Virus record (IMG/VR): IMGVR_UViG_2529292829_000010
Location: 1-33,790 of that record
DNA from: a virus
Taxonomy: Duplodnaviria; Heunggongvirae; Uroviricota; Caudoviricetes
Length of the DNA stretch: 33,790 nucleotides
Reading direction: 5' to 3' (one strand)
Shown: positions 1 through 33,790 of the stretch, one piece after another
How positions within the stretch are numbered: the first letter of the stretch is position 1
How the letters are laid out: every line of letters begins with the position of its first letter
Made by a program: the position numbers and the translations under genes
Notes under the pieces: generated by a model
What the model saw: only the letters and a program-made list of their open reading frames with translations
Database searches by the model: none
Told to the model about the DNA's origin: nothing

Positions 1-1020
1 CTACTTACTGACCACAAGCGGCAAATCCAGTGTTGGGGTGATTTTGGTTTTACGATCGTAAATCAACACCTGATTTTCTGTTTTGTGTCCACTGAAAATT
101 TGTTTGTCGCGACTGCTGCCTTCGTAATCTGAAATCCCTTTGGCTTTTATGTCATGGAAGTTGCATCCAAACGGAACGCCGGCTTTTTGCTCGGCTGCAC
201 GTTTAGCCTGATTCCACCAGTTGTTCAGCGTCTTGGCTATTACCTTCTCGCCTTTGGTTGTGTTGATCACATACTCGCATGTGCCGGAAGATACATTTCG
301 GGCTAACTGGATCGCCGTACGTAATCGCGGAGACCATTCCTTGATTTGTTTAGTGCCAGTCTTGTTTTGCTCAATGTAAATCCCTTTATCCATAATATCC
401 TGCCATTTCAGCTCGAGTACATCACCGAGCCTTGCCGCACAAAGATAGGATATCTCCATTGCAATACATAACTGTGGAATTGCTTCCGCATATATTGCAG
501 CATACTGTTCATCGGTGATGTAAACAGTACGGGCTTTAAGTGTGAATTTTCTGACTCCTTTGCATGGATTATTTTTTACATACCCACGCTCGTATCCCCA
601 TCCGTATATACGGCTCAGACTTGCCAGTTCATGGTTTGCCTGGGTCTTGCTCTCAAGTCCTCGCTTATCCATGAAAATTCTTACCTGTTCAATTTTTACA
701 TTATCAGCAAGCACTTTTCCGAATACTGCCAACAATGCCCTTTGATGTTGCCGATAATCTTTTTGGGTTCGGGGGGCCAGTTCTGTAAATGCAGGGGAGT
801 CCATAAACATGTGCCATAATTTAGCTACTGTCATTATGTTGTGGAGTTTTGCTTTTTCCAGCTCATAATTTTGCCAGACTTTAGCTATGCTGGTTTCCCG
901 CACTCTTCCGAGCCCTATAGTTCTTGTGCTTCCTTCGGGTTTCCATACGTAACTGTAACCATTCGATCTAACACGCGGTGGTAGTGCATTATCTTTTTTG
1001 TTTTTTCTTGGTCTTCCCAT
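1..1020 (-). CDS. int: Tyrosine-type site-specific integrase, 339 aa
   Basis: Complete ORF: ATG at 1018-1020, TAG stop at 1-3. C-terminal ...SGHKTENQVLIYDR resembles lambda Int ...LGHKSDTMASQYRD (catalytic His/Tyr region). Terminal position next to a xis-like ORF. Confidence 0.9.
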   Translation of the reverse strand: MGRPRKNKKDNALPPRVRSNGYSYVWKPEGSTRTIGLGRVRETSIAKVWQNYELEKAKLHNIMTVAKLWHMFMDSPAFTELAPRTQKDYRQHQRALLAVFGKVLADNVKIEQVRIFMDKRGLESKTQANHELASLSRIYGWGYERGYVKNNPCKGVRKFTLKARTVYITDEQYAAIYAEAIPQLCIAMEISYLCAARLGDVLELKWQDIMDKGIYIEQNKTGTKQIKEWSPRLRTAIQLARNVSSGTCEYVINTTKGEKVIAKTLNNWWNQAKRAAEQKAGVPFGCNFHDIKAKGISDYEGSSRDKQIFSGHKTENQVLIYDRKTKITPTLDLPLVVSK

Positions 1021-1240
1021 TGTTCAGCGCCTCAAAATCGGGTTCAGCGGAAACCAGTTCAGGTGCTTTTGGCATCGTAGTCAGTCCGTGTGGAATATCC
1101 CTGCGAAGAACTATTGGTTCGTTTTTAGGACCGATTACAAATGGGATACCGTGCAGCCTTAACTGGTGTTGCTGTTTTGTGTATCGCTCGTATTTCGTGA
1201 TCTCTTGAATCTCTGCTGGCGATAGAGTTAATTCGTACAT
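989..1240 (-). CDS. xis: Excisionase-like protein, 83 aa
   Basis: Small ORF directly upstream of int and overlapping its start by 32 nt. Starts MYELTL (lambda Xis starts MYLTLQ) and ends in a Lys-rich tail NGKTKKKQKR (lambda ...NGKKAKS). Confidence 0.6.
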   Translation of the reverse strand: MYELTLSPAEIQEITKYERYTKQQHQLRLHGIPFVIGPKNEPIVLRRDIPHGLTTMPKAPELVSAEPDFEALNNGKTKKKQKR

Positions 1241-1306
1241 GTGGTCACGTGCCTTACAGCATGACCGCCGCCAATATAATTCGGGGACGGCGATCAGGGT
1301 TGAACA

Positions 1307-3787
1307 TTAAAAATCAACCGGATTCGGGATCAGTTTTTGCCAGATTGCTGAAACGTATTTTGCCTGGTGACGGGCATCATCCAGCGCATTGTGGCGCACG
1401 CCTTCAAATGGAATAACGATTCTGGCATCAAAGTCGATTGTTTTTCCCAGCTCAACGATTGTGCGTACATCGCGATCGTTGTAGTAACGCCACGGGCAGG
1501 GGATCCCCTGCCGTTCGTATGAACGGCGCAAAATTGCGTTATCGAAAGTTGCACCATTACCCCATACCTGAACGAATTTTTCATCTGAGTATTCGTGGAT
1601 GAACTCCCGAAACCGCGAAAGGGCATCCTTCAGTTTTACCTGGTCTGTTAAAATGGCAGCTCTGGCTTCACTGGACTGCTTCAGCCACCATTCGATGGTT
1701 CCACCGTCAGGAACAGCCCCTGTATTCATTGCGTCAGTCAGACTGATAACGATATAAAATACTGGCCCGATTTCCCCTGTTTGTGGGTCGAAGAAAACCG
1801 CACCAATAACCACGATGGGCGCATTGGTGTTGGTTCCCATTGTTTCAAGGTCGATCATCAGGTGATACCACACTCTGCTGGTGGATGTGATAATGTGACG
1901 ACCGTTCACCGCAATTAAGGGAGCTGCCGTCTCGCCAGTTTCATTATCGCTGGCGTGGTCCTGAGCGCTGCCAGCATTCTCCTTGTGTGGATGTTCAGCG
2001 CCTTCCATTTCCTTCGGATCATTTTCCTGAACTTCAACCTGATTCTTGTCATCGAATGTTTCCTGGTATGTTGCGTCGCCCATCACCGCGCCACAATCAG
2101 GGCAGTTGCCGCCACCGATCTGACCGCAGGCGGTGCAGACTTTTTCCGCTTCCTGTTGTGCTACCGGTTCGGATTGTTTCGTTTCTGGCTCGTTTTGTTG
2201 CGTATTTGGGCTGTTTTGTTCCGCTTTCTGGTCGTTCTGTTCCGTTTCTTGCTGGTTCTGGTTCACAGTATCGCGGGTCTGGATCCCCTTAACCCATTTC
2301 GGATCATTCGGGTCGCTAATCCCTGCAACAAATTCACCACGTGATACTGCAAGCAGTTCATCGGCGTCAGGCTGGCTGATATTGGCTGCCTGCATAATTT
2401 TGTTTACTTCGTTAGCGGTAACTTTTACCGGCCCTGGTTGTGCGGTCGTGTCAGATGCACCAGTATTTTGTTGTGAACCTGAGTATGTACCGTTTTTGCG
2501 GGCGAAATATTCTTCTTTCGTGATTTCAGTAGCCCCTGCAGCCAGTGCCTTATCCAGACCAGAAAGTTTGTTTGCGCGACCGTATTTTTCGCCATCCTTG
2601 TCGGTGAAGAGGAAGTAGAACGGCCCCTCACGCTCTACAGATGGTTCGACTTCCACTTTGCATTCGGTTTTTTCGTTGTCCGGAATTGCCGTTTCCACTG
2701 CATCAGTTTCTGGTACTGGCGACGAGAGAGTATCAGTTGCGCTCTGATTTGTTCCTTCATCTTCAAACACGCCCTTTGTAGTCAGGTATTCAGTAATGTA
2801 TTTGTTCAGTGCCACAGGATCTTTGTGAATGTCGATCGGACGTTCACGGACAAGGCCAAAAATAGTCTGGCGGTCGTAGCGAAGGGCATCAGGCTGTTTG
2901 CGCATCGATGCCGAGATACGCTTCCAGTCTTCGCGGTCGTTGTCGATAACTTCATTTTTTGCCCAGCGATGGATGCTGCCGTCAATGTTTCCGGCATCCA
3001 CATCACCAGGCCAGAGAGCGTAGGCCAGTTCGTCATCCAGTGTTTTCCATGTCTGCTTGTATTCGCGATGAGTGGCAGCAATGACCGGGTTGATTTTTCC
3101 TGTTGAATTTTCAGTGTTCTGTTGATTGACTCTGGCGCGGGCAAGATCAACAACAGACGTGTATTTTCCGGTTTCCTTGCGTTCACCTTCGCGACGTTTT
3201 TTCCAGATGCGCATCTCTGCCTGAATTTCGGGCCATTTGGCACCAGGCTTACATTTATGCTTAACCCACCCGATGGCATGCAGCTTAAGCTCCGGATACA
3301 TGGCGTTAACTTCTGGCATTTTCATCAACGCTTCAACGATATGTCCGTCGAATGTTGCCATGTCTTCCTGCAACAATTCCTGTGCGCTAATAACCATATC
3401 AACGGTGATGTTTTCACATGTGTCGAACTTAACCATGACAGCGTTCTGTACTTCAGGGGCCAGCTTGTCAAAAGTGACGTTCATCGGATCTGATTCAGTC
3501 TCAACCGGAACAAAGGAAGCAGACTCCTCATCCCAGCGGTTTTCCTGCATATATTCAGCATCCCAGGAATCGAGGGCAGGGCGGGGTATACCGGGTTTAT
3601 CCTCGCAAACAAGAAATTTATAAGCGCAGTCCTGAGCAGCCGGATATTGCTCCAGGAATTGCCAGGTAAATTTGGCACGGGCGCGGCGTTCGTCACCGGC
3701 TTCAATGGCAGTGGCTACAGCAACTGCACCTTCTTCCTTTATTGCCTGTTCGTCCGGAATGGCAGCGCAAATAAAGACTTTACTCAT
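1307..3787 (-). CDS. Large early-left protein, 826 aa: unknown N-terminal domain, Cys4 zinc ribbon, acidic linker, C-terminal DnaQ-like DEDDh 3'-5' exonuclease
   Basis: ATG at 3785-3787 with GAGG upstream. Exo motifs in the C-terminus: MIDLETMG (Exo I), WGNGATFDNAIL (Exo II), HNALDDARHQAKY (Exo III). CTACGQIGGGNCPDCG zinc ribbon. Gln/Glu/Asn-rich low-complexity linker. Confidence 0.8.
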   Translation of the reverse strand: MSKVFICAAIPDEQAIKEEGAVAVATAIEAGDERRARAKFTWQFLEQYPAAQDCAYKFLVCEDKPGIPRPALDSWDAEYMQENRWDEESASFVPVETESDPMNVTFDKLAPEVQNAVMVKFDTCENITVDMVISAQELLQEDMATFDGHIVEALMKMPEVNAMYPELKLHAIGWVKHKCKPGAKWPEIQAEMRIWKKRREGERKETGKYTSVVDLARARVNQQNTENSTGKINPVIAATHREYKQTWKTLDDELAYALWPGDVDAGNIDGSIHRWAKNEVIDNDREDWKRISASMRKQPDALRYDRQTIFGLVRERPIDIHKDPVALNKYITEYLTTKGVFEDEGTNQSATDTLSSPVPETDAVETAIPDNEKTECKVEVEPSVEREGPFYFLFTDKDGEKYGRANKLSGLDKALAAGATEITKEEYFARKNGTYSGSQQNTGASDTTAQPGPVKVTANEVNKIMQAANISQPDADELLAVSRGEFVAGISDPNDPKWVKGIQTRDTVNQNQQETEQNDQKAEQNSPNTQQNEPETKQSEPVAQQEAEKVCTACGQIGGGNCPDCGAVMGDATYQETFDDKNQVEVQENDPKEMEGAEHPHKENAGSAQDHASDNETGETAAPLIAVNGRHIITSTSRVWYHLMIDLETMGTNTNAPIVVIGAVFFDPQTGEIGPVFYIVISLTDAMNTGAVPDGGTIEWWLKQSSEARAAILTDQVKLKDALSRFREFIHEYSDEKFVQVWGNGATFDNAILRRSYERQGIPCPWRYYNDRDVRTIVELGKTIDFDARIVIPFEGVRHNALDDARHQAKYVSAIWQKLIPNPVDF

Positions 3788-3866
3788 TTTGTTTTACCTC
3801 ATTACAGATTTAAGGGTGAACAAATCCCTGCCATTGCTGGCATATAAAAATGAAACTGGATATTAA

Positions 3867-4070
3867 TTACGGCGCTGTTTTTAATCCTGCCGGGATTTCG
3901 TTATTATCCATGCGAATAACTTTCTCGACCAGATAACAGTTACCAGGAATTTTCTGTTCTGCTGCGGCAGCCATACATTCTTTCATTGAACCATATATAC
4001 CAGTAACCACATCAACAGGTTCGCCAGTATTAAGAAAAACAGTCAGAGTGAGGGCAACAGCAGTCTTCAT
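3867..4070 (-). CDS. Small membrane protein, 67 aa, YdfD-like by position
   Basis: ATG at 4068-4070 preceded by AAGGA; overlaps the dicB stop (ATGA). N-terminal hydrophobic segment MKTAVALTLTVFL. Identity to YdfD not verified. Confidence 0.55.
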   Translation of the reverse strand: MKTAVALTLTVFLNTGEPVDVVTGIYGSMKECMAAAAEQKIPGNCYLVEKVIRMDNNEIPAGLKTAP

Positions 4071-4255
4071 TGCCAGCGTCCTTTTTGCATCAGGCGTAAA
4101 CGGGCCAGCATTGAAACAATGCATATTTTATTTAATAACTCCCGTTCGTGTTTTCTCTTGTTAATGGCATCTTCAGTAAATACAGGGTTACTGATAGTGA
4201 CACCAATTTCAAAACAACCTTCAGACGTATTAACGTTTGGTAATAACGTTTCCAT
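4067..4255 (-). CDS. dicB: Cell-division inhibitor DicB, 62 aa
   Basis: ATG at 4253-4255 preceded by GAGGA. Protein METLLPNVNTSEGCFEIGVTISNPVFTEDAINKRKHERELLNKICIVSMLARLRLMQKGRWQ matches my recollection of E. coli DicB in length and sequence. Lies immediately downstream of a DicF-like RNA on the same strand. Confidence 0.8.
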   Translation of the reverse strand: METLLPNVNTSEGCFEIGVTISNPVFTEDAINKRKHERELLNKICIVSMLARLRLMQKGRWQ

Positions 4256-4424
4256 TATCGCGTCCTCAACAATGAATTTTGTGATGCGGTGCCTGGTGCC
4301 TCCAGGTGACGTTAACCAGTTAACAATTAACGCCGGATACAGAGAATCCACCCATAACACTGTTTTTGGTTTTAACTGTTCCGCGTGCGCTTAGCCGCAT
4401 TCACCGCATCATAAAATTCACTTT

Positions 4425-4482
4425 AAAAAGGGCGGCAGAGCAGTCACGGAGTAAAACTGATACCGCCAAACGTCACCAGAAA
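4425..4482 (-). ncRNA. dicF: DicF-like small regulatory RNA (ftsZ translation inhibitor)
   Basis: Minus-strand transcript 5'-UUUCUGGUGACGUUUGGCGGUAUCAGUUUUACUCCGUGACUGCUCUGCCGCCCUUUUU-3' matches my recollection of DicF, with a GC-rich 3' stem and U-run. Sits directly upstream of dicB, as in the Qin dicB operon. Confidence 0.75.
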
Positions 4483-4822
4483 ATTGATAACAGAGGGCGT
4501 TGCAGCGGGGTTGTCACTTAAGCGTATGGTCAACCTGACAACCCGGTGTCCTCAACGGGGAAGGAATACCCCCGCCATACTTACCGCCGCGCCATTTCGC
4601 GGAGTGCCACAACCGGAAGCGCACGGTCGACGAAAATTTAACGACAGGCTATCTATGAACCAGCTACCTCGCCGTGCGCTTTCGCGTTATGGTCTGACTT
4701 TTCAGGGAAATATCCTTTCAGTAAACTGTCAATGCCGGATGCTCACCCGTGTCCGGCGCACGCACTCCACCTCACCCGTGGAGAACTCCTTAATTACTAA
4801 CCTTAGCTTTGTTGATTAGCTA

Positions 4823-5041
4823 CTAACGCGGGTATGTAATCATTCTGGCAATGCTTAATGCCGCTGCTTTTTCCAGATTGGTGATATCCTGCTCCAGAGC
4901 GGACATATTTTCAGCCTGCTTAGCCCTGGCTTCATTGGCCCATTTCAAATCCTGCGCTGCATTAATTTTCTGGCGCATCCACTCATAAAGTTCATCATCG
5001 GTATAGTCTGGCGCGATGATGACGGGTTCTCGTTTCTGCAT
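4823..5041 (-). CDS. Small early-left protein, 72 aa, YdfC-like by position and size
   Basis: Internal ATG at 5039-5041 preceded by AAGGAG. Protein MQKREPVIIAPDYTDDELYEWMRQKINAAQDLKWANEARAKQAENMSALEQDITNLEKAAALSIARMITYPR. The frame is open upstream, so the true start is unresolved. Confidence 0.5.
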   Translation of the reverse strand: MQKREPVIIAPDYTDDELYEWMRQKINAAQDLKWANEARAKQAENMSALEQDITNLEKAAALSIARMITYPR

Positions 5042-5560
5042 GTCGACTCCTTGTGGTTCGTGTTGCCTGCTTTTAACCACATCAGGCGAGGTGGTATCCT
5101 GAAAGCCGACCAAAGCTTTACGGATAAATAAGTTATGTTGCAACCACCAATAAATCCGCTTAAAAATATGAAAATTGATTACTGGTATAAAGCACTTACA
5201 GTTGTTGGTGCTGCGTTGTTTGTCTTTAATGGAACATCTTTTTTTGACAGATACCCCGCTGTTCCACTGGCTTTTTTGTCCTCCGGTATTTTCTTCACTG
5301 GCCTTGGAGAGTGGATCAATCACCCTCTCAGAGTGAGATTTATTGGTCCCGGAGCCGTTGCCCGGGGGCATAACCGTTCTCCGTGCACACTCGGCATTAT
5401 CTTCGATATATTGGGTGTCTGCCTGATTGTTACAGGAGTCGTCAAATTCTTCTGAAGAGAATCCACACACAGGGCATACAACCGGAATACGGCAAATGAT
5501 TTCACCCGGCTCGATGTGTGGGTACTCGCCATCAATTTTTTGTTGCTCCCGTATACCCAT
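4823..5560 (-). CDS. Alternative long reading of the same frame (246 codons) with a Cys-rich CPVCG N-terminus
   Basis: ATG at 5558-5560 with GAGG upstream is the first leftward ORF after the PL-like promoter. No stop until 4823. The central segment looks low-complexity and an antisense membrane-protein ORF overlaps at 5168-5455. Confidence 0.3.
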   Translation of the reverse strand: MGIREQQKIDGEYPHIEPGEIICRIPVVCPVCGFSSEEFDDSCNNQADTQYIEDNAECARRTVMPPGNGSGTNKSHSERVIDPLSKASEENTGGQKSQWNSGVSVKKRCSIKDKQRSTNNCKCFIPVINFHIFKRIYWWLQHNLFIRKALVGFQDTTSPDVVKSRQHEPQGVDMQKREPVIIAPDYTDDELYEWMRQKINAAQDLKWANEARAKQAENMSALEQDITNLEKAAALSIARMITYPR

Positions 5561-5741
5561 GTTGACCTCATTTCCCCTTAACGCCGGGGTAGCGGAACAA
5601 AAACCTGCTGCATAGTTATTAAAGTTGAACCCTGCCGTCATGTTCTTACGCCTCGGGCTGGCTACTTAACCCCTGACCACTGCCTGGTAACTCGAAGTAT
5701 TGCCCTGCATTCTGTGGGGCGGGGTGGGTTGGCATGCAATA

Positions 5742-5770
5742 AATCTAAAAGTATTTAGTTTTATAGTCAA
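5742..5770 (-). promoter_or_regulatory. PL-like leftward early promoter with overlapping palindromic operator
   Basis: On the minus strand: -35 TTGACT (5765-5770), 17-nt spacer, -10 TAGATT (5742-5747). Operator-like palindrome TCTAAAAGTATTTAG at 5744-5758, related to the PR operator. Confidence 0.5.
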
Positions 5771-5788
5771 GAGGAATCTAAATTAATT

Positions 5789-5816
5789 TAAAAAAAAGGT
5801 CGGCATAACCGACCTT
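5789..5816 (-). terminator. Rho-independent terminator downstream of the repressor gene
   Basis: Minus-strand RNA AAGGUCGG-UUAUG-CCGACCUU followed by 8 U, located about 20 nt after the cI stop. Confidence 0.8.
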
Positions 5817-5837
5817 AAGTTCAAGAACATGGCAGGG

Positions 5838-6485
5838 TTATAGGTTGAACTGTACACCTTTTGCTACGGCAACAATTTTACACTCTGGCGTAAGCAAGGA
5901 TGATTGATAGCGCGGATTGAGAGGACTTAAATACACAAGTTTTCCATCAATAACTAATTTTTTTATAGTCATAGACGGTTCATTTGTAAGAGGATCTGGA
6001 ACTATTACAGCGACGATACTGCCATTTTTATAACTTTCTCCTGGTCTTAGGATCACAGTGGCACCAACTGGGATACTTGGCGACCCTGAGGGGTTATGCA
6101 TAGTGTCATCAGGCATTGAAACGGCAAAATCACCTTCCACTACATCAAAGAATGTGGTGATCCTATCGACATTTCCCATTGTTTTCTCTCCTTCTAAGAT
6201 TAGGAAAGAAATCGCGTCACCCCACGAAAGGTAGGGGATCTTGGTGCCTGGATTGTTCTGCACAAAAGATAGTTCAGGAGACGATACTCCATACAGGAGA
6301 TAGGACTCAGTAGTTCCTAATGCTTGGGCTAACTTACTTAGAGCTTTGCTGCCGGGTTCGTTTAGATCTTTCTCCCAGTACCCTATAGTAACCCCAGTCA
6401 CGCCTGAAAGCTTACCCAGCTCTACTTGGGTGAGTCCCTTATCTTTTCTGAGTTTCTTAAGCCTGATGCCAAGGCTTTCCATCAT
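5838..6485 (-). CDS. cI: CI-type prophage repressor: HTH_XRE N-domain plus S24/LexA-like autopeptidase C-domain, 215 aa
   Basis: HTH LTQVELGKLSGVTGVTIGYWE. C-domain AVSMPDDT and TIKKLVIDGKLVYLSPLNPRY parallel lambda CI NSMTAPT and [21 protein letters not shown] (Ser/Lys dyad). Divergent from the cro-like gene. Confidence 0.9.
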   Translation of the reverse strand: MMESLGIRLKKLRKDKGLTQVELGKLSGVTGVTIGYWEKDLNEPGSKALSKLAQALGTTESYLLYGVSSPELSFVQNNPGTKIPYLSWGDAISFLILEGEKTMGNVDRITTFFDVVEGDFAVSMPDDTMHNPSGSPSIPVGATVILRPGESYKNGSIVAVIVPDPLTNEPSMTIKKLVIDGKLVYLSPLNPRYQSSLLTPECKIVAVAKGVQFNL

Positions 6486-6511
6486 TTTCTCCCGCGAGTT
6501 GAATATAAATT

Positions 6512-6568
6512 ATTTTAGATTGCATTGACCTAAAAAAAATTATCCTGTAATCTAAAAATACTTAGATT
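6512..6568 (+). promoter_or_regulatory. PR-like rightward promoter and OR operators
   Basis: -35 TTGACC (6525-6530), 17-nt spacer, -10 TAATCT (6548-6553). 20-bp palindrome AATCTAAAAATACTTAGATT (6549-6568) overlaps the -10. A second imperfect palindrome TTTTAGATTGCATTGACCTAAAA lies at 6512-6535. Confidence 0.55.
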
Positions 6569-6581
6569 TTAGGAGGGTGAA

Positions 6582-6809
6582 ATGCGAGTTGATGAACTTG
6601 TTCAGTTTTTTGGCTCTGTTCAGAGGGTCGCTGATTTTTATGGGATAACCCGCGAAGCTATTTACATGTGGCGTAAGCGCCCCGGTGAAATAGTTCCGAA
6701 AGGGAGAGCTGCGGAAGCTGCTGCATACTCCAAGGGAAAATTATCTTTGGACCCAGAGCTTTACAAAAAGAAGGATACCACTCAGAGCGAAAGGAAGAGT
6801 GATTCATGA
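6582..6809 (+). CDS. cro: Cro-like HTH regulator (YdaS-like), 75 aa
   Basis: AGGAGGG RBS. HTH VADFYGITREAIYMW. First rightward gene, divergent from cI. Confidence 0.8.
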   Translation: MRVDELVQFFGSVQRVADFYGITREAIYMWRKRPGEIVPKGRAAEAAAYSKGKLSLDPELYKKKDTTQSERKSDS

Positions 6810-7231
6810 AAATCAAGCATGAACACATCCGCATGGCGATGAATGCCTGGGCGCATCCGGACGGCGAGAAAGTACCGGCTGCAGAGATTACCAAAGCGTA
6901 TTTCGAGCTGGGAATGACGTTCCCGGAACTGTATGACGACAGCCATCCGGAAGCCCTGGCTCGCAATACCCAGAAAATTTTCCGCTGGGTAGAGAAAGAC
7001 ACCCCTGATGCGGTTAAAAAAATTCAGGCGTTGTTACCGGCGATCGAAAAAGCAATGCCACCTTTGCTGGTGGCCCGAATGCGCAGCCACAGTTCAGCCT
7101 GGTTTCGGGAGCTGGTGGAGACGCGGGAACGGCTGGTGAGAGACGCTGATGATTTTGTCGCAGTGGCGATCGCTGGTTTCAACCAGATGAATCGTGGTGG
7201 CCCTGCAGGAAATATTGTGGCTGTGCATTGA
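6806..7231 (+). CDS. CII-like / YdaT-family regulator, 141 aa
   Basis: ATGA start-stop overlap with cro. Size and position match YdaT of Rac-type immunity regions. Family assignment is from memory of that architecture, not from sequence identity. Confidence 0.55.
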   Translation: MKIKHEHIRMAMNAWAHPDGEKVPAAEITKAYFELGMTFPELYDDSHPEALARNTQKIFRWVEKDTPDAVKKIQALLPAIEKAMPPLLVARMRSHSSAWFRELVETRERLVRDADDFVAVAIAGFNQMNRGGPAGNIVAVH

Positions 7232-7302
7232 CTCGCAATATTCATACCGGATCACTTCCGGCAATTTGTGAGTAAAAAGATTCGGTATCAAAAGAGGTGA
7301 GT

Positions 7303-8343
7303 ATGGCTAACGCCTGGCTCAGATTATGGCATGACATGCCAAACGATCCTAAGTGGCGAACAATTTCCAGGTTGTCAGGACAGCCAATCGCAACAGTGAT
7401 GGCTGTGTATATCCACCTTCTGGTGAGTGCGTCACGAAATGTCACGACATGTCACGGTGTGTCACTACGTGGTCACATTGATGTCACGGCGGAAGATTTA
7501 GCAAGTGCGCTTGATGTGACGGAAGAAGTAATTGATTCAATTTTACAGGCAATGCAGGGGCGGGTACTTGATGGAGATTTGATCAGTGGATGGGAAAAAC
7601 GCCAGGTACTGAAAGAGGACAATGGCAACGTTTCACAAACCGCGAAATCCCCGGCAGAGCGCAAGAGAGCGCAGCGCGAGAGGGAAAAATTACGAAAACA
7701 GAATGAGGGGGCGCGCGACGAGTCACGCATCTGTCACGACATGTCACGACGAGTCACGACAGATAAAGATACAGATAAAGAATTAAACCCCACACATAAC
7801 GCGCGCGTGCGAGAGAGTGCTCCTGCCAGTGAGGCAAATGGCGTGCCGTTGCAAACAGCGGAACCTGATTACCTGGAAGGCCTGAGCGAACCCATCGGGA
7901 AATTTCCGATGACCGATGGCTGGCATCCGTCGCCGGATTTTCGACGACGGGCTGCGCTGTGGGGCGTGGCTCTTCCTGAGCCGGAATTTACACCAGCTGA
8001 ACTTTCCGCCTTCCGGGACTACTGGGCAGCGGAGGGCAAAGTGTTCACGCAGGTTCAGTGGGAGCAGAAATTCGCCCGTCACGTAAATCACGTCAGGGCG
8101 CAGGCTAAACCAGTCAGCAAGGGGGTAAACCATGCAGCAGCACCAGGTGGCACCGCATCACGGGCAGTTCAGGAAATTCGGGCAGCACGTGAGCAGTGGG
8201 AACGTGAAAACGGATTTATCAGCGACGGAAACGGCCTGGAAGCTGTGGGAACTCATGGGGGAGGTTTATTCGAACCGCTGGACCCAGAAGAACGGGGCCG
8301 CACCTTCGAAGCTCTGGATTGCACAGATTGGCGCGATGACTGA
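7303..8343 (+). CDS. Replication initiator (O-like), about 346 aa, with internal iterons
   Basis: ATG at 7303 six nt after AAAGAGG (GTG at 7297 is an alternative). Lies directly upstream of the P homolog. Contains two arrays of GTCAC direct repeats and an AT-rich tract. Confidence 0.7.
   Translation: MANAWLRLWHDMPNDPKWRTISRLSGQPIATVMAVYIHLLVSASRNVTTCHGVSLRGHIDVTAEDLASALDVTEEVIDSILQAMQGRVLDGDLISGWEKRQVLKEDNGNVSQTAKSPAERKRAQREREKLRKQNEGARDESRICHDMSRRVTTDKDTDKELNPTHNARVRESAPASEANGVPLQTAEPDYLEGLSEPIGKFPMTDGWHPSPDFRRRAALWGVALPEPEFTPAELSAFRDYWAAEGKVFTQVQWEQKFARHVNHVRAQAKPVSKGVNHAAAPGGTASRAVQEIRAAREQWERENGFISDGNGLEAVGTHGGGLFEPLDPEERGRTFEALDCTDWRDD
7429..7489. repeat. Iteron array 1: six GTCAC-core repeats at about 10-11 bp spacing
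   Basis: GTCAC at 7431, 7441, 7451, 7461, 7472 and 7483 inside the O-like ORF. Confidence 0.7.
7721..7792. repeat. Iteron array 2 (four GTCACG repeats) plus adjacent AT-rich tract: candidate origin
   Basis: GTCAC at 7722, 7733, 7743 and 7753, followed by AGATAAAGATACAGATAAAGAATTAAA (7761-7790). This resembles the lambda ori arrangement inside O. Confidence 0.65.
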
Positions 8344-8797
8344 GCAGCAAATCCGACAGGTCTGCCGCCAGTGCATGGACCGCTGCCGGGCGGGTGAAAC
8401 ATGGCCTCCGGACCTGGCTGAGTTTGTGGCACTGATTTCGGAGAGTGGGGCAAATCCATTTGGTCTGACGGTGGATGCTGTGATGGAGGAGTACCGTCGC
8501 TGGCGCAATGAGTCCTGGCGATACGACGGAAGCGATAAATACCCATGGACTCAGCCTGTGCTGTATCACATTTGCCTCGAGATGCGTTCAAAGGGGATTG
8601 AGCGCCAGATGACCGAAGGGGAATTAAAACGGCTTGCAGAACGGCAGCTGACGAAATGGGCAAAGCATGTTAGTAACGGCCTGAGCGTTCCGCCAGTCCG
8701 GCGACAACTGGCGGCACCCAAACGCCCGTCGGGACCAACGCCAATTGAGTTACTGAAACAGGAATATGAACGCCGGAAAGCGGCTGGGTTTGTTTGA
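8132..8797 (+). CDS. Replication protein P-like helicase loader, 221 aa
   Basis: C-terminal similarity to lambda P: YPW..., [14 protein letters not shown] versus [24 protein letters not shown] versus SPGQFVAW. ATG at 8132 has AAGGGGG upstream. Overlaps the O-like gene by 212 nt in another frame; later starts at 8255 or 8337 are possible. Confidence 0.75.
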
Positions 8798-8831
8798 GTT
8801 GAGAAGTAATTTTTACCGGGAGGAAATTTTA

Positions 8832-9593
8832 ATGGAGACCGTTTTTGACGCACTGAAAGCGATGGGAAAAGCTACGTCGGTAGAACTGGCTGAGCGACTT
8901 GATATCAGTCGTGAAGAAGTGCTGAACGAACTATGGGAACTGAAAAAGGCTGGTTTCGTTGATAAAAGCGCGTACACCTGGCGTGTGGCTGATAACAACG
9001 TTCAGCAGGAACAGCCAGCGCCAGAAGAACAGCCGGAAGAAACCTCCACGGCGACAGTAGCGAAAATCTCAGAGTGCGATTTAACCGCGACGATTGAACA
9101 ACGCGGACCACAAACGGCTGATGAGCTGGCTACATTGTTTGGTACCACATCACGCAAAGTGGCTTCAACGCTGGCAATGGCAATCAGCAAAGGCCGTCTG
9201 ATTCGTGCTAATCAGGACGGTAAATTTCGTTACTGTATGCCGGGCGATAATTTACCAGCAGAGCCGAAAGCAGCATCGGTAGCGGAAACTGATGGTAAAG
9301 CCTTTCCTCAGCCTGCATGCGTTGCGTTACCAGTACAGGAAGCTGCAACACAGGAAGATATTAAAACAGAGACTGTGGCGGACATTGTGCAGTCGCTGCC
9401 ATCGTTTACTGAAACGCGAGCGGATGACCTGGTTTTACCATCGCTGCATATGGCAAACCGCGAACTGCGTCGGGCGAAAAATCATGTCCAGAAGTGGGAG
9501 CGAGTCTGCGCCGCGCTGCGGGAGCTGAACAAGCACCGGGATATTGTACGACAGATTACTGATTCTTCCCGCCATGTTGCATCGGAAAAGTGA
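8832..9593 (+). CDS. Hypothetical protein with two winged-helix-like segments and a C-terminal helical region, 253 aa
   Basis: ATG at 8832 with GGGAGG upstream. Segments [30 protein letters not shown] and [32 protein letters not shown] look like wHTH. Confidence 0.65.
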
Positions 9594-9608
9594 TTGCCGG
9601 AGGCACCT

Positions 9609-10025
9609 GTGGCAAAAGTATTTACACCAGAAGAGCGGGAAAAAATTAAAGGGCAGGTTATTGAACTCGTGCGCCAGAGTGGGCGCGAGACGTTACGGCA
9701 ACTGGAAGCTAAAACAGGGGCGACAAGATACCTGATGAGCGTTCTCGCCAGAGAGCTGGTTGCCAGTGGTGATGTATACAACTCTGGCTACGGGTTATTC
9801 CCGTCTGAACAGGCTCGTAAGGACTGGATAAAGGCCCGCAAAAAGATGTCGAAAGCAGCAGTGAAAAAAAAGAGCGACCCGGACTTGGTTTATTCATTAC
9901 CAGACGGAGAAATACGTCGTTACAACAGACGACAGAACATAATCTGTCGCGAGTGCCGGAAGAGTGAGGTTATGCAGCGAGTGCTGGCGTTTTATCAGGG
10001 GAATTTTGAGGAGGAGGTACTGTGA
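9609..10025 (+). CDS. Hypothetical protein, about 138 aa (GTG start)
   Basis: GTG at 9609 six nt after GGAGG (TTG at 9594 is an alternative). Possible HTH GRETLRQLEAKTGATRYLMSVLAREL. Cys pair CRECRK near the C-terminus. Confidence 0.55.
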   Translation: MAKVFTPEEREKIKGQVIELVRQSGRETLRQLEAKTGATRYLMSVLARELVASGDVYNSGYGLFPSEQARKDWIKARKKMSKAAVKKKSDPDLVYSLPDGEIRRYNRRQNIICRECRKSEVMQRVLAFYQGNFEEEVL

Positions 10026-10082
10026 GTGAAATTAGCTATCAGGCTTCAATTACCGCTGGCATTCGCATCAAAGGAGAGGAGC

Positions 10083-10442
10083 ATGGAAATAAAACCAGAA
10101 GATGAGTTAAGTAATATTGTTTTATTTCCGGTAAAAGAGGATGACCCACGTAATCAGGTTAATTTTCTTTATGAGCCATCGGAAAGACCATGCTGCCATC
10201 ACGCTTCTGTCCGGGTTGACGAAAAAGAGCGTCAGGTCCGCTGTAAAATCTGCGGTGCAGTTGTGGAGCCATTTGACTGGATGCTCTCTGTGGCGAAAAG
10301 AGAAACCAGACTGGCAGATGGTGTAAAACAATTGCGTCAGGAGGAACGGGAAAGACGGAAAAATATAGAAAAGTTAATTCAGATTGAGCGTAACGCGAAA
10401 GCGCGGATACGCAGGGCGAAAAAAACAGAACTGAATAATTAA
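10083..10442 (+). CDS. Hypothetical zinc-ribbon protein, 119 aa
   Basis: ATG at 10083 with AAAGGAGAGGAG upstream. CCHH...C-x2-C pattern (PCCHHASVRV...CKICGAV). Basic coiled C-terminus. Confidence 0.6.
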   Translation: MEIKPEDELSNIVLFPVKEDDPRNQVNFLYEPSERPCCHHASVRVDEKERQVRCKICGAVVEPFDWMLSVAKRETRLADGVKQLRQEERERRKNIEKLIQIERNAKARIRRAKKTELNN

Positions 10443-10586
10443 ATTTAGCACTGTAAATAATTTTAATCCTTAACCTGAGGGATTTCTGCACCCTCAGAAC
10501 ATCAGTAGGCCGCCCGAAAGGGCGGGAAGCAGTCACACATTTGTTTCCGATAGTCCCGTTCTAATGCTAGACTATTTGATATTTTC

Positions 10587-11273
10587 ATGACCACAATAAA
10601 TACGTTTATGACAGTTGCTGATTTCAAACGGCCTAAATTGGAGCTCCCAAACGGGGCAAACAAACTACTACTGCACTCTTGCTGTGCTCCATGTTCCGGT
10701 GAAGTGATGGAGGCGCTTCAGGCCTCGGGAATCGACTACACCATCTTTTTCTACAACCCGAACATTCATCCTCAGAAAGAGTATTTAATTCGTAAGGATG
10801 AGAATATTCGCTTTGCTGAACAACACGGCGTGCAGTTTATCGATGCTGATTACGACACAGACAACTGGTTTGAACGTGCCAAAGGAATGGAATGGGAGCC
10901 CGAGAGGGGGATCCGTTGTACCATGTGTTTTGACATGCGTTTTGAGCGGACAGCGTTGTACGCTGCTGAAAATGGTTTCAGTGTGATCAGCAGTTCGCTG
11001 GGCATTTCACGCTGGAAAAATATGCAGCAGGTTAACGACTGTGGGCGGCGAGCCGTCGCGCATTATCCGGGAATGGTGTACTGGGATTATAACTGGCGCA
11101 AGCAGGGCGGCTCGTCCCGTATGATTGAAATCAGCAAGCGCGAAAAATTCTATCAGCAGGAATATTGTGGCTGTGTGTATTCTCTGCGCGATACCAATCT
11201 ACACCGCAAATCTCAGGGACGCCCTCTTATCAAAATTGGTCAACTCCACTACGGTAAAGAAGAGAAGGAGTGA
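10587..11273 (+). CDS. QueH-like (DUF208) epoxyqueuosine reductase family protein, 228 aa
   Basis: Motif [11 protein letters not shown] near the N-terminus, plus RCTMCFD and YCGCVY Cys clusters, as I recall for DUF208/QueH. Preceded by two stem-loops and an AT-rich leader. Weak SD, so start is uncertain. Confidence 0.7.
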
Positions 11274-11399
11274 TTTTATGGATCACCTTTCTGATTGATT
11301 TCATATTGGCGAGGTAGCAGGAGTTAAGTAGAATTGCTGCGGGTGCTTGAGGCTATCTGTCTCAGGCATGAACACCAAAAGGCAGATAGAGAAAAGCCC

Positions 11400-11462
11400 C
11401 AGTTAACATTACGCGTCCTGCAAGACGCTTAACATTAATCTGAGGCCATATCTATGCGACAC
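11400..11462 (-). ncRNA. Putative Sok-like antisense RNA
   Basis: Minus-strand promoter-like TTGACC (plus 11491-11496) with a weak -10 near 11466-11471. Antisense to the mok-like start at 11454. Hairpin GCGUCUUGCAGGACGC (plus 11412-11427) near the predicted 3' end. Boundaries inferred. Confidence 0.35.
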
Positions 11463-11513
11463 ATAGAGATTAGCCTCTTACGGACCGAAAGGTCAAGGAG
11501 AAGCAGGCTATGA
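11454..11513 (+). CDS. mok-like leader ORF, 19 codons, translationally coupled to hok
   Basis: ATG at 11454; its TGA stop (11511-11513) overlaps the hok ATG (11510-11512). Confidence 0.35.
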   Translation: MRHIEISLLRTERSRRSRL

Positions 11514-11665
11514 AGCAGCGAAAGGCGATGTTAATCGCCCTGATCGTCATCTGTTTAACCGTCATAGTGACGGCACTGGTAACGAGGAAAGACCTCTGCG
11601 AGGTACGAATCCGAACCGGCCAGACGGAGGTCGCTGTCTTCACAGCTTACGAACCTGAGGAGTAA
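11510..11665 (+). CDS. hokD: Hok/Gef-family type I toxin, 51 aa
   Basis: MKQRKAMLIALIVICLTVIVTALVTRKDLCEVRIRTGQTEVAVFTAYEPEE: single TM segment and conserved Cys pattern, matching my recollection of HokD/RelF. AGGAG 10 nt upstream. Below the 60-aa cutoff of the ORF track. Confidence 0.85.
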   Translation: MKQRKAMLIALIVICLTVIVTALVTRKDLCEVRIRTGQTEVAVFTAYEPEE

Positions 11666-11832
11666 GAGACCTGGCGGGGGAGAAATCCCTCGCCACCTCT
11701 GATGTGTCAGGCATCCTCAATGCACCCGCACTTAACCCGCTTCGGCGGGTTTTGTTTTTTCTGAGCATCCTGGTTTACAATCCACATGCCAGCCTGAACA
11801 ACTGGCACCTGCTGCGCCAGCAGAGAAAACAG

Positions 11833-12105
11833 ATGGCGCACAAGACCAAATTACACAATTCTGATACCGTTCGTGCCAGCAGGCACGGGCGGTGTTCGCA
11901 CGCATTCAAATATGACTGGTATCAGCACGACCCCTGCACTGAAGAACAGGCCGAATGGCTGATTCATAACTACCGCAGACGTGGGTATGAGTTTAGGAAA
12001 GCCCTCAGCCTCGATTATCGTCACTGGATAATCTACGTCAGACTCCCTTATTCCGAACGCCCACCGCGTCCGTCCCGCACATTCCAGCAACGCATCTGGA
12101 GGTAA
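11833..12105 (+). CDS. Hypothetical protein, 90 aa, Rem-like by position
   Basis: ATG at 11833. Position between hok and the YdfU-like gene mirrors the Qin order hokD-rem-ydfU. The upstream part of the 133-aa ORF overlaps the hok 3' structure and is unlikely to be coding. Confidence 0.45.
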   Translation: MAHKTKLHNSDTVRASRHGRCSHAFKYDWYQHDPCTEEQAEWLIHNYRRRGYEFRKALSLDYRHWIIYVRLPYSERPPRPSRTFQQRIWR

Positions 12106-12106
12106 C

Positions 12107-13156
12107 GTGCGGGTATTACTTCGACCTGTTCTGGTGCCGGAACTTGGGGTGGTTATCGTTAAGCCTGGTCGTGAATCCATGCAGGTATTCCATAACGGCA
12201 GAGTGCTGGTTGAACCGGAGCCAAAAAGCATGCGCGGTCTGCCGTCCGGGGTCGTTCCTGCCGTTCGCCAGCCGCTGGCGGAAGACAAATCTCTGCTGCC
12301 ATTTTTCAGCGATGAGCGGGTGATTCGTGCTGCCGGCGGCGCTGGTGCACTGTCTGACTGGCTCCTGCGTCATGTTAAATCCTGCCAGTGGCCTCATGGT
12401 GACTACCATCACAGTGAAACCGTCATACATCGTTACGGTACCGGCGCGATGGTGCTGTGCTGGCACTGCGACAACCAGCTGCGTGACCAGACATCCGAAT
12501 CACTCGGGCAACTTGCTCATCAAAACCTGTCAGCATGGATGATTGACGTCATACGCCATGCAGTGAATGGCACGCAGGAGCGGGAATTATCGCTGGCTGA
12601 ATTATCCTGGTGGGCGGTCCGCAATCAGGTGGCGGACGCGCTTCCGGAGGCAGTATTACGTCGTTCTCTGGGGTTACGTGCGGAAAAAATCCGCTCTGTC
12701 TACCGTGAAAGCGACATCATACCGGGAGAGCAGACAGCCACCAGCATACTGAAGCAGCGCACAAAAAATATTGTGCTACCGCCTCACGCCCACCAGCAAC
12801 AGAACCCACCACAGGAAAAGACGGTGGTCAGCATTGCCGTTGATCCGGAGTCTCCTGAATCTTTCATGAAGCGACCTAAACGTCGCCGCTGGGTTAACGA
12901 AAAGTACACGCGCTGGGTTAAGACACATCCGTGTGCATGTTGTGGTAAGCCAGCCGACGATCCCCATCACCTGATTGGTCACGGTCAGGGAGGGATGGGG
13001 ACAAAAGCCCACGATATTTTCACGCTACCGCTGTGCCGGGAGCATCACAATGAACTTCATGCTGATCCGCTGGCATTTGAAGAAAAGCATGGTTCCCAGA
13101 TTGATTTAATTTTTCGTTTTCTTGATCACGCCTTTGCAACCGGCGTGCTCGGGTAA
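12107..13156 (+). CDS. YdfU-like (DUF968) protein with C-terminal Cys/His cluster, 349 aa
   Basis: GTG at 12107 four nt after GGAGG. C-terminal HPCACCGKPADDPHHLIGHG...LCREHHNELH. Same size and position as Qin YdfU. Confidence 0.65.
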   Translation: MRVLLRPVLVPELGVVIVKPGRESMQVFHNGRVLVEPEPKSMRGLPSGVVPAVRQPLAEDKSLLPFFSDERVIRAAGGAGALSDWLLRHVKSCQWPHGDYHHSETVIHRYGTGAMVLCWHCDNQLRDQTSESLGQLAHQNLSAWMIDVIRHAVNGTQERELSLAELSWWAVRNQVADALPEAVLRRSLGLRAEKIRSVYRESDIIPGEQTATSILKQRTKNIVLPPHAHQQQNPPQEKTVVSIAVDPESPESFMKRPKRRRWVNEKYTRWVKTHPCACCGKPADDPHHLIGHGQGGMGTKAHDIFTLPLCREHHNELHADPLAFEEKHGSQIDLIFRFLDHAFATGVLG

Positions 13157-13168
13157 AAGAGGTTACTG

Positions 13169-13540
13169 ATGCGTATAGAGTTTGTTTTGCCTTACCCGCC
13201 AACGGTGAACACCTACTGGCGACGTCGTGGCAGTACATATTTTGTATCAAAAGCCGGTGAGCGTTATCGCCGTGATGTGGCGCTCATTGTTCGCCAGCAG
13301 CGACTGAAATTAAATCTGTCCGGAAGGCTAGCGATCAGGATTATTGTGGAGCCACCGGATAAGCGCCGTCGTGACCTGGACAATATCCTGAAAGCGCCAC
13401 TGGATGCACTGACACATGCGGGACTGCTTATCGACGACGAGCAGTTTGATGAAATTAATATTGTGCGCAGTCAGCTTGTACCTGGTGGTCGGCTGGGCGT
13501 GAAGATTTACGAAATTACAGGTGGTAACGATGGCACGTGA
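13169..13540 (+). CDS. rusA: Holliday junction resolvase RusA, 123 aa
   Basis: [31 protein letters not shown] closely parallels E. coli RusA [31 protein letters not shown]. AGAGG RBS. Confidence 0.9.
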
Positions 13541-13895
13541 TATTCAGATGGTTCTTGAGCGTTGGGGAGCGTGGGTGGCAAATAATCATGAGGATGTCAC
13601 ATGGCCATCGATTGCTGCTGGCTTTAAAGGATTAATACCGTCGAAAGTTAAATCGCGTCCGCAATGTTCCGACGATGACGCAATGATCATTTGTGGCTGT
13701 ATGGCCCGGTTGAATAAGAACAACAAAGAATTACACGATTTGCTGGTAGATTATTACGTGGCGGGCATGACGTTTATGGCGCTAGCACGAAAGCATGGTC
13801 GTTCGGATTGCTGGGTTGGCCGTTTGTTGCAAAAGGCTGAAGGGATAGTTGACGGCATGTTGATGATGCTTGATATCAAGCTGGACATGGACTGA
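13530..13895 (+). CDS. Late-gene antiterminator Q (short QuuD-type), 121 aa
   Basis: ATG at 13530 six nt after AGGTGG; overlaps the rusA stop. Cys cluster [16 protein letters not shown]. Canonical Q position between rusA and the late region. Confidence 0.75.
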
Positions 13896-13913
13896 TAAAA
13901 CTTAACTCACATA

Positions 13914-13933
13914 CCCTCTCCATGCGGAGAGGG
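13914..13933. terminator. Hairpin between convergent Q and lipoprotein genes (possible bidirectional terminator)
   Basis: CCCTCTCC-ATGC-GGAGAGGG, 8-bp stem. U-rich sequence on both sides is not immediately adjacent. Confidence 0.4.
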
Positions 13934-13939
13934 TATGAA

Positions 13940-14419
13940 TTAAATGTTTTTATAATAACTCGCTTTTTCGTTAAAATTATTTTTGTTTTCTCTGGATGGA
14001 GAACTTACGTAGTTTTCCCATGCGCTATACGTTTTGATTAATGCTTCTCGCTCTGTAGGTGATTTTGTGTTTGCCTTGAGTTTTTCAAATGGTTCTTTTG
14101 CTGCATTTAAAACGATCATCATTTGCTCGATGTCGCAGTCAGCGATTGCTTTTGATATATCGGGATCCCAGCCAACTCTCACTAACATATCTTGCTTGCT
14201 GGAAGTAATAAATTGTGTAGTGTTGATTATCATTTCTCCCTTATATAGAAGCTTTAAAAAATTATTTTTGTTAACTTGCTGGGGCGTGTTGTCCAAGGTG
14301 ATATTTTCGCATTTCTTTAAATACGCATAATGATCACTATTTCTGTTTTCTGCGGAAGATTGAGCCGTACACCCTGTAATGATCAATGTACTTAATAATG
14401 TCAATGCTATTTTTTTCAT
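13940..14419 (-). CDS. Lipoprotein of unknown function, 159 aa (moron)
   Basis: Signal peptide MKKIALTLLSTLIITGC with lipobox ITGC. Gene is visibly AT-rich relative to its flanks and oriented against the surrounding operons. Confidence 0.75.
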   Translation of the reverse strand: MKKIALTLLSTLIITGCTAQSSAENRNSDHYAYLKKCENITLDNTPQQVNKNNFLKLLYKGEMIINTTQFITSSKQDMLVRVGWDPDISKAIADCDIEQMMIVLNAAKEPFEKLKANTKSPTEREALIKTYSAWENYVSSPSRENKNNFNEKASYYKNI

Positions 14420-14495
14420 ATGGGCCTGCTTGTGAATTATCGCACAAGAAAAGTTCGACTAAATTTTATCGTAAAAAGACATCGCCGAACAGATG

Positions 14496-14523
14496 TTTAC
14501 AATCGTAAAAAATCAAATATGCT
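14496..14523 (+). promoter_or_regulatory. Candidate Q-dependent late promoter (PR'-like)
   Basis: -35 TTTACA (14496-14501), 16-nt spacer, -10 TATGCT (14518-14523). A short-transcript terminator follows about 35 nt downstream. Confidence 0.35.
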
Positions 14524-14557
14524 GTTAAGAGTGGTTACTTCGCCACACAGCTTAAAC

Positions 14558-14577
14558 CCGCCGCCAGGCGGTTTTTT
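14558..14577 (+). terminator. Candidate tR'-like intrinsic terminator
   Basis: CCGCC-GCCA-GGCGG followed by TTTTTT. Confidence 0.5.
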
Positions 14578-14700
14578 GTGTCCGAAAAACGGCGCAGTAC
14601 GTTAAACGTGCTGGTGGTTGCGAATACCGGTCTTTCAGCTTGCTGGCTTTTTCGACAAGAGTTATTGGTATGTCACGTTAACCAGAAAAGGGAAAAAGAC

Positions 14701-14898
14701 ATGCTAAAACAGCAGGATATGACCGAAACTGCCAGAGTGGTGTTTAATGAATTAAGCGTCACCGAACCGGCGACCGTCGGGGAGATTGCGCAGAATACTT
14801 ACCTTTCACGCGAACGCTGCCAGTTAATACTGACCCAGCTTGTTATGGCGGGTCTGGCAGATTATCAGTTCGGTTGTTACAGACGCCTTCCGCGGTGA
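14701..14898 (+). CDS. Small winged-helix-like protein, 65 aa
   Basis: ATG at 14701. PATVGEIAQNTYLSRERCQLILTQLVMAGL resembles a wHTH recognition region. Weak RBS. Confidence 0.45.
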   Translation: MLKQQDMTETARVVFNELSVTEPATVGEIAQNTYLSRERCQLILTQLVMAGLADYQFGCYRRLPR

Positions 14899-15048
14899 AG
14901 GTTTTTTAATTTGTGGTAATGGGCGGCTGGTGGGTGTTAGCGGCCCCTGCCAGCCATCTGCTCATGCGTTGTGGTCACAAGCAAACCTCAGGCCCATCTG
15001 CTTTGCGCAAAAGCGGTATGAGCCTATCAGAGAAGTGCTTATTGATCT

Positions 15049-16098
15049 ATGGCTAATACTGTAAAAATATCCAGTTGTGAGTTAATCAACGCTGATTGTC
15101 TGGAATTTATCCAGACCTTACCGGAAAATTCTGTCGATCTGATAGTCACAGACCCGCCATACTTTAAAGTGAAGCCCGAGGGCTGGGATAACCAGTGGAA
15201 GGGCGACGATGATTACCTGAAATGGCTGAATCAGTGTCTGGCGCAGTTCTGGCGGGTACTGAAGCCCGCAGGAAGTCTTTACCTGTTCTGTGGTCATCGC
15301 CTGGCATCTGACACCGAAATCATGATGCGTCAGCGCTTTAATGTGCTGAACCACATTATCTGGGCGAAGCCGTCAGGGCGCTGGAACGGGTGCAACAAGG
15401 AAAGCCTGCGGGCGTATTTCCCGGCAACAGAGCGCATTCTGTTTGCAGAACATTATCAGGGGCCATACCAGCCCAAAAATGACGGCTATGAGGCAAAGGG
15501 GCGTGAGCTAAAACAGCACGTCATGGCCCCGCTGATTTCTTACTTTCGTGATGCGCGTGAATCACTGGGAATAACGTCAAAACAGATAGCGGAAGCCACC
15601 GGAAAGAAAAACATGGCTTCGCACTGGTTTGGTACCAGTCAGTGGCAATTACCGAACGAGGGTGATTACAACAAATTGCAGGCGTTGTTTGCGCGTGTTG
15701 CGGCAGAAAAGCATCAGCGAGGGGAACTGGAAAAGCCACACCACCAGCTGGTCAGCACATACAGTGAACTGAACCGGCAATATGCCAGCCTGCTGGAAGA
15801 GTATAAATCTTTGCGGCGTTATTTTTCCGTATCGGCTGCCGTTCCGTATACGGATGTCTGGACGCATAAATCCGTGCAGTTTTATCCGGGCAAACATCCC
15901 TGTGAAAAACCGGCAGATATGTTGCGGCAGATAATTGAGGCCAGCAGTCACCCTGGTGATTTGGTTGCGGATTTTTTTATGGGTTCAGGTTCAACGGTAA
16001 AAGCGGCGATGGCACTGGGGCGTTGTGCGATTGGTGTTGAGCTGGAGACCGGACGTTTTGAACAGACAGTCAGGGAAGTTCAGGATTTAATCGTTTGA
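15049..16098 (+). CDS. DNA methyltransferase, beta-class amino-MTase (probably N6-adenine), 349 aa
   Basis: Motif IV IVTDPPYF near the N-terminus and motif I DFFMGSGST near the C-terminus (IV-TRD-I order). No adjacent restriction endonuclease. Confidence 0.85.
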   Translation: MANTVKISSCELINADCLEFIQTLPENSVDLIVTDPPYFKVKPEGWDNQWKGDDDYLKWLNQCLAQFWRVLKPAGSLYLFCGHRLASDTEIMMRQRFNVLNHIIWAKPSGRWNGCNKESLRAYFPATERILFAEHYQGPYQPKNDGYEAKGRELKQHVMAPLISYFRDARESLGITSKQIAEATGKKNMASHWFGTSQWQLPNEGDYNKLQALFARVAAEKHQRGELEKPHHQLVSTYSELNRQYASLLEEYKSLRRYFSVSAAVPYTDVWTHKSVQFYPGKHPCEKPADMLRQIIEASSHPGDLVADFFMGSGSTVKAAMALGRCAIGVELETGRFEQTVREVQDLIV

Positions 16099-16148
16099 AA
16101 CGGATGAGATTGCAGAATTAATTACGCACCATTATTATTCTGCTCCCG

Positions 16149-16224
16149 GCCCTTTAGCTCAGTGGTGAGAGCGAGCGACTCATAATCGCCAGGTCGCTGG
16201 TTCAAATCCAGCAAGGGCCACCAT
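16149..16224 (+). tRNA. tRNA-Ile2 (anticodon CAU, lysidine type; ileZ/ileX-like)
   Basis: Cloverleaf: acceptor GGCCCTT/AAGGGCC, D-arm GCTC-AGTGGTGA-GAGC, anticodon loop CUCAUAA (CAT at 16182-16184), T-loop TTCAAAT, encoded CCA. Close to E. coli ileX as I recall it. Confidence 0.85.
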
Positions 16225-16231
16225 CACATAC

Positions 16232-16305
16232 CGCCATTAGCTCATCGACAGAGAGTGCCAGCTTTCGAAACTGGCTGTGTGGGGCTCGGGTCCCCGATGG
16301 CAATC
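16232..16305 (+). tRNA. Degenerate tRNA-like element (possible pseudo-tRNA, Arg-like UCG)
   Basis: tRNA-like arms, but the D-loop lacks GG, the anticodon stem GCCAG/CTGGC encloses a 9-nt loop CTTTCGAAA, the T-loop is CTCGGGT (no A58), the acceptor pairing is imperfect and there is no CCA. Confidence 0.35.
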
Positions 16306-16320
16306 TATTATCTGCATTAT

Positions 16321-16397
16321 GCGTTGTTAGCTCAGCCGGACAGAGCAATTGCCTTCTAAGCAATCGGTCACTGGTTCGAATCCAGTACAACGCGCCA
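16321..16397 (+). tRNA. tRNA-Arg (anticodon UCU, decodes AGA; argO-like)
   Basis: Acceptor GCGTTGT/ACAACGC, anticodon stem ATTGC/GCAAT with loop CTTCTAA (TCT at 16355-16357), T-loop TTCGAAT, encoded CCA. Confidence 0.85.
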
Positions 16398-16411
16398 CGC
16401 TTATTTTTCCA

Positions 16412-16435
16412 GGCTCGCTTCGGCGGGCCTTTTTC
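16412..16435 (+). terminator. Intrinsic terminator after the tRNA array
   Basis: GGCTCGC-TTCG-GCGGGCC (one G-U pair) followed by TTTTTC. Confidence 0.65.
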
Positions 16436-16572
16436 ATATCCGCGCCACGCCCGGCGAATATCAAAAAACCACAGAGCCTTTCAGGGGTGAGCTTACGGGA
16501 TGGTCAGTGTGACTTTCTCTGTGGGCTGGTCACCACCGGGCGCAGGCTCACCCACTAAAAGGAAAAGTCACG

Positions 16573-16998
16573 ATGTTTGGTATTTTCAAAAAGAAAACCC
16601 GCAAGGCCATTACCGAAGTGAAGAAGATGGAGAACCGCGACGCAGTGGAGGCGACCGTCTGGGGCGCGTATTCCATTGCATACGCTGACGGCACCTGTGA
16701 TGCGAAAGAAATCGCAGTACTGGAGAAAACCATTGCAGCACTTCCTGCCTTTGCGCCGTTCTCCGGTGAGATTGCCCAGATGAGCGCCAATATCCGCGCC
16801 CGTTATGAAGCATCCCCGCGTTCAGCCAATGCCGAAGCCCTTCGTCAGCTGGCTGATGTCGCCGGTACTGATGATGCAGTTAATGTGCTGTGCCTGTGTC
16901 TGGATATCGCTGACCAGGATGGCATTGGTCCGGATGAAGAAGCACAGCTCAAGAAAATTGCGCAGGCGCTTCAGCTACCGCTGGAGCAGTACCTGTGA
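16573..16998 (+). CDS. TerB-like domain protein, 141 aa
   Basis: Helical pattern of acidic and hydrophobic residues (AYADGTCDAKEIAVLEKTIAAL ... LDIADQDGIGPDEEAQLKKIAQAL) typical of TerB/DjlA-N-type domains. AAGGA 10 nt upstream. Confidence 0.6.
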   Translation: MFGIFKKKTRKAITEVKKMENRDAVEATVWGAYSIAYADGTCDAKEIAVLEKTIAALPAFAPFSGEIAQMSANIRARYEASPRSANAEALRQLADVAGTDDAVNVLCLCLDIADQDGIGPDEEAQLKKIAQALQLPLEQYL

Positions 16999-17147
16999 AA
17001 AGTGCGCGCCTTGTGCTGGCTGCCATCCTGCTGTTTCTGGTAGTGGCAGTGGATTTCACCGGACGGCTGATGTCGGTGCTGGCAGATGGTGTGCTGGTGG
17101 TGATGGCGCTGGTCGTGCTCCGGCCTTTACTGCGTAAATCTGAATAA
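16995..17147 (+). CDS. Putative 50-aa membrane microprotein (GTG start)
   Basis: GTG at 16995 overlaps the TerB TGA (GTGA). VKSARLVLAAILLFLVVAVDFTGRLMSVLADGVLVVMALVVLRPLLRKSE has two hydrophobic segments. Not in the ORF track. Confidence 0.4.
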   Translation: MKSARLVLAAILLFLVVAVDFTGRLMSVLADGVLVVMALVVLRPLLRKSE

Positions 17148-17198
17148 CACCACACAAAAGGCATCTGCGGGTGCCTTTGACGGGGTATTGTTTTTTAC

Positions 17199-17222
17199 GG
17201 GCCGCTGGTGGCCCTTTTTTAT
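17199..17222 (+). terminator. Intrinsic terminator before the lysis cassette
   Basis: GGGCC-GCTGGT-GGCCC followed by TTTTTTATTT. A weaker hairpin AAAGGCA...TGCCTTT lies at 17157-17178. Confidence 0.7.
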
Positions 17223-17239
17223 TTACAGGAGAAAAAAGT

Positions 17240-17632
17240 ATGTCTGAACCCTTATCCGGTTCCGGTACGGCTGCGGCGCTCGGTGGAGCGACGGTATTCG
17301 GGCTGTTTACCGGAACGGATTTCGGGATTGTGTTTGGTGCGTTCGCCGGGGCGTTATTTGTGGCAACAATTCCGCAGGCGCTTTCAGCCTGGCGTGTGGC
17401 GGCGCATTTTCTGGTGTCGTTCATTATCGGCGTGCTGGGGGCAGGGGTTCTGGCATCCTGGCTGGTAAAGCACACAGGGTTTGACGGAGCGCCTGTCGAC
17501 GCACTGTGTGCAGTACTGGTGTCAGTGGTGTCGGTGAAGATTCTCTCGTTCATCCACCAACAGGATATCGCATCACTGGTGTCCGGCCTGTTATCTCGCC
17601 TGCGTGGCGGAGGAGGCGGCAATGTTAAGTAA
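17240..17632 (+). CDS. Holin-like membrane protein, 130 aa, three predicted TM segments
   Basis: ATG at 17240 with AGGAGAAAAAAG upstream. Three hydrophobic segments. Immediately upstream of a second membrane protein and the endolysin. Confidence 0.55.
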   Translation: MSEPLSGSGTAAALGGATVFGLFTGTDFGIVFGAFAGALFVATIPQALSAWRVAAHFLVSFIIGVLGAGVLASWLVKHTGFDGAPVDALCAVLVSVVSVKILSFIHQQDIASLVSGLLSRLRGGGGGNVK

Positions 17633-17900
17633 CCTTCCCGGATTACTGAATGTGGCGTTATGCACGGTTATCGTGCTGACGCTCTTTTTTTATCGTCGCC
17701 GTGATTCCAGACATAAACCGCTGATGTCATGGCTGGCCTGGCTGCTGATGCTGCTGTATGCCTTTGTGCCCCTCAGCTATCTGTGTGGTCGCCCGTTAGC
17801 GGTGAACTGGCTGGCGGTGGGGCTTAATCTGCTGTTCTGCGTGCTGGTGATTCGCGCACGCGGGAACGTTTCAAAAATCTTTGTATTACGAAGGCGCTGA
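17622..17900 (+). CDS. Second holin/antiholin-like membrane protein, 92 aa
   Basis: ATG at 17622 overlaps the end of the previous ORF. Three hydrophobic segments and a basic C-terminus RARGNVSKIFVLRRR. Confidence 0.55.
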   Translation: MLSNLPGLLNVALCTVIVLTLFFYRRRDSRHKPLMSWLAWLLMLLYAFVPLSYLCGRPLAVNWLAVGLNLLFCVLVIRARGNVSKIFVLRRR

Positions 17901-17901
17901 T

Positions 17902-18447
17902 ATGAAGTCGAAAGATGAAATTTTTGACGAAGTTCTGGGAAAAGAGGGCGGTTACGTCAATCACCCGGATGATAAAGGCGGACCGACAAAATGGGGTATT
18001 ACAGAAAAAGTCGCCCGCGCTCACGGATATCGCGGCGATATGCGTGACCTGACGCGCGGGCAGGCGCTGGAAATACTCGAGGCGGATTACTGGTTCGGAC
18101 CACGTTTTGACCAGGTCGCCGCATTATCCCCTGATATTGCTGCAGAGTTGTGTGATACCGGTGTGAATATGGGGCCGTCCGTAGCATCGAAAATGCTCCA
18201 GCGCTGGCTGAACGTTTTCAACCTGCAAGGCAAATTGTTCCCGGATATGGACGCAGACGGGCGTATCGGCCCCCGCACGATTAATGCACTACGGGCTTAT
18301 CTGCAAAAACGCGGCAAAGACGGCGAACTGGTAATGCTGACTGCGCTGAACTGTACGCAGGGTGACCGCTATCTGGAGCTGGCAGAGAAACGGGAGGCTA
18401 ACGAGTCATTTGTCTACGGCTGGATGAAAGAGCGCGTAGCAGTTTAA
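17902..18447 (+). CDS. Endolysin: GH108-family muramidase with C-terminal peptidoglycan-binding domain, 181 aa
   Basis: N-terminal FDEVLGKEGGYVNHPDDKGGPTKWGIT is the GH108 signature. C-terminal region resembles PG_binding_3. Follows the holin-like genes. Confidence 0.8.
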   Translation: MKSKDEIFDEVLGKEGGYVNHPDDKGGPTKWGITEKVARAHGYRGDMRDLTRGQALEILEADYWFGPRFDQVAALSPDIAAELCDTGVNMGPSVASKMLQRWLNVFNLQGKLFPDMDADGRIGPRTINALRAYLQKRGKDGELVMLTALNCTQGDRYLELAEKREANESFVYGWMKERVAV

Positions 18448-18545
18448 AAACTGACGCTGAAGTGCTGAACACCCTCAACTCATGCAGGCTCTTTTCTGGG
18501 GTTACGATGAGCGAAAGCAAGGGGTACCGCATCAGATAGCAAAAA

Positions 18546-18580
18546 CCCCGGCTGCTGGAACAGTCCGGGGTTTTCTGTTT
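18546..18580 (+). terminator. Intrinsic terminator after the endolysin
   Basis: CCCCGG ... CCGGGG stem followed by TTTTCTGTTT. Confidence 0.65.
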
Positions 18581-18607
18581 CTGGCCTTGGGTAAGGCAAA
18601 GGAGAAC

Positions 18608-18790
18608 ATGAGGAAGTATAAACTAATTCTGTTGAGGTTGACTATGAAAAACGGCCTTGAATTGAAAGCGCCTGTAACTGATGACATCAGCAGAGCGGTG
18701 GCTTTTGCCATTAAGTGGGTGGCGGTTGGTATCGCCGTGTCTCCGATGCTGTATGGGCTGGCAAAACTGGTCATTGCGGTGAAATCGTAA
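18608..18790 (+). CDS. Small membrane protein, 60 aa
   Basis: ATG at 18608 with AAGGAGAAC upstream. C-terminal TM segment VAFAIKWVAVGIAVSPMLYGLAKLVIAV. Confidence 0.45.
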   Translation: MRKYKLILLRLTMKNGLELKAPVTDDISRAVAFAIKWVAVGIAVSPMLYGLAKLVIAVKS

Positions 18791-18801
18791 GTGGGGCGGG
18801 G

Positions 18802-18942
18802 ATGAGTATGTCAGATAGCATCATAAAACTGGCGCGGATTCTTTGTGTGGTTGTTGGCCTTTCATTTTCAGCAATGTTGGTTGCTATTTTCATTTCCACT
18901 GCCTGGCGAGTATTGAGCCTATCCGGATTGATTGGTGGATAG
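18802..18942 (+). CDS. Small membrane protein, 46 aa
   Basis: ATG at 18802. Hydrophobic core ILCVVVGLSFSAMLVAIFISTAW. Weak RBS. Not in the ORF track as a separate gene. Confidence 0.35.
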   Translation: MSMSDSIIKLARILCVVVGLSFSAMLVAIFISTAWRVLSLSGLIGG

Positions 18943-18946
18943 CGAG

Positions 18947-19129
18947 ATGAAGCGAAAACACTGGATACACAGAATGCCGCGAACGGCGGCGAAATGGGTA
19001 CTGGTAGCGATACTTGTGCCTTTTTTATTGGTGGGATGCGTCAGCCTGGATAAGGCGCACCAGCTTTTCGATGCAGCTTCTCAGGTCTGTGAAATTGTCG
19101 ACGGTGTTCGGCAGTGTATGCAGAACTGA
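18947..19129 (+). CDS. Small lipoprotein, 60 aa
   Basis: Signal peptide with lipobox LLVGC. Mature part carries three Cys. Could be an o-spanin-like or exclusion lipoprotein. Confidence 0.5.
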   Translation: MKRKHWIHRMPRTAAKWVLVAILVPFLLVGCVSLDKAHQLFDAASQVCEIVDGVRQCMQN

Positions 19130-19302
19130 TCGCCTGTAATAGCAGAATATTTTGCTGAAAAATGAAGAGCGTGCCAGCGTCCGGAAAGCATGAAATTCTG
19201 CTGTGTGTGTCAATTTTTCTTATACATTCTGAATCTTGCCGAATCAGGATGAACTTTGAACAACAGTCCGGGCGGCAAGGGGTATTTTTATCCGGAGGGG
19301 AT

Positions 19303-19527
19303 ATGAAGAGATTACTGGTAACCGTAAAGCCCTTTAACGGAACGATTCCATTCAGGGTTTTGCAGCGTGGACGTGTTCTGGTTAAGGATATCTTCAGTGG
19401 TAAATGCACGGAGTGTTACTCCCAGACATATGAAGTGGGTGCCACGGACGAAGAAATTTCTGTTGAATGCGATCTGAAGGCAAATATGGCGGGGATTGTA
19501 ACAGCCACGTTGTTGCCTGTTTCATGA
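19303..19527 (+). CDS. Hypothetical protein, 74 aa
   Basis: ATG at 19303 with GGAGGGG upstream. Confidence 0.5.
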   Translation: MKRLLVTVKPFNGTIPFRVLQRGRVLVKDIFSGKCTECYSQTYEVGATDEEISVECDLKANMAGIVTATLLPVS

Positions 19528-19567
19528 ATGACATAGAATGTCTCTGGGTACCCAAAAGGAGAACACT

Positions 19568-19783
19568 ATGTTTGTAGAAAATAACCTGAAGGCTGATCCT
19601 GATAATCAGGGATGGGTTCTGGGTTGGGCTGTAGTACGTGACAAACCCTGGCATCTGGTCGGCATTTATGCAACGGAGGATGGCGCAAAGTCTAAACGCT
19701 CTGAATTGAATGGGGAGTATGAAGTTCGTTATGGTTCCCATCGTTTAGGTAGTGATGATTTTATGTCTGTCGGACTCAGCTAA
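19568..19783 (+). CDS. Hypothetical protein, 71 aa
   Basis: ATG at 19568 with AAAGGAGAAC upstream. Followed by a strong terminator. Confidence 0.55.
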   Translation: MFVENNLKADPDNQGWVLGWAVVRDKPWHLVGIYATEDGAKSKRSELNGEYEVRYGSHRLGSDDFMSVGLS

Positions 19784-19804
19784 CTGGCTGTGATGCCTGT
19801 TTGT

Positions 19805-19830
19805 AGCCCCGCAAATGCGGGGCTTTTTTA
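19805..19830 (+). terminator. Intrinsic terminator
   Basis: AGCCCCGC-AAAT-GCGGGGCT followed by TTTTTT. Confidence 0.85.
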
Positions 19831-19925
19831 TATCTGGAGATGATGATGGAAAAACAGAAAACAAACCGATTGTAATCGGCGTTGCTGCTGTTCCGTTTGA
19901 GTTTGAGTTGTGTCAACTGGTGGGG

Positions 19926-20141
19926 ATGCGCATCAGTGATGAATGGGGTGAGGTTAAAGCCAGCGCGCAGTATGCGGATGGCGAAAACCAGTACTTGATC
20001 CACTACAAAGCAGCTGATGGTCGCGCCACGACGGAGTGGTTTGGTGAGTCAATGTTGGAAGCAACAGAAGATGATCGTCATCCGGGTTGTCCGGTATTTG
20101 CCGGTATGGAATTACCGGAAGGTGCAGTCGTTACTGAGTAA
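19926..20141 (+). CDS. Hypothetical acidic protein, 71 aa
   Basis: ATG at 19926. The upstream part of the 108-aa ORF overlaps the terminator hairpin. Start uncertain (TTG/GTG alternatives at about 19908 and 19920). Confidence 0.4.
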   Translation: MRISDEWGEVKASAQYADGENQYLIHYKAADGRATTEWFGESMLEATEDDRHPGCPVFAGMELPEGAVVTE

Positions 20142-20228
20142 CAGGCATTACAGCAGCCCTTCACACAGCGAGGGGCTGCGATAATGCAGGTGTTGGAGTG
20201 TGTGTAAATGATGATCGCTCTCATTTTG

Positions 20229-20276
20229 CGGGTCCTCCCGGTGGGGTACCCTTGCCACGGGGCGGGAGCGGCGCGG
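20229..20276. other. Candidate cos (cosN-like GC-rich element) about 190 bp upstream of terS
   Basis: GC-rich segment ...CACGGGGCGGGAGCGGCGCGG... with partial twofold symmetry, followed by an AT-rich tract before terS. Spacing is comparable to lambda cosN-Nu1. Confidence 0.3.
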
Positions 20277-20445
20277 AAAAAGGCTAGTTTTTGCATTTTT
20301 ATCGGCCACCATCATCTTTGCATCTTATTGATTATTAATGGTTATTTGTTTTTTGTATGTCTAATTGAGCGGTTTTTGTTCGACATCGAACGCGTTTTCT
20401 TAAAGTTGTTCGCACGATGCATGTTTAAAGCTATCCGGAGGAAAT

Positions 20446-20937
20446 ATGGATCATGAGTTGAAAAAACTGGTGCTGAATATTAATCAACTGGCGGCTTTAT
20501 CTGGTCTGCACCGCCAGACTGTCGTGGCAAGACTGAAAAACATTCGTCCCGCTGGTGGACATGACAAACTCAAGCTATACCGGTTGACCGATATTCTGAC
20601 TGAATTTATGGGGTTACCACCGCCGGTTGCTGAGGGCGAAATGGATCCACATGAACGCAAAGCCTGGTATCAGTCTGAACGTGAGCGTCTTAAGTTCGAA
20701 CAGGAAACGGCACAACTCATTCCGGCCAGTGATGTCAGACGGGAGTTTGCCATCTGGGCAAAAGCGGTCGTGCAGGTGCTGGAGACATTACCGGATATTC
20801 TTGAACGTGACTGCGGTCTGCAGCCTGCCGCTGTGAGCCGTGTTCAGTCCATTATTGATGATCTGCGCGATCAGATAGCCCTGCGGGTGACTGAAACAGG
20901 TGCGGATGATGAGGAGGAATTACAGCAGGAGGAGTAA
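20446..20937 (+). CDS. Terminase small subunit (Nu1-like), 163 aa
   Basis: GGAGG RBS. N-terminal HTH LNINQLAALSGLHRQTVVARL. Acidic C-terminus. Directly upstream of and overlapping the large terminase subunit. Confidence 0.8.
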   Translation: MDHELKKLVLNINQLAALSGLHRQTVVARLKNIRPAGGHDKLKLYRLTDILTEFMGLPPPVAEGEMDPHERKAWYQSERERLKFEQETAQLIPASDVRREFAIWAKAVVQVLETLPDILERDCGLQPAAVSRVQSIIDDLRDQIALRVTETGADDEEELQQEE

Positions 20938-30002: not shown

Positions 30003-33000
30003 CCTTGTTATTGATTTAAGTGTTGATACGGCTGATTTTAAGGAACAGCTTCCGCGTATTAAAGCGCAACTCAATGGTACCGCCAGCGAAGCGGCGCGCG
30101 CAGAAGCGCGGGTCAGACAGTTTGAAGCGAGTCAGAAGCAGGCGGCGACTACCGCGGTGAAACAGACTCAGGCACTGGCGGGGAATGCGCAGGCGCATGT
30201 TTCGTTGTCAGAGGATGTGGAACAGACCCGTCAGCGACTTGATGCCCTGAACCGGAAAATGCGTGAGGAGCAGGCGCAGGCGGCGGCACTGGCTGCTGCT
30301 CAGGATAAAGCCGCTGCTGCATTTTATCGTCAGATTGACAGTGTGAAACAGGCGGGGGCCGGACTGCAGGAGCTGCAGCGTATTCAGCAGCAGGTCCGTC
30401 AGGCCAGAAACAATGGTGGCATCGCGCAGCAGGATTATCTGGCGTTAATCTCCGAAGTGACGGCAAAAACCCGCGTGCTGGCTCAGGCTGAAGAATCCGC
30501 CCCCCGCCAGAAGACGGCCTTTATCCGGCGGCTGAAGGAGCAGGTATCCGCTCAGAATCTTTCATCCACGGAGCTGCTCAGGGCAAAAGCCGCGCAGCTG
30601 GGTGTCAGTAGTGCGGCTGAGGTGTATATCAGCAAAATGGAAAAAGCCGGGAAGGTCACGCATTCGCTGGGGCTGAAAAGTGCGGCGGCCCGCCAGGAGA
30701 TAGGTGTTCTGATAGGTGAAATTGCCCGGGGTAATTTCGGTGCGCTTCGTGGCTCCGGGATCACCCTGGCTAACCGTGCCGGATGGATTGACGCGCTGAT
30801 GTCCCCGAAAGGCATGGCTGTCGGCGGGGTTATCGGTGGACTCACTGCTGCTGTTGTCGGGCTGGGAAAGGCCTGGTATGACGGTCAGAAGGAGGGGGAG
30901 GTGTTTAATCGTCAGCTGGCGTTGACAGGGCATTATGCGGGCATCACTACCGGACAGCTGTGGACTCTCAGTCGCGCCATTTCCGGGAATGGTATCACGC
31001 AACATGCTGCAGCCAGTGCGCTGGCTCAGGCGGTTGGCAGCGGTGCATTTCGTGGAGGTGATATCGCCATGGTGGCGAAAGCTGCCGCGCAAATGGAAAG
31101 TTCAGTGGGGCAGTCTGTCAGCGACACCATCAGTCAGTTTAAGCGACTGAAGGATGACCCGGTAAATGCAGCCAGGACGCTGGATAATGAACTGCATTTC
31201 CTGACTGCCACCCAGCTTGAACAAATCCGTGTTCTCGGGGAACAGGGGCGTGCCAGTGATGCTGCCCGGATCGCCATGTCAGCGCTGGCAGAGGAAACCG
31301 GTAAACGCACATCTGATATTGATAATAATCTCAATGCGCTGGGCAGTACGCTGCAAACCTTATCTGACTGGTGGAAGCAGTTCTGGGATGCCGCCATGAA
31401 TATCGGGCGTAATGATTCCCTTGATGCGCAGATTGCGGCGCTGCAGGAAAAAATTCAGCGTGCGAAAAAATCGCCCTGGACAAATGCATCCACCACAGTG
31501 GAATACGACCAGCAGCGCCTTGATGAACTTCAGGAGAAAAAGCGCCAGAAAGATTTACAGGATGCAAAAGAGCAGGCAGAGCGGAATTATCAGGAGCAAC
31601 AGAAACGCCGGAATGCTGAAAATGCCGCGCTGAACCGGATGAACGAAACGGAAGCGGCACGACATCAGCGTGAAATTGCGCGTATTAATGCCATGCAGTA
31701 CGCAGATCAGTCGGTCAGGGACGCAGCGATACAGCGTGAAAATAAACGTCACAAAAAAGCCATTAAGAAAGAAACGCCTGCCACCCGTAATGATGAGGCC
31801 ACCCGGTTATTACTGCAGTACAGCCAGCAACAGGCGCAGGTGGAGGGGCAGATCGCCGCCGCCAGACAGTCCGCGGGACTGACCACGAAAAAAATGACGG
31901 AAGCGCATAAGCAGCTTCTGGCCCTGCAGCAGCGTATCAGTGATTTAGCCGGTAAAAAGCTGACGGCAGATGAAAAAAGCGTGCTGGCGCATAAGGATGA
32001 ACTGATTCAGGCGCTGACGCTGCTGGATGCAAAACAGCAGGAGCTGCAGAAGCAGACGGCGCTGAATGACCTTAAGAAAAAATCCATTCAGCTTGCCAGC
32101 CAGCTGGCGGAAGAGGAGCGGGTTCTGCGTCAGCAACATGACCTGGATATCGCCACGACAGGGATGGGGGATAAACAGCGTCAGCGATACCAGGCACAGT
32201 TCAGTCTGCAACAAAAATATCAGCAGCAGCGGGAACAGTTGGAGCGTGACAGTAAGCGGAAAGGAACATATGGCACAGATGAATACCGGAATGCTGAGCA
32301 GACGCTGACAGACAGTCTTAACCGGCAACTGAACGAAAACAGACGCTACTGGCAGGAGCAGGAACTGATGCAGGCAGACTGGAAAAACGGTGCCATGCGG
32401 GCGTTTCAGAATTTTACGGCAGATGCGGATAATGCGGCAGGAACTGCTGAGCAGATGTTTACAGCGGCATTTAACAGTGCAGGTAATGCACTGGCGACGT
32501 TCTGCACGACAGGTAAACTGAATTTCAAATCCTTTACCGCCTCGCTTCTTTCCGACCTGGCAAAAATCATGGCGCAGATGGCCATTATGCAGGCGGTGAA
32601 GGGGATTGGTTCGGCGTTTGGCTGGGGGAGCGCATCCGCTGCCAGTGTGACGCCCAATGCAGATGGCGGTGTTTATCAGTCTGCGGATTTGAGCCGTTAC
32701 AGTGGCTCAGTGGTTAACCGCCCGACGTTTTTTGCCTTTGCAAAAGGCGCGGGGGTGATGGGAGAAGCGGGACCTGAAGCCATTCTGCCACTGCGTCGTG
32801 GTGCCGACGGTAAGCTGGGCGTTGTGGCGGATATTGGTGGTTCAGGCATGGTGATGTTTGCCCCGCAGTACAACATCGCGATCAATAACGACGGTACGAA
32901 CGGGCAGATAGGTCCGGCTGCCCTGAAGGTGGTTTATGACCTCGGGAAAAAAGCTGCAGCGGACTTTATGCAACAGCAGTCCCGTGATGGCGGTCAGTTA

Positions 33001-33018
33001 AGCGGAGTGTATCGGTAA
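29986..33018 (+). CDS. H: Tail tape measure protein H-like, 1010 aa (TTG start)
   Basis: N-terminus SQIADLVIDLSVDTADFKEQ parallels lambda H PVGDLVVDLSLDAARFDEQ. C-terminus ...INNDGTNGQIGPAALKVVYDL...RDGGQLSGVYR parallels lambda H ...INNDGTNGQIGPAALKAVYDM...RDGG. The frame opens after TAA at 29980-29982, so TTG at 29986 (after GGGAGGA) is the only plausible start. Confidence 0.9.
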   Translation: MSQIADLVIDLSVDTADFKEQLPRIKAQLNGTASEAARAEARVRQFEASQKQAATTAVKQTQALAGNAQAHVSLSEDVEQTRQRLDALNRKMREEQAQAAALAAAQDKAAAAFYRQIDSVKQAGAGLQELQRIQQQVRQARNNGGIAQQDYLALISEVTAKTRVLAQAEESAPRQKTAFIRRLKEQVSAQNLSSTELLRAKAAQLGVSSAAEVYISKMEKAGKVTHSLGLKSAAARQEIGVLIGEIARGNFGALRGSGITLANRAGWIDALMSPKGMAVGGVIGGLTAAVVGLGKAWYDGQKEGEVFNRQLALTGHYAGITTGQLWTLSRAISGNGITQHAAASALAQAVGSGAFRGGDIAMVAKAAAQMESSVGQSVSDTISQFKRLKDDPVNAARTLDNELHFLTATQLEQIRVLGEQGRASDAARIAMSALAEETGKRTSDIDNNLNALGSTLQTLSDWWKQFWDAAMNIGRNDSLDAQIAALQEKIQRAKKSPWTNASTTVEYDQQRLDELQEKKRQKDLQDAKEQAERNYQEQQKRRNAENAALNRMNETEAARHQREIARINAMQYADQSVRDAAIQRENKRHKKAIKKETPATRNDEATRLLLQYSQQQAQVEGQIAAARQSAGLTTKKMTEAHKQLLALQQRISDLAGKKLTADEKSVLAHKDELIQALTLLDAKQQELQKQTALNDLKKKSIQLASQLAEEERVLRQQHDLDIATTGMGDKQRQRYQAQFSLQQKYQQQREQLERDSKRKGTYGTDEYRNAEQTLTDSLNRQLNENRRYWQEQELMQADWKNGAMRAFQNFTADADNAAGTAEQMFTAAFNSAGNALATFCTTGKLNFKSFTASLLSDLAKIMAQMAIMQAVKGIGSAFGWGSASAASVTPNADGGVYQSADLSRYSGSVVNRPTFFAFAKGAGVMGEAGPEAILPLRRGADGKLGVVADIGGSGMVMFAPQYNIAINNDGTNGQIGPAALKVVYDLGKKAAADFMQQQSRDGGQLSGVYR

Positions 33019-33347
33019 TGGAGACGTTTCACTGGAAAATTCGTCCTGATATGACAGTTGCATCGGAACCGAAGGTGTTGACGGTAAAGCTGGGGGATGG
33101 CTATGAACAGCGGCGACCGGCAGGACTGAATAATTTATTGTCTGTTTACAGTGTGACTATCCGGATACGTAAAGGAGAACATCAGTCACTGGAGGATTTT
33201 CTGGCGCGGCATGGCGGTGTCAGGGCGTTTCAGTGGGTGCCGCCTTATGGCTGGAAACCAGTCAGGGTGGTTTGTCGTAAATGGTCGACACGCGTTGGGG
33301 CGTTATGGGTGACTGTAACGGCAGATTTTGAGCAGGTGGTGAACTGA
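33018..33347 (+). CDS. M: Minor tail protein M-like, 109 aa
   Basis: METFHWKIRPDMTVAS ... FQWVPPYGWKPVRVVCRKWSTRVG ... FEQVVN is colinear with lambda gpM (109 aa). ATG overlaps the H stop. Confidence 0.9.
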   Translation: METFHWKIRPDMTVASEPKVLTVKLGDGYEQRRPAGLNNLLSVYSVTIRIRKGEHQSLEDFLARHGGVRAFQWVPPYGWKPVRVVCRKWSTRVGALWVTVTADFEQVVN

Positions 33348-33790
33348 TGCAGGATATACAGCAGGAAACACTGAATGAATGCACCCGTGCGGAGCAGTCG
33401 GCCAGCGTGGTGCTCTGGGAAATCGATCTGACAGAGGTCGGTGGAGAACGTTATTTTTTCTGTAATGAGCAGAACGAAAAAGGTGAGCCGGTCACCTGGC
33501 AGGGGCGACAGTATCAGGCGTATCCCATTCAGGGGAGTGGTTTTGAACTGAATGGCAAGGGCAGTGCTGCCCGTCCGACACTGACGGTTTCTAACCTGCA
33601 CGGCATGGTCACCGGGATGGCGGAAGACCTGCAGAGTCTGGTCGGCGGAACGGTGGTCAGGCGTAAGGTTTACGCCCGTTTTCTGGATGCGGTGAACTTC
33701 GTCAACGGAAACAGTGACGCCGATCCGGAGCAGGAGGTGATCAGCCGCTGGCGCATTGAGCAGTGCAGCGAACTGAGCGCGGTGAGTGCC
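33347..33790 (+). CDS. L: Minor tail protein L-like, 5' part (runs off the window end)
   Basis: ATG at 33347 overlaps the M stop (ATGA). MQDIQQETLNECTRAEQSASVVLWEIDLTEVGGERYFFCNEQNEKGEPVTWQGRQYQ... is near-identical to lambda gpL as I recall it. No stop inside the window. Confidence 0.9.
   Translation, partial: MQDIQQETLNECTRAEQSASVVLWEIDLTEVGGERYFFCNEQNEKGEPVTWQGRQYQAYPIQGSGFELNGKGSAARPTLTVSNLHGMVTGMAEDLQSLVGGTVVRRKVYARFLDAVNFVNGNSDADPEQEVISRWRIEQCSELSAVSA

Follow-up and report, generated by a model that had tools for sequence, protein, structure and literature searches.

An intact YdfE-type protein of Escherichia coli lambdoid prophages combines a RecE-type scaffold with a predicted 3'-5' DEDDh exonuclease domain

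The stretch of viral DNA analysed here (the window; 33,790 nucleotides, IMG/VR record IMGVR_UViG_2529292829_000010) carries a complete coding sequence of 826 codons at 1307..3787, which begins with ATG, is preceded by GAGG 9 nt upstream of that codon, and is read from the ORF list and its translation as a large YdfE-type exonuclease gene in intact form. This gene and all the features located below lie on the minus strand. An earlier note on this DNA had described the same reading frame and quoted motifs from it, and all were recovered at window positions 1307-3787. Immediately upstream are a ydfD-like gene (3867..4070; 67 aa, DUF1482; PHROG 1092, with PF07358 in identical loci) and dicB (4067..4255; 62 aa; PHROG 1251, with PF05358, DicB, in identical loci), and beyond them the small RNA DicF (4430..4481; Rfam RF00039, 76.7 bits, E = 1.9e-15). 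Directly downstream lie an excisionase gene (989..1240; DUF4224; PHROG 1266, PF13986) and a tyrosine integrase gene (1..1020), the latter at the prophage end adjoining yccA.

A CI/LexA-type repressor is encoded at 5838..6485, as indicated by HTH_3 and Peptidase_S24 in identical loci and by RefSeq annotation of related loci. After the repressor gene, a scan for consensus elements alone placed a terminator-like hairpin at 5796-5816 and then a promoter-like site at 5742-5770 (together 5742..5816), the latter a candidate equivalent of dicBp/pL for the operon that ends with the 826-residue gene, xis and int. In Qin, dicBp of the dicBF operon is repressed by DicA (PMC10448788). The consensus scan showed no separate promoter in front of the 826-residue gene, which is the last cargo gene of a lambdoid early-left operon of the Qin/DicB type, in the order repressor, promoter, ydfC, DicF, dicB, ydfD, gene, xis, int.

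The same arrangement of dicB, ydfD, gene, xis and int is found in Qin, and dicF is a further common neighbour. Over residues 1-256 the protein shows 96% identity to the product of E. coli K-12 ydfE (b1577), an IS2-truncated pseudogene in Qin that occupies this operon slot after dicF, dicB and ydfD. In the K-12 copy, IS2E interrupts the gene after codon 256, leaving YdfE without the RecE-like middle, the zinc ribbon and the exonuclease domain. The suggestion that the window holds an intact version of Qin ydfE is therefore borne out by identity over 256 residues and by shared neighbours (dicF, dicB and ydfD), and we regard the gene as ydfE in intact form.

The gene itself is already known. Its product is 100% identical to an 826-residue protein (P0001) recorded from 37 E. 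coli contigs, it matches PHROG 2082 ("exonuclease") over its full length, PGAP names it "3'-5' exonuclease", and Pfam models for YdfE_N and YdfE_C exist. Our search of the literature on Rv2179c, on ydfE, on DEDDh together with prophage, and on dicB/ydfD found no functional study of the 826-residue protein. Among 5,426 complete E. coli genomes, 4,799 contain a match, 3,525 of them at a coverage of at least 80%, and the gene is also carried by phage isolates, among them Evi, Tritos and mEp460_ev081.

The protein is modular, consisting of YdfE_N, a helical domain shared with RecE, a mini-domain, a zinc ribbon, a disordered acidic linker and a DEDDh domain. Whereas the N-terminal ~330 residues had previously been left unplaced, newer Pfam models cover the N-terminal 345 with YdfE_N (PF27430) and YdfE_C (PF27432), both taken from precomputed hits on the identical protein. 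YdfE_N (aa 1-215; 3143..3787) is made up of two lobes, the N-terminal one alpha/beta and the second helical. The YdfE_C helical domain (aa 240-345; 2753..3070) is modelled by AF2 at pLDDT 93-98, aligns to RecE by BLASTP (aa 262-345, starting at RecE residue 278), and recurs in representatives whose C-terminus is DEDDh, PD-(D/E)XK or of another kind. An exhaustive phmmer search with aa 1-346 returned only 180 representatives, all of one phage family, with no remote relatives among them, and the N-terminal fold yielded no functional clue. Between disordered linkers lies a beta-hairpin/helix mini-domain (aa 386-436; 2480..2632; pLDDT 92-96), which is missing from Rac RecE and present in other members of the family. 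The long Gln/Glu/Asn-rich acidic linker reported earlier was also seen: the segment aa 341-640 is rich in Gln, Asn and Glu and carries a net charge of -30.

Homology to RecE extends over much of this region. By BLASTP, aa 262-625 match RecE 278-591 (E = 5e-60), and within them aa 470-625 (1913..2380), which hold the Gln/Asn/Glu-rich linker and the zinc ribbon, are identical to RecE 445-591 at 99 of 156 positions (63%); a 126-bp piece of this region is 90.5% identical to recE DNA. The Cys4 zinc ribbon, CTACGQIGGGNCPDCG (aa 551-566; 2090..2137), had been pointed out before and is present as a motif in the translation. It shares 13 of its 16 residues with RecE 517-532 and occurs in 119 of 120 close homologues, is absent from more distant DEDDh-bearing relatives, and is modelled at a pLDDT of ~70. 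The RecE link had escaped the earlier note, although both the zinc ribbon and the acidic linker belong to this segment homologous to the non-catalytic part of RecE.

The similarity collapses at aa 625/626, where the RecE nuclease domain begins; that domain has been assigned to RecE residues 564-866, and the RecE N-terminus is described as of unknown function (PMC11611040). RecE 600-866 gave no significant match to the protein or the window, the nearest being a 40-residue overlap at E ~0.1 by BLASTP (1.6 by tblastn) and another at E = 7. We considered and rejected an assignment as RecE (exodeoxyribonuclease VIII): the NCBIfam equivalog model NF007259 gives 273 bits where its cut-off is 1269 and matches only at model positions 260-603, the C-terminus is DEDDh rather than PD-(D/E)XK, and no recT is adjacent. 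The two proteins are nonetheless alike in general plan. RecE of Rac is likewise a large early-left lambdoid protein of similar size, with a helical domain, a Gln/Glu-rich linker and a Cys4 zinc ribbon in common and a C-terminal catalytic domain preceded by a long non-catalytic region. They differ at both ends, in that the first 215 residues here are YdfE_N and not the RecE N-terminus, and the RecE head is a 5'-3' PD-(D/E)XK nuclease whereas the head here is DEDDh, with predicted 3'-5' polarity. Because aa 262-625 are homologous to RecE and the C-terminus is DEDDh, the protein joins a RecE-type scaffold to a nuclease head whose predicted polarity is the opposite of that of RecE.

The C-terminal domain (aa 642-816; 1340..1864), placed by Pfam, phmmer and Foldseek, is of the Rv2179c/DexA-like DEDDh type. 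It matches PF16473 at 232.4 bits (cut-off 27; E = 3.7e-69) over profile positions 2-177 of 177, and carries the three Exo-type motifs that had been read from the translation earlier, DLET (aa 646-649), WGNGATFDNAIL (aa 742-753) and HNALDDARH (aa 799-807). The predicted catalytic residues D646, E648, D749, H799 and D804 are invariant across 120 close homologues; from the canonical DnaQ pattern, we take D646/E648 to be Exo I (DxE), D749 Exo II (D) and H799/D804 Exo III (Hx4D). A phmmer search of the PDB retrieved T4 DexA (8KEL; E = 5e-8), and Foldseek, run with an AF2 model of low confidence over aa 769-805 of this domain, ranked 8KEL first (E = 2e-5, probability 1.0), followed by Orn, REXO2, ERI and ExoI. 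The earlier assignment to the DEDD type thus holds by Pfam profile and by the DexA match in sequence and fold, and can be narrowed to the Rv2179c/DexA-like group (PF16473), for which a 3'-5' polarity is predicted.

Selection on the gene was estimated from dN/dS, which is ~0.2 overall; the folded domains give 0.03-0.36 and the linkers 0.75-1.24, and the mini-domain at aa 386-436 alone gives 0.03-0.14, compared with 0.75 for the linker at aa 346-385. These values point to purifying selection. A chance origin of the reading frame and its motifs is far excluded by the PF16473 score of 232 bits, the identical proteins and the low dN/dS. That the gene is a decaying or selfish remnant without current function, carried along by prophage mosaicism, might be supposed from the interrupted K-12 copy, from the roughly one quarter of matching genomes that hold partial copies only, and from a few truncated ORFs among 80 related viral loci. 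Set against this are the dN/dS, which falls to 0.03 in folded domains, the invariance of all five catalytic residues, the retention of an ORF of at least 700 aa in 73 of the 80 viral loci, and the occurrence of the gene in isolated phages, so that we consider a remnant very improbable.

No annealase partner had been seen in the earlier reading of this DNA, and none was found on either strand. Pfam and PHROG profile scans, which covered each early ORF of 110 aa or more as well as the small early-left ORFs, detected no RecT, Redbeta or Erf, and tblastn with RecT, Bet, lambda Exo, Gam and Erf against the six frames of the window gave nothing better than E = 0.1. A two-component recombinase of the Red/RecET type was accordingly set aside: no homologue of lambda Exo, the RecE C-terminus, RecT, Bet or Erf was detected, as far as annealases of recognisable families are concerned, and the nuclease is DEDDh. 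The absence is no peculiarity of this DNA; it is the rule for this type of gene. An adjacent annealase, SSB or Abc2 occurs at 0 of 80 related viral loci encoding the large form, whereas the same pipeline placed RecT next to RecE-type genes at 80 of 80 loci, and a stand-alone 182-residue DEDDh homologue is accompanied by Erf at 73, SSB at 76 and Abc2 at all 80 of its 80 loci; the loci compared within these sets are close relatives and not independent samples.

This stand-alone exonuclease, found in the HK97-like phage mEpX2, is also the product of an early-left lambdoid gene, is 58-60% identical to aa 640-826, and has the same motifs. It differs in lacking the scaffold and in being flanked by SSB and Abc2, a short way downstream of Erf. 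Since the large form was never found beside an annealase, SSB or Abc2, any argument that ties it to a recombination module depends on the stand-alone homologue together with the RecE scaffold.

What the DEDDh domain acts on can be approached through its characterised relatives. T4 DexA, the best match to a solved structure by both sequence and fold, shares the DEDDh catalytic set at ~28% identity and is a stand-alone protein of 227 residues with extra loops. Rv2179c of M. tuberculosis, the founder of PF16473 and presumably a single-domain bacterial protein, belongs to the same Pfam family and is an exoribonuclease according to the Pfam description. The protein could thus be an RNA- or oligonucleotide-directed 3'-5' exoribonuclease, Rv2179c- or oligoribonuclease-like, whose targets while the phage develops would be transcripts, small RNAs, nanoRNAs or linear signalling oligonucleotides. 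Besides the description of PF16473 as a 3'-5' exoribonuclease domain, such a role is favoured by Orn and REXO2 as the fold matches that follow DexA, and by a REXO2-like residue pair, with Tyr768/Tyr769 at the positions of DexA F151/W152, to which REXO2 H163/Y164 are aligned in the supplement of the DexA paper. The NCBI label of many copies, "3'-5' exoribonuclease", agrees with it. However, among characterised relatives DexA is the closest in both sequence and structure, and it is a DNase, as is EcD; a sequence search of the PDB that allowed E values of up to 1 did not recover Rv2179c; the closest phage homologue is the one set among Erf, SSB and Abc2; and the scaffold derives from a DNA exonuclease. 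We infer that the substrate is DNA and not RNA, and judge an RNase unlikely. The Pfam family of the domain is itself named after an exoribonuclease, which counsels caution in reading the substrate as DNA.

An alternative is a role in inter-phage exclusion, in which the DEDDh domain would act as an anti-phage nuclease of the "HREX" type and selectively degrade modified DNA entering the lysogen, for example the 5hmC-containing DNA of T-even phages, as proposed for EcD. Kang et al. (2025; PMC12153337) report that EcD, when plasmid-borne, breaks down T4 DNA and is protective to E. coli, the domain studied here belongs to one family with DexA and EcD, and DicB of the same operon is reported to be protective against some phages (PMC6832061). 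EcD is reported to be a DNA exonuclease (PMC12153337) and is a stand-alone member of the DexA/Rv2179c-like family, but its specificity residues differ from those found here, and a 189-residue protein that fits its published primers and Ala78 is only 36% identical to the C-terminal domain. DexA D90, which is Ala in EcD, corresponds to Asp721; W152 to Tyr769, with His in 82 of 120 close homologues; and D169 to Ile790, with Thr in most homologues. The combination described for HREX/EcD-type enzymes, D90 replaced by Ala with W152 and D169 kept (PMC12153337), is therefore lacking, and conservation is only partial at the DexA positions to which tetramer formation and 5hmC recognition have been attributed as a proposal (here K718 and D721, Y769, I790). 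The mEpX2 exonuclease, in contrast, still has Trp-Trp where DexA has F151/W152 and Arg-Asp-Met where DexA has R168-M170. In addition, the gene belongs to a lytic operon under repressor control and no separate promoter was detected for it, PADLOC returned only a generic CRISPR-associated DEDDh model (E = 1.9e-5), and a defence role leaves the RecE scaffold unexplained. We consider such a role improbable.

We therefore favour, with moderate confidence, an exonuclease of the lytic cycle, with a RecE-family scaffold and a DexA-type head, that would process the 3' ends of DNA and has no annealase of its own. Once the repressor is lifted, the protein would be made together with DicB and YdfD, and its DEDDh domain probably dimerises in the manner of DexA and Orn. 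Free DNA 3' ends would be shortened by two-metal catalysis through D646, E648, D749 and D804, with H799 as the general base, and the RecE-like scaffold may steer the nuclease to whatever partner or DNA structure the RecE N-terminus recognises. Its likely role is to process the ends of phage or host DNA in the lytic cycle, by trimming of 3' tails or flaps or by degradation of linear DNA, and for this it would depend on recombination proteins of the host or of co-resident prophages in place of an annealase of its own. A direct role in starting recombination is not obvious, because a 3'-5' exonuclease makes no 3' tails for annealases or RecA. We think two features worth recording, the architecture, in which a RecE scaffold bears a head of predicted opposite polarity, and the lack of an annealase compared with the stand-alone cousin in its Erf/SSB/Abc2 module. 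Together they offer a handle on the role of the long N-terminal region of RecE and on how lambdoid phages without a recombinase of their own handle DNA ends.

Relatives that share the N-terminal modules carry different heads, with a DEDDh C-terminus in 12 representatives, a RecE-type PD-(D/E)XK domain in 13 (as counted from a BLAST module table), and two further types in the others. In some YdfE_N relatives, such as P0131, the C-terminal 270 aa may be Rad52-like, which we did not adopt as an assignment and regard as a lead: Pfam Rad52_Rad22 gives E = 0.0046, below its cut-off, a PDB profile search with this C-terminus was empty, and hhalign against the Erf proteins of P22 and mEpX2 was not significant, with the expected motif aligned. 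More speculatively, and with rather low probability, the RecE/YdfE N-terminal scaffold might be a general DNA-end platform for interchangeable heads (5'-3' PD-(D/E)XK, 3'-5' DEDDh and possibly a Rad52-like annealase), of which the DEDDh version would define an annealase-independent end-processing pathway of opposite polarity with a purpose of its own. If so, that purpose could be, for instance, control of linear DNA, countering of host defence, or competition with other phages.

The DEDDh version is the commonest form of the scaffold in E. coli. These results bear on claims that E. coli homologues of DexA are defence genes and on annotation, in that this "exonuclease", the most widespread one among lambdoid prophages of E. 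coli, often bears the wrong name "exodeoxyribonuclease VIII". The Pfam model Exonuc_VIII (PF06630) matches 22 of 59 relatives, a figure that does not count RecE catalytic domains, since the model extends to the RecE N-terminus as well.

The large early-left gene predicted in the earlier note was recovered as an ATG-initiated ORF of 826 aa (1307–3787, minus strand) with GAGG 9 nt 5′ of the start codon, and a 100% identical copy of the protein is recorded on 37 E. coli contigs. All of the predicted motifs were found, namely DLET (aa 646–649), WGNGATFDNAIL (aa 742–753), HNALDDARH (aa 799–807) and Cys4 (aa 551–566), as was the acidic linker (aa 341–640), which is Gln/Asn-rich with a net charge of −30. 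Pfam likewise bore out a DEDD-type C-terminal domain, assigning aa 642–816 to PF16473 (Rv2179c-like 3′-5′ exoribonuclease domain; E = 3.7e-69; 232 bits vs a cut-off of 27), with a weak match to the general RNase_T model. All 120 close homologues keep the canonical DEDDh residues D646, E648, D749, H799 and D804, which are also nearly invariant in 12 distant ones. The only solved structures matched by sequence were 8KEL and 8KEN, both T4 exonuclease A (DexA; E = 5e-8), and a Foldseek search with the full-length AlphaFold model ranked DexA first (E = 2e-5), ahead of oligoribonuclease, REXO2, ERI and ExoI.

The proposal that this is an intact ydfE held, as aa 1–256 share 96% identity with the K-12 pseudogene (b1577), which is cut by IS2E where this match stops. 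The identical protein carries recorded hits to two newer Pfam models, YdfE_N and YdfE_C. Residues 262–625 align with RecE 278–591 (E = 5e-60), and the match to the NCBIfam RecE model is confined to model positions 260–603. Over aa 470–625, 99/156 positions are identical in RecE, including 13/16 within the zinc ribbon, and the figure drops to 1/15 beyond aa 625. The RecE nuclease domain spans residues 564–866, and the N-terminal part of RecE is described as "of unknown function" (review, PMC11611040). Given this alignment, the junction at aa 625 and the position of the RecE nuclease domain, the protein is, as judged from sequence, a RecE-type scaffold bearing a DEDDh head in place of the PD-(D/E)XK head.

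An exhaustive phmmer search with aa 1–346 returned only 180 representatives among 1.84 billion proteins. Long relatives have either a YdfE_N-type or a RecE-N-type N-terminus, and a shared helical domain can come after either. In a module table of long representatives built by BLAST, the C-terminal type was DEDDh in 12, RecE-type PD-(D/E)XK in 13, a third, possibly Rad52-like, type in about 20 and a fourth, unassigned, type in about 10. Pfam counts were consistent (10 DEDDh; 13 of the PDDEXK family DUF3799); the 22 Exonuc_VIII matches are not a count of catalytic domains, because that model spans the RecE N-terminus too. The third type is a conserved 270-aa C-terminal domain behind YdfE_N and YdfE_C (P0131, P0140, P0158, P0179 and others; loci L180 5650–7986 and L181 6001–8148). 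Its motif, KKSLTDAxKKALSxLGFSADVWLGLYD, resembles Rad52/Sak-type annealases; Pfam Rad52_Rad22 matched at E = 0.0046, under its cut-off, and a PDB profile search and hhalign gave no significant match. PHROGs name these proteins 'exonuclease' (phrog_2489, phrog_7838). Sipho_Gp157 is the next gene in both loci, and a weak Gam homologue lies directly upstream in L180.

We computed dN/dS against two relatives and obtained 0.06–0.11 at aa 1–215, about 0.2 at aa 216–345, 0.03–0.14 at aa 386–436 and 0.16–0.36 at aa 641–826, with 0.75–1.24 in the linkers (vs phage Tritos). A remnant without function is very improbable in the face of this purifying selection and the invariant catalytic residues. Against Tritos, dS varied about five-fold along the gene, from 0.2 at the N-terminus to 1.06 for the C-domain, and a 126-bp piece (window about 2240–2365) is 90.5% identical to recE DNA (match H112); together these suggest recombination inside the gene, with exchange with recE. 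Among 5,426 complete E. coli genomes, 3,525 cover at least 80% of the gene, and a single genome can have as many as 10 matching places. There it is labelled "exonuclease", "3′-5′ exonuclease" or "3′-5′ exoribonuclease domain-containing protein". Phage records (such as OV696610 Tritos, PV340562 and ON470583) often carry 'exodeoxyribonuclease VIII' or 'exonuclease VIII, ds DNA exonuclease'. The exodeoxyribonuclease VIII label is widely applied to this gene, which lacks the RecE catalytic domain, and seems to derive from the common non-catalytic region.

Gene order supported placement in the ydfE slot of Qin, reproducing its dicBF operon layout. Integrase (1–1020) and excisionase (989–1240) precede the exonuclease gene, followed by a ydfD-like gene (3867–4070), dicB (4067–4255), DicF sRNA (4430–4481; Rfam 76.7 bits), a ydfC-like gene, a terminator-like and promoter-like pair (5742–5816) and a CI-type repressor (5838–6485), with cro, a YdaT-like gene, O and P beyond it on the opposite strand. 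In Qin the dicBF promoter is repressed by DicA. In E. coli the prophage adjoins yccA.

Consistent with the claim that no annealase is present, none emerged when all early ORFs of the window were scanned with Pfam and PHROG; the products identified were a replication initiator, P-like helicase loader, DUF1627, DUF977, QueH, DUF968/HNH protein, RusA, Q and methylase. No tblastn hit of RecT, Bet, Erf, lambda Exo or Gam against the window was better than E = 0.1. A RusA-like Holliday junction resolvase (13169–13540, plus strand) was the sole other recombination-related function detected. We applied one tblastn panel to three sets of 80 IMG/VR loci, closely related inside each set so that counts are not independent. 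Loci of the large DEDDh type had annealase, SSB, Gam and Abc2 in 0/80, DicB in 68/80 and YdfD in 69/80; those with a stand-alone 182-aa homologue (mEpX2 type) had Erf in 73/80, SSB in 76/80 and Abc2 in 80/80; and those with a RecE-type C-domain had RecT in 80/80. Two relatives joining a RecE-type N-terminus to a DEDDh head also have no adjoining RecT. In phage mEpX2 (L008 5772–7856) and loci L100–L179, Erf, SSB, the 182-aa DEDDh exonuclease and Abc2 (anti-RecBCD) form a conserved lambdoid module, and a 3′-5′ DEDDh exonuclease is therefore a regular member of the Erf-type recombination module.

Beyond the domain make-up, RecE junction, operon position, conservation and missing partner, which are direct observations, we see about an even chance that the protein processes 3′ ends of DNA, by tail/flap trimming or linear-DNA degradation, with its DEDDh head on the RecE-like scaffold. 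After derepression it would be made together with DicB and YdfD; the head would take nucleotides off DNA 3′ ends, and the scaffold would steer it to its target. These activities are likelier than recombination initiation, since a 3′-5′ enzyme is unable to make 3′ tails. DNA is favored as substrate because DexA and its E. coli homologue EcD are DNases (PMC12153337), because the closest phage homologue lies within the Erf/SSB/Abc2 module and because the scaffold derives from a DNA exonuclease. The same three points weigh against an RNA or oligonucleotide exonuclease, which we consider unlikely despite the Pfam family description (exoribonuclease domain), the fold matches to Orn and REXO2 and a REXO2-like Tyr-Tyr pair.

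Anti-phage defence of the HREX kind is suggested by EcD, which is reported to degrade T4 DNA and protect cells (Kang et al., 2025; PMC12153337). However, a 189-aa protein fitting the EcD primers and Ala78 is only 36% identical to the DEDDh domain, which does not retain the criterion residues named by Kang et al.; the gene also lies within a repressed lytic operon, and PADLOC returned only a generic DEDDh match, making this role similarly unlikely. The 189-aa DexA-like protein (MIDTETLGNGPDAA...TTPFLNI) occurs in loci L184, L189, L199, L200, L202 and L205. It fits the published forward primer for EcD without mismatch and carries Ala78, the residue given for EcD, whereas the reverse primer and these contigs differ by a single additional A close to the stop codon.

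Databases already list the gene and its domains, and our literature search found no functional study of it. The RecE-scaffold/DEDDh-head architecture and the consistent absence of an annealase are best regarded as a variation on a known type, and both offer a way into testing the role of the RecE N-terminal region.

Other features of the window were also recorded. Only the last 72 aa of a 272-aa ORF (4823–5641, minus strand) match YdfC (phrog_1744), while its low-complexity middle matches a PHROG of unknown function; gene callers differ over this region in identical loci, and the ORF is probably not a single gene. Antisense to it is a 106-aa hydrophobic, membrane-like ORF (5135–5455, plus strand) with no family match. 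A 228-aa early-right ORF (10587–11273, plus strand) matches Pfam QueH (epoxyqueuosine reductase; E = 1.6e-65), and a queuosine-pathway enzyme is unexpected in a lambdoid nin-type region. A sok antitoxin RNA (11341–11512, plus strand; Rfam 106.7 bits) is present and a HOK_GEF toxin gene is called beside QueH in identical loci, and the prophage therefore holds a hok/sok module. A segment upstream of the lysis genes (15049–16397, plus strand) carries a 349-aa N6/N4 DNA methylase gene and, after it, tRNA-Met (cat) and tRNA-Arg (tct).

What the first reader, a model, noticed from the sequence alone, without database searches (positions are those of the whole stretch)
3867..4482. DicF sRNA - DicB - YdfD-like host cell-division module, with the sRNA invisible to the ORF track
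Minus strand 4425-4482 encodes an RNA (5'-UUUCUGGUGACGUUUGGCGGUAUCAG...GCCGCCCUUUUU) that matches my recollection of DicF. Directly downstream is a 62-aa ORF that matches DicB in length and sequence, then a 67-aa single-TM ORF coupled by an ATGA overlap. DicF represses ftsZ translation and DicB inhibits division through MinC (established). The module appears intact in an apparently complete prophage, so it would be expressed from the PL-like promoter on induction.
Basis: partly seen in the sequence, partly recalled or inferred. Interest (0 to 1): 0.55.

Follow-up and report, generated by a model that had tools for sequence, protein, structure and literature searches.

The report
Known DicF–DicB–YdfD prophage division-inhibition module
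This is the well-studied dicBF cell-division-inhibition cassette of lambda-like E. coli prophages (small RNA DicF, small protein DicB, and a YdfD-like protein); it is intact and correctly identified here, but it is present in most E. coli genomes and is ordinary.

Summary
On the minus strand, 4482..4430 is 53/53 identical to E. coli K-12 dicF and matches Rfam DicF at 76.7 bits (threshold 48). Positions 4255..4067 encode a 62-aa DicB, 57/62 identical to K-12, that passes the Pfam and NCBIfam cut-offs. Positions 4070..3867 encode a 67-aa DUF1482 protein, 40/63 identical to K-12 YdfD, joined to dicB by an ATGA overlap.

ydfC and both non-coding spacers (340 and 174 nt) are laid out as in the K-12 Qin dicBF operon. 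The cassette sits in the early-left operon of a lambdoid prophage. Upstream lie a CI-type repressor and a PL-like promoter that overlaps operator palindromes; downstream lie exo, xis and int.

The same DNA occurs in 4744 of 5426 complete E. coli genomes and in isolated phages, and one phage record already annotates DicF.

- The "single-TM" call for the YdfD-like protein is weak.
- Prophage completeness cannot be judged, because the window ends inside the tail genes.
- dicB and ydfD expression needs read-through of the DicF terminator.
- ydfA and ydfB are replaced here by an antisense membrane-protein gene.

Nothing new. Interest is low.

The parts
4430..4482 (-). DicF small RNA (53 nt). Its terminator hairpin is about 4467..4431 and is followed by the T-run 4429..4425.
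   Evidence: Rfam RF00039 76.7 bits, full-length. 53/53 identical to K-12 MG1655 dicF b1574. The hairpin is predicted at -15.9 kcal/mol.
4067..4255 (-). dicB, 62 aa, cell-division inhibitor. It is translated from an internal in-phase ATG of a longer 97-aa ORF, with a GAGGA Shine-Dalgarno sequence upstream.
   Evidence: Pfam PF05358 E 4.4e-39. NCBIfam NF049927 135.8 bits against a cut-off of 100. 57/62 identical to K-12 DicB.
3867..4070 (-). ydfD-like gene, 67 aa, DUF1482 family. It overlaps the dicB stop codon by ATGA. Compared with K-12 YdfD it carries four extra C-terminal residues (KTAP), caused by a 1-nt indel.
   Evidence: Pfam PF07358 E 2e-17. phrog_1092 E 7e-34. 40/63 identical to K-12 YdfD. 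No NCBIfam hit.
4256..4429 (-). 174-nt spacer, the dicB 5' UTR, the same length as in K-12.
   Evidence: Alignment with K-12 Qin and length check. Sub-threshold Rfam STnc100 hit at 4432..4223, 39.6 bits against a gathering score of 47.
4483..4822 (-). 340-nt ydfC-dicF leader, the DicF precursor. It contains a helix of about 24 bp (4692-4669 paired with 4607-4630) at the position expected for the RNase III cut that yields the 190-nt DicF species.
   Evidence: Seven differences from K-12 over 340 nt. Fold z-score -4.25. Pair table. Processing scheme from PMC10448788. The cleavage position here is inferred from length only.
4823..5041 (-). ydfC, 72 aa, the gene upstream of dicF in the dicBF operon.
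   Evidence: 71/72 identical to K-12 YdfC. phrog_1744 E 6.5e-39.
5135..5455 (+). 106-aa membrane-protein gene with three hydrophobic segments. It is encoded antisense inside the PL-to-DicF transcription unit and takes the place of ydfA/ydfB.
   Evidence: Substitutions against two E. coli homologues fall on its third codon positions: 21 of 37 and 24 of 38. Hydropathy. Protein homologues at 36-38% identity in phages mEp390 and Bcep176, and 88% in phage HannyBb.
5742..5770 (-). PL-like promoter (TTGACT-17-TAGATT). The operator-like palindrome at 5742..5762 overlaps its -10 region.
   Evidence: Promoter scan. The palindrome recurs at 6502-6524 and 6546-6569 between cI and cro. The repressor 3' end through PL to the ydfA start codon is 97-99% identical to loci in other E. 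coli strains, where ydfA follows.
5838..6485 (-). CI-type repressor, 215 aa: an N-terminal HTH domain like P22 C2 and a C-terminal S24 peptidase domain like lambda CI. An intrinsic terminator follows at 5816..5796.
   Evidence: Pfam HTH_3 E 1.5e-12 and Peptidase_S24 E 1.5e-10. PDB sequence matches. Terminator scan.
6582..6809 (+). cro-like gene, 75 aa, divergent from cI.
   Evidence: ORF and position. 'Cro/CI family' genes occupy the same position in related loci.
1..3787 (-). Distal genes of the same leftward operon: exonuclease (1307..3787, 826 aa), excisionase-like ORF (989..1240) and integrase (1..1020).
   Evidence: Pfam Rv2179c-like exonuclease domain E 3.7e-69. Phage_integrase E 6.5e-8. 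Same gene order in CEA224S and phage HannyBb.

Best explanation
This is the dicBF operon of a lambdoid (Qin-type) prophage, embedded in the early-left (PL) operon.

In the lysogen, the CI-type repressor (5838..6485) occupies the operator that overlaps the PL-like promoter (5770..5742) and keeps the operon largely silent. When repression is lost, RNA polymerase transcribes leftward through ydfC and the 340-nt structured leader into DicF. Loss of repression is probably by RecA-stimulated self-cleavage, since the repressor has an S24 domain; this step is inferred.

RNase III cuts the leader duplex to give a precursor of about 190 nt. RNase E generates the 5' end of the 53-nt DicF. Its 3' end is its own intrinsic terminator. 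DicF, identical to the K-12 RNA, pairs with ftsZ mRNA and blocks its translation; it also pairs with xylR, pykA and manX mRNAs.

Transcripts that read through the DicF terminator are translated into DicB. DicB binds MinC and directs it to the septum, which depolymerises FtsZ; it also blocks ManYZ-dependent phage DNA entry. The translationally coupled DUF1482 protein follows. Its K-12 homologue YdfD inhibits IspG and lyses dividing cells, and DicB counteracts that lysis.

The net effect on induction is a double block of host division.

Shown here: the identity, integrity and arrangement of the parts, and the promoter/operator layout. Taken from K-12 experiments: processing, targets and phenotypes. 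Inferred: SOS inducibility, and the activity of the 67-aa allele.
For: - DicF is 53/53 identical to K-12 dicF and scores 76.7 bits against Rfam.
- DicB passes the Pfam and NCBIfam cut-offs and is 92% identical to K-12.
- The third ORF is DUF1482, 63% identical to YdfD, with the ATGA overlap.
- ydfC is 71/72 identical, and the 340-nt and 174-nt spacers have the same lengths as in K-12. The leader differs at 7 of 340 positions.
- The leader is strongly structured (z -4.25), with a helix of about 24 bp where the RNase III cut is expected.
- There is a single PL-like promoter on that strand, and it overlaps a palindrome shared with the cI-cro region.
- The repressor has HTH and S24 domains.
- The gene order PL, ydfC, DicF, dicB, ydfD, exo, xis, int matches E. 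coli prophages and the isolated phage HannyBb.
- Mechanism from the literature: PMC10448788 covers dicBp as PL-like, RNase III/E processing, the 1146-nt and 1608-nt transcripts, DicF-ftsZ and DicB-MinC/ManYZ. PMC8835842 covers YdfD-IspG and DicB preventing YdfD lysis.
Against: - No expression data exist for this element.
- The DicF terminator lies between the promoter and dicB. I found no N-like gene, boxA or put-like structure that would ensure read-through.
- A gene on the opposite strand (5135..5455) lies between PL and ydfC and could interfere through convergent transcription.
- An Ala-Gly cleavage site in the repressor was not identified.
- The YdfD-like allele differs from K-12 YdfD at 23 of 63 positions and has a C-terminal extension. 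In K-12 YdfD, even single-residue terminal changes reduce lysis.
- My RNAduplex check of DicF against ftsZ was uninformative: 33 of 500 shuffles did as well. Target pairing therefore rests on sequence identity with the characterised RNA.
- The host, and so its ftsZ leader, is not in the window.
Confidence: 0.88

Rival explanations
1. The module works mainly in the lysogen, not during lytic induction. Low-level or stationary-phase leakage from PL would give DicF and DicB for metabolic tuning and for exclusion of ManYZ-dependent phages. Division inhibition on induction would then be a side effect.
For: In K-12, DicF accumulates in stationary phase and dicBp fires spontaneously in a subpopulation. 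DicB protects against phages that use ManYZ (PMC10448788). The cassette is retained in 4744 of 5426 E. coli genomes, often in defective prophages such as Qin.
Against: This is not exclusive with the main explanation. Here the cassette sits in a prophage whose early-left operon and structural genes look intact, under a CI-type repressor with an S24 domain, and it is also present in isolated phages. That points to a role in the lytic programme.
Confidence: 0.3
2. The cassette is a silent passenger here. Transcription from PL is blocked before DicF or dicB, either by convergent transcription of the antisense membrane-protein gene or by the DicF terminator, so DicB and the YdfD-like protein are not made.
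For: A real gene on the opposite strand lies between PL and ydfC. The DicF terminator precedes dicB. No antitermination device was found.
Against: exo, xis and int lie further down the same operon and are intact, so read-through must occur for the phage to recombine and excise. The isolated phage HannyBb has the same antisense gene and cassette. Read-through transcripts are observed in K-12.
Confidence: 0.07
3. DicF is transcribed from its own promoter as an independent sRNA gene rather than processed from the PL transcript.
For: An older report of a promoter upstream of dicB is mentioned in PMC10448788.
Against: The scan finds no promoter-like site on the minus strand between 5742 and 3700. 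Primer extension and Northern blots in K-12 found no internal promoter. The leader is nearly identical to that of K-12.
Confidence: 0.04

Closest known systems
dicBF operon (ydfABC-dicF-dicB-ydfDE) of cryptic prophage Qin, E. coli K-12
   Same: DicF is identical (53/53). DicB is 92% identical, YdfC 99%, and the YdfD homologue 63%. The spacer lengths are the same (340 and 174 nt), as are the dicB-ydfD ATGA overlap, the downstream exonuclease gene and the PL-like promoter next to the immunity region.
   Different: - The repressor here is a 215-aa CI type with an S24 peptidase domain. K-12 DicA is 135 aa and non-cleavable.
- ydfA and ydfB are absent, replaced by about 500 bp that carry an antisense membrane-protein gene.
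- exo, xis and int are intact here; in K-12, ydfE and intQ are pseudogenes interrupted by IS2.
- The YdfD allele is 67 aa rather than 63 aa.
dicF-dicB-DUF1482 cassettes of E. coli prophages and isolated lambdoid phages (strain CEA224S prophage at potC; phages HannyBb, Tritos, vB_EcoS-689R5, mEp460; PPompW/Stx2a prophages)
   Same: 901 bp spanning the cassette are 99.6% identical to CEA224S and 91-92.5% identical to these phages. The gene order towards exo-xis-int is the same, and CEA224S carries the same 204-nt DUF1482 allele.
   Different: The immunity region, the segment between PL and ydfC, the integrase and the late genes are mosaic. No record covers more than 69% of the first 25 kb of the window.
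Lambda Kil, Rac KilR and other prophage-encoded FtsZ/division inhibitors expressed from PL
   Same: Same position in the early-left operon and the same outcome, a block of host division on induction (established knowledge, not tested here).
   Different: The sequences and mechanisms are unrelated. Here the block is an sRNA acting on ftsZ mRNA plus a MinC-dependent protein.

Membership tests
DicF RNA (Rfam RF00039) | Covariance-model score above the curated gathering threshold, over the full length | tested here: met
   76.7 bits against 48, model positions 1-52/52, E 1.9e-15
DicF RNA (Rfam RF00039) | Sequence of the experimentally characterised K-12 DicF, including the regions that pair with ftsZ, xylR and pykA | tested here: met
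   53/53 identical to b1574
DicF RNA (Rfam RF00039) | 3' intrinsic-terminator hairpin followed by a U-run | tested here: met
   Hairpin at -15.9 kcal/mol followed by CUUUUU
DicF RNA (Rfam RF00039) | [quoted passage not shown] | tested here: inconclusive
   Position and spacer lengths are met. The leader helix at the expected RNase III site is predicted. Actual processing is not testable in silico.
DicF RNA (Rfam RF00039) | Represses ftsZ translation in vivo (Hfq-dependent) | not testable with these tools
   Only a crude duplex calculation was possible, and it was uninformative
DicB (Pfam PF05358 / NCBIfam NF049927) | Profile match above the curated cut-offs over the whole 62-aa protein | tested here: met
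   132.4 bits against 27, and 135.8 bits against 100, residues 1-62/62. 57/62 identical to K-12.
DicB (Pfam PF05358 / NCBIfam NF049927) | Binds MinC and causes MinC-dependent filamentation; inhibits ManYZ | not testable with these tools
   No solved structure or homologue in the PDB by sequence. Needs an experiment.
YdfD lysis protein / DUF1482 (Pfam PF07358) | DUF1482 profile match above the cut-off | tested here: met
   63.3 bits against 25, residues 6-61. phrog_1092 E 7e-34.
YdfD lysis protein / DUF1482 (Pfam PF07358) | Lies immediately downstream of dicB and overlaps it | tested here: met
   ATGA overlap at 4070..4067
YdfD lysis protein / DUF1482 (Pfam PF07358) | Close identity to the characterised 63-aa K-12 YdfD, whose lysis activity needs intact termini | tested here: inconclusive
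   40/63 identical, plus a 4-aa C-terminal extension. RefSeq calls this allele 'DUF1482 family protein', not 'lysis protein YdfD'. Lysis is sensitive to terminal changes.
   The hydrophobic run is about 11-12 residues, and no Kyte-Doolittle 15-residue window exceeds 1.5, against 2.1 for K-12 YdfD
Lambdoid early-left (PL) operon under CI control | Sigma-70 promoter overlapped by an operator that recurs in the cI-cro intergenic region; divergent cI and cro; int/xis/exo at the distal end | tested here: met
Lambdoid early-left (PL) operon under CI control | N/nut or put-type antitermination to pass terminators | tested here: not met
   No boxA-like site between 3800 and 5800, and the total count does not exceed chance. 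The PL leader is not structured (z +1.5) and has no PR-side repeat. No N-like ORF in the position expected.

The most novel reading that the evidence does not exclude
In this prophage lineage the dicBF cassette may have been rewired in two ways. It sits under an SOS-cleavable CI-type repressor rather than the non-cleavable DicA. Its first two genes (ydfA and ydfB) are replaced by a small three-TM membrane-protein gene transcribed head-on against PL, which annotation pipelines usually miss. If that gene is expressed in the lysogen, convergent transcription could gate how much PL transcript reaches DicF and DicB. The protein itself could be an unrecognised exclusion or moron function.
Probability: 0.12. 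Interest if true: 0.3.

Novelty: already known. Interest (0 to 1): 0.07.

Why it matters
It matters little as a discovery. The dicBF operon has been studied since the late 1980s, and this copy carries a DicF identical to the K-12 RNA.

Its practical value is for annotation.
- DicF is left unannotated under 6694 matches in 3969 complete RefSeq E. coli genomes.
- Phage records often cover the DicF region with spurious 'hypothetical protein' ORFs.

Flagging the RNA and its neighbours correctly prevents those mis-calls. It also marks the prophage as one that will filament its host on induction.

Tried and rejected
1. put-like or nut-like antitermination to explain passage through the DicF terminator. 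The PL leader 5556..5737 folds no better than shuffles (z +1.53). No inverted copy of it lies downstream of PR. boxA-like matches do not exceed chance, and none lie between 3800 and 5800. Rejected for lack of evidence.

2. The 272-aa minus-strand ORF 4823..5641 as a real gene upstream of DicF. It is ydfC fused in frame to the antisense shadow of the + strand membrane-protein gene. The codon-position bias of substitutions supports the + strand frame, although PHROGs holds a family (phrog_35040) built from such calls.

3. RNAduplex of DicF against the K-12 ftsZ leader, with shuffled controls. It did not discriminate: -38.5 kcal/mol against -31.9 +/- 4.2, with 33 of 500 shuffles as good. I rely on sequence identity to the characterised RNA instead.

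4. Identifying the source genome with an exact 50-mer scan of GTDB species representatives. No hit, so the host remains unknown. The DNA is E. coli-like.

5. PADLOC defence models for DicB, the YdfD-like protein and the membrane ORF. No hits.

6. PDB sequence search for DicB. No hits.

Full report
**Observation.** I read 3600..4800 on the minus strand and listed the ORFs there. An Rfam scan of the whole window at gathering thresholds gives four hits. One is DicF (RF00039) at 4481..4430 on the minus strand: 76.7 bits against a threshold of 48, all 52 model positions, E 1.9e-15. The 53-nt dicF annotated in E. coli K-12 MG1655 (b1574) occurs exactly, 53/53, at 4482..4430. Its 3' half forms the expected terminator hairpin and is followed by CUUUUU.

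174 nt downstream, an ATG at 4255 preceded by GAGGA opens a 62-aa ORF that ends at 4067.
- It matches Pfam DicB (E 4.4e-39, 1-62/62).
- It passes the NCBIfam DicB model (135.8 bits, cut-off 100).
- It is 57/62 identical to K-12 DicB.

The next ORF (4070..3867, 67 aa) overlaps the dicB stop by ATGA.
- It matches Pfam DUF1482 (E 2e-17).
- It is 40/63 identical to K-12 YdfD, with four extra C-terminal residues from a 1-nt indel.

The only weak detail is "single-TM": the N-terminal hydrophobic run is about 11-12 residues, and no 15-residue hydropathy window exceeds 1.5.

**Surroundings.** Upstream on the same strand is ydfC (5041..4823, 71/72 identical to K-12). It is separated from DicF by a 340-nt leader, the same length as in K-12, that differs from K-12 at 7 positions.
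- The leader plus dicB 5' UTR folds much better than shuffles (z -4.25).
- A helix of about 24 bp (4692-4669 with 4607-4630) sits where a 190-nt DicF precursor would begin.
- This fits the published RNase III / RNase E processing scheme (PMC10448788).

Further upstream lie:
- a CI-type repressor gene at 5838..6485, with an HTH domain like P22 C2 and an S24 peptidase domain like lambda CI;
- its terminator at 5816..5796;
- the only promoter-like site on that strand, TTGACT-17-TAGATT at 5770..5742.

The -10 region of that promoter lies inside a palindrome that recurs twice between cI and the divergent cro at 6582..6809. That is the layout of a lambda-type PL/OL.

Downstream of the cassette are a full-length exonuclease (1307..3787), an excisionase-like ORF and an integrase. 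To the right of cro the window carries a YdaT-like gene, DnaT-like and P-like replication genes, RusA, a methylase, two tRNAs, a holin, an endolysin, the terminase, the portal, a ClpP-capsid fusion and the tape-measure protein. The window then ends inside the tail region. The element therefore looks like an intact lambdoid prophage as far as the window goes, but its completeness cannot be established.

**How common it is.** The 901 bp around the cassette match 4744 of 5426 complete E. coli genomes, with a median of two copies and up to ten. The best match is 99.6% (strain CEA224S) and K-12-like strains match at about 92%. They also match 59 phage records, among them the phage genome records Tritos, HannyBb and mEp460 and the PPompW/Stx2a prophages. 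The Tritos record explicitly annotates "DicF antisense sRNA, inhibits ftsZ".

A 66-nt DicF query finds 6694 places in 3969 genomes, 3046 records at 99% identity or better. None of the records listed in that output has a feature annotated under the match. The K-12 reference record does annotate dicF. So the RNA is "invisible" to routine annotation, but it is not unknown.

**Mechanism.** The mechanism follows from the identity of the parts and from K-12 experiments.
- dicBp is PL-like and repressor-controlled.
- Transcripts of 1146 nt (ending at the DicF terminator) and 1608 nt (read-through to ydfD) are seen.
- DicF blocks ftsZ translation and also targets xylR, pykA and manX.
- DicB directs MinC against FtsZ and blocks ManYZ-dependent phage entry (PMC10448788).
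- YdfD inhibits IspG and lyses dividing cells, and DicB counteracts this lysis (PMC8835842).

In this prophage the repressor carries an S24 domain, unlike the non-cleavable DicA of K-12, so SOS induction is a reasonable inference. I did not identify the cleavage site.

**Differences from K-12 and open points.**

(i) ydfA and ydfB are missing. Similarity to other E. coli loci runs from the repressor 3' end through PL exactly to the ydfA start codon (about 5557) and then stops. About 100 nt of unmatched sequence follows, and then a cassette at about 5455..5060. That cassette is about 83% identical over at least 80% of the query in 793 E. coli genomes, with partial matches in 1971. It encodes a 106-aa protein with three hydrophobic segments on the opposite strand (5135..5455).
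- Substitutions against two homologues fall on that ORF's third codon positions (21 of 37 and 24 of 38).
- The protein has 36-38% identical relatives in phages mEp390 and Burkholderia Bcep176.

So it is the real gene. The 272-aa minus-strand ORF (4823..5641) is its shadow fused in frame to ydfC. Annotators usually leave the stretch empty or call the shadow (phrog_35040).

(ii) dicB and everything beyond it lie past the DicF terminator. I found no N-like gene, boxA or put-like RNA. Read-through is therefore assumed from the K-12 data and from the need to express exo, xis and int.

(iii) The 67-aa DUF1482 allele is named "DUF1482 family protein" by RefSeq rather than "lysis protein YdfD". It differs at the C terminus, where K-12 YdfD is sensitive to change. 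Its lysis activity is unproven.

**Verdict.** The cassette is a textbook, widely distributed prophage module, so novelty is nil and interest is low. The most novel reading still open is the antisense membrane-protein gene and its possible interference with PL transcription. It is a minor regulatory variant, and I found no evidence that it has any such effect.

Noticed in passing
window 5135..5455 (+): A 106-aa ORF with three hydrophobic segments lies antisense between the PL-like promoter and ydfC, in place of ydfA/ydfB. The third-codon-position bias of substitutions and distant phage homologues (mEp390, Bcep176 gp33, HannyBb) show it is a real gene. No Pfam, PHROG or PADLOC family matches it. 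RefSeq mostly leaves the region unannotated or calls the shadow ORF on the other strand.
   Followed up: partly
window 4223..4432 (-): The dicB 5' UTR (the DicF-dicB spacer) gives a full-length but sub-threshold match to Rfam STnc100 (RF02076): 39.6 bits against a gathering score of 47, E 1.9e-6 in a 3-kb search. The Salmonella 'sRNA' family may correspond to this UTR.
   Followed up: no
window 4483..4822 (-): The ydfC-dicF leader is almost as conserved as DicF itself: 7 differences from K-12 in 340 nt, whereas ydfD is visibly much more diverged at the DNA level in the same alignment. It folds into a long irregular duplex (z -4.25), with a helix of about 24 bp at the expected RNase III site.
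   Followed up: partly
window 11341..11665 (+): A hok/sok-type type I toxin-antitoxin locus lies inside the prophage: the sok RNA (RF01794, 106.7 bits) at 11341..11512 and a 51-aa Hok-like ORF at 11510..11665.
   Followed up: no
window 16148..16397 (+): Two phage-borne tRNA genes, tRNA-Met(CAT) and tRNA-Arg(TCT), lie just after a DNA methylase gene (15049..16098) and before a TerB-like ORF and the lysis genes.
   Followed up: no
window 10587..11273 (+): A QueH-family (epoxyqueuosine reductase) ORF of 228 aa, Pfam E 1.6e-65, sits in the nin-like region of the prophage. This is a tRNA-modification enzyme carried by a phage that also carries tRNAs.
   Followed up: no
window 3800..5800 (-): No N-like gene, boxA or put-like RNA was found in the early-left operon, although exo, xis and int lie beyond the DicF intrinsic terminator. 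How this phage group achieves read-through is not evident from the sequence.
   Followed up: partly
window 4366..4521 (+), 4484..4819 (+); locus L008 3410..3703: Spurious ORFs of 51 and 111 aa overlap DicF and its leader. In the phage HannyBb record, small 'hypothetical protein' CDSs are annotated over the corresponding stretch and DicF is not annotated.
   Followed up: yes

What the first reader, a model, noticed from the sequence alone, without database searches (positions are those of the whole stretch)
7429..7792. Two iteron arrays and an AT-rich tract inside the O-like gene: probable replication origin
Six GTCAC-core repeats at helical spacing (7431-7487) and four more GTCACG repeats (7722-7757), followed by an AT-rich stretch, all lie inside the initiator ORF. 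This reproduces the lambda ori layout (iterons plus AT-rich region within O), but as two separated clusters.
Basis: seen in the sequence. Interest (0 to 1): 0.5.

Follow-up and report, generated by a model that had tools for sequence, protein, structure and literature searches.

The report
Prophage replication origin inside initiator gene
Two clusters of a short repeated DNA word plus an easily melted A-rich stretch, all inside a prophage replication-initiator gene, are almost certainly that phage's origin of replication; it is a familiar kind of origin, but one not yet described for this widespread initiator family.

Summary
GTCAC(G) occurs six times at 10-11-nt spacing (7431-7488) and four times (7722-7758), with one inverted copy (7516-7520). 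The second array abuts an A-rich tract (7759-7799). All lie inside the initiator gene 7303-8343.

Comparative data show a selected DNA element, not chance or a peptide repeat. In 25 distant beta- and gamma-proteobacterial genes the same word sits at the same gene offsets. Synonymous sites inside it are frozen: relative entropy 0.09 against 0.85 elsewhere, p=2.6e-7. Sister lineages carry a different word (GTAACG or CGAACGC) at the same two places, the same word in both arrays.

The arrays travel with the N-terminal winged-helix domain. The C-terminal DnaT-like domain and the lambda-P-like loader gene are swapped as a separate module, with the crossover in the A-rich tract.

Best explanation: an iteron-plus-unwinding-element origin bound by the gene's own product. 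Array 2 plus the A-rich tract is probably the core and array 1 an accessory cluster.

The layout works like lambda ori, SPP1 oriL and pSK41 RepA_N, but the protein is not a lambda O homologue. I found no experimental work on this family. Verdict: real and sensible, a new member of a known kind with a conserved two-cluster twist. Interest is moderate.

The parts
7303..8343 (+). Replication initiator gene (346 aa). It encodes an N-terminal winged-helix domain, a basic helix, a disordered linker and a C-terminal DnaT-like ssDNA-binding domain.
7431..7488 (+). Iteron array 1: six GTCAC(G) words at 10/10/10/11/11-nt spacing. It encodes the loop (aa 43-62) between helices 1 and 2 of the winged-helix domain, read in all three frames.
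   Evidence: Positions. The same gene offsets (128/138/148/159) recur in about 25 distant genes. Synonymous sites are frozen. The loop placement comes from the AF2 model. The copy number is 4, 5 or 6 among relatives.
7516..7520 (-). A single inverted iteron core (GTGAC on +, GTCAC on -), 33 nt downstream of array 1. It encodes the D-V-T turn between helices 2 and 3.
   Evidence: Position. It is present in 21 of 25 GTCAC-class genes and in none of 11 CGAACGC-class genes. The V72 third-position entropy is 0.77, against about 1.9 for other valines.
7722..7758 (+). Iteron array 2: four GTCACG words at 11/10/10-nt spacing. It encodes part of the disordered inter-domain linker. A degenerate fifth position lies at 7712-7717.
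   Evidence: Positions. The array is conserved with 3-5 copies at offsets of about 388-417. Where the A-rich tract was located correctly, the last copy always starts 8 nt before AGATAA. L083 and 48 of 80 close relatives carry the fifth copy.
7759..7799 (+). A-rich, purine-skewed tract containing ACAGATAAAGA twice. It is the putative DNA-unwinding element and encodes the D/K/T-rich linker.
   Evidence: GC is 0.30 and AT skew is +0.5 to +0.57. It is the least stable 40-mer between 6810 and 8800 and ranks in the 99th percentile window-wide. GATAAA/GATACA repeats follow array 2 in all three iteron classes and in Rac ydaU. The third positions of T153, D154 and T157 are invariant.
7764..7782 (.). 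Mosaic crossover. Upstream DNA matches Tritos/Evi-type phages, and downstream DNA matches Rac/PPompW-type ydaU-ydaV.
   Evidence: Megablast hits stop or start at query positions 512-533. The three-way alignment shows the switch inside AAAGATACAGAT...AAAGA.
7903..8106 (+). Coding region of the DnaT-like ssDNA-binding domain (aa 201-268).
   Evidence: Pfam PF17948 at 4.3e-18. NCBIfam DnaT at 2e-27, below the equivalog cutoff. The model is 53-58% identical to DnaT 84-153 in structure searches.
8336..8797 (+). Lambda-P-like helicase-loader gene. Its start overlaps the initiator's stop codon (ATGA).
   Evidence: Pfam Phage_lambda_P at 1.9e-16. PHROG 109, P-like helicase loader, at 6e-63. It is co-inherited with the initiator's C-terminal half.

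Best explanation
The segment from about 7431 to 7800 is the prophage's origin of replication, embedded in the gene of the protein that recognises it.

Proposed mechanism:
1. The N-terminal winged-helix domain of the initiator binds the GTCACG words. The words are direct repeats one helical turn apart, so the bound proteins line up head-to-tail on one face of the DNA.
2. Array 2 (7722-7758) abuts the A-rich tract and forms the core. The nucleoprotein complex built there destabilises the tract at 7759-7799.
3. The C-terminal DnaT-like domain holds the exposed single strand and, together with the P-like loader encoded next door, brings in the host DnaB helicase.
4. Array 1 (7431-7488) and the inverted copy (7516) lie about 240 bp upstream. 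They are an accessory cluster of the same sites, either enlarging or looping into the complex, or titrating initiator for control.

Shown here: the sequence anatomy; DNA-level purifying selection on the words; the concerted identity of the word in both arrays across lineages; co-inheritance of the arrays with the N-domain; the protein folds; and the neighbouring loader gene.

Inferred only: binding, melting, helicase loading, and the division of labour between the two arrays.
For: 1. The clustering is far beyond chance.

2. The architecture is deeply conserved. GTCAC sits at gene offsets 128/138/148/159 and about 388/398/408/417, with GTGAC at 192, in about 25 genes from beta- and gamma-proteobacteria. 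The flanks hold 0-3 copies per 2.5 kb.

3. Selection acts on the DNA, not the peptide.
- The same 6-mer is read in three frames, giving S-R, V-T and G-H.
- Third-position relative entropy is 0.09 inside the words (n=11 codons) against 0.85 outside (n=41), Mann-Whitney p=2.6e-7.

4. Specificity classes exist. Sister lineages carry GTAACG or CGAACGC at the same two places. In 35 of 50 genes the top 5-mer of array 1 is also the top 5-mer of array 2, and several of the others use overlapping registers of one word. Erwinia L104 has GTCACG in both arrays where its close relatives L102 and L105 have GTAACG.

5. Array 2 always abuts GATAAA/GATACA repeats at a fixed 8-nt offset. That tract is the least stable DNA in the replication genes.

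6. Copy number varies in frame among close relatives: (array 1, array 2) = 6+5, 6+4, 4+5 and 5+3. Lambda (4 iterons) and Stx phages (6 iterons) differ in the same way (PMC7466680).

7. The system is modular. The arrays travel only with the N-domain. C-terminal domains and downstream genes differ: a P-like loader here, a DnaB-like helicase in P. aeruginosa, another type in Tritos.

9. The genomic context is the replication slot of a lambdoid early-right operon: cI, cro, ydaT-like, initiator, P-like.
Against: - No experiment on this initiator family was found, so binding and origin activity are unproven.
- The arrays are physically inside the N-domain coding sequence, so co-inheritance with that domain is partly automatic.
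- The gap between the arrays varies (219-247 nt, once 319) with no strict helical phasing. This does not favour a rigid looped complex.
- Some distant relatives lack array 1 (L110, L111, L121, L122, L126, L132), so array 1 is not essential to the family.
- The A-rich tract is only moderately AT-rich (GC 0.30), and intergenic regions of the window are less stable.
- No DnaA box lies near the region, so any host-initiator input is unknown.
- The fold similarity of the N-domain to DnaD and RepA_N is no stronger than its similarity to Crp-type regulators.
Confidence: 0.8

Rival explanations
1. Both arrays bind the initiator, but array 1 is a negative-control element rather than part of the origin. 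It would titrate initiator, pair with array 2 ('handcuffing') or block transcription of its own gene. This would resemble incA of P1 or the second iteron cluster of F.
For: - Array 1 is separated from the A-rich tract by about 270 bp, and several relatives that keep array 2 and the tract lack it.
- Its copy number varies between 4, 5 and 6.
- It lies early in the initiator's own coding sequence, where bound protein could impede transcription.
- The P1 and F analogy rests on established plasmid biology and was not tested here.
Against: - Phage lytic replication is usually not copy-number limited.
- Extra upstream iterons in Stx phages are needed for replication rather than inhibiting it (PMC7466680).
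- Nothing in the sequence distinguishes activation from inhibition.
Confidence: 0.3
2. The arrays are cis sites for another function, or for another protein than the initiator. Candidates are a partition centromere, a packaging or recombination site, or an operator for one of the neighbouring HTH proteins (the DUF1627 protein or the YdaT-like protein).
For: - Arrays of 10-11-nt direct repeats in two blocks also occur in plasmid centromeres. This is general knowledge and was not tested here.
- HTH proteins are encoded on both sides of the initiator.
Against: - In Tritos and in the P. aeruginosa element the neighbouring genes are different, yet the arrays are unchanged. The only DNA shared between the window and Tritos is the N-half of the initiator gene.
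- No partition genes lie nearby.
- The arrays abut an A-rich tract and precede a helicase loader or helicase gene in every context examined.
Confidence: 0.07
3. The repeats have no DNA-level function. They would be slippage products or a peptide repeat in tolerant loop and linker regions of the protein.
For: Both arrays encode a low-confidence loop (aa 46-62) or a disordered linker (aa 137-195) in the model. Their copy number changes in frame.
Against: - The identical 6-mer is read in three different frames, so no peptide repeat exists.
- Synonymous positions inside it are invariant across genes whose other synonymous sites are saturated.
- The word changes in concert in both arrays between lineages.
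Confidence: 0.02

Closest known systems
Bacteriophage lambda ori in gene O (and Stx-phage variants with six iterons)
   Same: - The origin lies inside the initiator gene.
- A block of initiator-binding repeats is followed directly by an A/T-rich tract that encodes the inter-domain linker.
- Iteron number varies in frame between relatives.
- The N-terminal domain plus ori and the C-terminal domain plus P behave as exchangeable modules.
- A P-type loader gene follows (PMC7466680).
   Different: - There is no sequence relationship to O (no Phage_rep_O hit).
- The iterons here are 10-11-nt-period direct repeats with a 6-nt core and no detected internal dyad symmetry. Lambda's iterons are longer (size and symmetry are general knowledge).
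- There are two arrays about 240 bp apart plus an inverted copy, rather than one block.
- The C-terminal domain is DnaT-like.
Staphylococcal RepA_N plasmid initiators (pSK41 Rep)
   Same: - A conserved N-terminal DnaD-like winged-helix domain binds repeats located centrally within its own gene.
- The ori-encoded central peptide is a dispensable linker.
- The C-terminal domain is variable and engages host replisome proteins.
- Natural hybrids swap the NTD plus ori as a unit (PMC5703833).
   Different: - This element is a proteobacterial prophage, not a plasmid of Gram-positive bacteria.
- No significant sequence similarity was found.
- A second array sits inside the DNA-binding-domain coding region.
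- The C-terminal domain is DnaT-like and is paired with a lambda-P-like loader rather than a DnaG-binding domain.
SPP1 oriL in gene 38 (replisome organiser G38P) and Phage_rep_org_N proteins
   Same: - Direct repeats plus an adjacent AT-rich unwinding element are embedded in the origin-binding protein's gene.
- A helicase-loader gene follows.
[quoted passage not shown]
- NCBI names this E. coli protein 'phage replisome organizer'.
- One family member (P0092) carries the same C-terminal Phg_2220_C domain as G38P.
   Different: - Similarity to the replisome-organiser N-domain models is below threshold: TIGR01714 at 18.4 bits against a 49.8-bit cutoff, and PF09681 at E=0.12.
- hhalign against G38P finds nothing.
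- SPP1 has a second origin 13 kb away, not a second array within the gene.
Rac prophage YdaU/YdaV module (oriJ)
   Same: The C-terminal half of the initiator, the A-rich linker and the P-like gene are 91-97% identical to Rac-type ydaU-ydaV. Rac is reported to possess an active origin, oriJ (PMC3945230).
   Different: The Rac YdaU N-domain is DUF1376, not this family. It has no GTCAC arrays, only an inverted pair TGTTCAAACA/TGTTTGAACA before the linker.

Membership tests
Lambda O-type initiator / ori-lambda | The initiator belongs to Pfam Phage_rep_O (lambda O N-terminal domain). | tested here: not met
   No PF04492 hit appears even at E<=10 for the N-terminal 160 aa or the full protein.
Lambda O-type initiator / ori-lambda | Iterons followed by an A/T-rich tract lie inside the initiator gene, with a P-type loader gene downstream. 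| tested here: met
   Array 2 is at 7722-7758, the A-rich tract at 7759-7799 and the P-like gene at 8336-8797.
Lambda O-type initiator / ori-lambda | The iterons are long (about 18-19 bp) with internal inverted symmetry and are bound by O dimers (general knowledge). | tested here: not met
   The repeats have a 10-11-nt period and only a 6-nt conserved core. No dyad symmetry within a unit was detected.
Phage replisome organiser (Phage_rep_org_N, PF09681 / TIGR01714) | The N-terminal domain matches the family model above its curated cutoff. | tested here: inconclusive
   TIGR01714 aligns end to end (aa 5-131 to positions 1-118 of 119) but scores only 18.4 bits against a 49.8-bit cutoff, E=0.0019. 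PF09681 gives E=0.12 for the Tritos homologue. phrog_4880 'replisome organizer' gives 1.7e-5. hhalign against SPP1 G38P is negative.
Phage replisome organiser (Phage_rep_org_N, PF09681 / TIGR01714) | The origin (repeats plus an AT-rich element) is embedded in the organiser's own gene. | tested here: met
   Shown. For the SPP1 reference case see PMC5737612.
DnaT (primosomal protein I) ssDNA-binding domain | The C-terminal domain matches Pfam DnaT and has the DnaT 84-153 fold. | tested here: met
Iteron-type replication origin (general) | The repeats are specifically bound by the cognate initiator. | not testable with these tools
   This is inferred only, from concerted word changes in both arrays and co-inheritance with the N-domain.
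Iteron-type replication origin (general) | The segment supports autonomous, initiator-dependent replication. | not testable with these tools
   No experiment is available. Circular 50.9-kb P. aeruginosa records carry the same module but may simply be phage genomes.
Iteron-type replication origin (general) | The repeats are under selection as DNA. | tested here: met
   In the synonymous-site test, relative entropy is 0.09 inside the words against 0.85 outside, p=2.6e-7.

The most novel reading that the evidence does not exclude
This initiator family uses a conserved two-part origin. One iteron array is written into the loop of the very DNA-binding domain that reads it, and a second array sits next to the unwinding element. 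The two would be bridged by the initiator into one looped complex.

The three word classes (GTCACG, GTAACG, CGAACGC) would then define mutually compatible replication specificities. These would let several such prophages coexist and replicate independently in one cell. New specificities would arise by concerted change of protein and both arrays, and would be spread by recombination in the shared A-rich tract.
Probability: 0.3. Interest if true: 0.6.

Novelty: new member of a known kind. Interest (0 to 1): 0.42.

Why it matters
This initiator module is common. About 12% of complete E. coli genomes hold at least 80% of this exact gene pair, and nearly half hold part of it. The N-domain family also occurs in prophages across beta- and gamma-proteobacteria, including P. 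aeruginosa and Bordetella.

Its origin has apparently never been mapped. The comparative data here give a base-pair-level prediction of the origin. They also give three natural specificity classes for swap experiments, and a defined recombination joint that explains how replication modules are reshuffled among lambdoid prophages.

Practical consequences:
- Prophage annotation could improve. RefSeq calls this protein 'pyocin large subunit' in some genomes.
- Replication compatibility of co-resident prophages could be predicted.
- The module could supply compact, orthogonal phage-derived replicons.

Conceptually it adds no new principle. Origins embedded in initiator genes are well known.

Tried and rejected
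1. Peptide repeat or slippage. Rejected, because the word is read in three frames and its synonymous sites are frozen.

2. Known RNA element. Rfam finds nothing in 6500-9000; its only hits in the window are DicF, sok and two tRNAs.

3. DnaA boxes near the origin. There are none with one mismatch or fewer, and the window-wide count is at chance level.

4. Strict helical phasing between the two arrays. Gaps of 219, 227, 229, 238-240, 247 and 319 nt show no fixed phase, so I make no looping-phase claim.

5. Homology to SPP1 G38P by profile comparison. Negative.

6. Homology to lambda O. Negative.

7. Literature on this family's origin. Searches on Eru replication types, oriJ/ydaU/ydaV and replisome organiser plus iterons found nothing specific. 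The Eru paper does not discuss iterons or DnaT-domain initiators.

8. Well-studied phages carrying this N-domain. tblastn found only recently sequenced, uncharacterised phages.

9. Promoter and terminator scan of 6300-9000. Nothing above the shuffle expectation.

10. Plasmid records as natural proof of autonomy. Ambiguous, because the matches are large plasmids or probable phage circles.

11. Specificity residues in the protein. Class-specific differences concentrate in the segment after the wing (aa 102-130), including a 9-residue insertion in the GTCAC class. With these data I could not separate this from shared ancestry.

Full report
**The observation**

- GTCAC starts on the + strand at 7431, 7441, 7451, 7461, 7472 and 7483, with spacing 10, 10, 10, 11, 11.
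- It starts again at 7722, 7733, 7743 and 7753, with spacing 11, 10, 10.
- Eight of the ten copies are GTCACG.

Outside the 6-nt core the 10-11-nt units share little.

Clustering is far beyond chance. In 500 second-order Markov simulations of the window, no 60-nt span held more than 3 copies (6 observed). No 400-nt span held more than 5 (10 observed).

The second array runs straight into ACAGATAAAGATACAGATAAAGAATTAAACC.
- GC is 0.30 over 7760-7799, with a strong A-over-T skew.
- It is the least stable 40-mer between 6810 and 8800, and in the 99th percentile of the window.

**Context**

The region is the early-right operon of a lambdoid prophage.

| Coordinates | Strand | Gene |
|---|---|---|
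| 5838-6485 | - | S24/HTH cI-like repressor |
| 6582-6809 | + | P22-type Cro |
| 6806-7231 | + | YdaT-like protein |
| 7303-8343 | + | 346-aa initiator ORF that contains all the repeats |
| 8336-8797 | + | lambda-P-like loader; its ATG overlaps the initiator stop codon |
| 8766-9593 | + | DUF1627 protein |

- The initiator's only Pfam hit is the DnaT ssDNA-binding domain, aa 201-268.
- PHROGs place the initiator in 'replication initiation protein' families.
- The loader is PHROG 109, 'P-like helicase loader'.

**The protein**

I built an AlphaFold2 model from a 59-sequence alignment.

| Residues | Feature in the model |
|---|---|
| 2-11, 16-25, 29-45 | helices |
| 46-62 | low-confidence loop, encoded by array 1 |
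| 63-70, 74-84 | helices |
| 85-96 | hairpin; together with the flanking helices, a winged helix |
| 117-134 | basic helix |
| 137-195 | disordered linker, encoded by array 2 and the A-rich tract |
| from about 201 | confident C-terminal domain |

- Sequence models of the phage replisome-organiser N-domain align end to end but below threshold: TIGR01714 at 18.4 bits against a 49.8-bit cutoff, and PF09681 at E=0.12.
- There is no lambda O (Phage_rep_O) signal.
- There is no profile similarity to SPP1 G38P.

**The gene is a mosaic whose joint is the A-rich tract**

- Against sequenced phages, window 7250-7781 matches Tritos, Evi and vB_Eco-type phages at about 86% identity.
- Window 7767-8400 matches Rac-SA53 ydaU-ydaV, PPompW phages and an Actinobacillus phage at 91-97%.
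- A three-way alignment puts the switch inside AAAGATACAGAT...AAAGA, at 7764-7782.
- Tritos shares the N-half with both arrays but has a different C-terminal domain and no P-like gene.
- Rac YdaU shares the linker, the DnaT domain and the P-like gene. Its N-domain is DUF1376, and it has no GTCAC arrays.

So the arrays belong to the N-domain module, and the A-rich tract is common to both modules.

**Comparative test**

The N-domain family is large. I found 812 proteins at E<=1e-3, 584 viral contig matches and 52 loci in species-representative genomes.

In about 25 of the genome loci GTCAC sits at identical offsets in the gene.
- These loci include Entomomonas, Aquitalea, Rahnella, Bordetella, Serratia, Gilvimarinus, Pseudomonas, Chromobacterium, Acidovorax, Pseudothauera and Castellaniella.
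- The offsets are 128/138/148/159, then GTGAC at 192, then three to five copies near 388-417.
- Their flanks hold 0-3 copies per 2.5 kb.
- A P. aeruginosa 50.9-kb circular element shows the same 4 + inverted + 4 pattern.

The two-cluster layout is therefore the family norm, not a local oddity. The window and E. albertii have an expanded array 1 of six copies.

Among 80 close relatives the copy numbers (array 1, array 2) are 6+5 (48 loci), 6+4 (25), 4+5 (4) and 5+3 (2). One further locus has a truncated ORF without array 2. This in-frame variation resembles lambda with 4 iterons against Stx phages with 6 (PMC7466680).

**Selection acts on the DNA**

Because the units are 10-11 nt long, the same 6-mer is read in three frames. 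It encodes S-R, V-T and G-H.

I made a codon alignment of 23 GTCAC-class genes whose synonymous sites are otherwise saturated (mean pairwise third-position identity 0.46).
- Third-position relative entropy of conserved codons is 0.09 inside the words (n=11).
- It is 0.85 outside (n=41).
- Mann-Whitney p=2.6e-7.
- V47, T48, G57, V61, S148 and V151 use a single codon in all 23 genes. Other invariant V, T, G and P codons use all four.
- The bases around AGATAAAGA are likewise frozen at synonymous positions.

This excludes chance, slippage and peptide-level explanations.

**Specificity classes**

Sister lineages of the same protein family carry a different word at the same two places.

| Word | Loci |
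|---|---|
| GTAACG | L102, L105, L113, L115, L119 |
| CGAACGC | L109, L112, L114, L116, L117, L118, L120, L124, L129, L133 and others |

- Within a genome the word is the same in both arrays.
- In 35 of 50 genes the most frequent 5-mer of the array-1 region is also the most frequent in the array-2 region, with at least 3 copies each. Most of the remainder use overlapping registers of one word.
- Erwinia L104 has GTCACG in both arrays where its close relatives L102 and L105 have GTAACG.
- The inverted copy is class-specific: 21 of 25 GTCAC-class genes have it, and 0 of 11 CGAACGC-class genes do.
- In all classes array 2 is followed, at a fixed 8-nt offset where measurable, by GATAAA/GATACA repeats.

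Two separate arrays changing in concert is what one expects if one protein reads both.

A few distant relatives keep the A-rich tract and a weak or normal array 2 but lack array 1 (L110, L111, L121, L122). I take array 2 plus the tract to be the core and array 1 to be accessory.

**Mechanism: shown and inferred**

Shown:
- the anatomy;
- DNA-level selection on the words;
- concerted identity of the word in both arrays;
- module boundaries;
- the protein folds;
- the neighbouring loader gene.

Inferred:
- The winged-helix N-domain binds the words head-to-tail on one DNA face.
- The complex on array 2 melts the adjacent A-rich tract.
- The DnaT-like domain captures single-stranded DNA and, with the P-like protein, recruits host DnaB.
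- Array 1 and the inverted copy enlarge or loop into the complex, or act in control.

The gap between the arrays (219-247 nt, once 319) is not helically phased, so I do not claim a rigid loop. No DnaA box lies nearby.

**Comparison with known systems**

Functionally this origin belongs to the class embedded in the initiator's own gene. Three reference cases define that class.
- Lambda ori in gene O (PMC7466680).
- SPP1 oriL in gene 38, where the 356-bp oriL region drives origin-dependent replication in vitro (PMC5737612; PMC6316719).
- pSK41 RepA_N. Its DnaD-like N-domain binds Rep boxes in the centre of rep, the ori-encoded peptide is a dispensable linker, and natural hybrids swap the NTD plus ori (PMC5703833).

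By membership it is not a lambda O protein. It is at best a sub-threshold relative of replisome-organiser N-domains. It does carry a genuine DnaT-type C-terminal domain.

Rac's oriJ is reported active (PMC3945230), but it shares only the C-terminal half and the linker with this gene.

I found no paper on the origin of this N-domain family, and no classical phage carries the domain.

**Verdict**

It is a new, uncharacterised member of a well-known kind of origin. Its distinctive and deeply conserved feature is a second iteron array written into the DNA-binding domain's own coding sequence. Natural word classes invite specificity-swap experiments. Interest is moderate.

Noticed in passing
window 10587-11273 (+): A QueH (epoxyqueuosine reductase) homologue is encoded inside the prophage's early region (Pfam 1.6e-65). 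This is an unusual tRNA-modification gene for a lambdoid prophage.
   Followed up: no
window 11341-11512 (+) and 4430-4481 (-): Rfam finds a sok antitoxin RNA (106.7 bits), implying a hok/sok-type toxin-antitoxin locus. It also finds a DicF sRNA (76.7 bits).
   Followed up: no
window 16148-16223 and 16321-16397 (+): tRNA-Met (CAT) and tRNA-Arg (TCT) genes lie downstream of a DNA methylase gene at 15049-16098. I did not examine what the following ORFs encode.
   Followed up: no
window 1307-3787 (-): An 826-aa ORF has only a C-terminal Rv2179c-like 3'-5' exoribonuclease domain (aa 642-816). The N-terminal 640 residues have no Pfam match.
   Followed up: no
E. coli RefSeq genomes, hits H36, H37, H39 and H42: In several complete E. 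coli genomes the same initiator gene is annotated 'pyocin large subunit', a likely misannotation. Elsewhere it is annotated 'DnaT-like ssDNA-binding domain-containing protein' or 'phage replisome organizer'.
   Followed up: no
L002 (Rac-SA53) 2441-2473: Rac-type ydaU has a DUF1376 N-domain and lacks GTCAC arrays. It has a perfect 10-nt inverted pair, TGTTCAAACA/TGTTTGAACA, just upstream of the same A-rich linker. This may be the Rac-type initiator site.
   Followed up: partly
L136 (P. aeruginosa CP137943.1) 3501-4400; also CP124671.1: Two 50.9-kb circular P. aeruginosa records filed as plasmids carry the same N-domain with 4 + inverted + 4 GTCAC words and the A-rich tract. A DnaB-like helicase gene follows instead of a P-like loader. 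They may be episomal phage genomes.
   Followed up: partly
L104 (Erwinia phyllosphaerae) against L102 (Pantoea) and L105 (Enterobacter hormaechei), gene offsets 130-230 and 405-455: Closely related genes differ in the iteron word, GTCACG against GTAACG, at both arrays simultaneously. In L105 the inverted site reads GTTAC, through a synonymous valine codon change.
   Followed up: partly
window 7799-7808: A GC palindrome, ACGCGCGCGT, follows the A-rich tract immediately. It belongs to the Rac-type C-terminal module and is also present in Rac-SA53 but absent from Tritos.
   Followed up: partly
window 7651-7704 (aa 117-134) and the aligned region in L083-L133: The segment after the winged helix differs by iteron class. 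The GTCAC class has a 9-residue insertion and the sequence SAAERKRxQRER. The other classes have SAERAKxWRE. This segment is a candidate specificity determinant, but the pattern is confounded by shared ancestry.
   Followed up: partly

Follow-up and report, generated by a model that had tools for sequence, protein, structure and literature searches.

QueH is an iron-sulfur enzyme that reduces epoxyqueuosine (oQ) to queuosine (Q); the nucleoside occupies position 34 in tRNA-Asn, tRNA-Asp, tRNA-His and tRNA-Tyr. E. coli carries out no de novo synthesis of cobalamin, and loss of QueG, which leaves oQ instead of Q, is not known to cause a strong growth phenotype in this species. QueH is cobalamin-independent and iron-dependent, and it performs the last step of queuosine synthesis (PMC5372724; PMC13443448). 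In E. coli, the oQ-to-Q step is cobalamin-dependent and proceeds via QueG, for which PMC4646009 cites Frey 1988 and Miles 2011. QueG (YjeS) shares with the prophage QueH described here the same predicted reaction, oQ to Q; however, it belongs to an unrelated family, is dependent on cobalamin (PMC4646009) and [4Fe-4S], and is encoded by a core chromosomal gene. S. aureus is reported to keep both QueG and QueH, and the expression patterns of the two have been attributed, plausibly, to cofactor availability (PMC13443448). A 2019 survey reported no homologue of QueA, QueG or QueH in the viruses that it analysed (PMC6884629), and the literature searched yielded no article that deals with QueH from E. 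coli prophages or plasmids.

Results

Genomic context of the prophage queH gene

The window, i.e., the whole 33,790-nucleotide stretch of DNA that was analysed, is a lambda-like prophage, and over the 20 kb that were compared it is identical to an E. coli draft contig (L002). The order of its genes and the features around queH are as follows.

Early left: integrase, YdfE-type exonuclease, DicF/DicB region, cI-like repressor
Replication: Cro, YdaT, DnaT-like and P-like replication proteins
queH slot: DUF1627, DUF977, 138-aa ORF, two hairpins, queH, sok/hok
Downstream: DUF968, RusA, Q, orphan methyltransferase, two tRNAs, lysis genes
Late: lambda-type terminase, portal, head and tail genes
4430-4481, minus strand: DicF antisense sRNA (Rfam RF00039, 76.7 bits)
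11306-11751, plus strand: complete hok/sok type I toxin-antitoxin locus, directly downstream of queH
11306-11334, plus strand: hok promoter-like site (promoter scan)
11341-11512, plus strand: sok (Rfam, 106.7 bits)
11510-11665, plus strand: hok coding sequence
11734-11751, plus strand: terminator-like site after hok (terminator scan)
15049-16098: orphan N6/N4 DNA methyltransferase (PADLOC MTase_II, 517 bits)
16148-16223 and 16321-16397, plus strand: phage tRNAs Met(CAT) and Arg(TCT), between the methyltransferase and the lysis genes

The order of genes from DUF1627 to Q agrees with an earlier sequence-only reading of this DNA, in which queH was placed between the replication block and hok, and hok adjoins queH in every prophage examined. 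That reading had also stated that no other queuosine or 7-deazaguanine genes are nearby, and this holds for the whole window: among the Pfam assignments of the window and of the identical locus on the draft contig there is no TGT/DpdA, FolE, QueC, QueD, QueE, QueF, QueA or QueG, and neither of the two phage tRNAs is a queuosine-bearing tRNA. Its further suggestion of a role in a phage modification pathway finds no support, as the window holds no DpdA/TGT or preQ0 gene, and a change in host translation, which it also raised, is conjectural. PADLOC matched only the methyltransferase at 15049-16098, with no match for QueH or its unannotated neighbours. A defence role for queH was considered and dropped, PADLOC being negative for QueH and its neighbours. 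In the early-left arm, the identical copy of the DicF region on the draft contig encodes DicB and DUF1482, i.e., a Qin/Kim-type cell-division inhibition locus.

The prophage gene encodes a full-length QueH

An open reading frame of 228 aa is present on the plus strand at 10587..11273, and in a profile search its product matched the Pfam family PF02677 (QueH) at E=1.6e-65 and 220.9 bits, over profile positions 1-174 of 175. The strength of this match is far above chance (cut-off, 23.5 bits). It was this profile that the sequence-only reading had named when it assigned the protein to DUF208/QueH, and the assignment is borne out by the profile, by homology to a solved structure, by the predicted fold and by a conserved set of cysteines. 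The two motifs on which the assignment had been based, a 12-residue cysteine motif followed by x2-C (CTMC) and YCGC, are both found in the open reading frame, the first within a 15-residue stretch. In a PDB sequence search, the sole family matched was that of T. maritima QueH (7lc5 and mutants; E=3e-22). An AlphaFold2 model, for which an alignment of 32 relatives served as input, reached a pLDDT of 81.2 and a pTM of 0.81, and the best five Foldseek matches of this model were all T. maritima QueH (TM 0.73 by query and 0.89 by target; rmsd 1.8 Å), with the next matches, the PP-loop enzymes TtuA and LarE, at TM 0.53 or below.

Seven cysteines (C25, C26, C29, C104, C107, C187 and C189 in the numbering of a 221-aa protein, for which see below) are invariant across the 32 relatives, and the cysteines of the CCAPC, CxxC and CGC motifs align with those of T. 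maritima and Firmicutes QueH. The prophage protein thus resembles the T. maritima enzyme (PDB 7lc5, 7lc7, 9deu) in its full-length profile, its fold and six cysteines (CC, CxxC, CGC), but it is only ~31% identical to it, is prophage-borne and has a cysteine in place of Asp13. This aspartate, which is mutated in PDB entry 9dco (D13N), aligns to the third cysteine of the prophage protein; in the alignment, cysteine also occupies the position in QueH of B. cereus, L. salivarius, S. aureus, Serratia, Pseudomonas and Sphingomonas, among others. Asp13 therefore appears to be an exception of T. maritima and not a family-defining residue, cysteine being the apparent norm, so that the prophage protein would carry the canonical set of motifs. 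The allotment of residues to metal sites is presumed here from PDB entry titles. A basic, conserved C-terminal tail of ~25 residues is present in the prophage and proteobacterial QueH proteins but not in the T. maritima enzyme.

These data indicate that the open reading frame is a full-length, intact member of the QueH family. The family is well known, as is the reaction it catalyses, and NCBI already lists the identical 221-aa protein as 'epoxyqueuosine reductase QueH [Escherichia coli]', on 254 contigs; the identification as such therefore adds nothing new. NCBIfam gave no match for the prophage protein, so the name that PGAP gives it must stem from another type of evidence, and the PHROGs entry for the family, phrog_3217, is annotated 'unknown function'.

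The coding sequence most likely starts at the second ATG

The following features make up the gene and its immediate surroundings.

10475..10497, plus strand: hairpin 1, with a 7-bp stem (folding), inside the 10400-10528 block common to QueH-negative prophages
10510..10525, plus strand: hairpin 2, CCGCCC-GAAA-GGGCGG (folding), ending at the mosaic junction; flank matches stop at 10525-10528
10537..10607, plus strand: AT-rich leader of 71 bp, conserved across alleles and always accompanying prophage queH; 10537 is the left edge of the cassette
10587..10607, plus strand: upstream in-frame ATG and 6 codons, probably 5' UTR; variable among alleles and with no chromosomal counterpart
10608..11273, plus strand: queH coding sequence, most likely 221 aa and stop (PF02677, 7lc5, AlphaFold2 fold, homology to chromosomal queH)
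11274..11340, plus strand: spacer between the queH stop and hok/sok, with the right edge of the cassette at ~11275-11321 and a hok promoter-like site; no terminator

The 228-aa protein described in the sequence-only reading corresponds to a real open reading frame, but its start at 10587 is less likely than a start at 10608. At the DNA level, the stretch homologous to chromosomal queH of Scandinavium, Kluyvera and Enterobacter runs from 10606-10608 to 11277, and the N-termini of the chromosomal homologues align to the second ATG. The seven codons that separate the two ATGs carry non-synonymous changes among prophage alleles (TTINTF, TPINIF, TPIKIF and NLINTF), whereas the coding sequence that follows has a dN/dS of 0.02-0.07. 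Because of this onset of homology, the N-terminal alignment and the variable codons between the ATGs, the true start is most likely the ATG at 10608. Gene callers and PGAP likewise annotate the 221-aa form. No obvious Shine-Dalgarno sequence precedes either ATG.

queH forms a cargo cassette at a variable site in lambdoid prophages

The cassette comprises 739 bp (10537-11275), made up of the conserved 71-bp AT-rich leader and the queH coding sequence. Its left edge is defined by matches to E. albertii NBRC 107761, phage HannyBb and plasmid pD17EC0246-6, all of which start at 10537 and have different neighbours upstream; QueH-negative prophages, conversely, match the window over 10400-10528 and then again from 11276-11322 onwards. 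An unrelated 138-aa gene fills the same slot in E. coli AST85. The slot is constant in at least three prophage backbones, of the lambda-GpA/YdfE, RecE/Terminase_2 and PBSX-terminase types, while the recombination, replication and packaging modules differ among the prophages that share the queH-hok position. queH is, in short, a cargo cassette in a variable slot.

The two stem-loops without U-tracts that the sequence-only reading had noted upstream of the gene do exist. Folding of a 151-nt region holding both gave z=-3.0, and a U tract is missing from either strand of both. They are, however, not part of the queH insert. The hairpin-bearing block at 10400-10528 occurs in thousands of E. coli genomes that lack QueH, and the hairpins are absent 5' of QueH in the E. 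albertii genome, the phage and the plasmid named above; both are flank features of the upstream module, outside the cassette. As structures in their own right, the hairpins at 10475-10525 are stable, the second has a GNRA loop, and they are kept in thousands of E. coli prophages whatever cargo follows; they may act as a 3'-end stabiliser, a weak terminator or a recombination boundary. The hairpin module is accompanied by the 138-aa open reading frame at 10026-10442 on the plus strand, just 5' of the hairpins, which contains paired Cys motifs (CCHH...CxxC) and for which the profile search gave no more than a faint, sub-threshold sign of a zinc ribbon (PF08271, E=0.002).

The sequence-only reading had described queH as an independently expressed moron. 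A scan for sigma-70 consensus sites found no promoter upstream of queH, and a terminator scan found none on either side of the gene, the nearest downstream being at 11734-11751, after hok. Rfam searches of the leader and the hairpins, at the gathering threshold and at E<=5, returned no riboswitch (preQ1, cobalamin) or known RNA. A conserved TG-n-TATTTT, seen by eye at 10577-10585 in the leader, is a possible candidate for an extended -10 element. queH has the same orientation as the surrounding early-right string of genes from cro to Q, so that read-through transcription is equally possible. With the stem-loops outside the cassette, no consensus promoter or terminator found and read-through equally possible, independent expression cannot be claimed for the gene. 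As to the label of moron, queH resembles the lambdoid morons of the replication-nin slot in its presence or absence within a syntenic slot, in being unnecessary for the phage life cycle and in forming a single-gene cassette, but it differs from them in that neither a promoter nor a terminator of its own can be recognised and in that its composition does not set it off from its flanks (GC 0.43-0.52 along queH versus 0.44-0.55 in the neighbours). The label is fair only in a loose sense: the cargo does sit in a variable slot, but a terminator of its own and a distinct base composition are missing.

Distribution in E. coli and redundancy with queG

Of 5426 complete E. coli genomes, 995 (~18%) carry the queH coding sequence, and 985 of the 995 copies are near full length; the remaining 82% of the genomes are queH-free. 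The copies lie at 1014 chromosomal places and 3 on plasmids, and all are annotated 'epoxyqueuosine reductase QueH', including that of EAEC 042 (locus EC042_RS07825). The flanks are found in 4179 genomes, against 929-995 for the gene itself, which is present or absent among syntenic prophages. The gene, whose distribution across related prophages the sequence-only reading had proposed to survey, is thus accessory. queG, by comparison, is present in all 5426 complete genomes, and prophage queH is therefore always redundant with it.

Among phages, the isolated phage HannyBb carries queH, where it is annotated 'hypothetical'. HannyBb aside, the matches among the 25 from phage databases were 'UNVERIFIED' fecal contigs or host-like records of 280-380 kb, and these were not counted as phage QueH.

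The alleles of prophage queH are 94.6-98% identical in nucleotide and 96-99% in protein sequence. Between pairs of alleles, synonymous and non-synonymous differences number 12 to 1, 10 to 3 and 30 to 6, respectively, and dN/dS is 0.02-0.07 at a dS of up to 0.26. The prophage QueH protein is maintained by sustained purifying selection.

Relatives and origin of the coding sequence

A search of GTDB with one genome per species yielded more than 590 relatives. The highest identities outside Escherichia were found in Scandinavium (92%), Kluyvera (90%) and Enterobacter (88-90%), followed by relatives in Pantoea, Erwinia, Serratia, Dickeya and Photorhabdus and then by those of Pseudomonas, Sphingomonas and Stenotrophomonas (75-80%). 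The relatives outside Escherichia (75-92%), from other Proteobacteria, lie in genus-conserved chromosomal neighbourhoods, with none of the phage neighbours seen in the window. In Enterobacterales (e.g., Scandinavium, Kluyvera, Enterobacter, Serratia, Erwinia and Photorhabdus), the QueH encoded on the chromosome is like the prophage protein in identity (75-92%), length and invariant residues. Homology to chromosomal queH is confined to the coding sequence, the leader and flanks being phage-specific. Because the close relatives are chromosomal and the homology is limited to the coding sequence, the simplest history is that a bare coding sequence was probably captured by a phage from an enterobacterial replicon.

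Similar genes are also found on plasmids. About 99 Klebsiella plasmids bear a queH that is 88-90% identical, and the QueH of Klebsiella conjugative plasmids has the same length and all invariant residues but is not accompanied by the phage genes of the window. On the K. pneumoniae plasmid NZ_CP063012.1 (1-13000), queH lies between CBASS genes (DncV-like, ThiF, JAB), a gene for a NACHT protein and a dGTPase, and on pKP43_vir_amr it lies between TonB fragments and IS26. Since the CBASS/NACHT adjacency does not recur on the second plasmid, there is no consistent association with defence.

Discussion

The prophage probably carries a functional QueH, captured as a bare coding sequence, that would give the lysogen or infected cell B12-independent synthesis of Q. 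By this proposal, a lambdoid prophage lineage of Escherichia would have acquired queH, as coding sequence alone, from a chromosome or plasmid of enterobacteria, and would have kept it since as cargo, in a 739-bp cassette that occupies the variable slot flanked by the replication genes and hok/sok. The encoded protein is predicted to reduce oQ to Q without cobalamin, and the prophage copy would let the lysogen or infected cell complete Q when B12 is missing, as a backup for QueG. Because every E. coli has the cobalamin-needing QueG and none makes cobalamin de novo, the prophage QueH most likely finishes Q without B12. The reported presence of both enzymes in S. aureus offers a precedent for such redundancy of QueG and QueH. 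Points that weigh against the proposal are the negative searches for a consensus promoter, a Shine-Dalgarno sequence and a terminator, the lack of a known strong growth phenotype on loss of QueG, which bears on the size of any benefit, the 82% of E. coli genomes that have no queH, and the cysteine at the position of T. maritima Asp13, although cysteine is usual there in the family.

This proposal, in which the lysogen may benefit, can be set against a second reading, with the same enzyme but another beneficiary and timing. In it, queH would act as a delayed-early gene of the lytic cycle, expressed by early-right read-through, and would tune the decoding of NAU/NAC codons for late phage proteins instead of serving the lysogen. 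The orientation of queH within the cro-to-Q string, together with the negative scans for a promoter or terminator belonging to the gene, is consistent with such a role, as is the retention of queH by the free phage HannyBb. The late genes (20446-33018) also use U-ending codons more often than the early genes (1-16098), at 0.74 versus 0.51 for His CAU, 0.66 versus 0.46 for Tyr UAU, 0.68 versus 0.59 for Asp GAU and 0.56 versus 0.48 for Asn AAU, but the codon counts are small and the contrast is suggestive at best. Moreover, the overall codon usage of the window resembles that of typical E. coli, which counts against this role. A short lytic cycle would leave little time for re-modification of the tRNA pool, the TG-n-TATTTT of the leader could be a promoter of the gene's own, and the reading presumes that oQ and Q would decode differently. 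We consider a lytic function of this kind unlikely.

Less likely still is that queH is a neutral passenger, hitch-hiking with hok/sok in a recombination-prone slot and of no benefit to phage or host. Its constant position beside hok/sok, the unrelated cargo in the slot of other prophages and its full redundancy with queG would all fit a passenger; however, a dN/dS of 0.02-0.07 at a dS of up to 0.26 reflects sustained purifying selection, 985 of 995 copies are near full length, and ~99 Klebsiella plasmids have independently gained a similar queH, which together make neutrality improbable. Finally, although phages with 7-deazaguanine DNA modifications exist (PMC6884629) and one Klebsiella plasmid has queH between CBASS/NACHT genes and a dGTPase, recruitment of QueH to the modification of phage DNA, or to defence or counter-defence (e.g., of tRNAs targeted by anticodon nucleases), is very improbable, for the window has no homologue of DpdA/TGT, QueC, QueD, QueE or QueF, and thus lacks the transglycosylase, FolE, QueD, QueE and QueC of a phage 7-deazaguanine system (DpdA and preQ0 genes), PADLOC has no match for QueH, the neighbours on the second Klebsiella plasmid are TonB fragments and IS26 and not defence genes, and the 75-92% identity to housekeeping chromosomal QueH with all residues conserved suggests nothing of a new function.

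The reading of prophage queH as a B12-independent backup for QueG would, if the gene is active in lysogens, provide a simple case in which a phage changes the cofactor that its host needs for a tRNA modification, and the oQ/Q status would then differ among E. coli strains grown without B12. A broader interpretation, put forward tentatively and with less confidence than the reading itself, is that this is a lysogenic conversion of the tRNA epitranscriptome, by which the prophage frees the maturation of host queuosine from vitamin B12. If true, it may be of consequence where B12 is scarce, or for btuB mutants that escape BtuB-dependent phages and colicins at the cost of B12 uptake; the decoding of Asn, Asp, His and Tyr codons would be altered in about one sixth of E. 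coli strains, and no auxiliary gene of a phage would have been shown before queH to carry a tRNA hypermodification of the host to completion.

The mobility of queH in the Enterobacteriaceae, in prophages, in phage HannyBb and on Klebsiella plasmids, is undiscussed in the literature searched. Short, diverged and unannotated QueH-like fragments also occur on plasmids of E. coli and E. albertii (H116-H121; e.g., NC_013942.1, 54958-55134), covering 26-50% of the length of QueH at 40-61% identity, and these are possibly decayed copies of queH.

Follow-up and report, generated by a model that had tools for sequence, protein, structure and literature searches.

A very probably intact hokD/hokW-type hok/mok/sok toxin-antitoxin cassette in the nin region of a lambdoid prophage, and the position of its fold-back

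The interval between a QueH-like gene and the DUF968-RusA-Q genes of the 33,790-nt window (the whole stretch of viral DNA analysed here) raises two questions: whether it holds a complete hok/mok/sok type I toxin-antitoxin locus, as a preliminary description of the sequence had proposed, and which of its sequences would form the fold-back of the hok mRNA. The window is a lambdoid (lambda-like) prophage, and the interval belongs to its nin region (Table 1). We conclude that it very probably contains an intact cassette of the hokD/hokW type, with the fold-back at a position other than the one first suggested.

The 51-aa Hok-family ORF of the preliminary description is confirmed. Its predicted product, MKQRKAMLIALIVICLTVIVTALVTRKDLCEVRIRTGQTEVAVFTAYEPEE, matches Pfam PF01848 (HOK_GEF) over residues 6 to 47 with 82.9 bits (E = 1.2e-23; gathering score, 22) and PHROG 251, "MokW-like host killing," with an E value of 2.7e-32. 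It shares 50 of 51 residues with E. coli HokD, so that the similarity to HokD suspected earlier comes down to a single substitution, Q4R. Near-identity and a matching prophage position together identify the protein as a HokD orthologue, and RefSeq labels near-identical E. coli loci "hokD," beside QueH. The NCBIfam Hok models that we tested scored below their curated cut-offs (NF007279, 48.4 versus 73; NF007290, 38.2 versus 89); these models (Hok subfamily and HokA equivalog) describe other Hok subfamilies, and NCBIfam was therefore left out of the naming. The ORF is shorter than the default 60-aa threshold of the ORF listing. [quoted passage not shown]

Table 1. Elements of the hok cassette and surrounding prophage features, in window coordinates
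Feature	Position	Strand	Sequence or basis
Integrase	1-1020	-	
DicF sRNA	4430-4481	-	
CI-like repressor	5838-6485	-	
Replication genes (e.g., DnaT-domain protein)	7297-8343		
QueH	10587-11273		
hok cassette	about 11306-11760		
hok promoter	11306-11334	+	-35 TTGGCG (11306-11311), 17-nt spacer, -10 TAGAAT (11329-11334)
Full-length mok-hok mRNA, ~418 nt	11341-11758	+	Predicted +1 at G11341
tac, 12 nt at mRNA 5' end	11341-11352	+	GGGUGCUUGAGG; predicted folding; conserved in 38/40 loci with compensatory changes
Predicted Sok RNA, ~70-76 nt, putative ends	~11459 to 11384	-	Positioned by homology to R1 Sok
ucb/anti-SD	11395-11402	+	AGCCCCAG; homologous to R1 A70-C75
mok SD	11442-11445	+	GAGG; equivalent to R1 G105-G108
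mok leader ORF, 19 codons	11454-11513	+	TGA (11511-11513) overlaps hok ATG as ATGA
sok promoter	11467-11496	-	Candidate; -35 TTGACC (11496-11491), 18-nt spacer, -10 TAATCT (11472-11467)
dcb	11473-11477	+	GCCUC; predicted to pair with mok SD in truncated, Sok-accessible RNA
hok SD	11497-11500	+	GGAG
hok toxin gene, 51 aa, HokD with Q4R	11510-11665, including stop codon	+	Pfam, PHROG, and RefSeq naming
UACG motif at Tyr47 codon	11648-11651	+	Candidate TadA A-to-I editing site (A11649, Y47C)
Local 10-bp hairpin, GAAA loop	11672-11695	+	Just 3' of hok stop; predicted fold, -22.5 kcal/mol, z -4.7; 3' arm is CCTCGCCA
fbi	11715-11727	+	CCUCAA-U-GCACCC; predicted to pair with tac; directly upstream of terminator
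Intrinsic terminator of hok mRNA	11734-11760	+	AACCCGC-TTCG-GCGGGTT (11734-11751), then T run
90-aa ORF	11833-12105		
DUF968	12107-13156		
RusA	13169-13540		
Q antiterminator	13521-13895		
DNA methylase	15049-16098		
Two tRNAs	16148-16397		
Terminase	20937-23039		

Where the mRNA begins and ends determines which sequences can take part in its folding. A consensus scan of 11200-11850 returned TTGGCG-17-TAGAAT as the only sigma-70-like site on the plus strand; its -10 hexamer sits 6 to 7 nt upstream of GGGTGC and is kept in loci with unrelated -35 regions. Rfam model RF01794 ("sok") matches 11341 to 11512 on the plus strand along its full length (model positions 1 to 157) with 106.7 bits, above the gathering score of 59, bearing out the relation to the Rfam hok/sok models that had been anticipated. 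Model position 1 aligns to 11341 and the match stops on the hok AUG; since this plus-strand match ends there, the model describes the hok mRNA leader, with the Sok antisense lying within it. The +1 of plasmid R1 was anchored independently by counting from GGCGCUUGAGG, which gives the published G4/C5/T6, A70, G105/A106, T117/G118, and G176, and the window aligns to R1 at this anchored +1. Further, the conserved part of a 31-locus alignment has a sharp onset, at the -10 hexamer and GGGTGCTTGAGGC (the +1), and runs as far as fbi and the terminator. The terminator is the only plus-strand match in a terminator scan of 11200-11850, and homology among cassettes from unrelated phages stops at this element. 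The RNA from 11341 to 11758 has a predicted minimum free energy (MFE) of -175.1 kcal/mol (z -7.8). We infer the ends of the hok transcript and, as described below, its processing.

In the MFE structure of the full-length RNA, the 5' end folds back onto the sequence next to the terminator, forming a 12-bp tac/fbi helix (11341-11352 with 11715-11727). An equivalent was recovered in 38 of 40 loci, always 45 to 56 nt past the hok stop. In the 31-locus alignment, 89.9% of cells are paired and 3 of the 12 pairs have changed on both sides, the core being nearly invariant within Escherichia and the covariation coming mostly from distant loci, which were paired by an energy search. The compensatory changes include GGGUGC/GCACCC versus GGGCGC/GCGCCC (Photorhabdus and Pantoea) and UUGAGG/CCUCAA versus UUGAGA/UCUCAA, as well as UUGAAG/CUUCA; the R1 version of the helix is GGCGCUU/AAGCGCC. 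The local hairpin just downstream of hok (11672-11695) is present in all aligned loci, with 81 to 96% of cells paired and with GC/AU and G·U exchanges. By analogy with R1, this hairpin is likely the 3'-terminal stem-loop shielding the processed mRNA against exonucleases. Considered together across the 31 loci, tac/fbi and the local hairpin are 88.9% paired versus 43 to 53% for slid controls, and 0 of 500 shuffles reached as high a value. Backed by folding predictions and covariation, 11341-11352 with 11715-11727 is the true tac/fbi pair.

The predicted structures also contain the elements that would let the RNA refold. In the full-length MFE, ucb masks the mok SD (11396-11398 with 11444-11446 and 11400-11402 with 11440-11442). 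In the MFE of the truncated RNA (11341-11700), the mok SD (11442-11446) pairs with dcb (11473-11477) and tac pairs with ucb (nt 1 to 8 with nt 54 to 60). Within dcb, G11473, C11475, and C11477 are invariant among the 31 loci, and the other two positions are at least 90% conserved. A metastable hairpin is predicted in the first 32 nt, where tac pairs with 11359-11369. The predicted fold switch upon 3' trimming, from ucb/SD to tac/ucb plus SD/dcb, matches the R1 model step by step. Mutagenesis of R1 supports the roles of tac and ucb, the protection given by the 3' stem-loop, and the need for mok as far as the hok initiation region (PMC9841398).

The 19-codon leader with a stop overlapping the hok ATG had been noticed earlier, and both the ATG at 11454 and the ATGA overlap hold. 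Eight nucleotides (11446-11453) separate the mok SD from this ATG, and (C/T)GAGG is kept in every intact locus. In close relatives, the mok start falls 57, 58, or 56 nt ahead of the hok ATG, which gives three reading-frame layouts: Hok extended in frame at its N terminus (the majority), a long overlap in the +1 frame (R1-like), and the 19-codon ATGA form. This last form occurs in the window and L057 and, independently, in the hokC-type loci L015 and L016 (E. ruysiae and E. whittamii). [quoted passage not shown] In R1, mok translation is needed only as far as the hok initiation region, that is, the first 19 codons (PMC9841398), and three interchangeable layouts lend this conclusion support from natural variation. 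On a reading that we consider unlikely, the recurrent 19-codon ATGA form could be a natural "minimal mok" that tightens the coupling of termination and reinitiation.

On the opposite strand, the preliminary description had placed a TTGACC element and a small hairpin that would give an antisense RNA of approximately 60 nt over the leader start. The position of this candidate antisense promoter is right, with TTGACC at 11496-11491, and the minus-strand hairpin is stable (-31.9 kcal/mol, z -6.0) and conserved. Similarly, homology to R1 supports the location over the leader start; the length is revised to the approximately 70 to 76 nt predicted here. Predicted Sok would begin with a single-stranded 5' leader able to base pair with the mok AUG region, followed by a long hairpin and a U-rich tail, GGGGCUUUUCUCU. 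Its candidate promoter occupies a position homologous to that of the R1 sok promoter, TTGCGC-17-TATCCT, and most of 32 loci retain the TTG(A)CC ... GTAAGAGGC-TAAxCT block. The consensus scan of 11200-11850 did not call the sok promoter, which is weak by consensus, its -10 hexamer matching at 3 of 6 positions with an 18-nt spacer; the assignment was retained on positional homology and conservation, and because the scan misses the promoter, we treat Sok expression as presumptive. In the relative hokW-sokW, mutation has validated the homologous sokW promoter (PMC8621323).

Under the R1 paradigm, transcription from the hok promoter would start at 11341 and yield a stable mRNA of about 418 nt. In the nascent RNA, tac would be held in the metastable 5' hairpin; in the full-length RNA, tac would pair with fbi and ucb would mask the mok SD, allowing neither translation nor Sok binding. 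Slow 3' trimming back to the local hairpin would then remove fbi and lead to the tac/ucb and mok SD/dcb pairings. While the unstable antisense Sok is present, it would bind this processed RNA, which would be destroyed. Once Sok is gone, the 19-codon mok would be translated, with termination at ATGA and a start on Hok, a predicted 51-aa inner-membrane toxin. In a prophage, the toxin would be freed when the supply of Sok stops, through loss of the element or through induction, and in the latter case it would hasten lysis and phage release in the manner of hokW-sokW. The analysis itself shows the family membership, the anatomy, the predicted alternative folds, and the covariation; Sok function, toxicity, and biological role are what we infer for the window copy on this model. 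Hok toxicity, its neutralisation by Sok, the difference in RNA stability, and cleavage by RNase III have been demonstrated in the relatives hokW-sokW and R1.

An additional layer of A-to-I editing may act at Tyr47 of Hok, by analogy with K-12 hokD, in whose mRNA the equivalent Tyr codon is reportedly 6% edited to a Cys codon (PMC12214031). L008, a truncated hokD locus of the K-12 type, has the identical sequence around this site, and A11649-A11653 of the window are unpaired in the predicted global fold. A local hairpin around UACG resembling the tRNA-Arg2 anticodon was also considered, and no stable local hairpin was predicted there.

The preliminary description drew a different fold-back, between TGGCGAGG (11307-11314) and CCTCGCCA (11688-11695), an anatomy that would have the hok mRNA start no later than 11307 and be silenced by this pairing. 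The two 8-mers are indeed perfectly complementary in the window, but approximately 6% of shuffles give a perfect 8-nt complement linking the 5' zone to the 3' UTR. Across 29 distinct hok loci, the proposed pairs are formed in 37.8% of cells, no better than in shuffled or slid controls, and 479 of 500 shuffles scored at least as high. TGGCGAGG overlaps the -35 hexamer of the promoter that places +1 at approximately 11341 and therefore lies upstream of the transcript. It is found in only 5 of 31 aligned loci, namely, those with the window's upstream flank, and the -35 region that includes it is unrelated in most of the 31. The CCTCGCCA region is present in all 31. The 8-mer is wholly used in the 10-bp local hairpin, and in L002 this arm has changed along with the local 5' arm and not with the upstream 8-mer. 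Further, the MFE joins the RNA 5' end to 11715-11727 instead. The 31-locus alignment and the shuffling thus reject the 8-mers as tac and fbi: their complementarity stands, their role does not, one being promoter DNA and the other a local hairpin arm, and we find a transcript of this anatomy scarcely credible.

A cassette with its fold-back at tac/fbi might still be a decayed relic like the K-12 chromosomal hok loci, in which the ORF and motifs persist while the toxin is never made. Most K-12 hok loci are considered inactive (PMC12214031), the sok and hok promoters of the window are imperfect, and two neighbouring-type copies (L011 and L012) carry a promoter deletion and have lost the terminator. 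Against this, all regulatory elements of the R1 model are present in the window and are predicted to fold correctly, and the Hok ORF is intact. Despite its differences from relatives, the mok-start hairpin has a stem that is by our own reading mostly paired (8 of 9 pairs). The 80 bases that contain the leader (11436-11515) are 100% identical in ten of the ten E. coli genomes listed, and for as many as 777 records the best match to this segment reaches 99% identity or more, some of these matches possibly being partial. The window copy also carries no IS element or rearrangement, unlike K-12 hokD, of which only 11496-11759 are kept. We consider a relic improbable; judged by its sequence and predicted folds, the cassette appears to be genuine, complete, and functional. 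The main role of such a cassette could be abortive-infection defence or prophage addiction instead of help with lysis at induction, a possible reading if not a likely one. Postsegregational killing is the classical role of these systems (PMC9841398), but the sole experiment on a lambdoid prophage copy indicates a role in induction and lysis (PMC8621323), and hok was not found to be enriched near defence systems. The sequence does not separate the two roles, which are not mutually exclusive.

A bolder form of the lysis role is that the layout itself couples toxin release to prophage induction by way of transcription, through read-through, collision with the convergent sok promoter, and Sok depletion. 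The orientation of hok is that of QueH and other nin-region genes, and a terminator scan found none between QueH and hok, so antiterminated early transcription could cross the cassette. This coupling is a long shot. If true, it would explain the RecA-dependent loss of SokW in Sp5 and would entail 5'-extended hok RNAs, in which TGGCGAGG, otherwise untranscribed, might vie with the 5' arm of the protective 3' hairpin.

The cassette as such is already known: it is covered by PHROG 251, RefSeq annotates hokD in thousands of E. coli genomes, and hokW-sokW has been characterised experimentally. Given this wide annotation, the cassette is real but ordinary. Some copy of it occurs in 4,956 of 5,426 complete E. 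coli genomes, and a 2026 preprint counted 44,248 Hok homologues, enriched in prophages. A 98.6% identical cassette lies behind a different gene in another E. coli prophage, indicating that the unit is modular. A "distant" blastn search of the cassette against plasmids returned P1-like and other hokD-type copies and no R1-type hok, which was retrieved instead by a search with the Hok protein. The outputs of the present analysis are corrective, namely, an exact element map of this allele with the fold-back placed, the three mok layouts found among close relatives, and the recognition of K-12 hokD as a 5'-truncated derivative.

This last point bears on the contrast with the K-12 prophage Qin, where hokD sits beside relBE, that had been thought to set the QueH-adjacent copy apart. 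This context is not unusual: a contiguous QueH-hokD arrangement is annotated in 741 of the 5,426 complete E. coli genomes, and the downstream synteny is as in Qin. The Qin order is relB-relE-hokD-rem-ydfU(DUF968)-Q, and both prophages share the downstream succession of a small ORF, YdfU/DUF968, and the Q antiterminator. K-12 hokD (relF) encodes a protein with one residue different and is 98.1% identical in nucleotide sequence over 11496-11759, a segment that includes the hok SD, ORF, hairpin, fbi, and terminator. It lacks everything upstream of 11496, namely, the hok promoter, tac, ucb, the mok start, and the sok gene with its -10 hexamer, and is fused behind relBE, whereas the window holds the complete form. 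Because homology to the window is limited to 11496-11759, K-12 hokD is a 5'-truncated derivative of the cassette. Such a truncation fits the view that K-12 hokD is without canonical components (PMC12214031).

The relative for which a role has been demonstrated is hokW-sokW of Sakai prophage 5 (EHEC O157:H7), a lambdoid nin-region cassette that likewise lies upstream of a small ORF, DUF968 (YdfU), RusA, and Q. HokW is toxic, and SokW neutralises it when made from the sokW promoter; mitomycin C causes a RecA-dependent loss of SokW, which helps phage release, and deletion of hokW-sokW halves this release (PMC8621323). As a proxy we used L059, the copy in the Stx2a-converting phage Stx2_14040, on the assumption that it is equivalent to the Sp5 copy. 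L059 is approximately 90% identical to the window in nucleotide sequence and shares the hok promoter -10 hexamer, tac, fbi, the local hairpin, the terminator, and the sok -35 element TTGACC. Its 51-aa Hok is identical to HokD and so is one residue from that of the window. L059 lacks the extra 16-nt hairpin in the ucb/SD stem (window 11413-11428), its mok, annotated "gef," is a 70-codon in-frame extension, and the gene next to it upstream is Paa/AdfO-like instead of QueH.

In plasmid R1 hok/mok/sok (parB) and in the window, +1, tac, ucb, mok SD, mok AUG, hok AUG, 3' hairpin, fbi, and terminator follow one another in the same order with matching spacing. The mok SD lies at nt 105 in R1 and 102 in the window, the mok AUG at 116 and 114, and the hok AUG at 174 and 170, respectively. 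In both, the Sok antisense lies across the mok start; R1 Sok is 64 nt long, compared with the approximately 70 to 76 nt predicted for the window. R1 differs in being plasmid borne and in its mok, which has 70 codons in the +1 frame and overlaps hok. HokW, which is identical or nearly identical to the window Hok, shares 44% identity with R1 Hok (PMC8621323). The hokC/mokC/sokC (gef)-type chromosomal loci (L014 to L020) belong to the same Rfam RF01794 leader family and have GGGUGCUUGAGG as tac and CUUCAACGCACCC as fbi. They are set apart by approximately 80% protein identity, by the absence of the 16-nt insertion hairpin, and by a mok that is usually an in-frame extension.

In the Qin prophage of K-12, the junction between relE and hokD lies inside the region of the sok -35 element and the hok Shine-Dalgarno sequence (window 11496; 4025-4289 in the Qin locus). 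Homology between Qin and the window starts at 11496, defining the exact extent of the loss in K-12 hokD. Two further copies, from E. coli and S. flexneri (L011 and L012; approximately 1286-1761), have their upstream flank in common with the window. Both have lost 10 nt from between the -35 and -10 elements of hok; their Hok C terminus is altered, and the terminator hairpin is absent. These copies are probably decaying.

Close hok loci, including the window (mok at 11454-11513), the RefSeq-annotated locus L001, L055, L057, and the hokC-type loci L015 and L016, among others, show three layouts of the mok reading frame: it may extend hok in frame, overlap it in the +1 frame, or take a 19-codon form ending in ATGA. 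The 19-codon form has at least two separate origins. Across all 10 of the E. coli genomes listed, the 80-base segment encompassing it shows 100% identity, and the best match to this segment reaches at least 99% identity in up to 777 records. Hok sequences 95 to 98% identical to that of the window also occur on tiny contigs or in records of unrelated taxa, namely, Acinetobacter idrijaensis (L013, 275 nt), Xanthomonas pisi (L022, 431 nt), a MAG (L054), and an "Actinobacillus phage" (H27) with 96.3% nucleotide identity to the window cassette. All four look like E. coli contamination or assembly misassignment.

Within the hok coding sequence, the UACG at the Tyr47 codon is a candidate site for A-to-I editing by TadA, with the outcome Y47C. 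Such editing would give Hok a second periplasmic cysteine. The equivalent codon of K-12 hokD is reported to be 6% edited (PMC12214031). The predicted fold leaves the UACG unpaired, and folding predicts no anticodon-like hairpin at this site.

The QueH-like gene that adjoins hok is a frequent passenger of the nin region. On the other side, the 133-aa GTG ORF runs over the hok fbi element and terminator; its real start is probably the ATG at 11833, giving 90 aa. This shorter version matches PHROG 1212 and occupies the same position as a RefSeq 92-aa hypothetical protein in L001 (4585-4863). Elsewhere in the prophage, DicF marks a Qin/Rac-like dic region, and two tRNA genes lie downstream of both the Q antiterminator gene and a DNA methylase gene. 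The ORF with a TerB-domain match directly follows these tRNAs.

Features of the window and their coordinates
Feature	Position	Strand	Evidence or remark
DicF antisense sRNA	4430-4481	-	Full-length Rfam match, 76.7 bits
QueH-like gene	10587-11273	+	PF02677, E 1.6e-65; PHROG 3217 (annotated "function unknown")
16-nt extra hairpin, GCGTCCTGCAAGACGC	11413-11428		Inserted in loop of ucb/mok-SD stem
Candidate edited UACG (Tyr47)	11648-11651		
133-aa GTG ORF	11704-12105	+	Mechanical listing
tRNA-Met(CAT)	16148-16223	+	
tRNA-Arg(TCT)	16321-16397	+	
TerB-domain ORF	16573-16998	+	Weak match, E 1.2e-07

The extra hairpin in the leader also lengthens the predicted stem of the antisense RNA, Sok. In the Rfam consensus, the loop on the ucb/mok-SD stem lacks these 16 nt, which the window carries as an insertion; the same hairpin insertion distinguishes the window from hokC-type loci.

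Follow-up and report, generated by a model that had tools for sequence, protein, structure and literature searches.

A predicted lipoprotein gene of the phi80 MorF family in a probable moron cassette between Q and the candidate late promoter of a lambda-like prophage

Introduction

Morons are defined by a deviation in GC content together with the possession of their own promoter and their own terminator (Hendrix/Juhala, summarised in PMC3594210). Two groups of phage lipoproteins that are encoded within structural gene clusters have been tested in superinfection exclusion, namely Llp and Cor (10.1101/2022.06.28.497910) and the mEpimmI Lpp proteins (PMC11893012). Llp has a lipidated cysteine and one intramolecular disulfide bond, between Cys11 and Cys58 (10.1101/2022.06.28.497910). 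In HK97 the moron gp15, located in the tail operon, blocks the entry of DNA (PMC3594210). The MorF protein of phi80 carries the label of moron lipoprotein in GenBank, where a promoter and a terminator of its own are annotated; we found no characterisation of MorF in the literature, and no mention of WP_001421055.

Here we describe a relative of MorF that occupies a different genomic position. The DNA analysed is a stretch of 33,790 nucleotides from a tailed virus (IMG/VR record IMGVR_UViG_2529292829_000010), termed the window below. A gene for a 159-aa lipoprotein lies between the antiterminator gene Q and the start of the late region, and is oriented against both.

Results

The cassette between Q and PR′

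The elements of the locus are collected in Table 1. Following the plus strand, the Q gene is succeeded by a cassette of ~600 bp, bounded on one side by the stop codon of Q and on the other by the -35 element of a PR′-like promoter. Similarity to related prophages in blastn ends at 13894-13897 and restarts at 14491-14496. The conserved right flank thus begins at the -35 of the candidate PR′, and similarity to phiP27, the Stx2 phages and many E. coli prophages starts within ~30 nt of PR′ (14491-14523). The candidate tR′ terminator is located ~30 nt 3′ of the predicted PR′ start. The gene does lie between the Q stop and the candidate late promoter, as the original prediction had it.

Table 1. Features of the Q–PR′ region, in coordinates of the window
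Feature	Position	Strand	Basis and remarks
Antiterminator Q gene	13521-13895	+	Pfam PF06530, E = 6e-51; convergent with the lipoprotein gene
Swappable moron cassette, probable (terminator, lipoprotein gene, promoter region)	13896-14495		blastn breakpoints; 35.6% GC
Terminator-like hairpin	13910-13937		Repeat search; perfect 12-bp GC-rich stem, 4-nt loop
Prolipoprotein gene, phrog_8179 / phi80 MorF family	13940-14419	-	159-aa ORF; PHROG match
Cys17 codon	14369-14371	-	Sequence; Cys invariant in 26/26 members
Signal peptide, residues 1-16 ending I-T-G (predicted)	14372-14419	-	Sequence and lipobox rule
Candidate lipoprotein promoter, extended -10 TGcGATAAT (14444-14436) and weak -35 ATTTAG (14464-14459)	14436-14464	-	Hand-read
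Candidate late promoter PR′, TTTACA-16-TATGCT	14496-14523	+	Promoter scan
Candidate tR′ terminator, CCGCC-AGG-GGCGG then T7	14558-14580	+	Terminator scan and fold

In the strains K_EC180, C311 and 2D the Q–PR′ interval holds 507-902 bp of unrelated cargo, running in the same direction as Q; that of K_EC180 encodes a secreted Cys-rich basic protein. The cassette is thus extra DNA between genes that are adjacent in related phages, a further property of morons, and the locus presents the Q–PR′ gap as a hot spot for cargo in this phage group. It is a hot spot of this group and not, as had been proposed, a classic slot for lysogenic-conversion genes; the examples offered (bor, lom and cor) sit elsewhere.

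Eight prophages that carry the cassette were compared. Across the eight, identity is 99.5-100% for Q and 99.2-100% for the cassette. Five of them have divergent flanks, where identity falls to 91-94% for rusA and 95-97% for the stretch from PR′ to orf65. Q and the cassette are thus inherited together as one block. The gene itself differs by 0-2 nt between the window and 15 public copies. Near the ends of the cassette a search for insertion scars revealed just an 11-nt imperfect inverted repeat and a 10-nt direct repeat, about what chance provides in AT-rich DNA.

Gene call and base composition

The reading frame starts with ATG, and there is no in-frame start further upstream. The probability that 160 codons remain open by chance at this base composition is 3.6e-6; this, together with conservation in the family (below), rules out a spurious ORF. 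No other gene from cro to the terminase is called on the minus strand, either in the window or in a public locus identical to it, in agreement with the opposite orientation that was first noticed.

The GC content of the ORF is 0.344, compared with 0.5095 for the window and 0.51 in the 3-kb flanks. It is the lowest-GC stretch of 480 nt in the 33.8 kb; just 0.03% of windows of this size are equally low, and all of these overlap the ORF. At third codon positions the GC content of 0.356 lies below the range of 0.39-0.58 spanned by 16 other genes of the window, the immediate neighbours having 0.48-0.54. Such a deviation is that expected of a moron. The original prediction that the gene is poorer in GC than those of Q (0.475) and the methyltransferase (0.502) is upheld by calculation.

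Transcription signals of the cassette

The hairpin lies 2 nt past the stop codon of the lipoprotein gene and 15 nt past that of Q, within the cassette and outside the shared flank, and has the tail UGAGUUAAGUUUUAUC. The folded RNA is calculated to have a free energy of -26.3 kcal/mol (z = -6.6) on the minus strand and -24.0 (z = -7.7) on the plus strand. It is likely to be the terminator of the lipoprotein gene, and would provide the own terminator expected of a moron, though the U tract is modest and the element was not listed by the terminator scan. On the 5′ side of the gene a candidate promoter was read by hand. Its predicted start is at ~14430, giving an 11-nt leader with AGG placed 5 nt ahead of the ATG. 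The consensus promoter scan gave no suitable minus-strand site for this gene, so that the hand-read candidate failed the scanner. The range of 13914-14460 that was originally singled out spans the gene, most of the hairpin and the likely -10 region.

Similar signals accompany relatives of the gene. In the clade that includes MorF a conserved promoter-like motif, TTACAT...TGGTTATCAT, moves with the gene into two different slots, and most copies have a terminator-like hairpin 3′ of the gene. Each of the ten family genes examined is lower in GC than one or both of its 3-kb flanks, and eight are lower than both (0.33-0.48 compared with 0.46-0.56).

The convergent arrangement with Q could mean that the orientation is itself the function. 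Transcription of the cassette would then converge on Q and tighten lysogeny by antisense or collision control, like lambda paQ, with the protein being secondary. Some read-through into Q is conceivable because the hairpin is so close to the Q stop and its U tract is weak, and the near-identity of Q and cassette between diverging flanks counts in its favour. Against this, the hairpin is very stable, the other cargo of the slot is co-oriented with Q, and the lipoprotein family is conserved in four further slots, none of them near a Q gene. This explanation is highly improbable as the main role of the cassette; damping of Q by convergent transcription is a side possibility for the reversed copy.

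Taken with the exact breaks in homology, the unrelated cargo of other strains and the homologues in four other slots (below), the hairpin terminator sustains the description of the gene as a moron. The region 13896-14495 is very probably a self-contained moron cassette that combines a candidate extended -10 promoter, the gene for the 159-aa prolipoprotein and a strong terminator hairpin. By this reading it entered the Q–PR′ hot spot of a lambda-like prophage through a swap, and there it points against phage transcription.

Lipoprotein signal

The N-terminus of the protein reads MKKIALTLLSTLIITG followed by C17, with two lysines in the n-region (MKK) and a hydrophobic core of 12 residues. The lipobox I14-T15-G16-C17 conforms to [LVI][ASTVI][GAS]C, with the cysteine within positions 15-35, so that the ORF passes a PROSITE-PS51257-like rule. 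Only seven of the 893 start/ORF combinations of at least 50 aa in the window do so, and they represent five distinct ORFs. The ITGC lipobox from which a 159-aa lipoprotein was first proposed is thus canonical, and it is conserved in all 26 aligned members of the family; Pfam LPAM_1 gives weak matches in eight of them. The product is predicted to be a lipoprotein of the Sec/LspA type, acylated at Cys17.

The residue at position +2 is Thr in the window protein, and T, S, A, V or Q across the 26 members. Since no member has Asp at this position, the E. coli Lol rule would sort lipoproteins of the family to the outer membrane.

A divergent member of the MorF family

The mature protein, in which the original reading recognised no motif, is not an orphan. 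It matches phrog_8179 with E = 9.7e-100 over positions 1-159 of 159, and phi80 MorF (GenBank FN582354, CBH95072) with 36.5% identity over residues 16-159 (91% of the length; tblastn E = 1e-17). It is a divergent member of a small family. An exhaustive profile search found ~28 clusters at 50% identity, and the family profile gave no match outside the family among 1.84 billion representatives. A 456-aa repeat protein (P0069) that reached E = 9e-4 in the profile search looks spurious. For 22 genuine members, of 122-172 aa, sequences were retrieved, and all but one N-terminally truncated copy have a lipobox.

Together with the member P0048 (53% identity) the window gene falls into a distinct subclade of higher AT content, while the sister clade containing MorF is ~30-38% identical to the window protein. 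Conserved between the window protein and the MorF clade are C17, C37, C95, VGW82-84, FE111-112 and W134-E135. Across the 26 members of the wider family C17, C95, L127, W134 and Y156 are invariant, and C37 is present in at least 90%.

Predicted structure and a possible inhibitor role

The AF2 model of the protein (pLDDT 82, pTM 0.73) has helices at residues 51-82, 86-117, 121-139 and 143-158. These form a four-helix bundle over 51-158 with a pLDDT of 85-98, preceded by a disordered tether. The model suggests a compact bundle held in the periplasm by a flexible tether of ~15-30 residues, and a disulfide bond between C37 and C95 is probable.

Structural comparison of the model returned no specific match. 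The window protein has no Pfam family at E <= 0.01, and in a sequence search of the PDB it gave signal-peptide-level matches only; the family profile reached no PDB chain. In NCBIfam there was one weak match below the cut-off, to the SP0191 family lipoproteins (residues 1-114, E = 0.004, 17 bits compared with a cut-off of 75), the remainder being at the level of the signal peptide. Neither the window protein nor MorF matched a defence profile of PADLOC-DB at E <= 1. The match to the Rz-like phrog_6073 (E = 0.18) covers the signal peptide only. An o-spanin of the Rz1 type was rejected; the protein has 159 aa and is helical, and its gene has no partner, precedes the holin genes by 2.7 kb and is encoded on the opposite strand.

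An outer-membrane lipoprotein with a disulfide bond is the design of known periplasmic inhibitors. The bundle might accordingly neutralise an incoming enzyme, acting as an LprI/MliC-like inhibitor of lysozyme or as an orphan immunity protein against peptidoglycan-degrading toxins, colicins or tail lysins. Five of the 26 family members give matches below threshold (E < 1) to Pfam PF07007 (LprI/DUF1311), the best of which (E = 0.0055, 17.5 bits against a cut-off of 22) covers the conserved cysteine and the helix AL..Y..W..Y, and one member has a weak match to the pesticin immunity family. Yet none of the PF07007 matches reaches the curated cut-off, and the window protein gives no such match. An alignment was built from E. 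coli YecT, a bona fide PF07007 member (E = 1e-17), and hhalign of the family against this shallow alignment (Neff 1.7) gave a probability of 0.4%; the YecT profile is too narrow to reach the DUF1311 structures in the PDB. The lack of PDB and outside matches to the family profile also speaks against an inhibitor, and this role is improbable.

Genomic slots of the family

The family is found in five slots of temperate siphophages, four of them besides Q–PR′, and the locus is a clean example of one moron family moving among at least five slots of lambda-like genomes. Among 50 viral loci in IMG/VR the tail operon houses the gene in 47. It immediately follows the tape-measure gene H in 30 of these, lies between I and J in 16, and between K and I in one. 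The gene often adjoins other cargo, such as a SNIPE/T5orf172 gene. Most of these prophages are those of Citrobacter, Enterobacter, Kluyvera, Leclercia, Atlantibacter and Pseudescherichia.

In all 47 tail-operon loci the gene points the same way as the operon, and late transcripts of an infection would extend through it. Such expression would suit a role in lytic growth, either in the manner of the 'lytic conversion' by T5 Llp, by which loss of progeny on debris or infected cells is avoided, or as an aid to the tail or its tip; Llp is made early in the lytic infection (10.1101/2022.06.28.497910). The window gene, in contrast, runs antisense to transcription from PR (early) as well as from PR′ (late), so that lytic growth would bring its repression, not its expression. 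Moreover the gene carries promoter-like and terminator elements of its own, and phi80 grows with a truncated MorF. A lytic role is thus very unlikely.

Among phi80-like phages identity is 91-100% for MorF but only 37-92% for the C-terminal 250 aa of J. The MorF clade does not co-vary with the receptor-binding end of J. In the window >15 kb separates the gene from the tail genes, and its linkage is to Q, so the argument from the tail operon is drawn from the sister clade.

Discussion

That the window gene is a candidate for lysogenic conversion of the ordinary kind is unsurprising. For its function we tentatively favour, at somewhat less than an even chance, a factor for envelope protection or superinfection exclusion that is expressed by the prophage and acts at the periplasmic face of the outer membrane. 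In the lysogen the gene would be driven by its own promoter while PR and read-through from PR′ are off. The lipoprotein, attached to the periplasmic face, would shield the cell from attack at the level of the envelope. The most probable targets would be superinfecting siphophages, at a step after the choice of receptor; opening of the tail tip might be blocked, or the passage of the tape-measure protein and DNA across the periplasm. During lytic growth convergent transcription from PR through Q would be antisense to the gene and should switch it off. With 34% GC the gene may plausibly be silenced by H-NS, and this counts against the favoured model.

The original prediction named exclusion, serum resistance and receptor masking as possible activities, and these fare differently. 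Masking of one specific receptor is less likely, being weakened because MorF is so highly conserved beside a variable receptor-binding end of J. For serum resistance no supporting match was found. Exclusion, too, is no more than an inference.

Serum or complement resistance would belong to a wider role in host fitness or virulence, including adhesion or robustness of the envelope, with no part in contests between phages, as for lambda Bor/Iss or plasmid TraT. The gross design is that of Bor, with a prophage-borne, AT-rich and probably separately transcribed gene for an outer-membrane lipoprotein located in the right arm of a lambdoid genome, and the secreted protein of K_EC180 indicates that the Q–PR′ slot does accept envelope or secreted cargo. 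Bor is shorter (97 aa), however, and bor follows the lysis genes. The window protein matched neither the Bor/Iss profile nor TraT in Pfam or NCBIfam, and Bor, which was among the Pfam families scanned, is absent from the families matched by the 26 members. Moreover the family resides mostly in tail operons of prophages of Citrobacter, Enterobacter and the like, not in pathogen-specific elements, and the cassette is rare in E. coli, being present in one of 5426 complete genomes. A Bor-like role is accordingly unlikely.

The exclusion reading can be taken further, to the rather doubtful proposal that MorF/phrog_8179 proteins form a new and structurally distinct class of exclusion factor, a four-helix bundle tethered to the outer membrane. 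In the periplasm it would catch an incoming siphophage at its tail tip or tape-measure conduit, whatever the receptor of that phage. Such receptor-independent interception would explain both the hitch-hiking beside the tape-measure and J genes and the function of the gene after a move to Q–PR′.

The closest described relative is phi80 MorF itself. The two proteins share the lipobox cysteine, two further cysteines, the motifs VGW, FE, SxWE and YYKN and a length of ~160 aa, and both genes are low in GC relative to their flanks and have promoter-like and terminator elements of their own. They differ in setting, for morF lies between the tail genes I and J in the orientation of the late operon while the window gene is reversed between Q and PR′, and their upstream regions are unrelated. 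The phi80 copy also lacks the last 8 residues, and the gene is therefore dispensable for that phage.

T5 Llp and the Cor proteins of phi80, T1, HK022 and N15, which block FhuA, are likewise phage lipoproteins of the outer membrane that face the periplasm and have no enzymatic domain. The lipidated cysteine and single disulfide bond (the probable C37-C95 in the window protein) are a further likeness. The mature window protein is larger (143 aa compared with roughly 60 aa) and is predicted to be all-helical. It has no detectable homology to Cor, the match to phrog_1119 (E = 0.14, residues 1-35) covering the signal peptide only, and Pfam and NCBIfam gave no other match to Cor or Llp. Cor and Llp are encoded beside the receptor-binding protein and matched to it; the window gene is not beside such a gene but linked to Q, and the MorF clade does not co-vary with the receptor-binding end of J.

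HK97 gp15 and Ltp of the S. thermophilus phage TP-J34 have no sequence or fold match to the window protein. The former is a protein of the inner membrane, and the latter is Gram-positive in origin and made of HTH-like repeats. Ltp is a lipid-tethered, all-helical protein. [quoted passage not shown] By analogy the window protein may resemble gp15 and Ltp in mechanism. If the protein does bar the entry of phages at the periplasmic side of the outer membrane, a receptor-independent mechanism would be added to the short list of envelope exclusion proteins (Cor/Llp, HK97 gp15, SieA and Ltp), with a bearing on the prediction of host range and on phage therapy of Enterobacteriaceae.

Genomic context and composition of the lipoprotein gene

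The window is a lambda-like prophage, the features of which are listed in the table. The lipoprotein gene runs against the rightward block in which it lies, and the N-terminus of its product follows the lipoprotein rule, with K2 and K3 followed by a hydrophobic stretch that lacks charged residues and by the lipobox I-T-G-C17. Of the 893 start/ORF combinations in the window that reach 50 aa, only 7 (five distinct ORFs) match a PROSITE-like lipoprotein expression, and the chance of a 160-codon open frame at this base composition is 3.6e-6. The GC content is 0.344 versus 0.5095 for the window, making this the lowest-GC 480-nt stretch of the whole, and GC3 is 0.356 versus 0.39-0.58 for 16 other window genes and 0.48-0.54 for the immediate neighbours. 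The original prediction was of an AT-rich, reversed lipoprotein moron between the Q stop codon and a candidate late promoter. Given the deviant composition and the lipoprotein signal this is confirmed; the feature is real, rightly placed with respect to the Q stop and the PR'-like site, and rightly read.

Features of the window, with positions and strands
Feature	Position	Strand	Remarks
Integrase and leftward early operon	left part
cI-like repressor gene	5838-6485	-
Rightward block			cro, replication genes, hok-like toxin, DUF968, RusA, then Q
QueH-like gene	within 10587-11665	+	228 aa; PF02677 in identical public locus; nin-like region, upstream of DUF968-RusA-Q
hok/gef-type toxin gene	within 10587-11665	+	51 aa, phrog_251; same region
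Q gene	13521-13895	+	Pfam PF06530, E = 6e-51; TGA at 13893-13895
Hairpin	13910-13937		perfect 12-bp GC-rich stem, 2 nt past lipoprotein stop
Lipoprotein ORF	13940-14419	-	159 aa, N-terminus MKKIALTLLSTLIITGC; inside rightward block
Best candidate promoter of lipoprotein gene	14444-14436	-	extended -10 TGcGATAAT; poor -35
Promoter-like (PR'-like) site	14496-14523		TTTACA-16-TATGCT
GC hairpin and T7 run	14558-14580		~30 nt past predicted start of PR'-like site
Genes beyond Q			65-aa ORF, N6/N4 DNA methyltransferase, two tRNAs, TerB-like gene, then two holins, GH108 endolysin, terminase, head and tail genes
tRNA-Met (CAT) and tRNA-Arg (TCT)	16148-16397	+	downstream of methyltransferase
Weak tRNA-like match	16231-16304		between both tRNAs; sub-threshold, 23.7 bits vs 29
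TerB-like gene	16573-17147	+	phrog_632 'tellurite resistance', E = 4e-65; Pfam TerB, E = 1e-7; overlaps 50-aa TciB-like membrane protein (phrog_1470) just upstream of holins
Small membrane-protein ORFs	18482-18942		ahead of second lipoprotein ORF
Second small lipoprotein ORF	18947-19129	+	60 aa; VLVAILVPFLLVGC followed by VSLDK, two more Cys; 0.5 kb past endolysin

The tRNA sets of relatives differ, with tRNA-Gly in RM11911 and Ile/other/Arg in K_EC180. The ORFs at 18482-19129 match phrog_7528, 1115 and 4906 (function not assigned). No obvious Rz/Rz1 pair was seen, so they might be a spanin equivalent or another moron.

Anatomy of the cassette

Homology to close relatives (blastn) ends at 13894-13897, at the Q stop codon, and restarts at 14491-14496, so placing the right breakpoint at the -35 hexamer of the PR'-like site. 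The arrangement of 14496-14580 appears to be the layout expected of a lambdoid PR'-tR' unit. The 600 bp between the breakpoints comprise a hairpin, the lipoprotein gene and 76 bp of AT-rich DNA upstream of it. Folded as minus-strand RNA the hairpin, which precedes UGAGUUAAGUUUUAUC, has an energy of -26.3 kcal/mol (z = -6.6). The candidate promoter would generate an 11-nt leader, with AGG 5 nt ahead of the ATG; it was not picked up by a consensus promoter scan, and is thus the weakest element of the anatomy. An 11-nt imperfect inverted repeat (GATAAAACTTA at 13894-13904 and TAAATTTTATC at 14460-14470) lies near both cassette ends, and a 10-nt direct repeat (ATCGTAAAAA, 14468-14477 and 14502-14511) spans the right boundary with one copy in the PR' spacer. 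Both probably reflect chance in AT-rich DNA.

The protein belongs to the MorF family

The full length of the protein falls within phrog_8179 (E = 1e-99; function not assigned). Among phage genomes, tblastn finds MorF of phi80 and its copies in Eeyore and Flotzy (36.5% identity, residues 16-159). GenBank FN582354 labels MorF 'moron gene product', a lipoprotein precursor located between tail genes I and J, and annotates its own -35/-10, start site and terminator. The window gene is therefore a divergent member of the MorF/phrog_8179 family, annotated since the phi80 genome record. Neither Pfam nor PADLOC gave a match, a PDB sequence search matched at the level of the signal peptide only, and NCBIfam did much the same, save for a single weak match, below the cutoff, to lipoproteins of the SP0191 family (residues 1-114). 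The gene belongs to none of Cor/Llp, Bor/Iss, TraT, the spanins or any PADLOC family, and a literature search found no functional study of the MorF/phrog_8179 family.

An exhaustive search of 1.84 billion cluster representatives with a profile built from the window protein and MorF relatives yielded no more than 28 clusters at E <= 0.001. The 22 genuine members with fetched sequences are all 122-172 aa in length, and 21 have a lipobox, the exception being an N-terminally truncated copy (P0064). A further listed match, a 456-aa repeat protein (E = 9e-4), looks spurious. Five residues (C17, C95, L127, W134 and Y156) do not vary in an alignment of 26 members, and C37 is conserved in at least 90% of them. 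None has Asp at the +2 position, which under the Lol rule of E. coli points to sorting of the family to the outer membrane, and the periplasmic location suggests a C37-C95 disulfide. In the AlphaFold2 model calculated from an 18-sequence alignment (pLDDT 82, pTM 0.73), residues 17 to ~30 form a disordered tether and residues 51-158 a four-helix bundle (pLDDT 85-98), with two short helices in between, around C37.

A periplasmic inhibitor or immunity protein is an unlikely reading, raised by matches of five of the 26 members to Pfam PF07007 (lysozyme inhibitor LprI/DUF1311), all sub-threshold. The best aligns residues 78-133 of one member (P0065) with profile positions 9-72 (E = 0.0055, 17.5 bits against a cut-off of 22). 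However, when the family was compared using hhalign with relatives collected for E. coli YecT, a bona fide PF07007 member (E = 1e-17), the probability was 0.4%, in an alignment that is shallow on the YecT side. The LprI lead is unconfirmed.

The family occupies several slots

In 50 IMG/VR contigs carrying a family gene, it lies directly after the tape-measure gene H, ~105 nt downstream, in 30, between I and J (phi80 type) in 16, between K and I in one, and reversed between Q and PR' in three. P0048, the protein nearest to that of the window at 53% identity, is encoded in a leftward early region, next to antA/ANT/kil/gam genes. Among species-level genomes, copies occur in Enterobacter, Pseudocitrobacter, Atlantibacter, Pseudescherichia and Kluyvera, with further protein matches in Citrobacter, Leclercia and Salmonella. 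Ten family genes examined have GC contents of 0.33-0.48 versus 0.46-0.56 for their flanks, all ten below at least one 3-kb flank and eight below both. A conserved motif, TTACAT...(17)...TGGTTATCAT, goes with genes of the MorF clade in either tail slot, and most of these genes are followed by a terminator-like hairpin. These slots, the low GC and the gene's own motif and hairpin are textbook moron behaviour as defined in PMC3594210. The moron assignment of the original prediction holds for the window gene too, given its cassette breakpoints, other cargo in the same slot, low GC and the several slots.

The H-to-M gap of Citrobacter/Kluyvera-type prophages (L027:4900-7185, L051-L082) is another moron hot spot. 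The MorF-like gene invariably leads, and the 41-4780 nt of variable DNA between it and M are, in L027-L031 and five IMG/VR loci, a reversed SNIPE/T5orf172/MUG113-domain gene. In the sequenced phi80 (L002:4406-4441, FN582354) a TAA lies eight codons ahead of the usual stop of the family, removing the conserved ...KVSYYKNM tail. The full mature MorF of 142-143 aa is present in 18 of 19 other phi80-like loci (cut to 51 aa in L049), and laboratory phi80 may carry a defective copy.

Cargo and spread of the Q-to-PR' slot

The gap between Q and PR' is a hot spot for cargo. In E. coli K_EC180 it contains 507 bp (L004:3096-3602), in which a gene oriented like Q encodes a basic, Cys-rich protein that is secreted (signal peptide MFKKSLLLTLVMCLLFSSFADA) and matches no PHROG, and in C311 (881 bp, L005:3096-3976) and 2D (902 bp, L006:3099-4000) it contains an ORF6N-domain gene. 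The lipoprotein cassette is present in one of 5426 complete E. coli genomes (RM11911), and the exact protein is indexed in 380 blocks of a large assembly collection. In each of the 14 retrieved loci reaching beyond the gene, Q flanks it, with the 65-aa ORF and methyltransferase on the other side wherever covered, while the immunity, replication and packaging modules around are mosaic. Fifteen copies examined differ by 0-2 nt from the window gene. Across eight prophages Q (99.5-100% identical) and the cassette (99.2-100%) form one block (13521-14495), and in five of them the flanks have diverged (rusA 91-94%, PR'-orf65 stretch 95-97%). The exchange unit in this lineage is thus Q plus the reversed lipoprotein gene, and the pattern of identity suggests recent spread as a single recombination unit.

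Possible function

The window copy is antisense to transcription from both PR and PR', so that it could be expressed only in the lysogen; convergent transcription after induction should silence it. A helper of the lytic cycle is improbable, and antisense control of Q most improbable of all. The design, a predicted outer-membrane lipoprotein that the prophage carries and probably transcribes separately, with a putative disulfide and no enzymatic domain, together with the positions of the family, leads us to favour tentatively a factor for exclusion or envelope protection. Lipoprotein genes in the structural clusters of mEpimmI coliphages exclude phages that use OmpA or LamB (PMC11893012), and the archetypal moron HK97 gp15, adjoining the tape-measure gene, blocks DNA entry (PMC3594210). 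A Bor-like role in host fitness is doubtful; serum resistance, one of the functions first proposed, is unsupported.

Receptor masking, also proposed, is weakened by comparison of 19 phi80-like loci. Mature MorF shares 91-100% identity with that of phi80, and identity is 91-99% over the first 800 aa of J, but only 37-92% over its final 250 aa, which form the receptor-binding part and vary in length. The comparison shows that J has often exchanged its receptor-binding end, independently of MorF. J, downstream of MorF, is 1109-1352 aa in phi80-like phages (L003, L022, L023, L038-L061, L084). The window gene is linked to Q and not to the tail genes, and with the lack of co-variation this argues against a lock of the Cor type on the phage's own receptor. 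The target of an exclusion factor would then more probably be receptor-independent, such as passage of the tail tip or tape measure through the periplasm. The reversed Q-PR' slot has not been recorded before for the MorF/phrog_8179 family, and the window gene adds a divergent member to a known kind of element, the lipoprotein moron.

Follow-up and report, generated by a model that had tools for sequence, protein, structure and literature searches.

The window analysed here, that is, the whole 33,790-nucleotide stretch of the tailed-phage (Caudoviricetes) record IMGVR_UViG_2529292829_000010 in IMG/VR, contains prophage genes for an integrase, a repressor, the antiterminator Q, lysis proteins, terminase and portal. 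RusA, Q, two holins, endolysin, terminase and portal are encoded on the + strand throughout, as is a module consisting of a small gene, a DNA methyltransferase gene and tRNA genes. The features in and around this module are as follows.

13521–13895, + strand: antiterminator Q gene (Pfam PF06530, Phage_antitermQ, E=6.4e-51).
14496–14523, + strand: candidate sigma-70-like promoter, TTTACA-16 nt-TATGCT, possibly pR′; the assignment is weak, since promoter-like sites were no commoner than chance in the consensus scan.
14558–14580, + strand: terminator-like hairpin T1 (CCGCC/GGCGG, then seven T), tR′-like, upstream of the small open reading frame (ORF) (terminator scan).
14701–14898, + strand: gene for a 65-aa minimal winged-helix protein of PHROG 331 (homology, codon-position test and fold).
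14885–14908, + strand: terminator-like hairpin T2 with a T-run, overlapping the small ORF's stop codon and immediately preceding the leader (terminator scan).
14920–15048, + strand: structured 5′ leader RNA of the methyltransferase, ~130 nt (covariation and RNAalifold; no Rfam 15 match).
15049–16098, + strand: gene for an M.EcoGII-family beta-class N6-adenine methyltransferase of 349 aa (Pfam, alignment, PMC5778455 and PMC11551740).
16148–16223, + strand: tRNA gene with anticodon CAT, corresponding to ileZ, a tRNA-Ile gene, in related prophages (ARAGORN, Rfam and annotations).
16321–16397, + strand: tRNA-Arg gene (TCT), corresponding to argO (ARAGORN, Rfam and annotations).
16411–16440, + strand: terminator-like hairpin T3, after the tRNAs (terminator scan).

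The methyltransferase matches the Pfam family PF01555 (N6_N4_Mtase) over residues 29–340 with E=4.9e-44 and a score of 151.3 bits, which is above the curated cut-off of 26.7. Its DPPY motif occupies residues 35–38 (window 15151–15162), while the FxGxG motif lies within FFMGSGS at residues 309–315, with F310–G314 encoded at 15976–15990. The order of an N-terminal DPPY, an inserted helical domain and a C-terminal FxGxG is that of the beta class, to which all of the nearest solved structures (9c3u, M.RsrI, CcrM and M.MboIIA) also belong. The target-recognition domain is helical and is encoded at approximately 15526–15759. A preliminary description, made from the letters of the DNA, had read the two motifs in this order and had named degenerate catalytic motifs as one possible refutation; the Pfam match and an alignment of 15 homologues, in which both motifs are invariant, bear the reading out. 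Judged by its sequence, the product of 15049–16098 is a SAM-dependent beta-class N6-adenine methyltransferase whose catalytic and SAM-binding motifs are intact. An AlphaFold model built from a 15-sequence alignment was poor overall (pLDDT 51) and offers no structural confirmation, and within it helices at residues 146–173, 177–184, 189–194, 204–223 and 231–259 reached pLDDT 73–87.

M.EcoGII, like M.EcoGI, comes from E. coli O104:H4 C227-11 and is a non-specific adenine methyltransferase of DNA and RNA (Murray et al. 2018, PMC5778455). The window enzyme aligns with it at full length, both proteins having 349 residues, with 306 of the 350 aligned positions identical (~87%); this value is good to ~1–2%, the reference sequence having been taken from a machine-converted PDF of Table S1 of PMC11551740 that carries a few OCR errors. 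Identity is 86% to the resurrected ancestor Anc291 and 69% to SUPREM, with references likewise from OCR text. M.EcoGII itself is absent among 120 cluster representatives, the best of which is 92.6% identical. The window enzyme and M.EcoGII share the beta-class motif order, a helical, HTH-containing (four-helix) recognition domain and a charged interdomain linker; both are located in prophages and neither has a nuclease partner. They differ at 13% of residues overall and at 17% within the recognition domain, where residues 160–237 align without gaps at 83% identity (13 of 78 positions differ). The charged linker is also gapless, with 77–84% identity and similar counts of K+R and D+E. In itself the enzyme is ordinary, being another orthologue of a well-characterised and commercially used methyltransferase.

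Experiments have demonstrated that M.EcoGII and Anc291 methylate adenine in practically every sequence context (PMC5778455, PMC11551740), and M.EcoGII, Anc291 and SUPREM are all reported to be largely non-sequence-specific (PMC11551740). Given its ~87% and 86% identity to the tested enzymes M.EcoGII and Anc291, the window enzyme is expected to have "no target sequence", and this expectation supersedes the earlier description of its target as unknown. It would methylate DNA adenines regardless of sequence, an extrapolation that has to bridge a divergence of 13%, rising to 17% within the recognition domain. That the enzyme is an orphan methyltransferase specific for a discrete recognition sequence, as the preliminary description implied, is very unlikely. 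Close relatives do carry the database label "site-specific DNA-methyltransferase", PADLOC matches the enzyme to a Type II methyltransferase model, and the recognition domain departs from that of M.EcoGII at the 13 positions noted above. However, the labels are automatic family names, and the window protein falls inside the set formed by M.EcoGII, Anc291 and SUPREM, all reported to be non-specific despite mutual divergence of up to 30%. The nearest site-specific relative of M.EcoGII, M.PflMI (CCANNNNNTGG), is only ~27% identical to it; M.PflMI belongs to the same beta-class family as the window enzyme and has a similar predicted overall fold (PMC11551740), but it lacks the charged interdomain linker that the window protein possesses.

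Non-specific adenine methylation would in turn render progeny phage DNA resistant to most Type I, II and III restriction systems. M.EcoGII is thought to defeat restriction, and enzymes of this family are generally regarded as anti-restriction factors (PMC5778455). The protection of phage DNA against host restriction that was initially considered plausible would agree with that view. The enzyme was also described as an orphan with no adjacent restriction endonuclease, and this holds: its neighbours are a reverse-strand lipoprotein gene, the winged-helix gene, the tRNAs and a TerB-like gene, and neither Pfam nor PADLOC matched a restriction-system nuclease among the window ORFs tested.

The module of small gene, methylase and tRNAs is also present in phiP27, in many Stx2 phages and in 3510 of 5426 complete E. 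coli genomes. Homology to phiP27 and E. coli prophages starts at window 14495–14523. Nucleotide identity to phiP27 (L23/L24) is 91% over window 14508–16446, and phage 1720a-02, which has been named as a carrier of an enzyme very similar to M.EcoGII (PMC5778455), matches 14523–16446 at 87%. The gene order of phiP27 is that of the window (small winged-helix gene, leader, methyltransferase, tRNAs), with the module placed between Q and stx2e, and in Stx2 phages the module appears as "hypothetical protein + DNA methylase + ileZ/argN/argO". The flanks differ. In phiP27 and the Stx2 phages the tRNAs are followed by stx, whereas in the window they are followed by the TerB-like gene, and between Q and the module phiP27 carries a gene of the GIY-YIG nuclease family where the window carries the lipoprotein gene.

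Pfam annotation of the neighbours places the methyltransferase between Q and the lysis genes of a lambdoid prophage, which fits the late-operon position first assigned to it. Late-only expression of the enzyme is likely because the module comes after Q, lies behind two terminator-like hairpins and is ahead of the lysis genes. The methyltransferase gene has Q on its upstream side and is followed downstream by the tRNAs, by a moron that occupies the stx position and by the lysis genes; under this proposal, it would be read only by Q-modified RNA polymerase from the late promoter. With such Q-dependent transcription, the toxic enzyme would be off in the lysogen and produced late in lytic growth. 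The proposal draws on gene order, the terminators and published silence in lysogens: a lysogen does not express M.EcoGII, and its expression slows growth (PMC5778455). Stx genes, for their part, are transcribed from pR′ under the control of Q (PMC7547250). Several points count against a late-only reading. The promoter assignment is weak, the reverse-strand lipoprotein gene separates Q from the module, and transcription might also start internally; in an Stx2 phage, a promoter ahead of the tRNAs has been reported (PMC7547250).

The small ORF upstream of the methyltransferase had been described as encoding a 65-aa wHTH-like protein, and this is substantiated by its codon-position differences, its conserved ATG and its winged-helix fold. 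Differences from 21 orthologues number 662 at third, 199 at first and 176 at second codon positions, and on this pattern the ORF is a real gene under purifying selection. RefSeq annotates the product as "TrmB family transcriptional regulator". The ribosome-binding site had been called weak. That judgement holds only in part for the small ORF, where a purine-rich AAGG/GGGA element is conserved ~9 nt upstream of the start; it is instead the methyltransferase start codon that is without any Shine-Dalgarno sequence. A 106-aa version of the small protein, read from the GTG at 14578, was discarded, since orthologues do not conserve the added upstream part, where the open frame varies from 1 to 72 codons.

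A homologue of the small ORF lies upstream of the methyltransferase at 31 of 49 related genome loci and in ~100 of 120 viral contigs; it is absent from the other 18 genome loci and was not found beside ~20 of the 120 contigs. In the distant branch the protein is barely detectable, with three weak matches in 44 loci. In the enterobacterial branch, the winged-helix protein often accompanies the methyltransferase but is dispensable, and it does not belong to the C proteins of restriction-modification systems. Those are HTH dimers of the Xre type, which recognise C-box palindromes and set the timing of a nuclease gene; the 65-aa protein shares with them its small size, its DNA-binding character and the place of its gene immediately ahead of a modification gene.

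The preliminary description had suggested that the small protein could be a controller. As a C-protein-like transcriptional regulator it would bind DNA near the module and time or limit expression of the methyltransferase, and its confidently predicted DNA-binding-type winged-helix fold, its fixed position ~155 nt upstream on the same strand wherever it was found, and the purifying selection acting on its gene would all suit such a role. Nevertheless, the role is unlikely. The protein is a winged helix without the Xre-type fold of C proteins and has no dimerisation domain; no convincing operator-like palindrome was found in 14420–14700, where only short direct repeats occur near 14437–14511; and there is no restriction gene whose expression it could delay. 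It is also missing from about a third of the loci that have an intact methyltransferase and leader, in addition to its near absence from the distant branch.

A second role suggested for the winged-helix protein is that of a subunit that partners the non-specific enzyme and redirects or restrains it, for instance towards phage DNA, away from the DNA or RNA of the host, or towards a particular RNA. A precedent exists in phiPA8, an Stx-type prophage, in which the MT-A70 methyltransferase M.EcoPA8orf6770P is paired with PNB-2, a small winged-helix protein encoded immediately upstream; the two genes are co-transcribed, and the proteins form a holoenzyme whose methylation is directed to 16S rRNA (PMC10810198). 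The gene order is the same as in the window, and M.EcoGII by itself methylates RNA too (PMC5778455). The phiPA8 methyltransferase is not the same gene, being an MT-A70 (DPPW) enzyme encoded elsewhere, near the left prophage end, and in contrast to what is predicted for the window enzyme it is expressed in the lysogen and has 16S rRNA as its substrate. The comparison is an analogy from a different enzyme family; moreover, M.EcoGII is fully active alone, and the presumed partner is dispensable in many loci. Modulation of the enzyme by a winged-helix partner is a further conceivable, though rather improbable, reading.

Between the small gene and the methyltransferase lies a 150-nt "spacer". The preliminary description did not list the structured leader that occupies it and that is always linked to the methyltransferase. 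At its 5′ side, most related loci have a variable hairpin with a U-tract where T2 lies, whether the small ORF is present or not. In the leader itself, helix P3A, in which UGGGC (14920–14924) pairs with GCCCA (14992–14996), closes a three-way junction that holds P1 (14925–14955) and P2 (14957–14962 with 14980–14985). The 3′ part may fold into a hairpin, P3i (15000–15004 with 15010–15014), and P5 (15019–15023 with 15037–15041), or into the alternative pairing P3B and P4, with P4 (15026–15030 with 15042–15046) located just before the AUG. Both 3′ conformations fit the data with little covariation, and folding energies do not discriminate between them.

The helices of the leader are held by compensatory substitutions, which shows it to be a structured RNA. 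RNAalifold run on a MAFFT alignment predicted P3A, P1 and P2 independently, and this alignment contains 8–9 pairs with double changes compared to ~3 in shuffles. Two large alignments were fitted to the structure model and are biased towards it; in the diverse, model-fitted one, compensatory changes occur in 30 of 34 pairs, doubly changed cells number 315 versus 89 ± 9 in shuffles, 88% of cells are paired versus 23–41% with slid partners, and the covariation score is 0.407 as opposed to 0.145 for shuffles and 0.03–0.07 for slid partners. The G-U pairs are consistent with the + strand only. The unpaired nucleotides (GAAAUGGGC, the CAU junction, GGUCA and AACCAAGGCCCA) are highly conserved while the helices vary. 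The 3′ part differs between branches, and at L050 and in the Zooshikella homologue L053 whole hairpins have been replaced by different sequences.

Almost all of 50 genome loci retain the leader, and loci that lack the small ORF are among them. Among 120 viral contigs bearing the leader motif, a methyltransferase ATG lies 58 nt downstream in 118, and the other two contigs are cut off. It is also present upstream of relatives 45–67% identical to L053 (54 of 81 loci), and it was found only upstream of methylases of the M.EcoGII-type family, out to ~50% identity. Even with filters off, it was not significant at L051, L052, L054–L057, L060, L063, L070 and L071, whose enzymes are 37–52% identical to that of the window. 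In a search against Rfam 15 (4227 families), window 14880–15070 had no match at E≤10 other than a chance opposite-strand miRNA match, and no leader match at E≤1 was obtained in 13800–16700. Literature searches with the leader sequence entered as text gave two chance matches only, and searches for M.EcoGII with prophage biology returned nothing on regulation.

It is most improbable that the 150-nt spacer works as DNA (a promoter or operator) or as a short-peptide gene rather than as RNA. Its location ahead of a gene is one where a promoter would be expected, and the mechanically called ORFs 14840–15064 and 14913–15056 overlap it. However, its GC content is high and it lacks a -35/-10 match, its helices are preserved through compensatory changes even where whole hairpins have been swapped, and its G-U pairs are strand-specific. 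The two ORFs were rejected as peptide-coding because their frames, broken by indels, shift between orthologues.

The leader resembles autoregulatory mRNA leaders, such as those of ribosomal-protein genes and the T4 gene 32 and 43 operators, as well as riboswitches. In each case a structured 5′ leader abuts the start codon, is conserved together with the downstream gene and has covarying helices; the window leader differs in having no Rfam 15 match. A riboswitch that senses SAM, SAH or another small molecule and gates translation of the methyltransferase is conceivable, though doubtful. A three-way junction with conserved unpaired nucleotides and freely varying helices would be in keeping with it, as would a branch-specific 3′ part, expected of an expression platform, and mutually exclusive helices. 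On the other hand, the leader is unlike any known aptamer class in Rfam 15, and exclusive linkage to a single protein family is commoner among leaders that bind proteins than among those that sense metabolites.

The likeliest route is instead autogenous control, in which the enzyme itself would bind the leader; an enzyme of this family is known to bind and methylate RNA. The junction, with P3A (UGGGC/GCCCA) enclosing the variable P1 and P2 and with its nucleotides conserved, would control translation from the start codon that has no Shine-Dalgarno sequence, through binding of the enzyme or, less likely, of a small ligand such as a metabolite. By setting the amount of enzyme translated, the leader would cap the dose of a toxic product that over-modifies DNA. 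Chances are about even that the 130-nt leader represents a class of cis-regulatory RNA that has not been described before and is dedicated to M.EcoGII-type non-specific methyltransferases of gammaproteobacterial phages. For the locus as a whole, we consider it probable that this is a standard lambdoid (Stx-type) cargo module that carries an M.EcoGII orthologue, predicted to be non-specific and late-only, with a leader proposed to set its dose.

The value of the locus lies in the surroundings of the enzyme rather than in the enzyme, given a module that is present in about two-thirds of complete E. coli genomes. The leader and the small winged-helix protein are two accessory elements tightly linked to the methyltransferase gene, and the one that seems new is the conserved, folded RNA immediately ahead of it. 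The descriptions of M.EcoGII in PMC5778455 and PMC11551740 mention neither the leader RNA nor the upstream winged-helix gene, and they give no account of how the enzyme stays harmless in nature. If the leader is autoregulatory or ligand-sensing, it would constitute a new RNA family. It could then serve to regulate M.EcoGII expression where the enzyme is applied in footprinting and recording, and it would explain how phages dose a promiscuous enzyme that modifies both DNA and RNA.

Both ORFs named in the preliminary description were present in an ORF map of the window: a small ORF (14701–14898, +) for a 65-aa winged-helix protein and a methyltransferase gene (15049–16098, +). The 349-aa product of the latter matches Pfam PF01555 (N6_N4_Mtase; E = 4.9e-44), and its closest solved structures are beta-class enzymes (9c3u/8urk, M.RsrI, CcrM, and M.MboIIA). 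Its DPPY (residues 35–38) and F-M-G-S-G (residues 310–314) motifs are invariant across an alignment of 15 members with a mean column identity of 84%.

M.EcoGII is a 349-aa beta-class enzyme from a prophage of E. coli O104:H4 that methylates adenine irrespective of sequence context, acting on DNA, single-stranded DNA, and RNA (Murray et al., PMC5778455). It is silent in the lysogen, slows growth when expressed, and is presumed to defeat host restriction; phage 1720a-02 carries a very similar enzyme (PMC5778455). The window methyltransferase is 87% identical to M.EcoGII over its full length (sequence as printed in PMC11551740), and 86% and 69% identical to the resurrected ancestral enzymes Anc291 and SUPREM, respectively. 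All three are reported to be largely non-sequence-specific, while M.PflMI, the closest relative with a defined site, has no charged linker and shares ~27% identity with M.EcoGII (PMC11551740). Because of this identity to non-specific enzymes, and because the recognition domain (83% identity) and linker are both kept, the window enzyme is classed by homology as a member of the M.EcoGII family and would be expected to have no recognition sequence. The target, described earlier as unknown, is answered in this way.

The enzyme is of a known and very common kind. In DNA searches, window 14508–16446 shared 91% identity with phiP27 and 87% with phage 1720a-02 and many Stx2 phages. Of 5426 complete E. 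coli genomes, 3510 carry the module, and the median copy number is two. The gene order in phiP27 is Q, a GIY-YIG-family gene, the small winged-helix gene, the methyltransferase, ileZ, argO, stx2e, and holins. In contrast, the stx position of phiP27 and the Stx2 phages is taken in the window by a TerB-like gene (16573–16998, +; PHROG 632, a “tellurite resistance” moron). A tRNA-like sequence between the two window tRNAs (16231–16304, +; 23.7 bits against an Rfam tRNA gathering score of 29, with no ARAGORN call) is probably argN in degenerate form, one of the trio ileZ-argN-argO that Stx phages carry.

The window is a lambdoid prophage with an integrase at its left end, an S24-type repressor, replication genes, DUF968, RusA, and Q, while two holins, a GH108 endolysin, a terminase, and a lambda-type portal lie to the right of the module. 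The features between Q and the methyltransferase gene include the following:

13521–13895, antiterminator Q
13940–14419 (−), lipoprotein gene between Q and the small ORF (lipobox LITGC, PHROG 8179)
14496–14523, promoter-like site between Q and the small ORF
14558–14580, terminator-like hairpin between Q and the small ORF
14885–14908, second terminator-like hairpin, overlapping the small-ORF stop codon

A third terminator-like hairpin sits 3′ of the tRNAs. The lipoprotein gene is an insertion between Q and the conserved module, at the place of the GIY-YIG-family gene in phiP27. Three spaced copies of TTATCG(C/T)A(C/A)AA / ATCGTAAAAA at 14437–14511 overlap promoter-like sites just 5′ of the first terminator, and could belong to a late-promoter/Q-utilisation region. 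An Rfam scan of the window returned sok (11341–11512, +; 106.7 bits) and DicF (4430–4481, −; 76.7 bits), both above their gathering scores, and two tRNAs. The prophage’s own tRNAs are accompanied by a phage-borne tRNA-modification gene in the nin-like region, a QueH-type epoxyqueuosine reductase homologue (10587–11273, +; Pfam PF02677, E = 1.6e-65).

The methyltransferase is considered solitary, as first described, since neither its neighbours nor the other ORFs tested in the window included a restriction-system nuclease.

The small ORF is judged from comparative sequence to be a real gene. Substitutions relative to 21 orthologues number 199, 176, and 662 at codon positions 1, 2, and 3, and both the ATG and an AAGG/GGGA element ~9 nt 5′ of it are conserved; an in-frame extension 5′ of the ATG was rejected for lack of conservation. 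In sequence libraries, the protein matched PHROG 331 (“unknown function”), TrmB at a sub-threshold level, and nothing else. About 100 of 120 viral contigs and 31 of 49 enterobacterial genome loci have a homologue ~155 nt upstream of the methyltransferase, a fixed distance; the other genome loci lack it and have different genes next to the module, and in the methyltransferase family's more distant branch it can hardly be detected. The C proteins of restriction-modification systems have an Xre fold, whereas the window protein does not. A search 5′ of the small ORF found no operator-like palindrome. The proposed role of “controller” is not supported: absent from many loci, and with neither an Xre fold, a palindrome, nor a nuclease to regulate, the small protein is a common accessory that the module can do without. 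An MT-A70 methyltransferase of phiPA8 is preceded by the gene for a small winged-helix protein, which joins the enzyme in a holoenzyme and redirects it to 16S rRNA (PMC10810198). Although that methyltransferase differs in family from the window enzyme, the upstream small winged-helix gene is common to both, which offers an analogy for a possible partner role. The window prophage encodes a second winged-helix-type protein, a DUF1627 protein (8766–9593, +) whose N-terminal region weakly matches winged-helix families (TrmB, HTH_20, and others).

A structured leader RNA with strong covariation occupies 14920–15048, directly before the methyltransferase start, and is found only in front of this enzyme family. 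It falls within the interval of the preliminary description, which does not mention it. In an alignment of the 200 nt 5′ of the methyltransferase start from 50 loci, no other non-coding part of the module is as well conserved as this “spacer”, in loci with and without the small ORF alike, and most loci have a variable hairpin and T-run 5′ of it. No conserved reading frame crosses the spacer among the aligned loci. From a MAFFT alignment of 38 sequences, RNAalifold predicted a closing helix, P3A (UGGGC/GCCCA), around hairpins P1 and P2, with 92–93% of cells paired versus 30–47% with slid partners, and 8–9 doubly changed pairs versus ~3 in shuffles. For instance, one P2 pair is C-G in 20 sequences, A-U in 7, U-A in 7, and U-G in 3, with no unpaired and one gapped cell. 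In a diverse alignment, which came out of searches with a covariance model, was fitted to that model, and is hence biased towards the structure, compensatory changes occur in 30 of 34 pairs, with 315 doubly changed cells versus 89 ± 9 in shuffles and a covariation score of 0.407 versus 0.145. The G-U pairs are compatible with the + strand only. The methyltransferase start codon has no Shine-Dalgarno sequence. Two 3′ pairings fit the alignments, namely P5 (UGAGC/GCUUA), or P3B (GGCCCAC/GUGAGCC) plus P4 (AUCAG/CUGAU), adjoining the AUG; folding energies do not discriminate between them.

The covariance model also matches leaders 5′ of homologues in Zooshikella (E about 1e-10) and Gilliamella (E about 2e-5), where the helices are rebuilt with different sequences, and at 54 of 81 viral loci encoding methyltransferases with 45–67% identity to the Zooshikella homologue. 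Among 120 IMG/VR contigs with a leader motif, 118 have the methyltransferase ATG exactly 58 nt downstream, and two are incomplete. The leader has no match in Rfam 15, and a literature text search with its sequence returned nothing relevant. In the Trabulsiella locus (L006), a second, weak match (3016–3179, +; 25 bits, E about 6e-4) ~840 nt 5′ of the true leader may be a degenerate extra copy. In viral contigs of one distant branch (L197–L202, L206, L212, and L219), the leader does not abut the methyltransferase start but ends ~120–150 nt short of it, which points to a 3′ platform that is longer or of another kind.

Two proposals for the leader are that the methyltransferase binds it and so controls its own synthesis (autogenous control), or that it senses a metabolite as a riboswitch. 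Autogenous control is favoured, given the link of the RNA to a single protein family. Follow-up is merited for the leader foremost, and for the winged-helix partner to a lesser degree.

The window prophage carries an intact, solitary M.EcoGII-type enzyme located after Q and behind terminator-like hairpins, with a leader linked only to this methyltransferase family. Its gene would be transcribed solely by Q-modified polymerase, in lytic growth, and the enzyme would methylate adenines on replicating phage DNA, such that progeny escape restriction. A low enzyme dose would be needed because M.EcoGII is toxic and because transformation of E. coli with heavily modified DNA is 4–5 orders of magnitude less efficient (PMC5778455). 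Such a level may be maintained by the combined action of the leader, the terminators, and a start site that lacks a Shine-Dalgarno sequence.

Follow-up and report, generated by a model that had tools for sequence, protein, structure and literature searches.

A probable copy of the ileZ-argN-argO tRNA operon with a decayed argN, located between the antiterminator and lysis genes of a prophage without stx

The ileZ-argN-argO tRNA cluster has been annotated since the genome records of the Shiga toxin (Stx) phages 933W and phiP27. In the annotation of 933W, the order is pT, ileZ (AUA), argN, argO (AGA), a terminator and stxA2, with the array on the late-operon strand between the antiterminator gene Q and the lysis genes. 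A tRNA promoter has also been recognized in the Q-stx2 interval of O157 Stx2 phages (PMC2858043), and recent papers on Stx prophages mention variation of the cluster, pseudo-tRNA included. Neither the class of cluster nor its architecture is new, and the two-tRNA form with a dead middle gene has been published as well (phiP27); we took this precedence from the GenBank annotations of 933W and phiP27 and from secondary papers. These phage tRNAs are usually explained by codon compensation (PMC7946995, PMC3636060). The same rationale has been proposed (PMC3636060) for the Asn and Thr tRNA genes that SfI, Sf6, ST64T and P21-type phages carry in the same niche just downstream of Q, although these tRNAs have other specificities and sequences unrelated to those described here. 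On the K-12 chromosome, ileX and ileY (Ile2, CAU) and argU (Arg, UCU) share their anticodons and loops with ileZ and argO. Unlike these chromosomal counterparts, ileZ and argO sit together in a small operon within the late region of a prophage.

The DNA analyzed here (the window) is a single stretch of 33,790 nucleotides. ARAGORN called two tRNA genes in total on this 33.8-kb sequence (CAT, 16148-16223; Arg TCT, 16321-16397), which flank a degenerate unit. The three form a tRNA array on the + strand at 16148-16397, in the order Ile2-CAU, degenerate middle unit and Arg-UCU. An initial annotation, made from the letters of the sequence, had given its limits as 16149 and 16397, of which the end was right and the start one base off. 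The array and its presumptive signals are as follows.

16110 to 16138, + strand: putative tRNA promoter, TTGCAG-N17-TATTAT (aligns with 933W pT; conserved hexamers)
16148 to 16223, + strand: ileZ, tRNA-Ile2 gene, anticodon CAU (ARAGORN, Rfam, identity to 933W, PGAP)
16231 to 16307, + strand: predicted argN pseudogene, originally tRNA-Arg with anticodon UCG (comparison with 933W argN, Rfam, folding)
16321 to 16397, + strand: argO, tRNA-Arg gene, anticodon UCU (ARAGORN, Rfam, comparison with 933W and argU)
16411 to 16438, + strand: intrinsic-terminator-like hairpin with T run (terminator scan, fold, alignment with 933W)

The two flanking genes scored 72.5 and 70.1 bits with the Rfam tRNA model (RF00005, gathering score 29 bits). 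In a prophage carrying identical genes, PGAP annotates a tRNA-Ile and a tRNA-Arg with nothing between them. The flanking tRNAs and their anticodons, CAU and UCU, were thus recovered as initially read. As a positive control, the same tools found all three tRNA genes of 933W. Other Rfam matches were rejected: a plastid-ycf2 match antisense to ileZ (36 bits where 65.7 is required) simply reflects the tRNA shape, and STnc100 (19 bits), isrB and other weak matches near the array fell below threshold.

Compared with 933W, the locus showed 90.5% identity (347 of 351 nt aligned), which bears out the proposed likeness to the ileZ-argN-argO cluster of Stx phages, hundreds of which match the 351-bp locus with approximately 90-91% identity. 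Gene order, spacers, pT and the downstream terminator are the same in 933W and VT2-Sakai (AF125520, AP000422) as in the window. The genes follow each other on one strand as Ile(CAU)-Arg(UCG)-Arg(UCU), as in the reference cluster, separated by spacers of 7 nt and 13 nt. In a three-way alignment with 933W, ileZ was identical and argO differed by one base, whereas the argN homologue differed at 14 of 77 positions. Both arrays share the strand of the late operon and are bracketed by Q and the lysis genes, but three differences stand out. The argN of 933W is intact (54.8 bits) while its homologue in the window is predicted to be a pseudogene (23.7 bits). The distance from Q to the array is 2.25 kb in the window, where lipoprotein-like, TrmB-like and methyltransferase genes intervene, and about 440 bp in 933W. 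Finally, stxAB follows the array in 933W and TerB/TciB-like genes follow it in the window. Taken together, the locus is most probably a copy of the known ileZ-argN-argO operon of E. coli lambda-like prophages in which argN has decayed.

For the Q and methylase module of the window, the closest deposited phage is the Stx2e phage phiP27 (AJ298298). The stretch from Q to the methylase aligned with phiP27 at 92.3% identity over 62% of its length, in two pieces that include Q. In phiP27, too, ileZ and argO are the only annotated tRNA genes, with a non-tRNA remnant of approximately 100 nt (a 101-nt gap) between them, and its two-holin lysis cassette is similar. The phiP27 remnant belongs to another sequence class (64% identity to that of the window, and labelled 'tRNA-OTHER' by PGAP in a near-identical prophage), which points to independent decay or replacement. 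Unlike in the window, stx2e follows the array of phiP27. A twin of the whole window was absent from the complete-genome set, the best match having 79% coverage and 93.8% identity.

Q precedes the array by 2.25 kb and the holin and endolysin genes come after it, all on the + strand, in the following neighborhood.

12107 to 13156, + strand: DUF968 gene
13169 to 13540, + strand: RusA gene
13521 to 13895, + strand: antiterminator Q (Pfam PF06530, E = 6e-51; phrog_79)
after Q: strong hairpin
13940 to 14419, - strand: gene with a lipoprotein signal
14496 to 14523, + strand: candidate late promoter, TTTACA-N16-TATGCT (promoter scan)
14558 to 14577, + strand: terminator hairpin with T run (terminator scan, fold)
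14578 to 14898, + strand: small TrmB-like ORF
15049 to 16098, + strand: DNA methyltransferase gene, directly upstream of the array (Pfam PF01555, E = 5e-44)
16573 to 16998, + strand: TerB-like gene (Pfam TerB; phrog_632, E = 4e-65)
16995 to 17147, + strand: TciB-like/DUF3927 gene, 50 aa (phrog_1470)
17171 to 17632 and 17604 to 17900, + strand: two holin genes (Pfam Phage_holin_8 and Phage_holin_3_7)
17881 to 18447, + strand: endolysin gene (phrog_315)
from 20446, + strand: terminase and structural genes

With Q at 13521-13895 and the holins starting at 17171, the initial placement of the array, after Q and before the lysis genes, was correct. The candidate promoter and the terminator at 14496-14577 plausibly form a pR'/tR'-like arrangement. 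A long aligned block common to phiP27 and other phages begins at approximately 14508-14523. The order of methylase followed by tRNA genes is also found in phiP27, in further Stx2 phages (86 and PA28 among them) and in many prophages. On the other side of the array, the TerB/TciB-like pair fills the slot occupied by stxAB in Stx phages, and a TerB-family gene was likewise found 3' of the array in three of the other arrays compared (L004, L007 and L011). The absence of stx, also part of the initial annotation, held: no Stx-like coding sequence or remnant was detected in the window by tblastn with StxA2 and StxB2 (best E = 0.24), and by the stxA/stxB criterion this is not a Shiga-toxin-converting phage. 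Among prophages, the flanks of the array vary: either Q or a methylase precedes it, and what follows may be stx, TerB, a holin or DUF3927.

The putative tRNA promoter consists of the hexamers TTGCAG (16110-16115) and TATTAT (16133-16138) followed by a G+C-rich discriminator, and the mature 5' end of ileZ is located 10 nt past the -10 hexamer. It aligns with the 933W feature annotated as 'pT; putative tRNA promoter'. In the 13 arrays that we compared by alignment, the -10 hexamer was invariant and the -35 hexamer read TTGC[A/G]N in 12. A generic promoter scan did not report the array promoter, of which the -35 hexamer fits the consensus at three of six positions. Downstream, the terminator-like hairpin closes the tRNA unit. 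It has 8 bp, six of them G-C, with a folding energy of -16.1 kcal/mol, and it aligns with the 'possible rho-independent terminator upstream of the stx genes' of 933W, the hairpin being conserved. From these signals, we infer that the array is a self-contained small operon, with a putative promoter of its own, nested in the Q-dependent late unit. Because this putative promoter is conserved and of the sigma-70 type, expression of the array need not be late-only.

The first gene, ileZ, scored 72.5 bits with the Rfam model (E = 3e-14 for the whole window) and is 100% identical to ileZ of 933W, for which the record states 'codon recognized: AUA'. ARAGORN labels it Met from the anticodon alone, a label used in several GenBank phage records, and an elongator or initiator tRNA-Met would be the rival reading. 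The body of the gene is that of ileX, with 68 of 76 positions identical to the K-12 gene as opposed to 54 of 78 for the elongator metT, and the differences from ileX are mostly paired stem changes. TilS recognizes tRNA-Ile2 through the acceptor pairs C4-G69 and C5-G68. Both pairs are present in ileZ, whereas metT has U4 and A5 there. The gene is not an initiator because G1-C72 is paired. In thousands of genomes, moreover, the PGAP label of an identical sequence is tRNA-Ile. The tRNA-Met reading was rejected on the strength of the ileX-like body and the two acceptor pairs, and its probability is close to nil. The CAU gene is thus assigned to the Ile2 type, not Met, and its product is predicted to read AUA after lysidine modification. 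Its anticodon loop is the same as that of the host ileX, its 3' CCA is encoded, and the only departure from a canonical cloverleaf is pair 27:43 in the anticodon stem, an A·C mismatch that corresponds to G·U in ileX.

The last gene, argO, scored 70.1 bits (E = 1.6e-13 for the whole window). Its cloverleaf contains no non-canonical pair and its 3' CCA is also encoded. It is identical to argO of 933W at 76 of 77 positions, the exception being position 37 (A here, G in 933W), and to argU of K-12 at 56 of 77, with the anticodon loop CUUCUAA common to both. The arginine identity nucleotides A20, C35 and G73 are present as in argU. By sequence, argO is a canonical tRNA-Arg(UCU) gene, and its product is predicted to read AGA and, weakly, AGG.

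Between these two genes, the initial annotation had noted a degenerate tRNA-like element, and this description was upheld. ARAGORN called no tRNA there, and positions 16231-16304 fit the Rfam model end to end with a score of 23.7 bits, below the threshold of 29 (E = 0.01 in a search of 381 nt). The argN gene of 933W, used as a control, gave anticodon TCG and 54.8 bits. The two are identical at 63 of 77 positions (14 substitutions), and the UCG triplet still occupies its position in the loop of the middle element. Three cloverleaf pairs are broken: the GG of the 3' acceptor strand has become AA, creating two C·A mismatches, and a third C·A mismatch lies in the anticodon stem (31:39). In addition, the D-loop GG (G18/G19) is missing, T54 has changed to C, A58 to G and CCA to CTA. 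A functional tRNA would have a score above the Rfam threshold, an acceptor stem of 7 bp, G18G19, T54, A58 and a 3' CCA, all of which the element lacks. Its cloverleaf energy is -16.5 kcal/mol compared with -28.3 kcal/mol for argN, and its free fold is no better than that of shuffled sequence (z = -0.46). PGAP leaves the element unannotated in relatives. Among deposited phage genomes, we found none with the same relic allele, and the best full-length match (90.1%) was an intact argN. We classify the middle element, from its sequence, as an argN pseudogene.

To describe the variation of the array among E. coli prophages, phiP27 was added to the 13 aligned arrays for the inter-tRNA segment only. 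At least four states of the middle slot were observed among the compared arrays.

Intact Arg-UCG: 933W and L003
Relic class of the window: the window, L002, L011 and L012
Longer degenerate form, annotated by PGAP as 'tRNA-OTHER' or not at all: phiP27, L004 to L006 and L008 to L010
Lys-UUU-like gene (37 bits): L007

Across 12 arrays, variable columns numbered 3 of 76 in ileZ, 38 of 77 in the middle element and 8 of 77 in argO. Within the allele class of the window, the middle element varied at 6 of 77 columns, while ileZ (0/76) and argO (0/77) did not vary. With so few changes in ileZ and argO and so many in the element that separates them, the comparison indicates strong purifying selection on both genes and free variation of the middle slot.

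For codon usage, we set a curated collection of 43 window ORFs, verified with Pfam and PHROGs, against a baseline of 42 annotated CDS from a core region of K-12. The frequencies per 1000 codons were as follows.

Window, all ORFs: AUA 6.5, AGA 6.1, AGG 4.9
K-12 core region: AUA 2.4, AGA 1.2, AGG 0.7
Window, early genes: AUA 9.1, AGA 8.6, AGG 6.6
Window, late structural genes: AUA 3.4, AGA 4.2, AGG 3.4

Relative to the K-12 core, the odds ratios (OR) for the window were 2.7 for AUA, 5.0 for AGA and 7.3 for AGG (p <= 2e-6), an enrichment somewhat inflated by the several highly expressed genes included in the baseline region. Among the AUA/AGA-rich genes of the window is a 339-codon ORF at 1-1020 with 8 AUA and 7 AGA codons. 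The initial annotation had proposed that the phage brings rare-codon decoding capacity for late gene expression, and had named the codon usage of the late genes as a check. The enrichment was indeed found prophage-wide, but it is concentrated in the early genes, which are enriched 4-10 times in AUA, AGA and AGG and exceed the late structural genes in both AUA (OR 2.7, p = 0.0015) and AGA (OR 2.1, p = 0.016). The late structural genes showed no AUA enrichment over K-12 (OR 1.4, p = 0.3), and none of the three codons (AUA, AGA, AGG) occurs in the TerB-like/TciB-like pair of the stx slot. By comparison, frequencies in stxA2 and stxA2e reach 47-50 per 1000 codons for AUA and 19-25 for AGA. The window thus lacks the gene that would be the best 'customer' of the array. 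CGA and CGG, the codons of argN, are in heavy use despite the apparent death of argN (CGG reaches 18.6 per 1000 codons in the late genes), so the retention of a tRNA cannot be predicted from codon demand. Overall, codon supplementation is partly supported: it holds for the prophage as a whole and not for the late genes specifically. This demand in early and accessory genes qualifies the usual late-gene or toxin rationale for such tRNAs.

These results suggest the following scheme. In the lysogen, the short operon would be transcribed from its own sigma-70 promoter, a consensus match with a weak -35. Induction would add transcription by Q-modified RNA polymerase that started at the late promoter and passes the flanking terminators. 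Host tRNA-processing enzymes would cut the precursor, and the host TilS would place lysidine at C34 of the ileZ product, turning it into an AUA reader charged with isoleucine, while the argO product would read AGA and, less well, AGG. Both tRNAs would top up the scarcest host tRNAs (ileX/ileY and argU) and thereby help to translate the A+T-rich genes that this prophage and others in the same cell acquired horizontally, in which these codons are 3-7 times commoner than in core genes. The argN relic would give no functional tRNA.

The array might serve counter-defence instead, its tRNAs replacing host tRNAs cut by nucleases of defence or competition systems and its middle slot reflecting an arms race. 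Such a role is plausible for phage tRNAs in general (PMC12445682, PMC11464382), with rescue reported from PARIS (tRNA-Lys), PtuAB (tRNA-Tyr) and P2-OLD (tRNA-Thr UGU), and two features of this locus would suit it, namely the changing content of the middle slot (Arg-UCG, Lys-UUU-like, 'tRNA-OTHER', relics) and the 27:43 mismatch of ileZ in place of the G·U of ileX. However, the literature that we found names no nuclease for tRNA-Ile2 or tRNA-Arg(UCU), and the known cases of evasion depend on an altered anticodon arm, whereas ileZ and argO have the same anticodon loops as ileX and argU. The middle element of the window has lost core tRNA features and gained no new specificity, and the codon enrichment of the prophage is highly significant. 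We consider this role unlikely. A more passive reading would see in the array a leftover of stx or of other AUA/AGA-rich cargo, conserved as a recombination linker and of no benefit. The extreme use of AUA and AGA by stxA2 and stxA2e, the absence of these codons from the genes now in the slot, the late structural genes without AUA enrichment and the different modules flanking the array in different prophages would all fit. On the other hand, a mere linker would hardly account for the near-invariance of ileZ and argO in stx-negative prophages next to a freely mutating middle element, for the conserved promoter hexamers, or for the strong codon enrichment of the early genes. This reading, too, seems improbable.

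A further question is whether the middle element still acts as an RNA, for instance as an RNase P/E processing spacer or handle, a decoy or a small regulatory RNA. It was never simply deleted: at least three degenerate classes retain an element of 77-81 nt in which the 5' half of the acceptor and the T arm are recognizable, and a cloverleaf-like fold with an acceptor stem of 5-6 bp can still form. Yet its folding stability equals that of shuffled sequence, the nucleotides for tertiary interactions and the CCA end are gone, and the classes are 61-65% identical with little common internal sequence. Even within its own allele class, six of 77 sites vary, as against none of 153 in the two flanking tRNAs. 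An RNA function is accordingly very unlikely in our view. We would give just as slim a chance to the idea that the middle slot is a fast-turnover cassette shaped by tRNA-nuclease conflict, in which relics could be decoys or processing handles. Under codon supplementation by ileZ and argO, our preferred reading, the argN homologue is a relic, and the visible constraint does fall on ileZ and argO only. The middle gene appears dispensable, having been lost or replaced several times.

The relic allele itself (at least 90% identity) was found in approximately 87 complete-genome records, and is unannotated in those sampled. In approximately 1,400 records the allele is 80-90% identical, and in all of those sampled but one it is annotated as tRNA-Arg. 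A close relative of the Lys-like allele is found in 559 more, without tRNA annotation in the sampled ones. Predicted dead middle genes are thus common in E. coli prophages, of several kinds and of more than one origin. The locus as a whole was matched in 3,091 of 5,426 complete E. coli genomes, at up to 13 places per genome and with approximately 7,700 arrays in total. Present in more than half of these genomes and independent of stx, the array is therefore no marker of toxin phages.

The interval between the Q antiterminator gene (13521-13895, + strand) and the DNA methyltransferase gene (15049-16098, + strand) includes the following two features.
Within 13909-14419, - strand: ORF of 159 aa with a lipoprotein signal (MKKIALTLLSTLIITGC...), assigned to phrog_8179
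14496-14577, + strand: promoter-like site TTTACA-N16-TATGCT, then a G+C-rich hairpin plus T run
The reverse-strand ORF, which had no match in Pfam, is an insertion that separates Q from the candidate late promoter, and a perfect 12-bp hairpin (-23.7 kcal/mol) lies downstream of Q, just past the 3' end of this ORF. In the Stx2e phage phiP27, the Q-methylase interval holds a different gene, annotated in RefSeq as a GIY-YIG nuclease. The G+C-rich hairpin and T run come about 35 nt past the promoter-like site. Site and hairpin may constitute a pR'/tR' pair, in which case the late leader RNA would be short and terminated. The long aligned block common to the window, phiP27 and several Stx2 phages begins near 14496-14577.

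Codon usage was considered for the late structural genes (20446-33018). CGG reached 18.6 per 1,000 codons, approximately five times its frequency in the K-12 core sample (42 annotated CDS of one K-12 core region, several highly expressed genes included; p = 2e-20), while CGA accounted for 6.6 per 1,000 codons. Despite this use of CGG and CGA in late genes, argN (anticodon UCG), which would read both codons, is dead in the window prophage.

The middle slot of the array, occupied by the argN pseudogene (16231-16307) in the window, has other contents elsewhere. A second, apparently unrelated degenerate element of at least 81 nt was found in L005 (432-512), phiP27 (3735-3835) and five further arrays compared (L004, L006, L008-L010). 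Its acceptor halves and CCA end are intact, with the anticodon-arm region replaced, and in L009 an internal G run is expanded. PGAP labels this element "tRNA-OTHER" in strain STEC276, where a Stx2 e/i/l/k-subtype gene lies downstream. In E. coli E2 (L007, NZ_CP104509.1, 416-492) and related prophages, the slot is filled by a tRNA-Lys(UUU)-like gene, called in L007 by both ARAGORN and PGAP (Rfam, 37 bits). This exact allele occurred in nine complete-genome records, mostly from poultry isolates, and alleles 95-99% identical to it in 559 records, with no tRNA annotation among the matches listed (n = 3). Since the PARIS nuclease AriB acts on tRNA-Lys(UUU) as its target (PMC12445682), it may be worth considering this variant separately.

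Variation was also observed in argO. Position 37, 3' of the anticodon, is G in the Stx2 phage 933W (4224-4300) but A in the window (16321-16397), in the 11 other arrays compared and in host argU. A37 is reportedly invariant among P2-OLD nuclease substrates (PMC12445682). In E. coli AF44 (L010, NZ_OZ547155.1), a rearrangement at about 516-560 truncates argO right past the anticodon, leaving ileZ as the only annotated tRNA; this truncated form is present in several genomes.

Downstream of the array, the exact position of stxAB in Stx phages is occupied in the window by a gene pair.
16573-17147, + strand: TerB-family "tellurite resistance" moron (phrog_632) and 50-aa TciB-like/DUF3927 gene (phrog_1470)
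The same TerB gene follows the array in three other sampled prophages (L004, L007, L011). Neither gene of the window pair contains AUA, AGA or AGG codons.

Two further loci were identified elsewhere in the window.
4430-4481, - strand: DicF small RNA, full length (76.7 bits with Rfam RF00039 against a cut-off of 48)
11341-11512 plus ORF 11510-11665, + strand: hok/sok-type type I toxin-antitoxin locus (sok RNA model)
DicF is likewise present in Qin-type lambdoid prophages. The sok model scored 106.7 bits, with a Hok-like ORF of 51 aa after it; the homologue of this ORF is annotated as hokD in ATCC 43896.

Follow-up and report, generated by a model that had tools for sequence, protein, structure and literature searches.

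The closest described relatives of the locus analysed here are found in bacteriophage P1, where tciA (gp74), tciB (gp75) and tciC (gp76) are part of the ban operon, between phage tRNA genes. According to the P1 GenBank notes, the tci names rest on homology only. All three genes are non-essential in P1 CRISPRi (PMC10695390), and the operon is missing from about half of the P1 subgroup-1 phage-plasmids (PMC9603915). Genome papers call tciA of a lytic N4-like phage unexplained (PMC4319500) and the pair is treated as lacking a functional test (PMC9603915, PMC4319500, PMC11652158); we found no experiment on any TciA or TciB in the literature searched. As for TerB itself, earlier work describes it as amphitropic and peripheral to the membrane (bioRxiv 10.1101/2025.09.30.679545; PMC7823757), and the ter operon reportedly makes cells resistant to pore-forming colicins and some phages (PMC4319500).

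The window is the whole stretch of DNA analysed, 33,790 nucleotides of a Caudoviricetes virus (IMG/VR record IMGVR_UViG_2529292829_000010). An earlier note had singled out two overlapping genes, between the tRNA genes and the holin, as a fresh candidate for an uncharacterised functional pair. The features that it described are all confirmed and its interpretation in part, but this novelty did not hold, as the pair equals the known tciA/tciB of P1, falls in DUF3927 and in PHROG 632/1470, and is annotated by PGAP. It is near certain that the unit is a member of the catalogued phage tciA-tciB cassette and not a new one. It shares with tciA-tciB(-tciC) of P1 the protein families (PHROG 632/1470, PF05099 with PF13064/DUF3927), the gene order, the strand and a start/stop overlap, and in both phages the pair adjoins phage tRNA genes. 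Identity between the window and P1 is 86% for TciA and 44-46% for TciB. Unlike P1, the window has no tciC, a 35-aa single-helix peptide, and only hairpins are found between tciB and the holin. The pair also lies in a presumed late operon before the holins, whereas the ban operon of P1 is early and C1-controlled, and its overlap is GTGA (GTG start) instead of TGATG (ATG start). Since tciC is also absent from the lambdoid early-left, 186-like, N4-like and jumbo contexts examined, it does not define the cassette.

In E. coli chromosomes, PGAP labels the two genes “tellurite resistance TerB family protein” and “DUF3927 family protein”. We compared 5426 complete E. coli genomes with a query of 841 nt, which takes in the leader 5' of tciA and the first part of the holin gene as well as the pair. 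Of these genomes, 1149 match it in full or in part, and 165 have at least 80% of it. Since the pair is catalogued, the window adds no new kind of element; the analysis gives a sharper picture of the family. With about one fifth of the complete E. coli genomes matching the query at least partly, a function found for tciAB would annotate many phage and prophage genomes.

Layout of the unit and the stx slot

The features of the unit and its neighbourhood are as follows.

13521-13895: Q-like antiterminator gene (PHROG 79)
14496-14571, plus strand: candidate late promoter (pR'-like) and short-transcript terminator, downstream of the Q-like gene
15049-16098: DNA methyltransferase (MTase) gene, upstream of the tRNAs
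16148-16223, plus strand: tRNA-Met, upstream of tciA
16231-16304, plus strand: decayed tRNA, between tRNA-Met and tRNA-Arg
16321-16397, plus strand: tRNA-Arg, upstream of tciA
16411-16438, plus strand: upstream boundary hairpin, intrinsic-terminator-like, GC-rich with a T-run, directly 3' of tRNA-Arg
16439-16572, plus strand: tciA 5' leader, with a long imperfect stem at about 16486-16556
16573-16998, plus strand: tciA, 141 aa, ATG at 16573, TGA stop at 16996-16998
16995-17147, plus strand: tciB, 50 aa, GTG start at 16995
17157-17178, plus strand: stable hairpin directly 3' of the tciB stop, AAAGGCATC-TGCG-GGTGCCTTT
17199-17222, plus strand: downstream boundary hairpin, intrinsic-terminator-like, stem at 17199-17214, GGGCCGCTGGTGGCCC plus T6
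17240-18447, plus strand: lysis cassette, with a holin (17240-17632), a second holin ending at 17900 and a GH108 endolysin ending at 18447

The GTGA at 16995-16998 is common to both open reading frames, containing the stop of tciA and the GTG start of tciB. Each start has a nearby Shine-Dalgarno-type motif, AAGGA at 16559-16563 for tciA (9 nt 5' of the ATG) and GGAG 8 nt 5' of the GTG for tciB. The latter is a gene separate from the holin, 92 nt upstream of the holin start.

The unit had been described as bounded by terminators, and terminator-like hairpins are indeed present on both sides, at 16411-16430 and 17199-17214. The upstream stem has 8 pairs followed by TTTTTCAT, and also forms in the RNA fold. 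The downstream one ends 18 nt 5' of the holin start, and its hairpin and T-run (17199-17222) give the unit the own terminator of a moron. Both this hairpin and the one at 17157-17178 are invariant in the alignment with phiP27, EC71 and pPE4. Early-left (pL) and 186-like contexts have analogous hairpins 3' of tciB, with different sequences. In terms of the leader, the predicted RNA fold reaches -66.8 kcal/mol (z -2.25), and little variation is seen among 64 unique copies. Its identity to the leader in O157:H7 prophages is 86%, against only 43% between the TerB proteins. A search of Rfam with leader and trailer returned the tRNAs and otherwise just a sub-threshold STnc100 match over tRNA-Arg plus terminator. 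PasA and PasC, small RNAs tied by a 2026 preprint to TerB-containing prophage regions adjoining the holin operon, were considered for the trailer hairpin and terminator and rejected: the published probes have no match in the window at up to 3 mismatches, and PasA is encoded on the opposite strand in E2348/69.

As for transcription, a consensus scan for strong sigma-70-like promoters found none in 15900-18000, the stretch before tciA included. Downstream of the Q-like gene, a promoter-like site (14496-14523) and a terminator (14558-14571), both consensus matches only, form an arrangement that resembles a typical late promoter. This candidate would drive the MTase, the tRNAs, tciAB and the lysis genes. 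Because of the position in the late region and the lack of an own promoter in the scan, we infer that, on induction, Q-modified polymerase presumably transcribes tciAB and the lysis genes in one late transcript.

The unit had also been placed where Stx phages carry their toxin genes, and phiP27 bears this out. Its order is MTase, tRNA-Ile, tRNA-Arg, stx2eA, stx2eB and then the same two holins. Directly 3' of stx2eB, phiP27 keeps the last ~95 nt of tciB, from the D20-F21-T22 codons and with a 1-nt deletion, and after this remnant both downstream hairpins are kept as well. The unit of the window therefore sits in the actual stx slot, and the stx2e cassette replaced tciA and the 5' part of tciB. 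The remnant documents turnover of the toxin slot. Furthermore, a prophage in an O157:H7 chromosome has tRNA-Ile, tRNA-Arg, TerB (143 aa, 43% identical), a DUF3927 gene (55 aa), a nanS-p-type esterase and holin S, which is the gene order found around stx2 in Stx phages.

The two proteins and their pairing

The assignment of the 141-aa protein to TerB, made earlier from the sequence alone, stood up to profile and fold searches. TciA scores 32.4 bits against Pfam TerB (PF05099; cut-off 24.4, E 1.2e-7) and matches PHROG 632 over its full length (E 4.3e-65); most TciA homologues have a precomputed PF05099 match. The structure model has an all-alpha TerB-like fold, and two solved TerB-like structures are its best matches in the fold search. 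These fold searches alone were informative, as the PDB yielded no meaningful match when it was searched by sequence with the TciA profile. NCBIfam has a family for neither protein, with one sub-threshold match of TciA to DjlA (NF006948).

Two repeated acidic D-G-x5-E motifs are what we take to be the hallmark of TerB, and they are presumably metal-binding. In TciA these are D39-G40-x-C-x3-E46 and D116-G117...E122. Both are retained across all lineages compared, even in the 43%-identical O157 type. The N-terminal tail, MFGIFKKKTRKA, is basic and predicted to be disordered, and its pattern M-F/L-G-x-F-K-K-K is kept in the 12 representatives read, out of 247 clusters. These 247 representative clusters, out of 1.84 billion, make up the TciA-type TerB subfamily. 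Among the best 150 of them, most are proteins of 140-150 aa that stand alone, or fragments shorter than that. None of the longer ones inspected in this set has TciA-like TerB fused to a membrane segment; the longer representatives are mis-called starts or a tandem duplication. One apparent Rosetta-stone fusion of TerB and DUF3927 (P0171, 196 aa, a P1-type sequence) was rejected as a probable artefact, because it is known from a single contig and its junction reads like a frameshift (LEQLYLMVIK versus LEQYI*).

TciB was proposed as a coupled 50-aa membrane microprotein with its GTG start in the GTGA, and this too is confirmed. It belongs to DUF3927 (PF13064, 49 bits, cut-off 25) and to PHROG 1470, “TciB-like” (E 6.5e-24), is 100% identical to an E. 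coli database protein (P0001) seen on 234 contigs, and has a GRAVY of 1.45, with two hydropathy peaks and basic ends. A profile search finds 862 DUF3927 clusters at 90% identity. Apart from these two families, TciB has no match in Pfam or PHROG, holin and antiholin families included, and the same scans show no sequence relation to superinfection-exclusion proteins (T4 Imm and Sp, HK97 gp15, lambda/P22 SieB).

Considering 39 diverse members, R5, D20, F21, T22, S27, D31 and P44 are invariant, and D20, S27 and D31 share one helical face (spacing i, i+7, i+11). With the same 39 homologues, AlphaFold2 predicts a single unbroken helix over residues 2-48 (pLDDT 92.8). TciB must reside in the membrane. 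It may take the form of a hairpin or, as AlphaFold2 has it, of one long helix, which would be part of an oligomer. By the positive-inside rule the conserved core would be on the periplasmic side or mid-membrane, away from cytoplasmic TciA.

In order to survey the pair, 172 sequences were taken, namely the window itself and loci found in viral contigs, in representative genomes and in annotated records, and every stop-to-stop open reading frame was searched with profiles of both proteins. The conservation of the pair, put forward earlier as a check, is almost complete: tciA lies directly upstream on the same strand in 166 of the 168 sequences with a TciB-like reading frame, and 3 nt separate the aligned regions. 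The three unpaired copies (L008, L011 and L147) are remnants of deletions. The two genes are essentially never apart, save by decay.

The junction CTGTGAAAAGTG, with a GTG start and a 4-nt overlap, is present in around 160 copies. Divergent copies, including P1, have TGATG or TAATG (ATG start, 1-nt overlap), and in N4-like and jumbo phages the genes abut or are 3 nt apart, with no overlap. Tight spacing, usually with overlap, is thus preserved though the start codon varies. This arrangement clearly indicates that tciA and tciB would be made together, through translational coupling. Pairwise dN/dS has a median of 0.06 in tciA and of 0.33 in tciB; both genes therefore encode proteins under purifying selection, which is very strong in TciA.

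Across ten phages, the divergence of one protein is uncorrelated with that of the other (Spearman rho 0.19, p 0.21). In P1 and D6, for instance, identity is 30% in TciA and 61% in TciB, and in the window and P1 it is 86% and 44%. This argues against a tightly co-evolving protein-protein interface and indicates interchangeable partners that have reassorted independently.

Phage contexts and possible functions

A scan of species-representative genomes with a TciB pattern gave 6 loci, the pattern being too strict for so short a protein. The breadth of the family is taken instead from the DUF3927 profile search and from tblastn of annotated phage genomes, where TciA-like genes occur in 100 records, virulent phages among them.

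In the lambdoid early-left operon of Enterobacter and Klebsiella, the pair forms the first genes after the repressor and before kilR, gam and recT, and some of these copies have RexAB or a KilA-N/BstA gene beside them. In 186/P2-like prophages of Salmonella it is in the early operon, after cII and fil, and the ban region of P1 and D6 is a further temperate context. As for N4-like phages, Pollock and FSL SP-058 have a TerB that is 30-37% identical, with a clear DUF3927 directly after it (E 1e-23 to the TciB profile; Pfam 54.5 bits in Pollock). DUF3927 also follows TerB in Pantoea phage LIET2 and Pseudomonas phage ZY21. Jumbo phages of Erwinia and Salmonella have a terB gene and then a 60-aa hydrophobic peptide, weakly TciB-like. 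Lastly, the virulent Vibrio phage BUCT194 has in a row TerB, a TerC-family membrane protein (Pfam 141 bits) and a TciA-like TerB.

The cassette therefore moves among at least six phage contexts, strictly virulent phages included. It most likely serves the phage in lytic growth and not the lysogen, because virulent phages keep it and temperate phages place it in lytic operons.

By analogy with the ter operons, we tentatively put first a reading in which tciAB is a coupled inner-membrane module, a minimal counterpart of TerB-TerC, that would condition or protect the membrane of the infected cell in lytic growth. TciA is a small cytoplasmic TerB-fold protein; TciB, a peptide of ~50 aa, would insert in the inner membrane and expose the conserved acidic/polar stripe of D20, S27 and D31. 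The basic-hydrophobic N-terminal tail and TciB would bring TciA to the membrane, and the paired acidic TerB motifs of TciA might hold a divalent cation or engage a partner in the membrane. In this way the pair would stabilise or re-set the ion and energy state of the membrane. The cell may thereby become less sensitive to entry of superinfecting phage DNA, to pore-forming colicins and to premature holin triggering. Such a function would be accessory, and the P1 CRISPRi result, with the absence from half of subgroup-1, points to a non-essential one. A role in keeping the membrane energised or closed is favoured because of the colicin and phage resistance of the ter operon and the amphitropic nature of TerB, and the TerB-TerC-TciA-like row of BUCT194 supports the TerC analogy. 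The hydrophobicity, basic ends and invariant residues of TciB and the conserved tail of TciA also speak for a membrane module. On the other side, the uncorrelated divergence, the lack of membrane fusions among the longer TciA-like proteins inspected and the expected position of the TciB core away from TciA count against this mechanism.

The earlier note had suggested an exclusion or abortive-infection module, which would be expressed in the lysogen and would exclude or abort other phages, as Bunzi, Shango and Dionysus do. The evidence leans against this prophage defence, and we consider it unlikely. TerB domains are part of validated systems, with Dionysus joining a TerB-like protein and a membrane pore-former (bioRxiv 10.1101/2022.05.11.491447; 10.1101/2025.09.30.679545), and the ter operon has a phage-inhibition phenotype (PMC4319500). 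The terminator-flanked, moron-like unit could instead mean expression in the lysogen, and the early-left copies next to RexAB or KilA-N/BstA adjoin a known defence hot spot. However, neither protein matches any family of PADLOC-DB v2 at E <= 1, a library with Bunzi and Shango and without Dionysus. No helicase, ATPase or pore-former partner gene adjoins the unit in the window, and the consensus scan of 15900-18000 shows no promoter-like site before tciA. Furthermore, temperate phages have the pair in lytic operons, early ones included, and the strictly virulent N4-like and jumbo carriers have no lysogen to protect.

In another mechanism, which we regard as quite unlikely, helix oligomers of TciB would form an acidic cation-binding or cation-conducting site in the inner membrane, gated or read by TciA, that virulent and temperate phages use early to re-set the balance of divalent cations or protons. 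On this view, the recurrence of the pair beside tRNA clusters of unrelated phages might mean that both help to sustain translation under host stress or defence.

Improbable, in turn, is a role in host takeover, where tciAB would arrest cell division or growth early in infection, after the “inhibition of cell division” in the tci name. Among the neighbours, kilR, 186 fil and the dicF-like region of the P1 ban operon act in division or host shutoff. PHROG files the genes under “moron, auxiliary metabolic gene and host takeover”, and in a preprint on the P1vir transcriptome tciA/B/C are put in one group with icd and kilA. Yet the name derives from homology, the TerB fold and DUF3927 have no resemblance to known FtsZ or MreB inhibitors, and a division block would matter little for a late unit beside lysis genes, as in the window.

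A function in lysis timing, with TciB as antiholin or holin modulator and TciA as cytoplasmic sensor, is very improbable. The unit is directly 5' of two holins, on what would be the same late transcript, and in its small size, membrane residence and charged ends TciB resembles antiholins. But it falls in no holin or antiholin family, and the pair is far from lysis genes in P1, lambdoid early-left, 186-like, N4-like and jumbo phages. In O157:H7 an esterase gene lies between the pair and the holin, and phiP27 works with stx2e in place of the pair. Protection of the host membrane around lysis, as suggested before, remains compatible with these data; the link to the lysis cassette that came with it is not general.

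Tellurite resistance needs several ter genes (terB, terC, terD, terE), not terB alone. Lysogenic conversion by tciAB to tellurite, metal or colicin resistance is the least probable of all: it is backed by the database names (“tellurite/colicin resistance protein”), by the homology of TciA to ter-operon TerB and by a review that speculates on protection against tellurium salts (PMC11652158), but no other ter gene (terC, terD, terE) is found within the window, where tRNAs and holins are the neighbours, and virulent phages also carry the pair.

Comparison with known systems

In terms of position, the unit is like the morons found between Q and the holins of lambdoid phages (stx; stx2e in phiP27), with exactly the same order of MTase, tRNAs, cargo and holins. 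Unlike them, its cargo is unrelated in sequence and function, and tciAB occurs in non-lambdoid and virulent phages too.

As for DjlA, TciA weakly matches the profile over its central TerB-like region (NF006948, E 0.06), and conceptually both have a TerB-like domain held at the inner membrane. In DjlA, however, the anchor is fused in one polypeptide with a J domain, and TciA scores 12.9 bits against a cut-off of 162.

Dionysus (DinA-DinB-DinC), Bunzi and Shango also combine a TerB-like protein with one or more membrane proteins, with a proposed “membrane surveillance”. These systems are host-encoded and anti-phage, whereas tciAB is phage-borne, also in virulent phages, has no DinA, DinC, helicase or ATPase partner beside it and matches no PADLOC model. 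A function for tciAB could illuminate the TerB domains of these systems and of the ter operons.

Lastly, the TerB-TerC pair of terZABCDE(F) differs from tciAB in that the 50-aa TciB has no detectable similarity to TerC, TerZ/A/D/E are missing, and TciA, from a small separate subfamily, matches the TerB profile modestly (32 bits). Both have a TerB-fold gene directly upstream of an integral membrane partner with conserved acidic residues, and the TerB of ter operons reportedly associates with the membrane, as our reading would have it for TciA.

Exchange at the toxin slot and within the pair

Phage phiP27 (NC_003356) retains, just after stx2eB, the 3' end of tciB, the gene for the DUF3927 membrane peptide. 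This remnant is approximately 95 nt long and frameshifted, and both hairpins found downstream of tciB also follow stx2eB (positions 3400-3680 of the phiP27 locus, L004, compared with window 17053-17239). As the remnant and the hairpins lie directly behind stx2eB, the Shiga-toxin 2e cassette has replaced tciA together with the 5' portion of tciB, and did so in an ancestral phage that had the same holins.

Comparison of the window with six loci (L186, L190, L174, L182, D6 as L195 and P1 as L001) reveals discordant divergence of tciA and tciB. Between P1 and D6, TciA is 30% and TciB 61% identical, and a similar pair of values separates Pollock from the Enterobacter early-left (pL) type, at 32% and 62%. 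Between the window and P1 the values are 86% for TciA and 44% for TciB. The two genes reassort. Despite this, the combination is constant, with one TerB type and one DUF3927.

The Escherichia-type region was also found in PP818812, labelled “Actinobacillus phage vB_Apl-pPE4” (L002), and in a “Bacillota bacterium” MAG contig (L007). In pPE4 the region is 90.7% identical to the window in DNA, with TciA 99.3% identical, and TciB of the contig is 86% identical to that of the window. The host and taxon labels of these records appear doubtful, with contamination or mis-binning as a possible cause.

Other phage settings

The early-left context (L174-L181, Enterobacter/Klebsiella prophages, 2100-4153) has a slot between its repressor gene and tciA that is occupied by RexA-RexB or by a KilA-N/BstA-type gene, or is empty. 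The slot is a variable defence hot spot directly adjoining the cassette.

As for Vibrio phage BUCT194 (L189, 1-1926), it carries three consecutive genes: the first encodes a TerB, the second a membrane protein of the TerC family (141 bits with Pfam) and the third a TerB that is TciA-like. This is a partial ter system borne by a phage. BUCT194 is a virulent N4-like phage.

Possible regulatory elements in the window

Window 16439-16572, + strand: tciA leader, with a long stem in the RNA fold.
Window 14496-14571, + strand: candidate pR'/tR' unit, a promoter-like site, then a GC hairpin and T-run about 35 nt on.

The leader of tciA shares 86% identity with that of O157:H7 prophages, although identity to their TerB protein is only 43%. 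The fold has a z of -2.25, and one pair of the stem varies from T-A to G-A to G-T between variants. The leader could be a cis-regulatory element, or merely a block preserved by recombination.

The second element lies downstream of a Q-like gene, with a reverse-strand gene (13940-14419) intervening, and is likely the late-promoter unit. Elsewhere, the prophage has a DicF antisense RNA (4430-4481, - strand, 76.7 bits) and the antitoxin RNA sok from a module of the hok/sok type (11341-11512, + strand, 106.7 bits).

tRNA genes near the pair

Phage tRNA genes lie within approximately 0.5-1.5 kb of TerB+DUF3927 pairs in four or more phage groups that are unrelated to one another: the lambdoid late region (window 16148-16397; O157, L172), P1/D6, Erwinia/Salmonella jumbo phages and one Pseudomonas phage. 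The loci compared include Asesino (L187), pSal-SNUABM-04 (L193) and ZY21 (L192). This is an apparent excess over expectation from position alone.

Window 16231-16304, + strand: decayed tRNA-like sequence, between tRNA-Met and tRNA-Arg.

This sequence scores 23.7 bits with the Rfam tRNA model, under the gathering score of 29, and ARAGORN did not call it as a tRNA. Related phages, of the Stx and other lambdoid types, carry three tRNAs at this position.
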